Source: Cupriavidus necator
GTDB taxonomy: Bacteria > Pseudomonadota > Gammaproteobacteria > Burkholderiales > Burkholderiaceae
DNA: 32,000 nt
NCBI RefSeq assembly: GCF_016127575.1
Contig: NZ_CP066019.1
Location: forward strand, 2,370,001 to 2,402,000
Reading direction: 5' to 3'
In this document: positions 1 to 32,000 of the stretch, piece after piece
Layout of the letters: every line of letters begins with the position of its first letter
Numbering within the stretch: the stretch's first letter is position 1
Program-made: the position numbers and the translations under genes
The notes under the pieces: generated by a model
What the model was told of the DNA's origin: nothing
Databases searched by the model: none
What the model saw: only the letters and a program-made list of their open reading frames with translations

Positions 1-2427
1 GCCGGGGTCGGCAAGTCACGGCTGTTCCATGAGTTCAAGGTGCTGTCGCAGCGCGGCTGCATGGTGCTTGAGACCTTCTCGGTGTCGCACGGCAAGTCGT
101 TCGCGTACCTGCCGCTGATCGACCTGGTGAAGAATTATTTCCAGATCGAGCCGCTCGATGATGAGCGCAGGTGCCGCGAGAAGGTCGCCGGCAGGATGCT
201 GATGCTGGACCGCACACTGGAAGAGCTGCTGCCTTACCTGCTTTTCCTGCTGGGTATCAGCGAGCCGGGTTCGGCATTGCCGAACATGGATCCCCGCATC
301 CGGCGCCAGCGCACCTTCGACGCAATCACGCGCCTGCTGGTCCGAGAGAGCCACAACCAGCCGCTCGAGTTGATCTTCGAGGACCTGCAATGGCTGGACA
401 GCGAGACCGAGGCGTTCCTGGATGTCCTCGCCAGCCACCTGCCAGGTGCCAGGATCCTGCTGCTGCTCAACTATCGGCCCGAGTACCAGCATGGCCGACA
501 TCAGCCGGACCGTTACACCGAGCTACGGCTCGATCCGCTGGGCCAGGCCGAGGCCCAGGAACTGCTCGCCGCGCTGCTTGGCGACGATCCCGCGCTGATG
601 CCGCTCAAGCGGCTCATCCTGGACAAGACCGAGGGCAATCCATTCTTCATGGAGGAAGTGGTGCAGACCTTGTCCGAGGAGAAGGCCCTGCTCGGCGAAC
701 CTGGCCACTACCGGATCGAGCAGACCCCGATCGCGCTGCATATTCCCACCACGGTCCAGGGCGTACTGGCCGCCCGCATCGACCGGCTGCCCCGCCCCGA
801 GAAAGACTTGCTGCAGAGCCTTGCCGTGATCGGCAAGGAGTTTTCCCTGAGCCTGATCCAGCGCGTGGTCTCCCAGCCGGAGGAACAGTTGCAGCCGCTG
901 CTGGCCAGGCTGGAGGCCGGCGAATTCATCTACGAGCGGCCCGCATTCCCGGATACGGAGTACATGTTCAAGCATGCGCTGACCCAGGAAGTCGCCGGCA
1001 GCTCGCTGCTGACCGAGGAGCGCACCGCGCTGCACCAACGCACGGCGCAGGCAATCGAAGCCCTGTTCCAGCATCAGCTGAAGGATCACTACAGCGAGCT
1101 GGCCCGGCACTACAGCCTGAGCGGCAATGAACCGAAGGCCGTCGAGTACCTGCAGTGCACCGGCCAGCAGGCAGTGCAGCGCTCCGCGTACCACGAAGCG
1201 ATCCGCCACCTGAATGCCGCGCTGGAATTGCTCCAGCGCCAGCCCGATTCGCCCGAACGCGCCCGCCAGGAACTCACGCTGCGCCTTGCCATCGGGCCGG
1301 CGCTGATCGCCGCCAGGGGCTTTGCCTCGTCCGAGGTCGAAACCACTTACAGCCGTGCCCTGGCGCTGTGCGGCGAGGTCGGGGAGACCCCGCAGCTTTT
1401 TCCCACGCTGGTCGGCCTGCGCACGTATTTCTCCCTGCGCGCCGAGCATCGCAAGGCTTACAAGCTGGGCAAGCAACTGCTTGCCCAGGCCAGGAAGACG
1501 CAGGACCCGGAGCTATTGGGCGAGGCCCATGTCTCGCTCGCCACGACCTTGTATTACTGCGGGAAGTTCAGGGCCTCCGATGGCCACCTGCGAGATGCGC
1601 TCGCCCTCTATGGCGCCAAACCGGATCACGTCCATGTGAATATGCATGGCGTCGACCCGGAGTCACGGGCGCTATCCTTTTCGGCATTGGTCCTGTGGAA
1701 TCTCGGCTATCCGGACCAGGCCTGCAAGCGAGCACAGAGTTCGCTCACGCTGGCCCGGCAGCTGTGCCATCCCTTCAGTCTCGCGCATGGCCTCTGCCTG
1801 GCGGCCGAGCTGCACCAATTCCGCTGCGACCCAAGGCTCACGCTCGAGTGCGCCGACGCGGCCATCGCGCTCTCAAGCGAGCAGGGCTTCCCCGTGTGGC
1901 TTGCCTGGTCGACCTTCCTGCGCGGTTGGGCCCTGGCCGAGCAAGGGCAGCATGAGCAAGGCATCGCGCAGATGCGCCAGGGGCTGGCGGCGTACCACGC
2001 TACCGGCGCGGCGCTGGGGCATTCGCACTTCCAGCAACTGTTGGCGCAGATCTACGCACGCATGGGACAGGTGGATTCAGCCCTGGACGCGCTAGCCGAA
2101 GCGCAAGACGCGGTGCAAAGGACCGGTGAGCACTATTGCGAAGCTGAGTGGCATCGGGTCAAGGGCGAGATGATCCTTCACGGCTGCCGTTCTGATGGCC
2201 TTCTGTCTGAAGATGACGCGCAAGCGTGTTTTCACCAGGCGATCACGGTAGCCCGCAAGCAGAATGCCAGGTCGCTGGAGTTGCGGGCCTCACTGAGCCT
2301 TGCACGGCTCTGGCAACGCCAGGGCAGGCCCGAGCCGGCCAGGCAACTGCTGGACCAGATCCGCGGCGCATTTACCGAAGGGCTGGACAGCGCGGACATG
2401 CGCGACGTCGTGGCGGCATGCCGTTGA
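1..2427 (+). CDS. Large STAND/AAA_16-type NTPase with C-terminal TPR-like helical repeats; 5'-truncated by the window edge
   Basis: Frame 1 is open from nt 1, and nt 1-21 read AGVGKSR (Walker A GxGKS). The tracked GTG at 40 is therefore internal. LELIFEDLQWLDSET is a Walker-B-like hhhhDD segment. About 400 aa of helical repeat sequence follows (e.g. AYHEAIRHLNAALELL, GQVDSALDALAEAQ). Stop TGA at 2425-2427. Confidence 0.75.
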   Translation, partial: AGVGKSRLFHEFKVLSQRGCMVLETFSVSHGKSFAYLPLIDLVKNYFQIEPLDDERRCREKVAGRMLMLDRTLEELLPYLLFLLGISEPGSALPNMDPRIRRQRTFDAITRLLVRESHNQPLELIFEDLQWLDSETEAFLDVLASHLPGARILLLLNYRPEYQHGRHQPDRYTELRLDPLGQAEAQELLAALLGDDPALMPLKRLILDKTEGNPFFMEEVVQTLSEEKALLGEPGHYRIEQTPIALHIPTTVQGVLAARIDRLPRPEKDLLQSLAVIGKEFSLSLIQRVVSQPEEQLQPLLARLEAGEFIYERPAFPDTEYMFKHALTQEVAGSSLLTEERTALHQRTAQAIEALFQHQLKDHYSELARHYSLSGNEPKAVEYLQCTGQQAVQRSAYHEAIRHLNAALELLQRQPDSPERARQELTLRLAIGPALIAARGFASSEVETTYSRALALCGEVGETPQLFPTLVGLRTYFSLRAEHRKAYKLGKQLLAQARKTQDPELLGEAHVSLATTLYYCGKFRASDGHLRDALALYGAKPDHVHVNMHGVDPESRALSFSALVLWNLGYPDQACKRAQSSLTLARQLCHPFSLAHGLCLAAELHQFRCDPRLTLECADAAIALSSEQGFPVWLAWSTFLRGWALAEQGQHEQGIAQMRQGLAAYHATGAALGHSHFQQLLAQIYARMGQVDSALDALAEAQDAVQRTGEHYCEAEWHRVKGEMILHGCRSDGLLSEDDAQACFHQAITVARKQNARSLELRASLSLARLWQRQGRPEPARQLLDQIRGAFTEGLDSADMRDVVAACR

Positions 2428-2435
2428 TGACGATT

Positions 2436-2454
2436 TCGCCGCCAGCGGCGATTT
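2436..2454 (+). terminator. Weak candidate intrinsic terminator between convergent genes
   Basis: tcgccg-ccag-cggcga forms a 6-bp stem with a 4-nt loop, followed by ttt, 9 nt after the stop at 2427. The stem and T-tract are both short, so support is weak. Confidence 0.25.
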
Positions 2455-2491
2455 GCGCCAGTGTTTACATTCTGAATCTCCTGATTTCCAC

Positions 2492-3613
2492 TCAGGCCGC
2501 CCTGGCGGCCAGTGCGGGATAGTCGGTCAGCCCGCGTGCGCCACCACCAAACAGCGTGTCGCGGTCATGGGGGTTGAGCGTCGCGCCAGCGCGCAGGCGC
2601 TCCGGCAGGTCGGGGTTGGCCACGAACGGCCGGCCGAAGGCAATCAGATCGGCCCATCCCTCGTTCAGCGCGGCCTGCGCACGTTCCGCGGTGTACTTGC
2701 CGGCGTAGATCAGCGTGCCCCGATACACCTCGCGCAGCCGCTGCTTGAATGCGGCGGGCATATGCGGTGCATCGTCCCAGTCGGCCTCGGCGATATGGAT
2801 GTAGCCCACGCCCAGCTCGCCGAGCAGCTTTGCCGCGGCCGCATAGGTGGTTTCCGGATCGGCGTCGACGCAGCCATTGAGCGTGGTCAGCGGCGCCAGG
2901 CGGATACCGACCCGGTCCTTGCTGGCCGTGCCCTCGATCAGCGCCTGCGTCACCTCGCCCAGGAACCGCAGGCGGTTTTCTAGCGAGCCGCCATATTCGT
3001 CGGTACGGTTGTTGGCTTCCGAGTCGATGAACTGGTTGACCAGATAGCCGTTGGCCGCGTGCAGTTCCACACCGTCGAAGCCGGCCGCCATCGCGTTGCG
3101 CGCGGCCTGGCGGAATTCGTCGACGATGGCGTGGATCTCTTCCACCTTGAGCGCGCGCGGGTGGGATGCCTGCACGAAGCCCGGCTTGCCATCCTGATCG
3201 GCGACGAACACGTTCACACCGTGCGCCGGGATGGCGGACGACGACACCGGTGCGTGGCCATCGAGCAGACTGACATGGCTCAGGCGGCCCACGTGCCAGA
3301 GCTGCGCGAAGATGCGACCGCCCGCTTCATGCACGGCAGCGGTGACCTTGCGCCAGCCGGCGACCTGCGCCGGCGTGTGGATGCCGGGCGTCCACGCATA
3401 GCCCTTGCCGAGCGGCGAAATCCAGGTGCCCTCGCTGACGATCAGGCCGGCGCTGGCGCGTTGCGCGTAGTACTCGGCCATCAGTTCGTTCGGCACGTCG
3501 TCGGGCTGGCTTGCGCGCGAACGCGTCATCGGCGGCATCACGATGCGATTGGGCAGCGTGAGGGCACCCAGCGAATGCGGCTGGAACAGCGGATCGTGTG
3601 TATCGGACATCAT
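2492..3613 (-). CDS. Old Yellow Enzyme family NAD(P)H:flavin oxidoreductase / alkene reductase (NemA / PETN-reductase-like)
   Basis: 373 aa. OYE hallmarks: LTLPNRIVMPPMTRSRA, QLWHVGR, ELHAANGYL (His/Asn pair), NNRTDEYGGSLENR (proton-donor Tyr present), FGRPFVANPDLPERL. GGAGG lies just upstream. The second Met at 3610 has better SD spacing and is an alternative start. The gene begins 7 nt after the dkgB stop, suggesting an operon. Confidence 0.9.
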   Translation of the reverse strand: MMSDTHDPLFQPHSLGALTLPNRIVMPPMTRSRASQPDDVPNELMAEYYAQRASAGLIVSEGTWISPLGKGYAWTPGIHTPAQVAGWRKVTAAVHEAGGRIFAQLWHVGRLSHVSLLDGHAPVSSSAIPAHGVNVFVADQDGKPGFVQASHPRALKVEEIHAIVDEFRQAARNAMAAGFDGVELHAANGYLVNQFIDSEANNRTDEYGGSLENRLRFLGEVTQALIEGTASKDRVGIRLAPLTTLNGCVDADPETTYAAAAKLLGELGVGYIHIAEADWDDAPHMPAAFKQRLREVYRGTLIYAGKYTAERAQAALNEGWADLIAFGRPFVANPDLPERLRAGATLNPHDRDTLFGGGARGLTDYPALAARAA

Positions 3614-3620
3614 GGCCTCC

Positions 3621-4424
3621 TCAGTCCCAGGCCGGGGCCAGGCCCTCGGGGCTGACCTCGCGGCCGTTGCGCTCCAGCGCGGCGATCTGGGCCATGTCGT
3701 CGGCGTCGAGCTTCAGGTCGCGCGCCAGCAGGTTGCTGGCCAGGTTCTCGCGCCTGGTCGACGATGGAATCACCGCATAGCCGAGTTGCAGCGCCCATGC
3801 CAGCGCAACCTGCGCGACGGTGGCGCGGTGCTTGTTCGCGATCTGCGCCAGCACCGGGTCCTTCAGCACCTTGCCGTAGGCCAGCGTCATGTACGACGTC
3901 ACGGCGATGCCCTGCTCCTTCAGGAACGCGGCGAGCTTGTGGTTCTGCAGATAGGGGCTCAGTTCGATCTGGTTGGTGGCGATTTCGCCCTTGCCAACCG
4001 CATCGAGCGCCTGCTTCGTCAGTGCGATATTGAAGTTGGAAACACCAATCTGCCGCGTCAGGCCCAGCGCCTTGGCTTCGGCCAGCGCCGCCATGTATTC
4101 GGGCAGCGCCACGCCATTGCCCGGCGCCGGCCAGTGGATCAGGGTCAGGTCGACGTAGTCGGTGCGCAGCTTGTCCAGGCTTTCGCGCAGGCTCGGCACA
4201 AGCTTGCCGGCGGCGTAGTTCGCCGTCCAGATCTTGGTGGTCACAAACAGTTCATCGCGCTTCACGCCGGCCTTGGCGATAGCCTGGCCGACGTCGGCCT
4301 CGTTGCCGTAGATCTGTGCCGTATCGACGGCGCGATAGCCCAGGTCCAGCGCGTTGCGCACCGAATCGATCACGGCCTGGCCGGTCAGGCGGAAAGTCCC
4401 GACACCAAATGAAGGAACGCTCAT
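3621..4424 (-). CDS. dkgB: Aldo-keto reductase, 2,5-diketo-D-gluconate reductase B type
   Basis: 267 aa from ATG 4424, with AGGAG 7 nt upstream. It aligns essentially end to end with my recollection of E. coli DkgB (FGxGTFRL, YRAxDTAQIY, [37 protein letters not shown], VIPSSTxRxNLxSNL, [11 protein letters not shown]). The tracked 405-aa ORF (to 4838) adds a Ser/Arg-rich extension that overlaps lysR, so I reject that start. Confidence 0.92.
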
Positions 4425-4510
4425 GGTGCAACTCCTATGAAGGAAACTCGAATGCACGCAGTTTGCCGCCCTTACCTTTGCGGATAAAGCCGTGTATAAG
4501 GGAAATTCAT

Positions 4511-4525
4511 TTGATTTGAAATCAA
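4511..4525. promoter_or_regulatory. Candidate LysR-type operator, TTGAT-N5-ATCAA (T-N11-A), in the dkgB/lysR divergent promoter region
   Basis: ttgatttgaaatcaa is a perfect 7-1-7 palindrome in an AT-rich intergenic region, 3 nt upstream of the lysR ATG. The same half-sites recur at 5439-5455. Confidence 0.55.
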
Positions 4526-4527
4526 TA

Positions 4528-5430
4528 ATGAAGACGACCATCGACGAACTGCTGGCCTTTGCCGCCGTGGTGGACACCGGCTCGATCACGGCGGCCGCCG
4601 AGCAGCTCAAGCTGACGGTCTCCGCCGCCAGCCGCACCCTGGGCCGGCTGGAGGAGAAACTGCAGACCACGCTGCTGCGGCGAACCACGCGGCGGCTGGA
4701 GCTGACCGAGGAAGGGGCGGCATTCCTGGAACACGCCCGCGCCATCCTGGCGATGGTTGACGAGGCGGAAGAGCAGATCGCGGCGCGCCGCCTGCGGCCG
4801 GTTGGGCGCTTGCGGGTGGATGCGGCAACGCCGTTCATGCTGCATGTGATCGTGCCGCTGCTGGAGGGCTTTCGCGCCAGCTACCCGGAAGTGGAACTGG
4901 AACTCAACTCGAACGAAGGCATCATCGACCTGATCGAAAAGCGCACCGATGTGGCGTTCCGCATCGGCCAGCTGAAGGACTCAACGCTGCATGCGCGCCC
5001 CATCGGCACCAGCCGAATCCGCATCCTGGCCAGTCCCGGCTACCTGAAGCGCCACGGCACGCCCACCAAGCCGGCGCAGCTCGCGCAGCATGCGCTGCTG
5101 GGCTTCACGCAGCCGGAATCGCTGAACGACTGGCCGCTGCGCGACGACGACGGCAGCGTGCTGCATATCAAGCCAACCATCGCCTCGTCCAGCGGCGAGA
5201 CCCTCCGGAGCCTGGCCCTGAACGGCCAGGGCATTGCCTGCCTGTCGGACTTCATGACGCGCGACGATCGGCAAGACGGGCGGCTGGTGCAGCTGTTTGC
5301 GAAACAGACCCTCGATGTGCGCCAGTCGATCAACGCGGTCTACTATCGCAACACCGCGTTGGCGTCCCGCATCACCTGCTTTGTCGAGTATGTGGTCAAG
5401 GTGCTTGGCCAGAAGCCGTTCGAGAGCTAG
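4528..5430 (+). CDS. LysR-family transcriptional regulator
   Basis: The N-terminal wHTH ([59 protein letters not shown]) and a C-terminal substrate-binding domain are typical of LTTRs. It is divergent from the dkgB-OYE operon. I prefer ATG 4528 to 4492 because of where the HTH sits. Confidence 0.9.
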
Positions 5431-5438
5431 TTTTCATA

Positions 5439-5455
5439 TTTGATGCCAGATCAAA
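5439..5455. promoter_or_regulatory. Second TTGAT-N5-ATCAA palindrome, upstream of the second OYE gene
   Basis: tttgat-gccag-atcaaa lies 9 nt after the lysR stop and about 85 nt upstream of the OYE2 ATG. Its half-sites are identical to those of the 4511-4525 site. Confidence 0.5.
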
Positions 5456-5538
5456 AGTATTTGACCGATACACGGCTTAATCTGCAAAGATGAACCGGGC
5501 AAACTGCGCTCCATCGAAACCCATTCCCTGGAGCACAA

Positions 5539-6648
5539 ATGAGCCCCCTCTTCAAGCCCTTTGCCATGGCCGAGCAAACGCTATCCAACCGGATCGCCAT
5601 GGCGCCGCTGACCCGTTCGCGCAACCCGGACGGGGTGCCCAACGATCTCAACGCGCTCTACTACGGCCAGCGTGCCGACGCCGGCCTGATCGTGACCGAA
5701 GGCACGGTGATCTCGCCCAGCGCGCAGGGATTCCTGTTCAATCCGGGCCTCTACACGCCGCAACAGGTTGAAGGCTGGCGCAAGGTGACCGACGCGGTGC
5801 ATGCGAAGCGCGGAACGATCTTCACGCAGCTCTGGCACGTCGGCCGGGTGAGCCACGTCTCGATCCAGCCTGGCGGCATCCAGCCGGTCAGCGCAACCGA
5901 CCAGGTTGCGAAGAACACCAAGGCCTGGGGCTATACCGCCGACGGCACGCCCGGTGCGGTCGATGTATCCGCGCCGCGCGCGCTGGCCAGCGGTGAGGTC
6001 TACGGCGTAATCGCCGATTTCGCGGAAGCCGCGGCCAATGCGATCGCCGCCGGCTTCGACGGCGTGGAACTTCACGGTGCCAATGGCTACCTGATCGAAC
6101 AGTTCCTGAACCCGACGGTGAACGACCGCACCGACGAATTCCGTGGCGACACGCTGGAAGGCCGTACCCGCTTTGTACTGGCTGCCATCGACGCCGTGGC
6201 AGCCCGGATCGGCGCGCATCGCACGGCCATCCGCCTGTCTCCCTATGGCGGACTGGGCGACATGGCCGAGTACCCTGAGCTGGAGCAGACCTATCTCCAT
6301 CTGGCCGACGAGCTCTCGAAGCGGAATATCGCCTACGTCCACCTCATGGACCAGAGCACGCGCGGCAGCTCGGCCACGCCGGGCGACTTCCTGGCAAGGT
6401 TCCGACGTCGCTTCACGGGTGCGCTGATCCTTGCGGGTGGCATGACACGCGCACGCGCCGAGCAGCTGATTGCCGATGACCTGATCGACATTGCCGCCTT
6501 CGGCGAGCCGTTCATCGCCAACCCCGATCTGGTTGCCCGGCTTGAGAACAACTGGCCGCTGGCCTCGTCGGACCGCGCGCACCACTACGGTGGCGGCGCC
6601 GAGGGCTACACGGACTATCCCGCCTACGACGGCGCCGCCGCAGCCTGA
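5539..6648 (+). CDS. Old Yellow Enzyme family flavin oxidoreductase paralog with an atypical active-site motif
   Basis: 369 aa. OYE motifs: LSNRIAMAPLTRSR, QLWHVGR, ELHGANGYL, FGEPFIANPDLVARL. The canonical RTDEYGGS motif reads RTDEFRGD here (Phe codon ttc at 6139-6141). GGAG lies 8 nt upstream of the ATG. Confidence 0.9.
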   Translation: MSPLFKPFAMAEQTLSNRIAMAPLTRSRNPDGVPNDLNALYYGQRADAGLIVTEGTVISPSAQGFLFNPGLYTPQQVEGWRKVTDAVHAKRGTIFTQLWHVGRVSHVSIQPGGIQPVSATDQVAKNTKAWGYTADGTPGAVDVSAPRALASGEVYGVIADFAEAAANAIAAGFDGVELHGANGYLIEQFLNPTVNDRTDEFRGDTLEGRTRFVLAAIDAVAARIGAHRTAIRLSPYGGLGDMAEYPELEQTYLHLADELSKRNIAYVHLMDQSTRGSSATPGDFLARFRRRFTGALILAGGMTRARAEQLIADDLIDIAAFGEPFIANPDLVARLENNWPLASSDRAHHYGGGAEGYTDYPAYDGAAAA

Positions 6649-6908
6649 ACTGCGCCAGACCACCTCGCGCAGCTTCACGCGGCGCTTCGGGCAGCCGCCC
6701 GGGGCGGGGCGGGTGTCCGCACACGGATAGCAAGGCTGCACTCAGTCCATCGAGCCACACGATTGCGCGCGGGGGTGTCGCCGCTCAGGTCGTCAGCAAT
6801 TTTTCCTGATTTTCACCACGAATTCAGCAACAAATACCCGCGTTATCTGATTAACCTGCCCGCTATTTTCCGTTTACGGCCCGCCGCGGACGAGAAAATA
6901 GCTGCTCC

Positions 6909-6931
6909 CGCCGGCCCCACGAAGGCCGGCG
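6909..6931 (+). promoter_or_regulatory. GC hairpin in the permease leader (possible attenuator or 5'-UTR structure)
   Basis: cgccggcc-ccacgaa-ggccggcg forms an 8-bp stem with a 7-nt loop, followed by cggcctttct, about 30 nt before the ATG at 6964. It is preceded by a 9-bp inverted repeat, gctattttc (6862-6870) / gaaaatagc (6894-6902). Confidence 0.3.
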
Positions 6932-6963
6932 CGGCCTTTCTGATGACACGGAGACAACGACAC

Positions 6964-8343
6964 ATGAGTGCAAGCGCAGAACATCTGCAACGCGGCCTGG
7001 GCGAACGGCATATCCGGCTGATGGCGCTGGGTTCGGCCATCGGCGTGGGCCTGTTCCTGGGCGCCGGCAATGCCATCAAGATGGCCGGCCCCGCCATCAT
7101 GCTGGGCTACCTGATCGGCGGCGCGGTGATCTTCCTGATCATGCGCGCGCTGGGCGAAATGGCCGTGCACAACCCGGTGGCCGGCTCGTTCTGCCGCTAC
7201 GCGCAGGACCACATGGGCCCGCTGGCCGGCTACCTGACCGGCTGGAACTACTGGTTCCTGTGGCTGGTGACCTGCGTGGCGGAGATCACCGCCGTGGCCA
7301 TCTACATGGGCATGTGGTTCCCCGACGTGCCGCGCTGGATCTGGGCGCTGGCCGCGCTGGCGGCAATGGGCTCGGTCAACCTGATGGCGGTCAAGGCCTA
7401 TGGCGAGTTCGAGTTCTGGTTCGCCATGATCAAGATCGTCACCATCGTGCTGATGCTGATCGGCGGCGGCGCCATGATCGTGTTCGGCTTTGGCAACGGC
7501 GGTATCGCCACCGGCATCTCGAACCTGTGGGCGCACGGCGGTTTCATGCCCAACGGCGCCTCCGGCGTGCTGATGTCGCTGCAGATGGTGATGTTCGCCT
7601 ACCTCGGCGTGGAGATGATCGGCCTGACCGCCGGCGAGGCGCGCAACCCGAAGAAGTCGATCCCTGACGCGATCAACTCGGTGTTCTGGCGCATCCTGAT
7701 CTTCTACGTGGGTGCGCTGTTCGTGATCCTGTCGCTGTACCCGTGGAACGAGATCGGCGCCCAGGGCAGCCCCTTCGTGCTGACTTTCGAGCGGCTGGGC
7801 ATCAAGACCGCCGCCGGCATCATCAACTTCGTGGTGCTGACCGCGGCGCTGTCGTCGTGCAATGGCGGCATCTTCAGCACCGGGCGCATGCTGTACAACC
7901 TGGCGCAGCAGGGCCAGGCGCCGCAGGCCTTTGCCAAGGTCGACCGCAATGGCGTGCCGCGCCGCGCGCTGCTGGTGTCGATCGCCGCGCTGCTGTGCGG
8001 CGTGCTGCTCAATTACCTGGTGCCCGAGCAGGTCTTCGTCTGGGTGACGGCGATTTCCACCTTCGGCGCGGTCTGGACCTGGGCCATCATCCTGGTCACG
8101 CAGATCCAGTTCCGCCGCAGCCTGTCGGCGGCCGAGCGCAAGGCGCTGGCCTTCCGCATGCCGTTCTGGCCCTATGGCTCCTACATCGCGCTGGCCTTCC
8201 TGGCGCTGGTGGTGGCGCTGATGGCCTACTTCCCGGAGACCCGCGTGGCGCTGTACGTGGGCCCGGGCTGGCTGGTGCTGCTGACGGTGTGCTACTACGC
8301 GCTGGACATGCGCTCGCGCGGGCCAGTCAGCTACCGCGCCTGA
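6964..8343 (+). CDS. APC-superfamily amino acid permease (AroP/ProY/AnsP/CycA-like)
   Basis: 459 aa from ATG 6964 (GGAG 10 nt upstream). Strong similarity to the E. coli AroP/CycA pattern: RHIxLMALGxAIGxGLFLG, GEMAVxxPVAGSF, GWNYW, GEFEFWFAMIKI, SPFV, NFVVLTAALSSxN, and about 12 hydrophobic segments. Substrate cannot be assigned. The tracked upstream start at 6763 adds a non-homologous 67-aa extension. Confidence 0.88.
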   Translation: MSASAEHLQRGLGERHIRLMALGSAIGVGLFLGAGNAIKMAGPAIMLGYLIGGAVIFLIMRALGEMAVHNPVAGSFCRYAQDHMGPLAGYLTGWNYWFLWLVTCVAEITAVAIYMGMWFPDVPRWIWALAALAAMGSVNLMAVKAYGEFEFWFAMIKIVTIVLMLIGGGAMIVFGFGNGGIATGISNLWAHGGFMPNGASGVLMSLQMVMFAYLGVEMIGLTAGEARNPKKSIPDAINSVFWRILIFYVGALFVILSLYPWNEIGAQGSPFVLTFERLGIKTAAGIINFVVLTAALSSCNGGIFSTGRMLYNLAQQGQAPQAFAKVDRNGVPRRALLVSIAALLCGVLLNYLVPEQVFVWVTAISTFGAVWTWAIILVTQIQFRRSLSAAERKALAFRMPFWPYGSYIALAFLALVVALMAYFPETRVALYVGPGWLVLLTVCYYALDMRSRGPVSYRA

Positions 8344-8423
8344 GCTTGCCGTAGCCAGCGGGGTGCGCCGGCCGGCGCGCCTCGCTACAATGGCTCCCGG
8401 GCAATCCAACGCCAGGGGGCCGA

Positions 8424-9413
8424 ATGTCCGAGACCACTGAGGTTGCTGGCAACGCGGCGGCTGCGCCGCCGCGCAACAGCGCCGCCGATGCCGAGGCCCG
8501 CGCCATCGCGGTTGCCGATACGGTCGCGCGCACTGCCGTCGAGCAGGCCGACCATGCCATGCGCCACTGGACCGACCCCACCGCGGGGCCGGTACGCATC
8601 GGCTCCGCGCAGCACCTGCAGATGTTCTGCAATATGCTGCTGCAGACCCACAACCCCTACAAACCCGCCGTGATCGACTGGCCGAAGCTGTCGCCGGAGG
8701 CCCTGCACCGCGTCACCTCGCTGCCGATCTGGGATATCGCCGTGCAGACCGAGGGCCGCGCCTCGATCCGAGTCAAGACCTTTGCCCAGACCGTCAGCGA
8801 TCCGCTGCTGCGCATCGCGCTGGAAATGGACGGCGGCGAAGAGGCGCGCCACAAGGTGGTGCTGTCGAAACTGGTCGAGGCCTACGGCATCGCGCTCGCG
8901 CCCGAGCCTGACTACCCGCCCCCGGACGATCCGGAATGGGGCTGGCTGGTTACCGGCTACAGCGAGTGCATCGACAGCTTCTTCGCCTTCGGCCTGTTCG
9001 CCGCGGCCAGGCGCTCCGGCTTCTTCCCCGCCGAGCTGGTCGAGACCTTCGAGCCGGTGATCCAGGAGGAAGGCCGGCATATCCTGTTCTTCGTCAACTG
9101 GGCCGCCTGGTACCGGCGCACCCTGCCGTGGTGGCGCCGTCCGCTGTTTGCGCTGAAGGTGGCGCGGGTGTGGGCCTTCCTGGTCTGGGAGCGCATCGGC
9201 ATCGCGCGCGGCATCGACACCGACGGCGTGGCCCAGGACGCCAACTTCACCATGAACGGCTCGGCGGCGCTGGGCGAAGCCCTGACGCCGGGCGCGATGA
9301 TCGACCTGTGCCTGGCCGAGAACGACCGGCGCATGGCCGGCTACGACGCGCGCCTGCTGCGCCCGGAAACCGTGCCGCGGCTGGCCCGGCTGGCGCGGCG
9401 CTTCGTCAAGTAG
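8424..9413 (+). CDS. Ferritin-like di-iron carboxylate protein (AurF / desaturase-like four-helix-bundle signature), function unknown; linked to hpnB
   Basis: 329 aa with AGGGGG upstream of the ATG. The ligand pattern is E110 ... E140-A-R-H143 ... E181 ... E216-G-R-H219, with about 30 and 35 aa spacings, which is the classical E/ExxH/E/ExxH di-iron motif. A Trp/Arg-rich amphipathic stretch (RRTLPWWRRPLFALKVARVWAFLVWERI) follows. The stop is 9 nt before the hpnB ATG. Confidence 0.75.
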   Translation: MSETTEVAGNAAAAPPRNSAADAEARAIAVADTVARTAVEQADHAMRHWTDPTAGPVRIGSAQHLQMFCNMLLQTHNPYKPAVIDWPKLSPEALHRVTSLPIWDIAVQTEGRASIRVKTFAQTVSDPLLRIALEMDGGEEARHKVVLSKLVEAYGIALAPEPDYPPPDDPEWGWLVTGYSECIDSFFAFGLFAAARRSGFFPAELVETFEPVIQEEGRHILFFVNWAAWYRRTLPWWRRPLFALKVARVWAFLVWERIGIARGIDTDGVAQDANFTMNGSAALGEALTPGAMIDLCLAENDRRMAGYDARLLRPETVPRLARLARRFVK

Positions 9414-9422
9414 GGCCGGCCC

Positions 9423-10565
9423 ATGCACCTTGCGTTGGCATTGTCGCTGCTGTCGCTGGCGGTCTGGCTGGTGCTGATCTTTGCCCGCGCGGGCTTCTGG
9501 CGCGTGCGCAAGCCGGCTGCCGCACCGGATCCCGCAGCCTGGCCGGAGGTGGTCGCGGTCATCCCCGCCCGCAACGAGGCCGACGTGATCGGCCGCGCCG
9601 TGGCCGGCGTGCTGGGCCAGCGCTACCGGGGCCGGCTGGCGCTGGTGGTGGTGGACGACCACAGCCAGGACGGCACCGCCGATATCGCCCGCGCCGCCGC
9701 CGCGGCCACCGCGCGCCCGCGGGGGCTGACCGTGATCGGCGCTCGCGAGCTGCCGGCCGGCTGGAGCGGCAAGGTCTGGGCGCAGTCCGAAGGATTGGCC
9801 GCGGCCGACGGCATCGCCCCGCAGGCCCGCTACGTCTGGCTGACCGATGCCGATATCTGGCACGGCCCCGGCGTGCTGGCCGGTCTGGTGGCGCGCGCCG
9901 AGCACGAACGGCGCGACCTGGTCTCGCTGATGGTCCGGCTGCGCTGCGAATCCGCCTGGGAACGGCTGATCGTGCCGGCCTTTGTCTTCTTCTTCGCCAA
10001 GCTCTACCCCTTCGCCCGCGTGCGCGATGCCCGCTGCCGCGTGGCGGCCGCGGCCGGGGGCTGCATGCTGGCCAGCCGCGCGGCGCTGGCGCGCATTGGC
10101 GGCTTTGCCGCCATCCGCGGCGAGCTGATCGACGACTGCGGCCTGGCCGCGCGCATCAAGCCCGGCGGCGCGATCCGGCTGGACCTGGCCGACGACAGCG
10201 TGTCGTTGCGGCCCTACAACGACTGGCGCAGCCTGTGGGACATGATCGCGCGCAGCGCTTATACGCAATTGCGCTACTCGCCGCCGCTGCTGGCCGGCGC
10301 GGTGGCGGGCATGGTGCTGACCTACCTGGTGCCGCCGGTGCTGGCGCTCGGCTGGCGGCTGTGGCCGGCATGGCTGGCCTGGGGCGCGATGACCCTGGCC
10401 TACCTGCCGATGCTGCGCGAATACCGGCAGCCGGCGTGGCTGGCGCCGCTGCTGCCGGTCACGGCGCTGTTCTACCTGGGGGCAACCATCGACTCGGCAC
10501 GGCGCTACTGGCTGCGGCGCGGCGGGCAGTGGAAGGGCCGGGCGCAGGCGCCGGTGCGGTCCTGA
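9423..10565 (+). CDS. hpnB: Hopanoid-associated family-2 glycosyltransferase HpnB
   Basis: 380 aa with an N-terminal TM helix. It matches the recalled HpnB pattern: AVIPARNEADVIG, VVVDDHSQDGT, LPAGWSGKVWA, WLTDADI, LVSLMVRLRC, AFVFFFAKLYPF, AAAGGCML, LIDDCGLA, plus C-terminal TM helices. It sits in an hpn context. Confidence 0.8.
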   Translation: MHLALALSLLSLAVWLVLIFARAGFWRVRKPAAAPDPAAWPEVVAVIPARNEADVIGRAVAGVLGQRYRGRLALVVVDDHSQDGTADIARAAAAATARPRGLTVIGARELPAGWSGKVWAQSEGLAAADGIAPQARYVWLTDADIWHGPGVLAGLVARAEHERRDLVSLMVRLRCESAWERLIVPAFVFFFAKLYPFARVRDARCRVAAAAGGCMLASRAALARIGGFAAIRGELIDDCGLAARIKPGGAIRLDLADDSVSLRPYNDWRSLWDMIARSAYTQLRYSPPLLAGAVAGMVLTYLVPPVLALGWRLWPAWLAWGAMTLAYLPMLREYRQPAWLAPLLPVTALFYLGATIDSARRYWLRRGGQWKGRAQAPVRS

Positions 10566-10580
10566 GCGCTCCCTGCCAGC

Positions 10581-11588
10581 TTAGCGCTTGTCGAGATACC
10601 CCTGCGCCCGGAACCACTCCAGCGCGTCCCGCAAACCCTCCTGGTATGGCCGCGGCTGATAGCCCAGCACCTTGCGCGCCTTGTCTGATGTAAAGAACAT
10701 CCGGTACCGGGACATATTGAGTCCATCTACAGTGATGAACGGCTCCTTGCCGGTAAAGCGTGCCGCCGCCTCCGCCCCGTACGCCAGCGGGTACAGCGGC
10801 CAGCGCGGCAGCTGCATGGTCGGCGGGCGCCGGCCGCACAGCTGCGCGATGTCACGCAGCATCTGCTGCAGCATCACGTCCTGGCCGCCCAGGATGTAGC
10901 GCTCGCCGGCCTGGCCGCGTTCCAGCGCCAGGAAATGCCCTTCGGCCACGTCATCCACATGCGCCAGGTTCAGGCCGGTATCGACAAAGGCGGGGATCTT
11001 GCCCGTGGCCGCCTCGACGATGATGCGCCCGGTCGGCGTCGGCCGCACGTCGCGCGGGCCGATCGGAGTGGACGGGTTGACGATGACCGCCGGCAGGCCG
11101 CGCTCGGCCACCAGTTTTTCGACCACGCGCTCGGCCAGCACCTTGCTGCGCTTGTAGGCGCCGATGGCCTCGTGCGGGCGCAGCGCCGCGGTCTCGTCCA
11201 CCGGCGCCCGCGCGCCGGCCACGCGCAGCGTCGCCACGCTGCTGGTATAGACCACCCGCTCGACGCCGGCCTGCTGCGCGGCCTCCATCACGGCCAGGGT
11301 GCCGTCGACGTTAGTGCGCACGATCTCCTCGGGGTCCGGCGCCCACAGCCGGTAGTCGGCGGCCACATGGAACAGGTAGCGCACGCCCTGCAGCGCGGCA
11401 GCCACCGCGCCGGCGTCGCGCATGTCGCCTTCCGCCACGCTCACCGGCAGCCCGGCCAAGTTGGCGCGCGGGCTTTGCGGGCGCACCAGCACGCGCACCC
11501 GGAAGCCGCGTGCCAGCGCCCTGCGCACCACCGCCGAGCCCAGAAAGCCCGAGGCGCCTGTCACCAGCACGTCATCGTTTTTCGTCAT
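10581..11588 (-). CDS. hpnA: Hopanoid-associated sugar epimerase / NAD-dependent SDR HpnA
   Basis: 335 aa from ATG 11588. Rossmann motif VLVTGASGFLGSAVV and extended-SDR catalytic YKRSK. Dihydroflavonol-reductase-like body. Convergent with hpnB and divergent from ispH. Confidence 0.85.
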   Translation of the reverse strand: MTKNDDVLVTGASGFLGSAVVRRALARGFRVRVLVRPQSPRANLAGLPVSVAEGDMRDAGAVAAALQGVRYLFHVAADYRLWAPDPEEIVRTNVDGTLAVMEAAQQAGVERVVYTSSVATLRVAGARAPVDETAALRPHEAIGAYKRSKVLAERVVEKLVAERGLPAVIVNPSTPIGPRDVRPTPTGRIIVEAATGKIPAFVDTGLNLAHVDDVAEGHFLALERGQAGERYILGGQDVMLQQMLRDIAQLCGRRPPTMQLPRWPLYPLAYGAEAAARFTGKEPFITVDGLNMSRYRMFFTSDKARKVLGYQPRPYQEGLRDALEWFRAQGYLDKR

Positions 11589-11609
11589 AAGCCCGTTTTC
11601 CCGTGAGGC

Positions 11610-11651
11610 GGAGTCGCCCCGGGCCAGCCTCGCGCTGGCCAAGGCGACTCC
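11610..11651. promoter_or_regulatory. Compound hairpin / inverted repeat in the hpnA leader
   Basis: ggagtcgcc (11610-11618) and ggcgactcc (11643-11651) are perfect 9-bp arms. They enclose an inner ggccag/ctggcc stem. The structure begins 22 nt upstream of the hpnA start. Confidence 0.4.
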
Positions 11652-11708
11652 AGACAAAGCCGGCGTGTCGGGTATATAGTAACCACCGTGCGACGGAAAT
11701 GTGATCTG

Positions 11709-11737
11709 CGGTGGATCTCCGGTGGATGCCGGTGCAT
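11709..11737 (+). promoter_or_regulatory. Three helically phased direct repeats, CGGTG(G/C)AT, upstream of ispH
   Basis: cggtggat at 11709, cggtggat at 11720 and cggtgcat at 11730 have 11- and 10-nt spacing. They lie 60-90 nt upstream of the ispH ATG (11797). This geometry is typical of direct-repeat-binding regulators. Confidence 0.35.
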
Positions 11738-11796
11738 TTCCTGTCCCGCCATCCCAAACACTGAAACCCGTTGCAAAGGGTCGGGGGGCTTACTCT

Positions 11797-12810
11797 ATGC
11801 AGGTGATTCTTGCTCAGCCCCGGGGCTTCTGCGCTGGCGTGGTGCGCGCGATCGAGATCGTCGACCGCGCCCTCGTCAAGCATGGCGCCCCGGTGTTCGT
11901 GCGGCATGAGATCGTGCACAACAAGCACGTCGTAGAGGGACTGAAGGACAAGGGGGCGCGCTTCGTCGAAGAACTGGACGAAGTCCCGACCGGCGCCGTG
12001 ACGATCTTCAGCGCGCACGGGGTCTCGCGCGAGGTCATCGCCGATGCCAGCCAGCGCCAGTTGCATGCCATCGACGCCACCTGCCCGCTGGTGATCAAGG
12101 TCCATACCCAGGGCCGCCAGTACGCGGCCAGCGGCCGCACCGTGATCCTGATCGGCCATGCCGGCCACCCGGAAGTGGAAGGCACCATGGGCCAGATCCC
12201 GGGCAAGGTGATCCTGGTGCAGAACGAGGCCGAGGTCGCGCAGCTGGACCTGCCCGCCGACACCCCGGTCGCCTATGTCACGCAGACCACGCTGAGCGTG
12301 GACGACACCCGCAATATCATCGCCGCGCTCGGGCGCCGCTTCAGCAACCTGGTCGGTCCCGATACGCGCGATATCTGCTACGCCACGCAGAACCGCCAGA
12401 GCGCGGTGCGCGACCTGTGCAAGCTGGCCGACGTGATCCTGGTGATCGGCGCGACGAACAGCTCCAACTCCAACCGCCTGCGCGAGATCGGCACTGAAAG
12501 CGGCGTGCCCAGCTACCTGATCGCCGAAGGCGCCGAGCTGGACCCCGCCTGGGTGCGCGACGCCAACGTGGTGGGCATCACCGCCGGCGCCTCCGCCCCC
12601 GAGGAAATGGTCGAGGACGTGATCAACGCGCTGCGCCGGCTGGGCCCGGTGGATGTCACCACCATGGCCGGGCGCGAGGAACATGCCGAGTTCCGGCTGC
12701 CGCCCGAACTGGCCGACGTAAAGCCGCAATCGGCCCCGCGCAAGGCCGGCAAGGAACCCGCCGCAGTCGCGGCCGCACCGGCCACCGCCAACGAGAATAT
12801 CGCCGGCTGA
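11797..12810 (+). CDS. ispH: 4-hydroxy-3-methylbut-2-enyl diphosphate reductase (IspH/LytB), hopanoid-cluster copy
   Basis: 337 aa from ATG 11797. [19 protein letters not shown], HEIVHN, SAHGVS, DATCPLVxKVH, GHxGHPEVxGT and SSNSNRL match IspH, including the three Fe-S Cys positions. An Ala/Pro-rich C-terminal tail of about 20-40 aa extends beyond the canonical end. Confidence 0.93.
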
Positions 12811-12831
12811 ACCCAACCAGAGGAAGCTGCC

Positions 12832-14001
12832 TTGGCTATTCCGCTACTGCAGGTCGCCCGCGTGGGCGCCTACATCGTCGGCAAGCATCTGTCGCGACAG
12901 AAGCGCTATCCGCTTGCCCTGATGCTGGAACCGCTGTTCCGCTGCAACCTGGCGTGCTCAGGCTGCGGCAAGATCGATTATCCGGATCCCATCCTGAACC
13001 AGCGCCTGTCGGTGCAGGAATGCCTGGAGGCGGTGGATGAATGCGGTGCCCCGGTGGTGTCCATCGCCGGCGGCGAGCCGCTGCTGCACAAGGACATGCC
13101 GCAGATCGTGCAAGGCATCATCGCGCGGCGCAAGTTCGTCTACCTGTGCACCAATGCGCTGCTGATGGAAAAGAAGCTGGACCAGTACCAGCCCAGCCCG
13201 TATTTCATCTGGTCGGTGCACCTGGACGGCGACCGCGAGATGCATGACCGCTCGGTGTGCCAGGAAGGCGTGTACGACCGCTGCGTCGAGGCAATCCGGC
13301 TGGCCAAGCAACGGGGTTTCCGCGTCAATATCAACTGCACGCTGTTCAACGATGCCCAGCCCGAGCGCGTGGCGAAGTTCTTCGACTCGGTCAAGGCGCT
13401 GGGCGTGGACGGCATCACCGTGTCGCCTGGCTATGCCTATGAACGCGCGCCGGACCAGCAGCACTTCCTGAACCGCGGCAAGACCCGCCAGCTGTTTCGC
13501 GACATCCTCAGCCGCGGCCGCGCCGGCAAGAACTGGGCCTTCAGCCAGTCGACGCTGTTCCTGGACTTCCTGGCCGGCAACCAGACCTACCACTGCACCC
13601 CGTGGGGCAACCCGGCGCGCACCGTATTCGGCTGGCAGCGTCCGTGCTACCTGGTGGGCGAGGGCTATGCCGCCACCTTCCGCGAGCTGATGGAAGAAAC
13701 CGACTGGGACGCCTACGGCACCGGCAACTACGAGAAGTGCGCCGACTGCATGGTCCACAGCGGCTATGAGGCCACCGCCGTGGCCGACACCTTTGCCCAT
13801 CCGCTCAAGGCGCTGGGCGTGAGCCTGCGCGGCGTGCGCACCAGCGGGCCGATGGCGCCCGATATTGCGCTGGACCGGCAGCGGCCGGCGGAATACGTGT
13901 TCTCGCGCCACGTCGAGATCAAGCTCGAGGAAATCCAGCGCGCGAAACCGCGCGCCAACCGGCCGCGGCCGGCCGAGGCCAACGCCGCGGCCACGCACTG
14001 A
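12832..14001 (+). CDS. hpnH: Radical SAM adenosylhopane synthase HpnH
   Basis: 389 aa with a TTG start and AGGAAG 5 nt upstream. MLEPLFRCNLACSGCGKI carries the CxxxCxxC radical-SAM cluster motif. GGEPLLH and a C-terminal Cys-rich region (CTPWGNP, CYL, CADCMVHSGYE) match the recalled HpnH pattern. Confidence 0.93.
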   Translation: MAIPLLQVARVGAYIVGKHLSRQKRYPLALMLEPLFRCNLACSGCGKIDYPDPILNQRLSVQECLEAVDECGAPVVSIAGGEPLLHKDMPQIVQGIIARRKFVYLCTNALLMEKKLDQYQPSPYFIWSVHLDGDREMHDRSVCQEGVYDRCVEAIRLAKQRGFRVNINCTLFNDAQPERVAKFFDSVKALGVDGITVSPGYAYERAPDQQHFLNRGKTRQLFRDILSRGRAGKNWAFSQSTLFLDFLAGNQTYHCTPWGNPARTVFGWQRPCYLVGEGYAATFRELMEETDWDAYGTGNYEKCADCMVHSGYEATAVADTFAHPLKALGVSLRGVRTSGPMAPDIALDRQRPAEYVFSRHVEIKLEEIQRAKPRANRPRPAEANAAATH

Positions 14002-14012
14002 CCGCACTACCG

Positions 14013-15365
14013 ATGGCCGCGGAACTTGCCGCCACCCTCCCAGGCGCTGCGCTGACCTGCGTGTCGGCGGCCTATGCGCTGGCCGCGGCCTGGCTGTCGC
14101 ATCGCGCGCCGGCGGCAAGCGGCGGCACCGCGACGACGCCGGTCAGCGTGCTCAAGCCGCTGTGCGGCGCCGAGCCCCGGCTGTACGAGAACCTGGCCAC
14201 GCTGTGCCGGCAGCGGCATCCGTCGTTCCAGCTGGTATTCGGCGTGCATGCCGCGGACGATCCCGCCATCGCCGTGGTCGAACGGCTGCGCCGCGACTTC
14301 CCGGCGTGCGACATCGCGCTGGTGGTCGATCCGCAAGTGCACGGCACCAACCTGAAAGTCAGCAACCTGGTCAACCTGTTCGCACAAGCGAAGCACGATG
14401 TGCTGGTGATCGCCGACAGCGATATCGCCGTGCCGCCCGACTACCTGGCGCGCGTGACCGCGCCGCTGGCCGACGCCGGCGTGGGCGTGGTCACCTGCCT
14501 CTACCGCGGCAATCCGACTGGCGGGCGGTGGTCGCGCATCGGCGCGCAGTTCATCAACGACTGGTTCGCGCCGTCGGTGCGCATCGCCCACGCGGGCGGC
14601 TCGCAACGCTTTGCCTTTGGCGCGACGATTGCGCTGCGGCGGGATGCGCTGGTTTCGGTCGGCGGGTTCGAGGTATTGGCGGACCGGCTGGCGGATGACT
14701 TCTGGCTGGGCGAGCTGACGCGGCGACAAGGGTTGCGCACGGTGCTGTCAGACGTGGTGGTCAGCACCGATGTCACCGAGGAACACTTTGCCGACCTTTG
14801 GCGGCATGAGGTGCGCTGGCTGCGCACGATAAGGTCGCTCAATCCGCTGGGTTTTGCCTTCACCTTTATTACCTTCACCTGGCCGATGCTGGTGCTGGGC
14901 GTATTGCTGGCGCCGCTCCCTGCTGTTCTTGCCCTGGCGACCCTCGGCGTGATCGCGCGCAGCATGATGGCGGGCAGCGTGGCCGCTGCGTTGCGCGCGC
15001 CGTTGCGCGATGCGATGCTGCTGGCCGGCTGGGCCGTTGCGCTGACGGGCAAGCGCGTGCGGTGGCGCGAGCAGGTGCTGCCGGTACATGATGGGCAGCA
15101 CTCCGGGCGAGCGCCTGCCCTCTCCCCCGCCCCTCTCCCGCAAGCGGGCGAGGGGAGAAAACAGGCGGACAGGGAGCCGCCATCGCGTTATTCCGCACGC
15201 CGTCCTGCGGCAGCGTCCGTTGATGTGACGACGTTGAACGCAGCGGCGGTTCGCTCCCCTCTCCCGCCTGCGGGAGAGGGGCCGGGGGAGAGGGCCGGCG
15301 TATCCACGAAGTCCCCACCCCCAACCCCACCCTTCACCGGCATCCATCCCCAGAGGCCGCAATGA
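14013..15365 (+). CDS. hpnI: Hopanoid glycosyltransferase HpnI (N-acetylglucosaminyl transferase type) with a repeat-encoded C-terminal extension
   Basis: VSVLKPLCGAEPxLYENL, FQLVFGV, VIADSDI and the DxxLG / RHEVRWLRT ceramide-glucosyltransferase-like core run to about residue 358. Residues ~365-450 are translated from the palindromic repeats at 15117-15295. The stop overlaps the hpnJ ATG (ATGA). The true 3' end is uncertain. Confidence 0.82.
   Translation: MAAELAATLPGAALTCVSAAYALAAAWLSHRAPAASGGTATTPVSVLKPLCGAEPRLYENLATLCRQRHPSFQLVFGVHAADDPAIAVVERLRRDFPACDIALVVDPQVHGTNLKVSNLVNLFAQAKHDVLVIADSDIAVPPDYLARVTAPLADAGVGVVTCLYRGNPTGGRWSRIGAQFINDWFAPSVRIAHAGGSQRFAFGATIALRRDALVSVGGFEVLADRLADDFWLGELTRRQGLRTVLSDVVVSTDVTEEHFADLWRHEVRWLRTIRSLNPLGFAFTFITFTWPMLVLGVLLAPLPAVLALATLGVIARSMMAGSVAAALRAPLRDAMLLAGWAVALTGKRVRWREQVLPVHDGQHSGRAPALSPAPLPQAGEGRKQADREPPSRYSARRPAAASVDVTTLNAAAVRSPLPPAGEGPGERAGVSTKSPPPTPPFTGIHPQRPQ
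15117..15295. repeat. Inverted pair of REP/MITE-like palindromic units (41 and 42 nt arms) separated by ~96 nt, in the hpnI-hpnJ junction
   Basis: Arm 1 (15117-15157) is gccctctcccccgcccctctcccgcaagcgggcgaggggag. The reverse complement of arm 2 (15254-15295) is gccctctcccccggcccctctcccgcaggcgggagaggggag, which matches at about 38/41 positions with one indel. Each arm also contains its own hairpin (cccctctcccgc-N4-gcgggngagggg). The translations (PLPQAGEG, PLPPAGEGPGER; opposite strand SPLARLRERGGGEG) are typical of intergenic repeat families in beta- and gamma-proteobacteria. Confidence 0.8.
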
Positions 15366-16786
15366 AAAAAACCCTGTTCCTCCAGGCCCCTTCCTTCGAC
15401 GGCTTCGACGGCGGCGCGGGCTCGCGCTACCAGGCCAAGCGCGAGATCAAGTCGTTCTGGTACCCGACCTGGCTGGCGCAGCCCGCCGCACTGGTGCCGG
15501 GCAGCCGCGTGCTCGACGCACCGGCCGACGGCCTGACCGTGCAGCAGACGCTGGATATCGCCGCGGACTATGAACTGGTCATCATCCACACCAGCACGCC
15601 CTCGTTCCCCACCGACGCCAAGTTCGCCGAGGAACTGAAGCAGCGCAAGCCGGACGTGATGATCGGCATGGTCGGCGCCAAGCCCGCAGTCGATCCGGGC
15701 GGCACGCTGGGTGCCAGCGAGGCCATCGACTTCGTCTGCCGCGAGGAGTTCGACTACACCTGCCAGGACGTGGCCGCGGGCAAGCCGCTCCAGGACATCC
15801 TGGGCCTGTCCTATCGCTTGCCGGACGGCTCGCTCGAACACAACGGGCAGCGCCCGATGATCGAGAACATGGACGAGCTGCCCTTCGTGGCGCCGGTCTA
15901 CCAGCGCGACCTGAAGATCGACAACTACTTCATCGGCTACCTGAAGCACCCCTATGTGTCGATCTACACCGGCCGCGGCTGCCGTTCGCGCTGCACCTTC
16001 TGCCTGTGGCCGCAGACCGTGGGCGGGCACCGCTACCGCACGCGCTCGGCCGAGAGCGTGATCGCCGAGGTCAAATGGATCAAGGAGAACATGCCCGAGG
16101 TCAAGGAGATCATGTTCGACGACGACACCTTCACCGACTTCAAGCCGCGCGTGGAAGAGATCGCGCGCGGGCTGGGCCAGCTGGGGGTCACGTGGTCCTG
16201 CAATGCCAAGGCCAACGTGCCGTACAGCACGCTCAAGATCATGAAGGAGAACGGCCTGCGCCTGCTGCTGGTGGGCTATGAGTCCGGCGACGACCAGATC
16301 CTGCTGAACATCAAGAAGGGCCTGCGCACGGACATCGCGCGCCGCTTCACCGAGGACTGCCGCAAGCTGGGCATCCAGATCCACGGCACCTTTATCCTGG
16401 GCCTGCCGGGCGAGACGCGCGAGACCATCGAGAAGACCATCGAGTACGCCAAGGAAATCAACCCGCACACCATCCAGGTGTCGCTGGCCGCGCCCTACCC
16501 CGGGACCACGCTGTACCGGCAGGCGGTGGAGAACGGCTGGCTCGAGGAAAACAAGGTCATCAACCTGGTCAACGACCAGGGCGTGCAGCTGGCCGCGATC
16601 AGCTATCCGCACCTGTCCAGGGAAGACATCTACCACGGCGTGGAGACCTTCTATAAGCGCTTCTACTTCCGCCCCGGCAAGATCTGGGAAATCGTGCGCG
16701 AGATGCTGGGCAGCTGGGACATGATGAAGCGGCGCCTGCGCGAAGGCGTGGAGTTCTTCCGCTTCCTGCGCTCGCACGAGGCCTGA
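15362..16786 (+). CDS. hpnJ: B12-binding radical SAM protein HpnJ
   Basis: 474 aa. N-terminal cobalamin-binding-like domain, then IYTGRGCRSRCTFCLWP (CxxxCxxC). The remainder matches the recalled HpnJ family. It follows hpnI with a 4-nt overlap. Confidence 0.92.
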   Translation: MKKTLFLQAPSFDGFDGGAGSRYQAKREIKSFWYPTWLAQPAALVPGSRVLDAPADGLTVQQTLDIAADYELVIIHTSTPSFPTDAKFAEELKQRKPDVMIGMVGAKPAVDPGGTLGASEAIDFVCREEFDYTCQDVAAGKPLQDILGLSYRLPDGSLEHNGQRPMIENMDELPFVAPVYQRDLKIDNYFIGYLKHPYVSIYTGRGCRSRCTFCLWPQTVGGHRYRTRSAESVIAEVKWIKENMPEVKEIMFDDDTFTDFKPRVEEIARGLGQLGVTWSCNAKANVPYSTLKIMKENGLRLLLVGYESGDDQILLNIKKGLRTDIARRFTEDCRKLGIQIHGTFILGLPGETRETIEKTIEYAKEINPHTIQVSLAAPYPGTTLYRQAVENGWLEENKVINLVNDQGVQLAAISYPHLSREDIYHGVETFYKRFYFRPGKIWEIVREMLGSWDMMKRRLREGVEFFRFLRSHEA

Positions 16787-16788
16787 TC

Positions 16789-17628
16789 CTGGCCCACGCG
16801 CTTTCCTGTGCCTCGCAACGCGCGCTGATCGTCACCGCCGACGACTTCGGCCTGCACCCCGCCGTCAATGAGGCGGTGGAGCTGGCCCACCGCGACGGCG
16901 TGCTCAATGCCGCCAGCCTGATGGTGGGCGCGCCCGCCGTGGCGGATGCGGTCGAGCGCGCGCGCCGGCTGCCGTCGTTGCGCGTGGGGCTGCACGTGGT
17001 GCTGGCCGACGGCCCGGCCACGCTGCCGCGCGCGCGGATCCCCGACCTGGTCGACGCCGAAGCCCGCTTCGGCTCGGCCATGGCCCTGGACGGCTGCCGC
17101 TTCTTCTTCCTGCCGCGCGTGCGCCGCCAGCTGGCGGCGGAGATCCGCGCGCAGTTCGAAGCCTTTGCCGCCACCGGCCTGCCGCTTGACCACGTCAACA
17201 CGCACAAGCATTTCCACCTGCACCCCACGGTGCTGTCGCTGATCCTGTCGATCGGGCGCGACTACGGCCTGCGCGCGATGCGCCTGCCGCGCGAGCAGGG
17301 CGCGCCGTTGCCGCTGCGCCCCTGGCTGGCGCTGCTGCGCCGGCGCCTGGACCGCGCCGGCATCGCGCACAATGACTACGTGGTCGGCATCGCGCGCAGC
17401 GGGCAGATGGACGAGGCAGCCCTGCTGCAGGCGCTGGCGCAGTTGCCCGCGGGCGTGGGCGAGATCTACCTGCATCCGGCCGTGATCTCTGGCGAGGCCA
17501 TTACCGCATCGATGCGCGGCTACCGCCACGCCGACGAGCTGGCCGCGCTGCTGTCGCCGCGCGTGCGCGCCGCGCTGGAGCGCGCGGCCAACCGGCGCGG
17601 CGGCTTTGCCGACGTGCTGGTGCCCTGA
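16789..17628 (+). CDS. hpnK: YdjC-family deacetylase HpnK; start codon non-canonical or uncertain
   Basis: The conserved YdjC N-terminus RALIVTADDFGLHPAVNEAV is encoded at 16819-16875. In this frame there is no ATG, GTG or TTG between the stop at 16654-16656 and the GTG at 16876. I propose CTG 16789 (GAGG 7 nt upstream). CTG 16783 (overlapping the hpnJ TGA), ATC 16786 and CTG 16825 are alternatives. Confidence 0.75.
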   Translation: MAHALSCASQRALIVTADDFGLHPAVNEAVELAHRDGVLNAASLMVGAPAVADAVERARRLPSLRVGLHVVLADGPATLPRARIPDLVDAEARFGSAMALDGCRFFFLPRVRRQLAAEIRAQFEAFAATGLPLDHVNTHKHFHLHPTVLSLILSIGRDYGLRAMRLPREQGAPLPLRPWLALLRRRLDRAGIAHNDYVVGIARSGQMDEAALLQALAQLPAGVGEIYLHPAVISGEAITASMRGYRHADELAALLSPRVRAALERAANRRGGFADVLVP

Positions 17629-17637
17629 TTGTTCAAG

Positions 17638-18642
17638 ATGAAACGCATTGCTTACCTGACCGGCCTGATCGGGCTGCTGGCGCTCACCGCACTGGTGATC
17701 CACCAAGGCGCCAGCGACATCGCCGCCATCGTGGCGCAGGGCGGCTGGCTGCTGCTGTTGCTGGTGCCCCTGCATGCACTGCCGCTGCTGCTCGATGCGC
17801 AAGGCTGGCGCGTCCTGCTGACCTCGGCCGACCCCGAGGAGAAGGCGGGGCTCGGTTTCCTGTGGTGGGTCGCCACGGTGCGCGAAGCGGTCAACCGCCT
17901 GCTGCCGACGGTGGGGGTCGGCGGTGAACTGGTCGGCATCCGCCTGACGCGGCTGCGCATCCGCGACACCACCGCCGTCACCGCCAGCATCGTGGTTGAA
18001 GTGATGCTGACACTGTTCTCGCAGTACCTGTTCTCGGCCATGGGGGTGCTGCTGCTGGTGGCCGCGCTGCAGGACAGCGGCGGGGCCTGGATCATCCTGG
18101 CCGGGCTGCTGCTGTCATTGCCGGTGCCGGTGCTGTTCGCGCTGTCGCTGCGGCACACCGCGATCTTCGAGAAACTGGAAGGCGCGGCGCGCAAGCTGTT
18201 TGGCGAAGATCACCGCATCGTCGCCTTGATCGACGGTGCGCGGCTCGATGCCCATATCCGCGCGCTCAACCGGCGCCGGCGCGAGCTGCTGGCGGCACTG
18301 GGCTGGCAACTGGCAGGGCTGGTCAGCGGCACGCTGGAGATCTGGCTGGCGCTGATGCTGCTGGGCCATCCGGTGCCGGTCTGGCAGGCGCTGGCGATCG
18401 AATCGCTGACCCAGGCCGCGCGCCACGTGGCCTTCTTCGTGCCGGCCGGGCTGGGCGTGCAGGAAGCGGTGGTGATGCTGCTGGGGCAGGTGCTGGGGAT
18501 GGATGCGCAGGTCTCGCTGGCGCTGGCGCTGGTCAAGCGCGCGCGCGAGATCCTGTTCGGCGTGCCCGCGCTGCTGTCATGGCAATGGGTGGAGCTGCGC
18601 CACTGGCGGCGCAGCCGGCACACGGGCCACGCCTCGCCCTGA
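17638..18642 (+). CDS. hpnL: Hopanoid-associated membrane protein HpnL (lysylphosphatidylglycerol-synthase-TM / flippase-like family)
   Basis: About 334 aa from ATG 17638; TTG 17629, abutting the hpnK stop, is an alternative. Around 8 hydrophobic helices. The LPxxVGGExVGIRL-type motif and the position after hpnK fit HpnL. Confidence 0.78.
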   Translation: MKRIAYLTGLIGLLALTALVIHQGASDIAAIVAQGGWLLLLLVPLHALPLLLDAQGWRVLLTSADPEEKAGLGFLWWVATVREAVNRLLPTVGVGGELVGIRLTRLRIRDTTAVTASIVVEVMLTLFSQYLFSAMGVLLLVAALQDSGGAWIILAGLLLSLPVPVLFALSLRHTAIFEKLEGAARKLFGEDHRIVALIDGARLDAHIRALNRRRRELLAALGWQLAGLVSGTLEIWLALMLLGHPVPVWQALAIESLTQAARHVAFFVPAGLGVQEAVVMLLGQVLGMDAQVSLALALVKRAREILFGVPALLSWQWVELRHWRRSRHTGHASP

Positions 18643-18655
18643 TGGCGTGCGGCGC

Positions 18656-19300
18656 TCAGGCGTCAGACGCCTGGCGCGCGTTATGGGTGGTCAGGTACTT
18701 CACCAGCCCGTCGACCCCGCTGCGCGCGACGATGTCCGCAAACTGCTTGCGATACACCTCGATCAGCCACGCCCCCATCATATTGATGTCATAGATCTTC
18801 CAGCCGTTGGCTGTGCGCTGCAGCCGGTAATCGATCTGCATCTCGTCGGCATTGTTGATCACACGCGTCTGCACCACCACATCGGTGGCGCCGCTGCCGG
18901 ACTTGACCGGCTGGTAGCGGAACTTGACGCTCTGCTCGCGCAGTTGCGCCAGCGACACCGCATAGCTGCGCACGAGCAGCATCTGGAACTGCTCATGGAG
19001 CTGTTGCTGCTGCTCCGGCGTGGCCGTGCGCCAGGCACTGCCCAGCGCCAGCCGCGTGGTGCGCTGGAAATCCGTGTAGGGCAGGAACTGCTTCTGCACC
19101 ACCGCGGTAATCTTGGCGAGGTCGCCGGCGCGGGTGTCGGGATTGGACTGGATGGTGCCGATCACGCCCTCCACCGCGGCCTGCACCAGCCGCTCGGGGC
19201 TGGCGCGCAGGTCGCCGGGCTGGACTGCCTGGGCGTGCGCTACGGAAACCATGGCCACCGCCGCAAGCGGCGCCAGGGGAAGCAAACCGTGAATCGTCAT
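18656..19300 (-). CDS. hpnM: Periplasmic MlaC/Ttg2D-family lipid-binding protein HpnM
   Basis: 214 aa from ATG 19300. Signal peptide MTIHGLLPLAPLAAVAMVSVAHA-QA. The FxRTTRLALGSAW, YxxQ and WKIYDI/MMG motifs are typical of the toluene-tolerance Ttg2D/MlaC fold. The tracked 418-aa ORF extension is non-homologous. Confidence 0.85.
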   Translation of the reverse strand: MTIHGLLPLAPLAAVAMVSVAHAQAVQPGDLRASPERLVQAAVEGVIGTIQSNPDTRAGDLAKITAVVQKQFLPYTDFQRTTRLALGSAWRTATPEQQQQLHEQFQMLLVRSYAVSLAQLREQSVKFRYQPVKSGSGATDVVVQTRVINNADEMQIDYRLQRTANGWKIYDINMMGAWLIEVYRKQFADIVARSGVDGLVKYLTTHNARQASDA

Positions 19301-19471
19301 CGATATGAGAACCAGGAAGGACGGTGAAGCGGCGCCGGCGCTGCAGCGCCGATGCCAGGCTGACAGTTTATAGCGGATCGGCCTGAATCGCGGATGCCCG
19401 GGCCGCGCATGCCGCATGCGCCACGCTGCCAGCCGATATACTCGCGGTTCGTGCTCCTTCCGGATCCGCCC

Positions 19472-22108
19472 ATGCTGACTTCGCTGCTGACACGCATTGT
19501 CCGGCTTGCCACTGCCTGGCCGTGGCGCGTCATCATCCTGGCGGCATTGCTGACCGCCGTCAGCGGCGTCTACGTGGCCCGCAACTTTGCGATCAACACC
19601 GACATCGGCCGCCTGCTGGAATCCGACGCCCCCTGGGCGGTGCGCGATGCCGCCATCGGCGACGCCTTTCCCCAGCGCAACCAGTTGATCCTGGCGGTGG
19701 TGCAGGCGCCCGCGACCGAGCTGGCCGATGCCGCCGCCGACGCGCTGGCCGAGGCGCTGCGCCGCCAGCCGGCACGCTTCACCGCGGTCAGCCAGCCCGG
19801 CGGCGGTGCGTTCTTCGCGCGCAACGGATTGCTGTTCGCCAGCACCGATGAAGTGCGCCAGCTCACGCAACAGCTGATGCAGGCGCGCCCGCTCGTCAAC
19901 GCGCTCGCGCATGACCCGACCCTGCGCGGCCTGTCCGATCTCCTCGCCACCACGCTGGCGCTGCCGCTGCAGATGGGGCAGGTAAAGCTGGGCGACATGG
20001 CCAGGCTGCTGGGCAGCAGTGCACGGACACTAGACCAGGTGCTGGCCGGCAAGCCCGTCGCGCTGTCCTGGGCAGGGCTGCTCGACGACAGCCTCAAGCC
20101 CGGGCCCGATGGCCAGGTCTACAGCTACATCGCGCTCAGCCCCGTGCTGGACTACAGCGACCTGCAGGCCGGGGCCGCCGCCTCGCGCGCGATCCGGCAG
20201 GCGGCGGCCGAGCTGCAGCTGGCGCAGCGCTACCAGGCCACGGTGCGGCTGACCGGCCCGCAGGCGCTGGCCGACGATGAATTCGCCTCGGTCAGCGACG
20301 GCGCCGTGCTCAACGGCGTGCTGACGGTGCTGGTGGTGGTGCTGATCCTGTGGCTGGCCTTGCGCTCGGCGCGGCTGATCGTTGCGGTGCTGGCCAGCCT
20401 GTTTGCCGGGCTGCTCATCACCGCCGCGCTGGGGCTGGCCATGGTTGGCGCGCTGAACATGATCTCGGTGGCGTTCGCGGTGCTGTTCGTCGGGCTGGGG
20501 GTGGACTTCGGCATCCAGTTCGGCGTGCGCTACCGCGCCGAGCGCCATGACCGCGACCATATCGTCGAAGCGCTGGGGCTGGCCGCGCGCGCGGTGGGCG
20601 CTCCGCTGGCGCTGGCGGCCGCGGCCACGGCGGCGGCGTTCTTCTGCTTCCTGCCCACCGACTACCGCGGCGTGGCCGAGCTGGGGCTGATCGCCGGCGT
20701 GGGCATGATGGTGGCATTCGCCACCACCTTCACGCTGCTGCCGGCGCTGATCTGCGTGCTCAAGCCCGGCGGCGAGCCCGAGGCGCCGGGCTTCGCGTGG
20801 CTGGCGCCCGCGGACCGGTTCTTCGACCGCTATCGCAAGCCGGTGCTGCTGGTCACCCTGCTCGCGATCCTGGCAGGCGCGCCGCTGCTGCCGCACCTGC
20901 GCTTTGACTTCGACCCGCTGCACCTGAAGGACCCCAGGTCCGAATCGATGGCCACGCTGCTGGCGCTCAAGGACGCGCCGCAGGCCGGCACCGACGATGT
21001 CAGCGTGCTGGCGCCTTCGCTGCCGGCCGCGCGCGATCTGGCCGGCAAGCTGGCGGCGCTGCCCGAGGTGGCGCGCGCGGTCACGCTGCAGACTTTCATC
21101 CCCGCAGACCAGCCGCCCAAGCTGCAGGCCATCGGCCAGGCCTCGGCCGCGCTGATGCCGGCGCTGACGCAGCCCACCGCCACGCCCGCCACCGACAGCG
21201 CGCGCGTCAGTGCGCTGCGCAATGCCGCGCGGCAGCTGGCCATCGCCGCCGACGAGCATCCCGGTCCGGGCGCGGCCGAAGCCGCGCACCTGTCCGCCAC
21301 GCTGAAGCAGCTGGCGGCCGCCGACGCCGCCACGCGCGACCGCGCCGAGCGCGCCATCGCCGTGCCGCTGCAGCTGGCGCTGGCACGGCTGAAGCTGGCG
21401 CTGGGCCCGCAACCCGTCAGCGAGCAGACGCTGCCGCCCGAACTGGTGCGCGACTGGATCACGCCGGACGGGCGCGCGCTGGTCAACGTCAGCCCGAAGC
21501 TGCCGCCGCCCGCCAGCGCACAGCGCGAGGCCGCGCTGGACCGCTTCATCACCGCGGTGCAGCGCGTGGAGCCGACCGCCACCGGCGGGCCGATCGCGAT
21601 CCGCGGCTCGGCCGATACCATCATGGCCGCCTTTGCGCAGGCCGGCATCTGGGCGGTGGTGTCAATCACCATCCTGCTATGGATCACGCTGCGCCGCTTC
21701 GGCGATGTGCTGCGCACGCTGATACCGCTGCTGGTTTCGGCCATCGTCACGCTGGAATTGTGCGTGCTGTTCGGCATTGCGCTGAACTTTGCCAACGTGA
21801 TCGCGCTGCCGCTGCTGCTGGGCGTGGGCGTCGCGTTCAAGATCTACTACGTGATTGCCTGGCGGCACGGCAAGACCCAGCTGCTGCAGTCCAGCCTGAC
21901 GCACGCCGTGCTGTACAGCGCGGCCACCACCGCCACCGCTTTCGGCAGCCTGTGGCTGTCGCAGCATCCCGGCACCGCCAGCATGGGCAAGCTGCTGGCG
22001 CTGGCACTGGCGTGCACGCTGGTCGGCGCGGTGTTCTTCCAGCCGATCCTGATGGGCCGCCCGCGCGAAGGCGCCCATCACAAACATGACAAGGCCGCCC
22101 GGTCATAA
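19472..22108 (+). CDS. hpnN: RND-superfamily hopanoid transporter HpnN
   Basis: 878 aa from ATG 19472. Two 6-TM bundles each preceded by a large periplasmic loop (MMPL/RND architecture). [10 protein letters not shown]- and [13 protein letters not shown]-type TM4/TM10 segments. Divergent from hpnM. Confidence 0.9.
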
Positions 22109-22148
22109 TCACAAACCCGATGCGGCCGACCCCGACCCCCTTCGTACA

Positions 22149-22943
22149 ATGCCTTTACGCCAGCGCGCTACATCCGTTGCCACCACCGCCATTGCCGCCG
22201 CCCTGCTCGCCGGCTGCGCCACCGGCCCGCAAGCCAGTCCCGACGATCCGCTCGAGCCGATGAACCGCGCGGTCTTCACCGTCAACGACAAGCTCGACCA
22301 GTACGTGGCCGTGCCGGTGGCCAAGGGCTACAAGGCGGTCACGCCGGAGCCGGTGCGCACCGCGGTCACCAATTTCTATTCGAACATCGCGGACATCGGC
22401 AACTTTGCCAACAACCTGCTGCAGGGCAAGGGCGTTGAGGCAGCGGAGAGCTTCATGCGGGTCGCGATCAATTCCGTGCTGGGTATCGGCGGACTGATCG
22501 ACATCGCCACGCCCGCCGGGCTGCAGAAGCATTCGCAGGATTTCGGCCTGACGCTGGGCACGTGGGGCGTGCCGTCGGGACCCTACCTGGTGCTGCCGCT
22601 GTTCGGCCCCAGCTCATTCCGCGACGGCGTGGGCCTGTATGTGAATTTCCAGTTCGACCCGACCACCTATGCCGAGCCGGCGGTGCGCAATTCGCTGTTC
22701 GGGATGAACGTGGTGGACGTGCGCACCAACCTGCTGGGCGCCACCGACCTGCTGAAGCTGGCGGCGCTGGACAAGTACGCCTTTGTGCGCGATGCCTACC
22801 TGCAGCGGCGCCGCTACCTGCTGGGAGAGAACACGTCGCTGCCGGACTACGACGAAGACGACGACGGCGGCACGGCCGCAGCACCCGCCGCGGAGGCGCC
22901 GGCGGGCACGCCTGCGCCCGCGCAGCCGCAGGCGCCGCGCTGA
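22149..22943 (+). CDS. MlaA/VacJ-family outer-membrane lipoprotein
   Basis: 264 aa from ATG 22149. Lipobox LLAGC. DPLEPMNRAVFxxND, NFxxNLLQGK, NSxLGIGGLxD, DFGxTLG.WGV..GPYLVLPxxGPS..RD are MlaA hallmarks. An acidic then Pro/Ala-rich C-terminal tail occupies about 22827-22940. It starts 40 nt after hpnN. Confidence 0.88.
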   Translation: MPLRQRATSVATTAIAAALLAGCATGPQASPDDPLEPMNRAVFTVNDKLDQYVAVPVAKGYKAVTPEPVRTAVTNFYSNIADIGNFANNLLQGKGVEAAESFMRVAINSVLGIGGLIDIATPAGLQKHSQDFGLTLGTWGVPSGPYLVLPLFGPSSFRDGVGLYVNFQFDPTTYAEPAVRNSLFGMNVVDVRTNLLGATDLLKLAALDKYAFVRDAYLQRRRYLLGENTSLPDYDEDDDGGTAAAPAAEAPAGTPAPAQPQAPR

Positions 22944-22952
22944 CGCGGGGTC

Positions 22953-23387
22953 TTAGCCGCCGATCCCCAGCAGCACCACCTCGAAGGTAAGCGTGGCGTT
23001 CGGCGGAATCGTGCCCGGCACGCCGCGCGCGCCGTAGGCCGTGGCCGGCGGGCAGGTCAGCTTGGCCTTGCCGCCCACCTGCATCGCCTGCACCCCTTCG
23101 GTCCAGCACGGGATCACGCGGTTGAGCGGGAACGAGATCGGCTGGCCGCGCTTGTACGAGCTGTCAAACTCGGTGCCGTCGGCCAGCGTGCCGCGGTAGT
23201 GGACCTGCACCGAGTCGGTGGCCTTGGGCGAGGCGCCATTGCCCTTGATCAGGTGCTGGATGGTCATGCCCGACGCCAGCGTCTGCGGCGCCGCAGCGGG
23301 TGCGGCCGGGGCCGAGGCGGCCGGGGCGGCAGCGGAGGCGGCGCAGGCCAAGGTCAGGGTGCCGAGGAAAAGCGCAAGTGTTTTCAT
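22953..23387 (-). CDS. Secreted FKBP-type peptidyl-prolyl cis-trans isomerase
   Basis: 144 aa from ATG 23387. Signal peptide plus an Ala/Pro linker, then VHYRGTLADGTEFDSSYKRGQPISFPLNRVIPCWTEG and the IPPNATLTFEVVLL FKBP core. Confidence 0.9.
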   Translation of the reverse strand: MKTLALFLGTLTLACAASAAAPAASAPAAPAAAPQTLASGMTIQHLIKGNGASPKATDSVQVHYRGTLADGTEFDSSYKRGQPISFPLNRVIPCWTEGVQAMQVGGKAKLTCPPATAYGARGVPGTIPPNATLTFEVVLLGIGG

Positions 23388-23604
23388 GGGAAACCTGGTC
23401 GTGAGGTCGTGATTGGGGATGCGGCAGTTTAACCGACACACGGCAACGATATGGCGGCAGCGGCATATAGCGCACAACGCACCCCGGCCGTGCGCCTTGC
23501 GGCAGGCATGGTGCGGCGCACCCCGCCGCATCCGTTACACGGGGCGTTTTGCCGTCTACGATGGTTCGTGACAGCCCCGCTGCCGCGGGCGCACGGAGAT
23601 TGCC

Positions 23605-24933
23605 ATGGCACTCACGGATTCACGGGACCTTCCGGTCTCGACCCAGAACGCCCGCTCGGTCGAGCAGTATGAGACCGCCCTGCAACTGCTGAACGGCTAC
23701 TACGGCGACCCGCTCGCCGCCATCGACACGGCGCTGGCCGCCGACCCCGACTTCGCCATGGGCCACGCGCTGCGCGCCGCGCTGATGGTCACCTCTGGCG
23801 ACGGCATGGCCGAGCCCATGCTGCGCCAGAGCGTCGAAGCCGGCGAAGCCCGGCACGCCCGCGCCAACGACCGCGAGCGCCGCCACATCGCCGCGGCACG
23901 GGCCTGGCTGGACGGCGAGTTCGAGCGCTCGGTCCGGCTCTACGGCGATATCGTGATCGACTATCCACGCGACCTGCTGGCGATCCAGACCGCGCATCTC
24001 GGCGACTTCCTGCTGGGGCAGTCATCGATGCTGCGCGACCGCGTGGCGCAGGCGCTGCCGCACTGGGATGCCGGCATGCCGGGCTACGGCTACCTGCTCG
24101 GCATGCATGCCTTCGGCCTGGAAGAAACCCAGCTCTACGAGCGCGCCGAGGAAAGCGGCCGGCGCGCGCTCGAGCTCAATCCGCGCGACCCGTGGGCCGT
24201 GCACGCGGTGGCGCACGTGATGGAGATGCAGGGCCGGCTGGACGACGGTATCGCCTGGCTGGACGGGCGCCGCGACGACTGGTCCGACGACAATATGCTG
24301 GCCGTGCACAACTGGTGGCACCTGGCATTGTTCCAGCTGGAAGCGGGCAGGACCGACGAGGTGCTGGCGCTGTACGACCGCTATATCAAGCGCCCCGCGC
24401 CGGCGATCGCGCTGGACCTGGTGGATGCCTCCGCGCTGCTGTGGCGGCTGCACCTGCGCGGCGTGGACGTGGGCCGGCGCTGGCAGCCGGTGGCGGACGA
24501 CTGGCTCGGCCGCGGCGCGGCCGGCTACTACGCCTTCAACGATGTCCATGCCGTGATGGCCAGCCTGGGCGCGCACCGGCCCGCTGCCGCCGACCAGGTC
24601 CGCGCCGCGCTGGAGCGCGCCGCCCTGGGCAACGGCACCAATGCCATGATGTCGCGCGATGTGGGGCTGCCGGTGGCCGATGCCCTGATCGCGTTCGACC
24701 AGGGCGATTACAGCACCGCCATCGACCTGTTGATGCCGGTGCGCCTGATCGCCCACCGCTTCGGCGGCAGCCATGCACAGCGCGACATCGTCAGCCTGAC
24801 CCTGCTCGAGGCGGCGCTGCGCGGCCGCCGCAGCAACCTGGCGATCGCGCTCACGGCCGAACGCGCCGCGCTCAAGCCCATGAGTCCTAGCCTGCACCGG
24901 CTGGTGCAGCGCGCCGACTCGTGCCGCGCATAA
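23605..24933 (+). CDS. TPR protein of the TTC38-like family
   Basis: 442 aa of helical repeat sequence. The N-terminal pattern (xxAVxxYExALxxLxxYxGDPLAxIDxALAxDPDFxMGHALRA) and HNWWHLALF match my recollection of bacterial TTC38 homologues. Function unknown. Confidence 0.7.
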   Translation: MALTDSRDLPVSTQNARSVEQYETALQLLNGYYGDPLAAIDTALAADPDFAMGHALRAALMVTSGDGMAEPMLRQSVEAGEARHARANDRERRHIAAARAWLDGEFERSVRLYGDIVIDYPRDLLAIQTAHLGDFLLGQSSMLRDRVAQALPHWDAGMPGYGYLLGMHAFGLEETQLYERAEESGRRALELNPRDPWAVHAVAHVMEMQGRLDDGIAWLDGRRDDWSDDNMLAVHNWWHLALFQLEAGRTDEVLALYDRYIKRPAPAIALDLVDASALLWRLHLRGVDVGRRWQPVADDWLGRGAAGYYAFNDVHAVMASLGAHRPAAADQVRAALERAALGNGTNAMMSRDVGLPVADALIAFDQGDYSTAIDLLMPVRLIAHRFGGSHAQRDIVSLTLLEAALRGRRSNLAIALTAERAALKPMSPSLHRLVQRADSCRA

Positions 24934-24994
24934 GTCTCCCTGCCGCGGCCGGGATCGGCGCCTATACTGCACCTGTCCTGACCGGAGACCACCC

Positions 24995-25366
24995 ATGCCC
25001 AGCTTCCGCGCCCTGTTCCGCCCCGCCCTCTTTGCCGCCAGCGCCGCGCTGGCGCTGGCGGCCGTGCCGGCCATTGCCCATCACGGCTGGTCCACCTACG
25101 ACGAGACCAAGCCGCTGACGCTGACCGGCAAGATCGTCGAGAGCCACTACGAGAACCCCCACGCGCATATCCGCATCGATGCCGGCGGCAAGCGCTGGCT
25201 GGCCGTGCTGGCACCCGTGTCGCGGATGGAGGCGCGCGGCGCCACCGGCGACAAGGTGGCCGTGGGGCGCGAGGTCACGCTGGTCGGCTACGCCAGCAAG
25301 GAAAAGGCCGACGAGCTGCGCGCCGAGCGCATCACCGTGGACGGCAAGACCGTCGAGTTGCGCTGA
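24995..25366 (+). CDS. Small secreted protein, DUF6152-like, with a predicted mature N-terminus His-His
   Basis: 123 aa. The signal peptide ends AIA|HHGWSTYD. The pattern HH..x.(Y/F)D..K..TLTG.V.E....NPH..I resembles the DUF6152 family as I recall it (needs an HMM check). GGAGAC RBS and a TATACT -10-like hexamer (24964-24969) lie upstream. Confidence 0.65.
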   Translation: MPSFRALFRPALFAASAALALAAVPAIAHHGWSTYDETKPLTLTGKIVESHYENPHAHIRIDAGGKRWLAVLAPVSRMEARGATGDKVAVGREVTLVGYASKEKADELRAERITVDGKTVELR

Positions 25367-25381
25367 GCGGGCGCGCGCCGC

Positions 25382-25894
25382 ATGTCGGTGCTGTTCGCGC
25401 AATGGACGGAGTGGGCCGGCGCGCTGGCGCGGCTGCCGTTCCCGATGGCCCTGCGCAGTTCGGCCTGGGCCTATCCCGCGGTAGAGATCGTCCACCTGGC
25501 CGGCATGGCGCTGCTGTTCGGCTCCATCTTCGTGGTCGACATGCGCCTGGCCGGGCTCGGCCGGCGGCTGCCGGTGAGCCTGCTGTTGCGCCATGCGCTG
25601 CCCTTCACCGTCGGCGCCTTCATTGCGGTCGCGGCCAGCGGCGTGCTGCTGTTCCTGGCCCATGCCGATGAGCTGGCCGCCAATCCCGCGTTCCTGGCCA
25701 AGCTGTGCCTGATTGCACTGGCGCTGGCCAATGTGCTGTGGTTCCACTTCGGTCCCTATCGCAGCCTGCATGCCGGGCAACCGGGCTGGGACAGCGGCGT
25801 CGCGCCGCCGGCCGGCGCGCGCGTCAGCGCCATTGTCTCGATGGTGACGTGGTCGCTGGTGATCTGCGCCGGGCGTCTGATTGCTTATGTCTGA
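25382..25894 (+). CDS. Integral membrane protein of unknown function (about 4 TM helices)
   Basis: 170 aa with GC3-rich codon usage. Four hydrophobic segments. Conserved-looking YPxVEIVHLxGMALLFG...D(M/L)RL motif. It starts 15 nt after the DUF6152-like gene, which suggests a two-gene unit. Confidence 0.6.
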   Translation: MSVLFAQWTEWAGALARLPFPMALRSSAWAYPAVEIVHLAGMALLFGSIFVVDMRLAGLGRRLPVSLLLRHALPFTVGAFIAVAASGVLLFLAHADELAANPAFLAKLCLIALALANVLWFHFGPYRSLHAGQPGWDSGVAPPAGARVSAIVSMVTWSLVICAGRLIAYV

Positions 25895-25906
25895 TGGCCG
25901 CGGGAC

Positions 25907-26839
25907 TCACGGCGGCGCCGGAGACAGCATCCCCAGCATGGCTACCAGGGCCATCACCAGCGCGGCGGCGCACGCCTCCAGCAGCAGGCTGCGCCGCAAC
26001 GCCAGCGTCGCCGCCCGATGCTCCCCGGCCTGCACCGCCAACGCCAGCCGCGGGCTCAGGCGGAAGCGGTTCGCGGCAGCCAGGCCAAGCATCGCCACGA
26101 ACAGCGCGAGTTTTGCGACAAGCAGCCCGCCATAGGACATCGGCGCAAGATCCGGCAGCGCCGGGCCCACGATGAACCAGTAGTTGAGCGCGCCGGTCAG
26201 CAGCAGCGTGGCAACAATGATGGTGCCGATACGGGCAAACCCGTTCGAGGTGCGGCTCAGCAGCACCACCGCCGCCCGGTCCGATACCGGCCGCGCCAGC
26301 GACAGCAGCACGAACGCGGCCAACGCGCCGACCCAGGCGCCGGCGGCCAGCAGGTGCGCCACGTCGGCGCTCAGGTGGAGATAGCGCAAGGCGCCCTCAT
26401 GCATCGCGCCGTGGCCGCCCCAGGCCAGCGTCGCCAGCGCAATCCCGCCGAACCCGGCCAGCGCAGTGAAGCGCGCGCCCGGCCGCCTGCGCCAGGACAC
26501 GCAGGCCAGCACGAACAGCAGCAGGGCCGCCAGGCGCACCGACCACGCCAGCCCGAAATCCGTCCCTGTGACGATCATGGCGAAGACGTGGGCCTGCAAC
26601 GCGGCGTAGTCGGACTCCCCTGTCATGGCCAGCGCCATCACCACAAGGGCAGCCAGCGAAAGCCCGATGCCGGCGATGGCGCAGCCCAGCGCAAGCGCCT
26701 GGCAACGCTTTGCAAAGCGTGAGGCCCGTTCCCCCCGATGCAGCGCATAGGTGCAGAACAGCGGCAGCCCGAACAGCAAGGCCAGGTCGAAATAGAGCGC
26801 CAGGCGCAGCCCGGCGGCCACCCAGTCCGGCTGCTGCAA
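25907..26839 (-). CDS. copD: Copper resistance membrane protein CopD
   Basis: 310 aa, about 8 TM helices, with a CopD-like sequence. The TTG start immediately follows the copC stop with no intervening nt. Confidence 0.87.
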   Translation of the reverse strand: MQQPDWVAAGLRLALYFDLALLFGLPLFCTYALHRGERASRFAKRCQALALGCAIAGIGLSLAALVVMALAMTGESDYAALQAHVFAMIVTGTDFGLAWSVRLAALLLFVLACVSWRRRPGARFTALAGFGGIALATLAWGGHGAMHEGALRYLHLSADVAHLLAAGAWVGALAAFVLLSLARPVSDRAAVVLLSRTSNGFARIGTIIVATLLLTGALNYWFIVGPALPDLAPMSYGGLLVAKLALFVAMLGLAAANRFRLSPRLALAVQAGEHRAATLALRRSLLLEACAAALVMALVAMLGMLSPAPP

Positions 26840-27226
26840 TCACTTCACCGTGAAGGCAATCTTGCCGTTGACGGGATGGGTATCGGACGACACCGCCCGC
26901 CAGTCCACCCGATAGCTGCCCGGCGGCAGCGGCTGCGTGGGCGTGATCACCATGGTCTTGGGGTCGTCGCTGCCGGAGACTTTCACGGCCATTTTCATCG
27001 GCGCATGGTCAGCCATGCCCGGCATGCCGGTCATCACCAGGTTGGCGCCGGAAAACTGGGTGACCAGGCTCTCGGAGAACTGCAGTTCGATCTTCTGCGG
27101 CGCGGCCACCTCGGCCTTGTCCGCCGGCGTGGACGACACCAGCTTCGGGTGCGCGAAGGCGATGCTGCTGGCCAGCGCGGCGGTTGCGGCAAGCAGGGTC
27201 TGGATCAGGGGGCGATTGGCATGCAT
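26840..27226 (-). CDS. copC: Periplasmic copper-binding protein CopC
   Basis: 128 aa. The signal peptide ends AFA|HPKL, giving mature His1. Met-rich loop MTGMPGMADHAPMKM. W..VSSDTHPV.G motif. Confidence 0.92.
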   Translation of the reverse strand: MHANRPLIQTLLAATAALASSIAFAHPKLVSSTPADKAEVAAPQKIELQFSESLVTQFSGANLVMTGMPGMADHAPMKMAVKVSGSDDPKTMVITPTQPLPPGSYRVDWRAVSSDTHPVNGKIAFTVK

Positions 27227-27261
27227 GGTTGTCTCCGCTTGGGGATGATGAAGTTGTGGTG

Positions 27262-28260
27262 TCAGAACCAGACCCGGACACCGGCGACGAAACGCGTTTC
27301 GCCCGCCTTGCCGCCAGAGGTCCGGATCATGTCGGCGGTATTGCCGAAGGTCTGGTAGCGCTCCACGCCGATATACGGCGCGAACTGCCGGCTGAACTCA
27401 TAGCGCAGCCGCAGCCCCACGGTGCCGTTGGACAAGCCGCTGCCGATGCCCACCTCCGGGTCGTTCTTGCCATAGAGGTTGGCTTCGATGCGTGGTTGCA
27501 GGATCAGGCGCTGCGTCAGCAGCAATTCGTATTCGGCGGACAGCCGCAGCGCGGTGCGGCCGCTGGTGCCGACATAGGCAGTGGCATCGACCTCGAACCA
27601 GTACGGCGCCAGCCCCTGCACCCCGAACGCCAGCCAGTTGCGCGCCGGGCGCCCGCTGCCGGTGTCGTTGCGCAGGCCCAGTTGCGTATCCCAGTAGCTG
27701 GCCACGGCGTGTCCCCACAGCAGCTCGGTGCGGGCCTCGTGCAGCTTGCCCTTCGACGCTTCGCCCTCGGCCTTGAGCACCAGCTTGTCGTAGCTGTTGC
27801 CGAACCACGCCTGCGCTTCATAGGCGGCGGCATTGCTGCCATTGGCGTGGGCCCACTCCAGGCGGTCGACCAGCACCGAGGCGAACAGGTGCTCGTCGGC
27901 CATCACCAGCTGGCGTTTGTCGCCCAGCGCGTACTTGCCGACGCCCAGCTGGTAGCCGCCGGAATAGGCATGCGGATCGCGGGCGTCGGGCGGCGCGCTG
28001 CCGCCCTGCATCTTCATGTCGCCGTGGTCCATGGCAGGGGCGGCCATGCCCTGCGTGTCCGGCGTCGGCGCACCGCCACCGTCCATGGTCTGGATCCCGT
28101 CCTGCTCCATGCCCTGCATCTGCCCATGGTCCATGCCCTGCATGGCGGCCGGGGCATCGTGCTGGTGCGCATGGCCGGCATGCGGGTCCTGCGCCTGGGC
28201 TGCGCCGATTGCGGTCAAGGCCAGCGCCACGGCCAGTATCGTCTTCTTGTGCCTGTGCAT
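27262..28260 (-). CDS. copB: Outer-membrane copper resistance protein CopB
   Basis: 332 aa from ATG 28260. ATG 28287, which overlaps the copA stop by 1 nt (TGATG), is an alternative. Signal peptide, a Met/His/Asp-rich region (MQGMDHGQMQGMEQ..MDHGDMKMQ), then a beta-barrel-like body ending ...RVWF. Confidence 0.87.
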   Translation of the reverse strand: MHRHKKTILAVALALTAIGAAQAQDPHAGHAHQHDAPAAMQGMDHGQMQGMEQDGIQTMDGGGAPTPDTQGMAAPAMDHGDMKMQGGSAPPDARDPHAYSGGYQLGVGKYALGDKRQLVMADEHLFASVLVDRLEWAHANGSNAAAYEAQAWFGNSYDKLVLKAEGEASKGKLHEARTELLWGHAVASYWDTQLGLRNDTGSGRPARNWLAFGVQGLAPYWFEVDATAYVGTSGRTALRLSAEYELLLTQRLILQPRIEANLYGKNDPEVGIGSGLSNGTVGLRLRYEFSRQFAPYIGVERYQTFGNTADMIRTSGGKAGETRFVAGVRVWF

Positions 28261-28286
28261 GGAGATTGCGAATTCAGGTTGAACCA

Positions 28287-30131
28287 TCACGCCACCACCA
28301 CTTCGCGGAACATGCCCGCATCCATATGCAGCATCAGGTGGCAATGCCAGGCCCAGCGTCCCAGCGCATCGGCGGTGACCAGGAAGCTGATGCGCTGCGC
28401 CGGCTGCACCGGGATGGTGTGGCGCCGCGCCTGGAAGCTGCCGTCCGGCGTTTCCAGCTCGCTCCACATGCCATGCAGGTGCATGGGGTGGGTCATCATG
28501 GTGTCGTTGTGCAGGATCACGCGCAGCCGTTCGCCGTGCTTGAAGTGGATCGGCGTCGACTTGCCGAACTCGACGCCGTCGAAGGACCAGGTGTAGCGCT
28601 CCATATTGCCGGTCAGGTGCAGCTCGACCTCGCGCCCGGGGCCGCGCGCATCCATGGCGCCGCCGATGGTGTGCTGGTCGGCCAGGGTCAGCACGCGCCT
28701 GCCGTTGTTGCGCAGGCCGATGCCGGGATCGTCCAGGTAGGTGCGGGCCATGTCGACGCGCATGTCGGTGCCCGGACCGTATTCGGTGCGGGCGTGGCGG
28801 GCGGTCTTGCTGGGGACCTTGAGCGGGTCGGCGGCGGCCATGGCGTGCTGGCTGTGGTCCATGCCGGCGTGGTCCATGCCCTGCATCGGCGTGGCGCCGT
28901 GCTGCATGCCGCCGTGTCCCGCATGACCGCCATGCCCGCCGTTGCCCGTCATCGCGCCCATCATGTCGGTCATGGTCAGCCATTCGGCCCGGTCTAGCGC
29001 GGGCACCGGCGCCGCCAGCCCTTCCCTGACCGCCAGCGTGCCGCGCGCATAGCCGGTACGGTCCATCGATTGCGCGAACAGCGTGTAAGCGTCGTCGCGC
29101 GGTTCGACAATCGCATCGCAGGTCTCGCCGGGGCCGAAGCGGAATTCATCGACCGTGACCGGTTCGATATCCTGGCCGTCGACCTGCACCACCCGCAGCT
29201 TCAGCCCGGGGATGCGCACGTCATAGAAGGTGTTGCCCGAGCCGTTGATAAAGCGCAGGCGCACGGTCTCGCCACGCCGGAACAGCCCAGTCCAGTTGCC
29301 GGCCGGCGTGACGCCGTTGGCCAGGTGCGTGAGCGTGGCGCTGGACAGGTCGGCCAGGTCGGTCGGGCTCATCCGCATCTGGTTCCACATGCTGCGCTTG
29401 TCCAGCGCCTGCTTCAGCCCGTCGCGCGAGACGTCGCGGAAGAAGTCGACCACGGTCGGCTGGTTGTAGTTGTAGTAGTCGCCCTGGACCTTGAGCTTGG
29501 TCAGCACCCGCATCGGATCTTCGTCGGTCCAGTCCGACAGCAGCACGGTGTGGTCGCGGTCGGCCCGCACACTTTCCTGGCCCGTGGCCGGATCGATGAC
29601 GATGCCGCCGTACACACCGGTCATTTCCTGGAAGCCCGAATGCGAGTGGTACCAGTAGCTGCCGGTCTGCGCGACCTTGAAGCGGTAGGTGAAGGTCTGG
29701 CCGGGCGGGATGCCGGCAAAGCTGATGCCCGGCACGCCGTCCATCTCAAACGGCAGGATGATGCCGTGCCAGTGGATCGAAGTGGCCTCGCGCAGGCGGT
29801 TGGTCACGCGGATGGTGACCGTGTCGCCCTCGCGCCAGCGCAGCGTCGGGCCGGGCAGCATGCCGTTGATGGTGGTGGCAATGGCCGGCTTGCCGGTAAA
29901 GTTGACCAGCGACTCGCCGATCACCAGGTCGAACTCGGTGCCGCGCAGGACCGGCGCCGAGCCGGAGCCGGCCGGGGCAGCCTGCCCGGCGCGCTGGCCC
30001 ACATGCTGCGCCCACGCGCTGCCGCCGACGCCAGCAAGGCTGGCCACCACGCCGCCGGCAACCAGCCCTTGCACGAAGCGGCGGCGGGGTAAATCGGGCA
30101 GCACAAGGCGGGTACTGGGGTGGCGTCGCAT
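28287..30131 (-). CDS. copA: Periplasmic multicopper oxidase CopA
   Basis: 614 aa from ATG 30131. Tat signal PRRRFVQG. Cu-site motifs HWHG, YWYHSHSG, HPMHLHG and HCHLMLHMDAGM. Internal Met/His-rich tract at 28833-28973. Confidence 0.93.
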   Translation of the reverse strand: MRRHPSTRLVLPDLPRRRFVQGLVAGGVVASLAGVGGSAWAQHVGQRAGQAAPAGSGSAPVLRGTEFDLVIGESLVNFTGKPAIATTINGMLPGPTLRWREGDTVTIRVTNRLREATSIHWHGIILPFEMDGVPGISFAGIPPGQTFTYRFKVAQTGSYWYHSHSGFQEMTGVYGGIVIDPATGQESVRADRDHTVLLSDWTDEDPMRVLTKLKVQGDYYNYNQPTVVDFFRDVSRDGLKQALDKRSMWNQMRMSPTDLADLSSATLTHLANGVTPAGNWTGLFRRGETVRLRFINGSGNTFYDVRIPGLKLRVVQVDGQDIEPVTVDEFRFGPGETCDAIVEPRDDAYTLFAQSMDRTGYARGTLAVREGLAAPVPALDRAEWLTMTDMMGAMTGNGGHGGHAGHGGMQHGATPMQGMDHAGMDHSQHAMAAADPLKVPSKTARHARTEYGPGTDMRVDMARTYLDDPGIGLRNNGRRVLTLADQHTIGGAMDARGPGREVELHLTGNMERYTWSFDGVEFGKSTPIHFKHGERLRVILHNDTMMTHPMHLHGMWSELETPDGSFQARRHTIPVQPAQRISFLVTADALGRWAWHCHLMLHMDAGMFREVVVA

Positions 30132-30189
30132 GTCATCAGTCCTGGTAGAAAGCATGCCAAGCGTAGCCAAGGCCACCCTACGCACGTCT

Positions 30190-30223
30190 GACCGGAACAT
30201 GACATTGCGGTAATCTTCCGGTC
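30190..30223. promoter_or_regulatory. Candidate CopR operator (cop-box-like) within an inverted repeat in the copA/copR divergent promoter
   Basis: gaccggaa (30190-30197) and ttccggtc (30216-30223) are perfect 8-bp inverted arms. They flank atgacattgcggtaat (30199-14), which has ATGACA / GTAAT half-sites. The site is about 60-90 nt from the copA start and about 75-105 nt from the copR start. Confidence 0.45.
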
Positions 30224-30296
30224 ATGTTGGCGCCCGCGTTGCCGGCGTAGAGTTGCCGGACCCTGCCCAAAGGGCCGATCGATCAAGGAAAGTGCT

Positions 30297-30992
30297 GTGA
30301 AACTGCTAGTGGTGGAGGACGAGTCCAAGACCGGCGAATACCTGCGCCAGGGGCTGACCGAGGCGGGCTTTGTCGTCGACCTGGTGGCCAACGGGCTGGA
30401 CGGCCAGCATCTGGCGATGACCGAGCCCTATGACCTGGTCATCCTGGACGTGATGCTGCCGGACGTAGATGGCTGGCGCATCGTGCAGGCGCTGCGCGCG
30501 GCGGAGATCGCCGTGCCGGTGCTGTTCCTGACCGCGCGCGACAGCGTGGCCGACCGCGTCAAGGGGCTGGAGCTGGGTGCGGACGACTACCTGGTCAAGC
30601 CCTTCGCCTTTTCCGAGCTGCTCGCGCGGGTGCGCACGCTGCTGCGCCGGGGCACGGCGCAGATGGCGCTGGACCGCATCCAGGTGGCCGACCTGGTGCT
30701 GGACCTGGGCCGCCGCCGGGCCACGCGCGCCGGGCGCCGCATCACGCTGACCAGCAAGGAGTTCGCCTTGCTGGAACTGCTGGCGCGCCGCCGCGGCGAA
30801 GTGCTGCCGCGCTCCTTGATCGCCTCGCAGGTGTGGGACATGAACTTCGACAGCGACAGCAATGTCATCGACGTCGCCATCCGGCGCCTGCGCGCGAAGA
30901 TCGACGATGAGTTCGAGCCCAAGCTGATCCAGACCGTGCGCGGCATGGGCTATGTGCTGGAAGCCCCCGAGGCAGCGGAGAACGCTGAATGA
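30297..30992 (+). CDS. copR: OmpR-family copper-responsive response regulator CopR
   Basis: 231 aa. GTG start with AAGGAAAG upstream. Receiver domain ([23 protein letters not shown]) and winged-helix output domain ([20 protein letters not shown]). Closely resembles CusR/CopR. Confidence 0.92.
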
Positions 30993-32000
30993 AGGTCCGG
31001 ATGTCGCTGACGGCACGGCTCACCATCCTGTTCTCGCTGTCGTCGGCCGCGGTGCTGCTGGGGCTGGGCGTGCTGATCTGGCTGGCGATCGACAATCATT
31101 TCGCCGACGAGGACTACGCCGTGCTGGGCGACAACGTGCGGCTGATCCAGAAGATCGCGGGCGAAGGCCCGGCGGCGTCGCTGGCGCAACGACTGGGCCC
31201 GGTGCTGGAACACCATGCCGGATTCCTGGCCGAAGTGCGCGCCGCGGACGGCAAGCGCCTGTATGCCACGCAGGACTTCGACTTCGGCATGGCCCTGGCC
31301 GCCGCCGCGCAACTGCCGGCGCAGCGGCATGCCTTCACCTGGGAACAGGGTGGCCAGACCTACCGCGGCATGCGTGCGCTGGCGCAGGTGCCGCCCGGAC
31401 AGCCGGGGCCGCTGCAGGTCGTGGTCGGCATGGACACGGCACTGCATGCCCACTTCATGCACGCCTTCCGCCAGTCGCTGGCCTTCTACGCCGCGCTGGC
31501 CGCGCTGGCGAGCGGGCTGCTGGGCTGGTGGGCCGCGCGCCGCGGGCTCTCGCCATTGCGCACCATGGCCTCGCGCGCGCGCACTGTCACCGCGCACAAG
31601 CTCGACGAGCGCATGCCGGTCGATGCCGTGCCGGTGGAAATGGCCGACCTGGCCGCGACGCTCAACGCCATGCTGGAACGCCTGCAGCGCGATTTCGCGC
31701 GCCTGTCGGAGTTCTCATCGGACCTGGCGCACGAGCTGCGCACGCCGATCACCAACCTGATGACGCAAACCCAGGTGGTGCTGTCGCAGCCGCGCGATGC
31801 GGACAAGTACCGCGACGTGCTGGCGTCCAACGTGGAAGAGCTGCAGCGGCTGTCGCGCATGGTGTCGGACATGCTCTACCTGGCGAAGATGGAGCACGGC
31901 ATCACCCTGCCGAACGCCGAGCCGATCGAGGTCGCTGATGAGGTCGCTGCGCTGTTCGATTTCTACGATGCGTTGGCTGAGGACAAGGGTGTGCGCATGG
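30989..32000 (+). CDS. copS: Copper-sensing histidine kinase CopS (3'-truncated by the window edge)
   Basis: Frame 2 is open from ATG 30989 (ATGA overlap with the copR stop; ATG 31001 is an alternative) to the window end, so it is not in the ORF track. Features in order: N-terminal TM ([22 protein letters not shown]), periplasmic loop, second TM, HAMP, then the H-box [16 protein letters not shown] at about 31715-31760. Confidence 0.88.

Follow-up and report, generated by a model that had tools for sequence, protein, structure and literature searches.

An R2-like ferritin-type protein recurrently encoded with hopanoid genes is a candidate for oxygen-dependent hopanoid modification

The hopanoid (hpn) gene cluster of Cupriavidus necator that lies in the window (the whole stretch of 32,000 nucleotides analysed here) is headed by an ORF for a ferritin-like protein with a conserved set of carboxylate and histidine residues, and orthologous genes recur beside hpn genes in three classes of Proteobacteria. 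This recurrent placement makes the protein a credible candidate for an O2-dependent hopanoid-modifying enzyme that would carry out a reaction for which no gene is known. Hopanoids, a major class of bacterial membrane lipid, are among the most widely used molecular fossils, and the genes still missing include those for C-6/C-11 ring unsaturation and for the additional hydroxyls on the side chains of pentols and hexols. The features discussed below are collected in Table 1.

Table 1. Positions of the ferritin-like gene, its predicted metal ligands, and neighbouring genes in the window
Feature	Position	Strand	Basis
Shine-Dalgarno-like AGGGGG, 4 nt 5′ of ATG	8414..8419	+	direct sequence reading
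Ferritin-like (R2-type) protein, predicted di-metal carboxylate, 329 aa	8424..9413	+	ORF, homologues, AF2, Foldseek
E110 codon, core helix 1 (model helix 102-121), motif PIWDIAVQTEG	8751..8753	+	translation, alignments, AF2
E140-A-R-H143 codons (EEARH motif), core helix 2 (model helix 127-154)	8841..8852	+	translation, alignments, AF2
E181 codon (GYSECIDSF motif), core helix 3 (model helix 170-198)	8964..8966	+	translation, alignments, AF2
E216-G-R-H219 codons (EEGRH motif), core helix 4 (model helix 203-233)	9069..9080	+	translation, alignments, AF2
Trp/Arg-rich segment, residues 220-262	9081..9209	+	composition
Spacer, 9 nt, TAG stop (9411-9413) to hpnB ATG (9423)	9414..9422	+	sequence reading
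hpnB, hopene-associated family-2 glycosyltransferase	9423..10565	+	TIGR03469, 537 bits (cutoff 379)
hpnA, hopanoid-associated SDR/sugar epimerase	10581..11657	-	TIGR03466, 488 bits
ispH (11701-12810), hpnH (12832-14001)	11701..14001	+	NCBIfam
hpnI, hpnJ, hpnK, hpnL: BHT-glucosamine/cyclitol-ether module and flippase-like HpnL	14013..18642	+	
hpnM-like MlaC protein	within 18656-19912	-	
hpnN	19394-22108	+	
MlaA-like lipoprotein ("hpnS" of a 2025-26 preprint)	22086-22943	+	

The 329-residue ORF named in a first-pass annotation of this DNA was present on direct translation and starts with ATG. More than 7,700 homologues were found at E ≤ 1e-3, the top ones sharing 97–75% identity (75% in the case of Burkholderia cenocepacia); this number, together with the invariance of the putative metal ligands, indicates far more than a chance ORF. 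Residues ∼1–40 are Ala-rich and variable, and the conserved core begins at approximately residue 41 (ADHAMRHW). Signal peptide and transmembrane helix are both absent, transmembrane-level hydrophobicity being reached nowhere along the 329 residues. Searches with the protein gave no Pfam family at E ≤ 1, no NCBIfam family, and no significant chain match in the PDB by sequence; AurF and the type-2 fatty-acid desaturases, the Pfam families proposed beforehand as a check, are accordingly not matched. None of the curated Hpn models (HpnA–HpnP and Shc; TIGR03466–03481, NF052374) recognized it either, as anticipated from the claim that it is distinct from the named hopanoid genes. The protein belongs to subfamily A of a family for which no curated model exists, which is probably why domain-based synteny screens have missed it. 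A weak tblastn match elsewhere in the window (23911–24354) lies in a region encoding a TPR protein, and the idea of a second ferritin-like gene at that place was dropped.

Potential metal ligands were located by direct translation at E110, E139/E140, H143, E181, E215/E216, and H219, which comprise the class-I set originally claimed (E110, E140xxH143, E181, E216xxH219). The distances between them are 30, 41, and 35 residues; the outer two agree with the ∼30–35 given initially, whereas the middle one is longer. All six ligands are invariant in alignments of close relatives (12 and 33 sequences) and at least 90% conserved in an alignment of 35 sequences (A3) with identity down to 28%. The conservation on which the first-pass annotation had staked its assignment thus held.

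The AlphaFold (AF2) model of the protein (pLDDT 85; pTM 0.82) is an R2-like ferritin bundle in which the ligands sit on four consecutive long helices, that is, it contains the four-helix core expected beforehand from a structure prediction. Foldseek matched this model exclusively to R2 (NrdF/R2F), R2lox, and aldehyde-deformylating oxygenase (ADO). Alignments, model, and structural matches agree on a bundle with E…ExxH…E…ExxH ligands, as in the ferritin-like superfamily, and support the view that the ORF encodes a ferritin-like di-carboxylate/His protein with predicted metal binding. Among the 35 relatives, all sub-threshold Pfam matches were to the ferritin-like clan, mostly Rubrerythrin (16/35) and AurF (12/35), less often COQ7 (2/35), and then the RNR small chain and MiaE. 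None of the matches to the COQ7, MiaE, or Rubrerythrin models, confined to some of the relatives, was significant; for AurF (PF11583), the best relative (E 0.0014) stayed below the gathering threshold and the window protein gave no match. FA_desaturase_2 was found neither in the window protein (E ≤ 1) nor in the 35 relatives. When the 35-sequence profile was compared with the PDB, the sole match was a MiaE-like chain (E = 0.065), with the ligand motifs aligned. Two hallmarks of ribonucleotide reductase R2 were not observed: the window protein has no Pfam match to Ribonuc_red_sm, and in the sequence following the second-helix ligands (E140-A-R-H143-K-V-V-L147) a leucine, L147, stands four residues past H143 instead of the radical tyrosine, as read from the register and not from a superposition.

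The segment at residues 220–262 contains 6 of the 11 Trp of the protein and 7 Arg. It had been described as Trp/Arg-rich and amphipathic; the composition was borne out, but the segment does not range among the highest helical hydrophobic moments. W226, W229, W236, W237, and W250 are conserved in alignments A1 and A2 but not across A3, in line with conservation of the segment in subfamily A only. Its sequence makes it a possible membrane-interface element.

In the window, the ORF heads an hpnB/A-ispH-hpnHIJKL-M-N cluster. The 9-nt distance to the following gene was confirmed as claimed, that gene being a bona fide hpnB, and from this arrangement the two are probably co-transcribed. The cluster encodes three Fe-S enzymes, IspH, HpnH, and HpnJ; HpnJ scores 88 bits on the BchE model and, like BchE, is of the B12/radical-SAM type.

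The test set earlier, linkage to hpn genes in related genomes, was applied to 90 A-type orthologue loci of ∼20 kb (flanks ∼10 kb). The flanks of 34 of them contained hpn genes, in Beta-, Gamma-, and Alphaproteobacteria and in at least six gene orders, so that the expected linkage was upheld by several independent arrangements. The ferritin-like gene precedes hpnB in Cupriavidus and Crenobacter; converges with hpnA, in clusters lacking hpnB, in Oxalobacteraceae; lies between hpnIJKL and a convergent hpnA in Nevskia, Dyella, Rhodanobacter, Pseudomonas sp., Azotobacter, and Azomonas; stands between a divergent hpnB and a downstream shc in bog MAGs; precedes hpnIJK in a gammaproteobacterial MAG; and is inserted between hpnJ and hpnK of an hpnI–hpnL operon, its start overlapping the hpnJ stop by 4 nt, in a Caulobacteraceae-like MAG. 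The hpn neighbour was most often hpnL (15 loci), followed by hpnA (11 loci). Recurrent synteny marks the gene as a putative hopanoid-associated accessory gene. Certain Alphaproteobacteria carry it together with a paralogue, as a pair or a fusion (A–B), with hpnL following; both predicted metal sites are intact in the pair or fusion, and in the predicted structure of the fused form both domains are confident, but the overall pTM of 0.55 supports no particular A–B interface. Outside hpn clusters, the A–B pair or fusion still precedes an HpnL-type gene (in Zavarzinia, 284 bits on TIGR03476; cutoff 196), and the start of the Zavarzinia ferritin-like gene is overlapped by 4 nt by a gene for a PepSY_TM protein.

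We give about even chances to the reading that the protein is a cytoplasmic R2-like di-metal carboxylate oxidase, an accessory of extended-hopanoid synthesis, that tailors hopanoids in an O2-dependent manner. The site would hold Fe/Fe, possibly Mn/Fe, and the protein may bind the cytoplasmic face of the membrane through its Trp/Arg-rich helices. The proposed mechanism, modelled on acyl-ACP desaturases, Coq7, ADO, and R2lox, would begin with O2 activation by the reduced di-metal centre; the oxidised centre would then abstract hydrogen from a C35 hopanoid (bacteriohopanetetrol [BHT] or its glucosamine/cyclitol-ether derivative), leaving either a double bond in a ring, with delta-6 the likeliest position, or one more hydroxyl. 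Two electrons per turnover would be supplied by a flavin or haem reductase, which may be encoded alongside in some lineages, as FMN reductase is in Burkholderia and the PepSY_TM protein is in Zavarzinia, and which in Cupriavidus may be some general reductase. Delta-6 desaturation is favoured over hydroxylation, the reaction itself being proposed by analogy. In its most specific form, in which the family is the O2-dependent delta-6 hopanoid ring desaturase of Burkholderiales and other aerobic Proteobacteria and works at the membrane surface on BHT or BHT cyclitol ether, fed with electrons by the FMN reductase or the PepSY_TM haem reductase, the proposal is tentative and the odds are clearly against it.

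The literature agrees that such modifications lack assigned genes: neither hopanoid unsaturation nor the formation of pentols and hexols has a known gene (PMC12583986; PMC6460317), and hpnB, as claimed earlier, has no assigned reaction, hpnA and hpnL likewise being of unknown function. Recent surveys around hpn clusters yielded no candidates, and the present family is not mentioned in this recent hopanoid genomics literature (PMC12583986; bioRxiv 10.1101/2025.07.29.667474). B. cenocepacia contains a singly unsaturated BHT cyclitol ether (putatively delta-6) as well as a BHpentol cyclitol ether (PMC8560942). Rhodopila LVNP, studied for anoxic growth, has a pentol cyclitol ether (its LC-MS sample did not necessarily come from anoxic culture), and R. 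globiformis has 0% unsaturated hopanoids, which together mildly favour desaturation as the O2-requiring step. Against the proposal, Rhizomicrobium palustre cultures contained only saturated BHT cyclitol ether, and an orthologue is present in a Rhizomicrobium MAG; the lipid-profiled R. palustre strain may, however, lack the gene or have grown without O2. Homologue searches that started from the fused form and from an alphaproteobacterial orthologue, together with cluster look-ups, were aimed at producers of unsaturated or pentol hopanoids (Acetobacteraceae, Afipia broomeae, Enhydrobacter), and the matches were almost all metagenomic (Stellaceae, Caulobacteraceae, Rhizomicrobium, Vineibacter). 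Also against it, the classic producers of unsaturated hopanoids, Acetobacteraceae and A. broomeae, were not among the named matches of three homologue searches. A core role in BHT formation was dropped, the family being restricted to some aerobic Proteobacteria and the BHT-forming step being a reduction.

A di-metal oxidase acting on another lipid or small molecule (phospholipid, ornithine lipid, or quinone), with its proximity to hpn genes reflecting a general clustering of envelope-lipid genes, is unlikely but is the most serious alternative. It would account for the majority of loci (56/90), at which no hpn gene was found within ∼10 kb. In Burkholderia, Paraburkholderia, Caballeronia, Pandoraea, and Trinickia, the gene adjoins an FMN reductase, an amidase, or CDP-diacylglycerol pyrophosphatase; the last is the next gene in Trinickia, amidase and CDH follow in Paraburkholderia, and the FMN reductase (PF03358) lies ∼700 nt upstream on the same strand, with a small ORF alongside, in 28 Burkholderia/Paraburkholderia loci. 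Distant homologues (38–48% identity) occur in unrelated contexts, one of them next to a cyclopropane/mycolic-acid-synthase-type methyltransferase. However, across three classes the hpn linkage has outlasted six or more rearrangements, among them the insertion with overlapping stop and start into hpnIJKL, and the HpnL-type neighbour is kept even outside clusters. The named host genera seen, moreover, are, judged at genus level, all known or likely hopanoid producers.

Improbable is a two-enzyme step in which the ferritin-like protein oxidises and HpnB then glycosylates the new hydroxyl. The two genes are on the same strand with the short gap seen in the window, the order recurs with short gaps in other Cupriavidus and Crenobacter, and a reaction for HpnB is still wanting. 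Nevertheless, the functional pairing suggested in the first-pass annotation proved lineage-specific, occurring at 8 of the 90 loci, all in these two genera. No hpnB accompanies the ferritin-like gene in the Oxalobacteraceae clusters, hpnB of the gammaproteobacterial clusters is 7–8 kb off on the opposite strand, the two genes are divergent in two MAGs, and the Burkholderia orthologues lack a glycosyltransferase neighbour.

A protein that oxidises no substrate at all (a rubrerythrin/ferritin-like peroxide scavenger or iron handler that protects or supplies the oxygen-sensitive Fe-S enzymes IspH, HpnH, and HpnJ, or an R2lox-like lipid binder) is slightly more doubtful still: Rubrerythrin is the commonest Pfam match of the relatives, the cluster encodes these three Fe-S enzymes, and all hosts seen are aerobic, but every such match is below threshold, the size is that of R2 (a core of ∼290 residues, additional helices included) and not that of a four-helix rubrerythrin, a rubredoxin domain is lacking, the adjoining FMN reductase and PepSY_TM protein would also suit the electron supply of an oxygenase, and paralogue pairs or fusions with intact sites, as in A–B, are typical of catalytic R2-type dimers.

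The preferred reading, O2-dependent hopanoid tailoring, offers a testable candidate in organisms with established genetics (C. necator and B. cenocepacia) and connects a putative redox step with the orphan genes hpnL, hpnA, and hpnB. Should it be correct, the lipids concerned would be linked mechanistically to the availability of oxygen; if the enzyme is in fact a delta-6 desaturase, unsaturated bacteriohopanepolyols would become a gene-anchored oxic marker, and a soluble-type R2-like di-iron enzyme would desaturate a polycyclic triterpenoid. The R2-like di-metal oxidases gain a populous uncharacterised clade, including a form with paired or fused paralogues.

Among known systems, R2lox and NrdF (class Ib/Ie ribonucleotide reductase R2) are the best structural matches of the protein (TM 0.45–0.56 in Foldseek), with E/ExxH/E/ExxH on four core helices and Glu, not Asp, as first ligand. 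The molecule bound by R2lox is a long-chain lipid, and NrdF has the flavodoxin-like NrdI as its partner, a pairing paralleled by the adjoining FMN reductase in Burkholderia. The resemblance is nevertheless distant, with an identity of ∼10–15%, Foldseek E values of only ∼1e-3 to 1e-2, no significant PDB-chain sequence match, and no RNR context. Acyl-ACP desaturases (FA_desaturase_2) are O2-dependent di-iron lipid desaturases, and the paired (D/E)-E-x-R-H style of the castor delta-9 desaturase motifs is echoed here by EEARH and EEGRH, but the window protein has no match to their Pfam family, other ligand spacings, and no acyl-carrier-protein context. With Coq7 and alternative oxidase, it has in common a four-helix di-iron-type core, the lack of a transmembrane helix, and an expected membrane-embedded isoprenoid substrate; it shows no significant similarity to them, is ∼100 residues larger, and its membrane binding is a prediction. 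AurF and MiaE belong to the same clan, and some fused relatives have a sub-threshold or precomputed AurF match; their E values of 0.001–0.07 are below curated thresholds, and the window protein itself has no match.

That the gene adjoins or interrupts operons of the BchE-like hpnJ recalls the aerobic di-iron AcsF and its anaerobic counterpart BchE, and paralogue B gave an insignificant match to the AcsF model (E = 0.006). An aerobic isozyme of HpnJ was dropped as an explanation, deletion of hpnJ in B. cenocepacia, which carries the ferritin-like gene, reportedly abolishing the cyclitol ether aerobically. The "sterol desaturase family" (fatty-acid-hydroxylase superfamily, including hpnX) has supplied earlier candidates for the same missing reaction (PMC12583986; PMC6460317), and its distribution matches the producers of unsaturated hopanoids only in part, for example being undetected in Afipia broomeae (PMC12583986). 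In contrast to the ferritin-like proteins described here, its members are integral-membrane enzymes with His boxes, have an unrelated fold, and are encoded outside hpn clusters.

The gene of the ferritin-like protein (FLP) stands, as the first-pass annotation had stated, at the head of a hopanoid (hpn) cluster, and translation confirmed both its 329-residue reading frame and the ligand set E110, E140xxH143, E181 and E216xxH219, with a further Glu (E139, E215) directly before each of E140 and E216. The sequence AGGGGG is located four bases 5′ of the ATG, and the stop codon is separated by the claimed 9 bases from a reading frame that is unambiguously hpnB (537 bits on TIGR03469; cutoff 379). 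It is followed by hpnA (minus strand), ispH, hpnH, hpnI, hpnJ, hpnK and hpnL, then by an hpnM-like gene of the MlaC type (minus strand), hpnN, and a gene for an MlaA-type lipoprotein. Because the gene upstream of FLP encodes an unrelated, ProY-like amino-acid permease, FLP truly lies at the edge of this large cluster. The top match in the GTDB species genomes was Cupriavidus necator A5-1 (95% amino-acid identity). The hpnM-like frame comprises 418 residues as called, yet its MlaC/HpnM match is limited to residues ∼216–413, and in its 5′ region it runs across the opposite-strand start of hpnN; thus, the true start is probably much later. Against the SdmB model, HpnA also reaches 217 bits. SdmB is the reductase/decarboxylase of bacterial sterol C-4 demethylation, an enzyme type that teams with an oxygenase; hpnA is the convergent neighbor of FLP in many clusters. 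No evidence ties the Old-Yellow-Enzyme (OYE) genes found upstream, in the window and in Pseudoduganella, to FLP.

Features in the window and at loci of FLP homologs
Feature	Source	Position	Strand	Remark
OYE-type flavin oxidoreductases (two), aldo-keto reductase, LysR regulator	window	2492-3613; 5539-6648	-; +	upstream of the permease
FLP	window	8424-9413	+	from sequence; ATG start, TAG stop 9411-9413
hpnB	window	from 9423	+	
hpnA	window	10581-11657	-	
hpnM-like	window	18656-19912	-	
hpnN	window	19394-22108	+	
MlaA-like lipoprotein	window	22086-22943	+	directly after hpnN; 'hpnS' of the 2025-26 hopanoid-transport preprint
CopD, CopB, multicopper oxidase	window	25907-30200		copper-resistance operon, about 15 kb downstream of FLP
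DUF2147	L004, Nevskia	4666-5235		adjoins hpnI; 'hpnT' of the same preprint
OYE	L003, Pseudoduganella	2918-4024		
∼72-aa ORF	L052	9678-9894		also at 27 other loci
Family member (38% identity)	L091	6537-8918		
FLP-type genes amid copper-handling genes	L001; L086; L085	7074-12817; 9517-12144; 6771-12797		Alphaproteobacteria

A scan of GTDB species genomes yielded at least 592 FLP loci, the best 80 of which were fetched; exact-protein look-ups and a search of plasmids and chromids supplied additional ones, and all were probed by tblastn with the window's Hpn proteins, Shc and HpnG. Among 90 loci with a gene of the window's subfamily (A; at least 55% identity), 34 had hpn genes in the fetched flanks, in at least six arrangements (arrowheads give direction): (a) FLP>hpnB> <hpnA ispH hpnH... 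in Cupriavidus, including C. metallidurans CH34, and Crenobacter (8 loci); (b) FLP> <hpnA ispH hpnH hpnIJKL, in clusters without hpnB, in Pseudoduganella and Janthinobacterium; (c) hpnI-J-K-L>FLP> <hpnA ... shc hpnG hpnN in Nevskia, Dyella, Rhodanobacter, two Pseudomonas sp., Azotobacter and Azomonas; (d) <hpnB FLP> shc> in two bog MAGs; (e) FLP>hpnI-J-K in one gammaproteobacterial MAG; and (f) hpnI-hpnJ-FLP-hpnK-hpnL, adjoining shc-hpnEDC-hpnB-hpnA, in a Caulobacteraceae-like MAG, where the hpnJ stop and the FLP start overlap by 4 nt. The upstream neighbor was hpnL in 15 loci. Since the linkage persists through such rearrangement in three classes, the guilt by association of FLP with extended-hopanoid biosynthesis is strong; it is tightest with the hpnIJKL/hpnA region, not with HpnB in particular. 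Four loci (L007, L011, L012 and L026, from Cupriavidus D384, pauculus, campinensis and Burkholderiaceae bacterium 16) pass straight from hpnH to hpnM/hpnN and retain FLP-hpnB without hpnIJKL, so FLP does not strictly need the cyclitol ether (CE) module in cis.

Outside hpn clusters, FLP was preceded in 28 Burkholderia/Paraburkholderia loci by two genes of the same strand, one for an FMN reductase (PF03358; NADPH-dependent) and the other a conserved ORF of ∼72 residues, and followed by an amidase and/or a CDP-diacylglycerol pyrophosphatase; the latter directly adjoins FLP in Trinickia. The small ORF (MNTPLRYKGYVVAP...FFEERHALAYA...), absent from the window, weakly matches the CV_2116 domain below threshold and is possibly a third component of the operon. 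Zavarzinia has the order PCuAC-SCO1-DUF2946-PepSY_TM-A-B-HpnL, the last gene exceeding the HpnL cutoff, and A and its paralog B are separate genes with 4-nt overlaps. In homologs of ∼575 residues, contributed mainly by soil alphaproteobacterial MAGs such as those of Stellaceae, A and B are fused in tandem (64% and 37% identity to the window protein, respectively), and all six ligands are invariant in both halves of 35 sequences; a model of one fused protein is confident for the domains, with an overall pTM (0.55) too low to define their interface. A Stellaceae-type fused gene likewise precedes an LPG_synthase_TM (HpnL-like) gene. The window carries A only, and no B gene was found in it. Thus, off the main cluster too, the family accompanies HpnL-type genes and candidate electron donors; electrons for FLP would come from a flavin or heme reductase. 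Copper-handling genes (PCuAC/LpqE-like, SCO1, DUF2946, PepSY_TM, TonB receptor) surround alphaproteobacterial A-B genes, CzcE and DUF305 genes immediately precede FLP in Pseudoduganella, and the window has its own copper-resistance operon; this proximity may point to regulation by metals or to a cofactor other than iron, or be coincidence.

The leading interpretation, at about even odds, is that FLP is an oxidase whose di-metal center would activate O2 for the tailoring of C35 hopanoids; within it, ring desaturation (Δ6) ranks ahead of hydroxylation as the reaction. A survey published in 2025 and covering 54 Alphaproteobacteria lists hpnA, hpnB and hpnL as genes of unknown function, calls those for unsaturation "currently unknown", and found no candidates for pentol/hexol formation in the hpn vicinities that it inspected (PMC12583986). 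A domain screen near shc (2025–26 preprint) named hpnS (MlaA-like) and hpnT (DUF2147), not the FLP family, and its text mentions neither ferritin nor di-iron. Desaturase proposals so far concern integral-membrane "sterol desaturase" (FAH-superfamily) proteins, whose chemotype match is imperfect (PMC12583986, PMC6460317). Burkholderia cenocepacia, whose FLP ortholog shares 75% identity, makes bacteriohopanetetrol (BHT)-CE with one unsaturation, putatively Δ6 following earlier B. cepacia reports, and BHpentol-CE (PMC8560942). Rhodopila LVNP, studied for anoxic growth, makes pentol-CE (the LC-MS sample may or may not come from anoxic growth), and unsaturated hopanoids amount to 0% in R. globiformis versus 49–82% in aerobic Acetobacteraceae, which mildly favors the view that O2 is needed for desaturation rather than for hydroxylation of the side chain. 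A Δ6 ring desaturase proper is nevertheless a tentative, rather doubtful assignment. Searches aimed at Acetobacteraceae and Afipia returned mainly unnamed metagenomic proteins, with neither group among the named hits.

The hopanoid oxidase interpretation is further weakened in that most loci lie outside hpn clusters and that a Rhizomicrobium MAG carries the gene, whereas cultured R. palustre showed saturated BHT-CE only. An oxidase for another envelope lipid is an unlikely alternative. Distant homologs (38–48% identity) occur in unrelated contexts, and one (L091) lies directly downstream of a cyclopropane/mycolic-acid-synthase (CMAS)-type lipid methyltransferase gene, which suggests that other branches may act on other lipids. 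That FLP is a dedicated partner of HpnB is improbable: the synteny with hpn genes expected beforehand was borne out, but the general pairing with HpnB was not, adjacency of the window's kind being confined to Cupriavidus and Crenobacter among the 90 loci. Least likely is that FLP is a ferritin-like protein that serves in protection, iron handling or lipid binding. With an FLP-type hopanoid oxidase as the candidate, a long-standing gap in hopanoid biosynthesis is now directly testable.

At E ≤ 1e-3, >7,700 homologs were found in a collection of 5.8 billion proteins (962 clusters at 50% identity; 190 at E ≤ 1e-30), the closest (97–75%) from Cupriavidus, Pseudoduganella, Duganella, Undibacterium, Nevskia, Zavarzinia and others. 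Their records read "ferritin-like domain-containing protein" or "hypothetical protein" and in some cases, erroneously, "aminomethyltransferase", a label (on P0011, P0013 and P0033) that neither sequence nor fold supports and that looks like propagated misannotation. FLP itself matched nothing in Pfam, including the suggested AurF and type-2 fatty-acid desaturase families, NCBIfam or PDB sequences. Pfam hits of 35 relatives were all sub-threshold and within the ferritin clan (Rubrerythrin 16, AurF 12, COQ7 2, RNR small chain 2, MiaE 1), and the sole PDB match of the family profile was a MiaE-like chain (E = 0.065). The first-pass annotation is thus partly supported: di-iron fold and hopanoid association hold, HpnB pairing and Pfam families fail. 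Of the labels that it gave to the segment after the fourth ligand helix, Trp/Arg-rich is confirmed (residues 220–262 hold 6 of 11 Trp and 7 Arg) and amphipathic is not, as the protein's highest helical hydrophobic moments lie elsewhere; a sequence scan found no signal peptide or stretch of transmembrane-grade hydrophobicity. The ligands include those of a pair of E-E-x-R-H motifs. All six stay unchanged throughout one alignment of 12 sequences and another of 33, and are ≥90% conserved among 35 reaching down to 28% identity. In the AlphaFold2 model (33-sequence alignment; pLDDT 85, pTM 0.82), they sit on four long consecutive helices (102–121, 127–154, 170–198, 203–233), as expected for the proposed class-I di-iron-type fold. 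An RNR R2 subunit is ruled out because, by motif register, Leu147 occupies the position of the R2 radical tyrosine. Foldseek against the PDB returned R2-type di-metal proteins only, namely class Ib/Ie RNR R2 (NrdF), R2-like ligand-binding oxidase and cyanobacterial aldehyde-deformylating oxygenase, with TM-scores (0.45–0.56) and E-values (about 1e-3 to 1e-2) that make the fold class clear but leave FLP without a close solved relative. The family, with predicted metal binding, forms a branch of the R2-like di-metal oxidases that lacks curation and had not been highlighted before.

Follow-up and report, generated by a model that had tools for sequence, protein, structure and literature searches.

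The end of a hopanoid gene cluster on chromosome 2 of Cupriavidus necator H16 (AM260480.1) raises the question of whether three neighbouring genes, encoding a pump and two relatives of the Mla lipid transport proteins, form a single route for hopanoids across the cell envelope. Within the window (the whole 32,000-nucleotide stretch of DNA analyzed), the cluster comprises hpnB (9423–10565, plus strand), hpnA (10581–11657, minus strand) and then, all on the plus strand, ispH (11701–12810), hpnH (12832–14001), hpnI (14013–15365), hpnJ (15362–16786), hpnK (16876–17628) and hpnL (17629–18642). With the exception of HpnH, recognized by its Radical_SAM and DUF3463 domains, the products scored above the curated cutoffs of the respective NCBIfam models (HpnB 537 bits, HpnA 488, IspH 487, HpnI 481, HpnJ 861, HpnK 375, and HpnL 379). 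The triad closes this cluster, with an MlaC-like carrier gene (‘HpnM’ by position; 18656–19300, minus strand), a divergent intergenic region of 171 nt (19301–19471), hpnN (19472–22108, plus strand), a spacer of 40 nt (22109–22148), and an MlaA/VacJ-family lipoprotein gene (22149–22943, plus strand). Public gene calls on the identical DNA of AM260480.1 gave the same coordinates for all three triad genes, and these calls together with the family scores bore out the positions proposed in an earlier note on this DNA. The genes shc and hpnG were absent from the neighbourhood of the triad.

RND pumps power export with the proton gradient. The 878-residue HpnN protein matched the NF052374 model ‘hopanoid transporter HpnN’ at 1325.9 bits (cutoff 1100) and TIGR03480 at 1019.5 bits (cutoff 751.85), and its residues 1–866 aligned to residues 1–865 of the Burkholderia multivorans HpnN structure 5KHN (5KHN/5KHS/6WU0; 1087 bits). 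Because this alignment runs end to end, the start codon could be fixed at position 19472. The aspartate of TM4 (D345 in the window numbering) and the threonine pair T819/T820 of TM10 were invariant among six HpnN sequences (alignment A3), and Kumar et al. in 2017 are said to have described the TM4 Asp and TM10 Thr-Thr residues as a proton relay. The NCBIfam BstA model also matched the window HpnN, at 168 bits. Orthologues of HpnN are needed for hopanoids to arrive at the outer membrane (PMC7157819; bioRxiv 10.1101/2025.07.29.667474).

The MlaC-like protein, of 214 residues, matched PF05494 (MlaC) at 163.7 bits against a gathering score of 26, and its N terminus, MTIHGLLPLAPLAAVAMVSVAHA/QA, reads by eye as a Sec signal peptide. 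An AlphaFold2 model of the protein (pLDDT 83) gave 2QGU as its best Foldseek match, with a target-normalized TM score of 0.90 and an rmsd of 1.7 Å, and 2QGU was also the top sequence match in the PDB (183 bits). The gene sits between hpnL and hpnN, adjoining the hopanoid genes, and this placement is conserved. The name HpnM, which the earlier note had given to the protein, could not be upheld at the family level, as the score against the HpnM model TIGR03481 was 82.6 bits and the cutoff is 160.1. Other hpnN-linked MlaC-like proteins scored 93.4 bits (Crenobacter) and 70.0 bits (B. multivorans) with this model, and the canonical MlaC proteins of Cupriavidus, P. xenovorans, and E. coli scored 69.8, 89.4, and 69.3 bits, respectively. 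An identity as a TIGR03481-type HpnM was rejected, the carrier being no closer to that model than ordinary MlaC.

The third protein, of 264 residues, matched PF04333 (MlaA) at 257.5 bits against a gathering score of 25. Its lipobox, L19-L-A-G-C23, is encoded at positions 22203–22217, and C23 was invariant in 51 homologues. The only significant Foldseek matches of its predicted model were MlaA chains (5NUQ/5NUO/8I8R, TM about 0.8). Identity as the canonical MlaA was rejected, since the score against the E. coli MlaA equivalog NF011672 was 145.9 bits, under the cutoff of 375, and the canonical copy of H16 sits elsewhere, in mlaF-E-D-A-C-B on chromosome 1. The gene has gone under several names, namely ‘HpnS’ (Lawrence et al.), ‘HpnM’ (mBio 2020), and ‘HpnO’ (TIGRFAM GenProp0761); as an MlaA-domain protein that is encoded beside hpnN and shares a clade with its B. 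multivorans counterpart, its product answers to the description of HpnS. The tail DYDEDDDGG...APAGTPAPAQPQAPR is present (about positions 22827–22940), is acidic and Pro/Ala-rich, and appears disordered, with residues 229–256 at pLDDT below 50. Such a tail had been thought unusual, a view that did not survive comparison: it is common to the MlaA proteins of Burkholderiales, and longer versions were found in the canonical H16 MlaA, in Paraburkholderia MlaA, and in B. multivorans HpnS. The features of the three proteins are thus those predicted for an RND pump of the inner membrane, a secreted carrier, and a lipoprotein of the outer membrane, in agreement with the assignment to three compartments made in the earlier note.

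Between the hpnN stop codon (TAA, 22106–22108) and the ATG of the mlaA-like gene at 22149 there are exactly 40 nt, as had been claimed along with the lipobox LLAGC, and this spacer held neither a terminator-like hairpin nor an obvious Shine-Dalgarno sequence. In the intergenic region between the carrier gene and hpnN, alignment of 17 such regions showed two blocks kept across Cupriavidus, at 19363–19381 (ACAGTTTATAGCGGATCGG) and 19429–19447 (CCAGCCGATATACTCGCGG). These blocks may be the −10 regions of two divergent promoters; a scan of the same region with the sigma-70 consensus gave no match. The promoter and terminator signals at the locus speak neither for nor against cotranscription of hpnN with the mlaA-like gene.

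A separate canonical mlaF-E-D-A-C-B operon, adjoining murA-hisG, lies on chromosome 1 of H16, and the window MlaA and MlaC copies (59% and 45% identical to the chromosome 1 proteins, respectively) are therefore true paralogs, as the earlier note had suspected for MlaA. The near-identical strain GA3-3 holds both loci too. The adjacency to hpnN was also found to be conserved in Burkholderiaceae: hpnN lay directly 5′ of the mlaA-like gene at 31 of the 80 genome loci carrying the MlaA-like protein, in Cupriavidus and Burkholderia, and the full triad was present at 30 of these 31. The window mlaA is thus not the only one in its genome, and its place beside hpnN recurs in other genomes, so the refuting outcome named in the earlier note did not arise. 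The triad was also seen in Crenobacter, in B. ubonensis, and in another Cupriavidus, and both Mla-like partners were found at 69 of the 72 informative metagenomic hpnN loci, which are betaproteobacterial, while both were absent from three metagenomic hpnN homologues. The hpnN loci of Methylobacterium and Azospirillum carried neither an MlaC-like nor an MlaA-like partner, and HpnN is therefore not dependent on these partners everywhere. In H16 the triad is intact although shc and hpnG do not lie nearby, so the linkage is to hpnN and not to the biosynthetic genes.

The three genes probably constitute one conserved module for the trans-envelope movement of hopanoids, because family, fold and targeting features match the three compartments and because the Mla-like copies are paralogs with tight and widespread linkage to hpnN and with distinct clades. 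HpnN, as an RND pump driven by the proton-motive force, would take hopanoids out of the inner membrane, as is established for its orthologues; the secreted MlaC-fold paralog would ferry the lipid through the periplasm; and the MlaA-fold lipoprotein, putatively cotranscribed with hpnN, would receive or insert the lipid at the inner face of the outer membrane. Hopanoids would in this way be handed from HpnN to the carrier and on to the lipoprotein. The idea of a dedicated hopanoid shuttle, raised in the earlier note, is already in print (PMC12324291; PMC7157819). An HpnN-HpnM-HpnS shuttle has been proposed and the MlaA-like gene named hpnS (PMC12324291/bioRxiv 10.1101/2025.07.29.667474), and HpnM and HpnS of B. 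multivorans are predicted by AlphaFold 3 to form a dimer that holds diploptene (bioRxiv 10.1101/2025.07.29.667474). Among the papers found, none showed hopanoid binding by the Mla-like partners or mislocalization in their mutants, and the one functional statement cites unpublished data. The triad is the leading candidate for the route of hopanoids through the periplasm, and C. necator H16 is a non-pathogenic host that is readily engineered.

It is unlikely that the Mla-like paralogs still carry glycerophospholipids, tuning the content or asymmetry of the outer membrane during hopanoid insertion and possibly passing lipids to the canonical MlaFEDB, with the link to hpnN reflecting coregulation only. 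The MlaA-like protein groups with the hpnN-linked copies of Burkholderia and Crenobacter (bootstrap 78–84%), apart from canonical MlaA, and only two clade-specific conserved positions distinguish it from canonical betaproteobacterial MlaA; its sequence therefore gives no argument for a new substrate. The nearest solved structures to the carrier, 2QGU and 11HY, are phospholipid-bound MlaC, and MlaZ of Pseudomonas aeruginosa, with MlaY, sets a precedent for a paralog of MlaA that acts on phospholipids from outside the Mla operon (PMC10374164). However, the hpnN-linked carriers form their own clade with 100% bootstrap support, parted from canonical MlaC by 14 clade-specific residue switches, and a full canonical Mla system is retained in the same genome. 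The specificity of the linkage to hpnN, which persists in H16 with no shc nearby, and the report that the VacJ gene is necessary for HpnN function (PMC7157819) also argue against a phospholipid role.

It is likewise improbable that the lipoprotein acts as an outer-membrane-anchored activator, stabilizer or direct bridge of HpnN, with no freely diffusing shuttle and with the MlaC-like protein playing a minor part or a separate one. It is the lipoprotein gene, and not the carrier gene, that lies in the hpnN operon: the two genes share a strand and lie −8 to about 170 nt apart, the distance being 2–66 nt in loci of the C. necator group (L005–L024/L026) and −8 nt, a stop/start overlap, in four of five Burkholderia loci. 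In B. ubonensis the VacJ gene 3′ of hpnN is reported as operonic and, according to unpublished data, needed for pump function, being termed ‘required for efflux pump function’, and a vacJ transposon mutant showed a small drop in meropenem MIC (mBio 2020, PMC7157819). Roseomonas, moreover, has an hpnN-VacJ pair with no MlaC-like gene within 7 kb. Against this stand the divergent MlaC-like gene at 69/72 informative betaproteobacterial hpnN loci and an AlphaFold 3 complex of carrier and lipoprotein that resembles MlaC-MlaA (bioRxiv 10.1101/2025.07.29.667474). Finally, it is very doubtful that the module runs retrograde or both ways, retrieving hopanoids or balancing them across the two membranes in the way that Mla treats phospholipids, for although E. 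coli MlaA-MlaC is described as a retrograde route (PMC11131202), the export direction of RND pumps and the need for HpnN orthologues in getting hopanoids to the outer membrane point outward. The E. coli Mla system being mostly held to be retrograde, homology cannot give the direction.

Turning to the origin of the module, the hpnN-linked carrier and lipoprotein were nearest to the betaproteobacterial canonical copies. In the betaproteobacterial mla operon of H16, the canonical mlaA and mlaC stand side by side. The betaproteobacterial carrier and lipoprotein look like a duplicate of such a neighbouring mlaA-mlaC pair in the local operon. The VacJ encoded 3′ of hpnN in Roseomonas joined the betaproteobacterial hpnN-linked clade in 0 of 300 neighbour-joining bootstraps, and the betaproteobacterial MlaA proteins, both hpnN-linked and canonical, all grouped against Roseomonas VacJ and E. 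coli MlaA with 98% support, in a tree that holds one alphaproteobacterial sequence and no alphaproteobacterial canonical MlaA. This is a hint of separate recruitment of the hpnN-linked MlaA in alpha- and betaproteobacteria. Since the copies are nearest to betaproteobacterial canonical proteins, the carrier scores no better with TIGR03481 than ordinary MlaC does, and the Roseomonas VacJ stands apart, HpnN may have become paired with Mla-derived partners more than once, a proposal that we hold tentatively and rate a little below an even chance. If so, ‘HpnM’ and ‘HpnS’ would be convergent solutions and not single families, and evolution would lend independent support to a functional RND-Mla partnership. 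To the published proposal the present analysis contributes paralogy seen directly in a single genome, counts of adjacency made independently in genomes and in metagenomes, the placing of the betaproteobacterial carrier outside the TIGR03481 type of HpnM, and a first hint of separate origins for the alpha- and betaproteobacterial MlaA.

With the E. coli Mla system (MlaA-OmpC/F, MlaC, MlaFEDB) the triad shares the MlaA and MlaC folds, the lipobox and the signal peptide, the hpnN-linked clades averaging 31% identity to the E. coli protein for MlaA and 20% for MlaC. Its engine, however, is an RND pump and not an ABC/MCE complex, the locus lacks mlaD, mlaE, mlaF, and mlaB, and its likely direction is outward. 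MlaYZ of P. aeruginosa (PA3238/PA3239) likewise has an MlaA paralog that works with another partner away from the MlaFEDCB operon, but this system has a lipase as that partner and glycerophospholipid as its substrate, and it contains neither an RND pump nor a carrier (PMC10374164). BstABC of Methylococcus capsulatus, like the triad, combines an HpnN-like RND protein, a periplasmic binding protein, and an outer-membrane lipoprotein inside a cyclic triterpenoid biosynthesis cluster (PMC11713862). BstABC differs from the hpnN triad in that its binding of sterols has been measured, and BstB (PhnD-like, bilobed) and BstC (a TatT-type helical lipoprotein) do not have Mla folds, unlike the triad partners. 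In the B. ubonensis hpnN-vacJ operon (Somprasong et al., mBio 2020, PMC7157819) the VacJ lipoprotein is the product of the second gene; this VacJ (P0118) belongs to the same clade as the window lipoprotein and to the same triad, although ‘HpnM’ in that paper denotes the VacJ protein and the evidence comprises a transposon mutant and unpublished data. Another close counterpart is that of B. multivorans, whose BMULJ_05342 and BMULJ_05340 are model proteins of the HpnN-HpnM-HpnS proposal (Lawrence, Pan, Ollikainen & Belin). Families, order, and orientation are the same, hpnN having a divergent MlaC-like gene on one side and being followed immediately by the MlaA-like gene on the other, the window proteins share clades with the B. 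multivorans copies, and identities are 45% for the carrier, 60–61% for HpnN, and 59% for the lipoprotein. The H16 lipoprotein gene is not followed by shc or hpnG, unlike those at loci L085, L087, and L104, and the H16 locus provides one more example of the published HpnN-HpnM-HpnS pathway proposal.

The proposal in the earlier note, that HpnN, an MlaC-like carrier and an MlaA/VacJ-like lipoprotein form an Mla-like hopanoid route to the outer membrane, relies on three neighboring genes, and all three were confirmed by Pfam, NCBIfam, PDB alignment and structure models. The carrier ('HpnM', 214 aa) is encoded on the minus strand at 18656-19300 and matches PF05494 at 163.7 bits. Its N terminus was judged by eye to be a Sec-type leader ending in AHA/Q, and the AlphaFold2 model built for it (pLDDT 83) overlays MlaC structures, best of all R. 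solanacearum 2QGU with a TM of 0.90. HpnN (19472-22108, plus strand) scored above both curated cutoffs and aligned end to end with B. multivorans HpnN (5KHN), which favors 19472 as the start over 19394, where a longer ORF begins. The lipoprotein ('HpnS', 264 aa; PF04333, 257.5 bits) is encoded at 22149-22943 on the plus strand, 40 nt beyond the hpnN stop codon. Its lipobox is LLAGC, with the Cys invariant across 51 homologues, and PDB matches to its model were MlaA chains only.

A hopanoid cluster, delineated with NCBIfam and Pfam, ends downstream with the triad and further comprises hpnB (9423-10565), ispH (11701-12810), hpnH (12832-14001), hpnI (14013-15365), hpnJ (15362-16786), hpnK (16876-17628) and hpnL (17629-18642) on the plus strand, together with hpnA (10581-11657) on the minus strand. 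No shc, hpnC-E or hpnG was found within the 32 kb window, where GC content is high throughout (63-73%). The identical MlaA-like protein and the same gene order occur on C. necator H16 chromosome 2 (AM260480.1, about 2.457-2.478 Mb). In another Cupriavidus, Crenobacter and B. ubonensis (loci L085, L087 and L104), hpnG-shc-hpnD directly follows the MlaA-like gene. The hopanoid cluster is split in the H16 lineage, where genes for an FKBP and a TPR protein come after the triad, together with a copper-resistance island (copDCBA, copRS); in the window, the order 3′ of the triad is FKBP isomerase (minus strand), TPR protein, DUF6152, DUF6644, copDCBA and copRS. With the BamJ model of NCBIfam (cutoff 100), the secreted FKBP-type isomerase (22953-23393, minus strand) reached 76.7 bits; its gene is convergent with the MlaA-like gene and is retained there in the C. 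necator group.

Other features of the region were also noted. An ORF of 329 aa (8424-9413, plus strand) ends 10 nt before hpnB and is almost certainly a real gene, given a third-position GC of 0.91. Comparison of its product with Pfam, NCBIfam and PDB sequences gave nothing, even at E<=10. The family is widespread: a threshold of E<=1e-3 takes in 962 representative clusters, and one of E<=1e-30 takes in 190. Two E-x-x-H motifs (EEARH and EEGRH) suggest a ferritin-like di-iron enzyme, and the gene may be an uncharacterized accessory member of the hopanoid cluster. Within the 3′ end of hpnI, a GC-rich, REP-like palindrome of 26 nt, CCCCTCTCCCGCnnGCGGGnGAGGGG, is present in two copies at 15130-15155 and 15256-15281 (region 15112-15300). 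Both copies are translated into a nonconserved HpnI extension of ~85 aa ('PLPQAGEG...PLPPAGEG'), and the HpnI model match stops at residue 362 of 450. A protein of 795 aa (40-2427, plus strand) matches the C-terminal half of a TOMM system kinase/cyclase fusion model at 365 bits, short of the 706-bit cutoff, and its gene is unrelated to the hopanoid genes.

Separate, canonical copies of mlaA and mlaC were sought and found on H16 chromosome 1 (AM260479.1, 3,692,092-3,702,523), in an operon comprising mlaF-mlaE-mlaD, a gene for a 342-aa protein and mlaC-mlaB, after which come an ABC-2 transporter, bolA, murA and hisG. The 342-aa protein is MlaA (PF04333, 255.7 bits) and is 59% identical to the window lipoprotein over 235 residues; between the chromosome 1 MlaC and its counterpart in the window, identity is 45%. 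Strain GA3-3, which is nearly identical, has both loci, and C. necator NH9 and another Cupriavidus likewise carry the canonical operon; mlaFEDvacJ-mlaCB has been reported on chromosome 1 of B. cenocepacia (PMC10412643). The MlaA-like and MlaC-like genes of the window are therefore second copies. The H16 operon was reached from the 2QGU sequence through Cupriavidus MlaC matches, their cluster members and an H16-specific MlaB variant, the peptide patterns of the genome scan with the window lipoprotein being too specific to catch canonical H16 mlaA. This gene had no match in the supplements of an eLife paper on C. necator, and a C. necator T6SS paper names VacJ for Haemophilus only.

The adjacency of hpnN and the MlaA-like gene was tested in Burkholderiaceae and proved to be conserved in Cupriavidus and Burkholderia. 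One genome per species was scanned with the lipoprotein as query, and the 80 loci obtained were sorted by tblastn with the window proteins. Among 27 Cupriavidus loci hpnN lies directly upstream in 26, the remaining one being cut by a contig end, and 25 have the full triad, as do all five Burkholderia loci. Three other Cupriavidus loci have no hpnN nearby, and in 40 of the 45 loci from Paraburkholderia and relatives mlaC comes after mlaA, which is the arrangement of the canonical operon. Exact-protein look-up added three further triads, from another Cupriavidus, Crenobacter (Neisseriales) and B. ubonensis. Between hpnN stop and lipoprotein start, four Burkholderia loci have a distance of -8 nt, and loci of the C. 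necator group (L005-L024, L026) have one of 2-66 nt; in more distant Cupriavidus, for which the choice of start is uncertain, it is at most about 170 nt. An independent sample from metagenomes, 80 hpnN loci found by HpnN alignment and all beta-like (58-90% identity), had both partners in 69 cases; eight more are cut off on one side and have the partner on the other. The remaining three (L171, L178 and L183; 58-59% identity) have neither Mla-like partner and lie in unrelated neighborhoods, and their hpnN homologues may be HpnN paralogs with another role. L183 has genes for an NMT1-type binding protein, a dihydroxy-acid dehydratase and a regulator of the LysR type as neighbors of its hpnN homologue.

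Consensus scans of 18400-23700 revealed no sigma-70 promoters or intrinsic terminators, so that the case for cotranscription of hpnN and the lipoprotein gene is one of spacing and conservation only. The 171-nt spacer between hpnM and hpnN contains two blocks conserved across Cupriavidus (19363-19381 and 19429-19447), which hold TATAAA-like (minus strand) and TATACT sequences and which we infer to be candidate -10 elements of divergent promoters.

Neighbor-joining trees (300 bootstraps, E. coli outgroup) placed the hpnN-linked carriers of Cupriavidus, Crenobacter and Burkholderia in one clade at 100%, apart from canonical MlaC of Cupriavidus, Paraburkholderia and Ralstonia. The hpnN-linked lipoproteins formed a clade at 84%, which also takes in three Cupriavidus proteins (L032-L034) and one of P. 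tropica (L039) from outside hpnN loci, plus four proteins without context, one of which, P0118 of B. ubonensis, was later found to be hpnN-linked. Mean identity of the hpnN-linked copies to betaproteobacterial canonical proteins and to E. coli was 51% versus 31% for the lipoprotein and 43% versus 20% for the carrier. Fourteen positions are fixed differently between hpnN-linked and canonical carriers, but only two in the lipoproteins. The name HpnM given to the carrier in the earlier note did not stand as a family assignment: hpnN-linked carriers reach 70-93 bits against TIGR03481 (cutoff 160.1), on a par with the 69-89 bits of ordinary MlaC, including that of E. coli, and membership was rejected. 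The betaproteobacterial carrier is thus 'HpnM' by position only.

The extra MlaA-like copies of Cupriavidus sp. 30B13 (L032, 9923-10723), C. basilensis (L033, 9797-10705) and Cupriavidus sp. 2TAF22 (L034, 9830-10729) are 72-76% identical to the window lipoprotein and fall inside the Cupriavidus hpnN-linked clade, with no hpnN nearby; 2TAF22 has three MlaA copies, the others being hpnN-linked and canonical. The idea that these extras neighbor an RND pump and outer-membrane factor was rejected by Pfam. In L032 and L033 the gene immediately upstream encodes an MFS transporter, and an AcrB-type gene lies at a distance of about 4 kb. L034 has another context, and a link to an RND pump is thus not consistent among the three.

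The acidic, then Pro/Ala-rich C-terminal tail of the lipoprotein, which had been considered unusual, is predicted to be disordered (pLDDT <50 at residues 229-256). Longer tails are found in canonical MlaA of H16 and P. xenovorans and in HpnS of B. multivorans and Crenobacter. Beyond the conserved RDAYLQRR motif, hpnN-linked copies have a median of 51 aa and those of mla operons a median of 113 aa, and the two sets resemble each other in Pro+Ala and Asp+Glu content; the canonical H16 tail, for example, reads PDGDEDAD...PEAPAGT. A short L-P-x-Y-[DE] stretch at the tail start is common to the copies, and P232 is invariant. On length and composition, the tail was rejected as a special mark of this paralog.

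In alphaproteobacteria, a Roseomonas plasmid carries VacJ after hpnN, with no MlaC-like gene within 7 kb, and hpnN loci of Methylobacterium and Azospirillum in the plasmid collection have neither Mla-like partner. The Roseomonas VacJ never joins the betaproteobacterial hpnN-linked clade, and betaproteobacterial MlaA proteins all group at 98% against it and E. coli. This single alphaproteobacterial sequence hints that the hpnN-linked MlaA proteins of the two classes may be of separate origin. For the carrier, the comparison between the two classes was one of scores against the TIGR03481 model.

The MlaA-domain gene received the name hpnS in a preprint from Lawrence, Pan, Ollikainen and Belin (posted in July 2025 and revised in March 2026; bioRxiv 10.1101/2025.07.29.667474). 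Its authors report that hpnM and hpnS are found together in the vicinity of hpnN, both in several orders of alphaproteobacteria and throughout 'gammaproteobacteria'. They put forward an Mla-like pathway through HpnN, HpnM and HpnS, and present an AlphaFold 3 model of a B. multivorans HpnM-HpnS dimer with diploptene. According to the same preprint, the VacJ-like lipoprotein was already in TIGRFAM GenProp0761. A transposon mutant in the B. ubonensis VacJ gene was reported in mBio in 2020 (PMC7157819), where the gene is described as second in the hpnN operon, its product as likely outer-membrane and, citing unpublished data, as needed for pump function. Nomenclature is inconsistent: the VacJ/MlaA-like gene goes by 'HpnM' in the mBio paper, 'HpnO' in GenProp0761 and 'HpnS' in the preprint, and 'HpnM' is the MlaC-like gene in TIGRFAM and the preprint.

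The triad is real, and the genomic predictions of paralogy and adjacency hold. The putative hopanoid-shuttle mechanism is plausible; the idea is already in the literature, and this locus is one unexceptional case of a candidate system that has been described before. No paper was found with direct transport or binding data for the HpnN-carrier-lipoprotein system. Among analogues for which ligand binding has been measured, the BstABC sterol system comes closest (PMC11713862).
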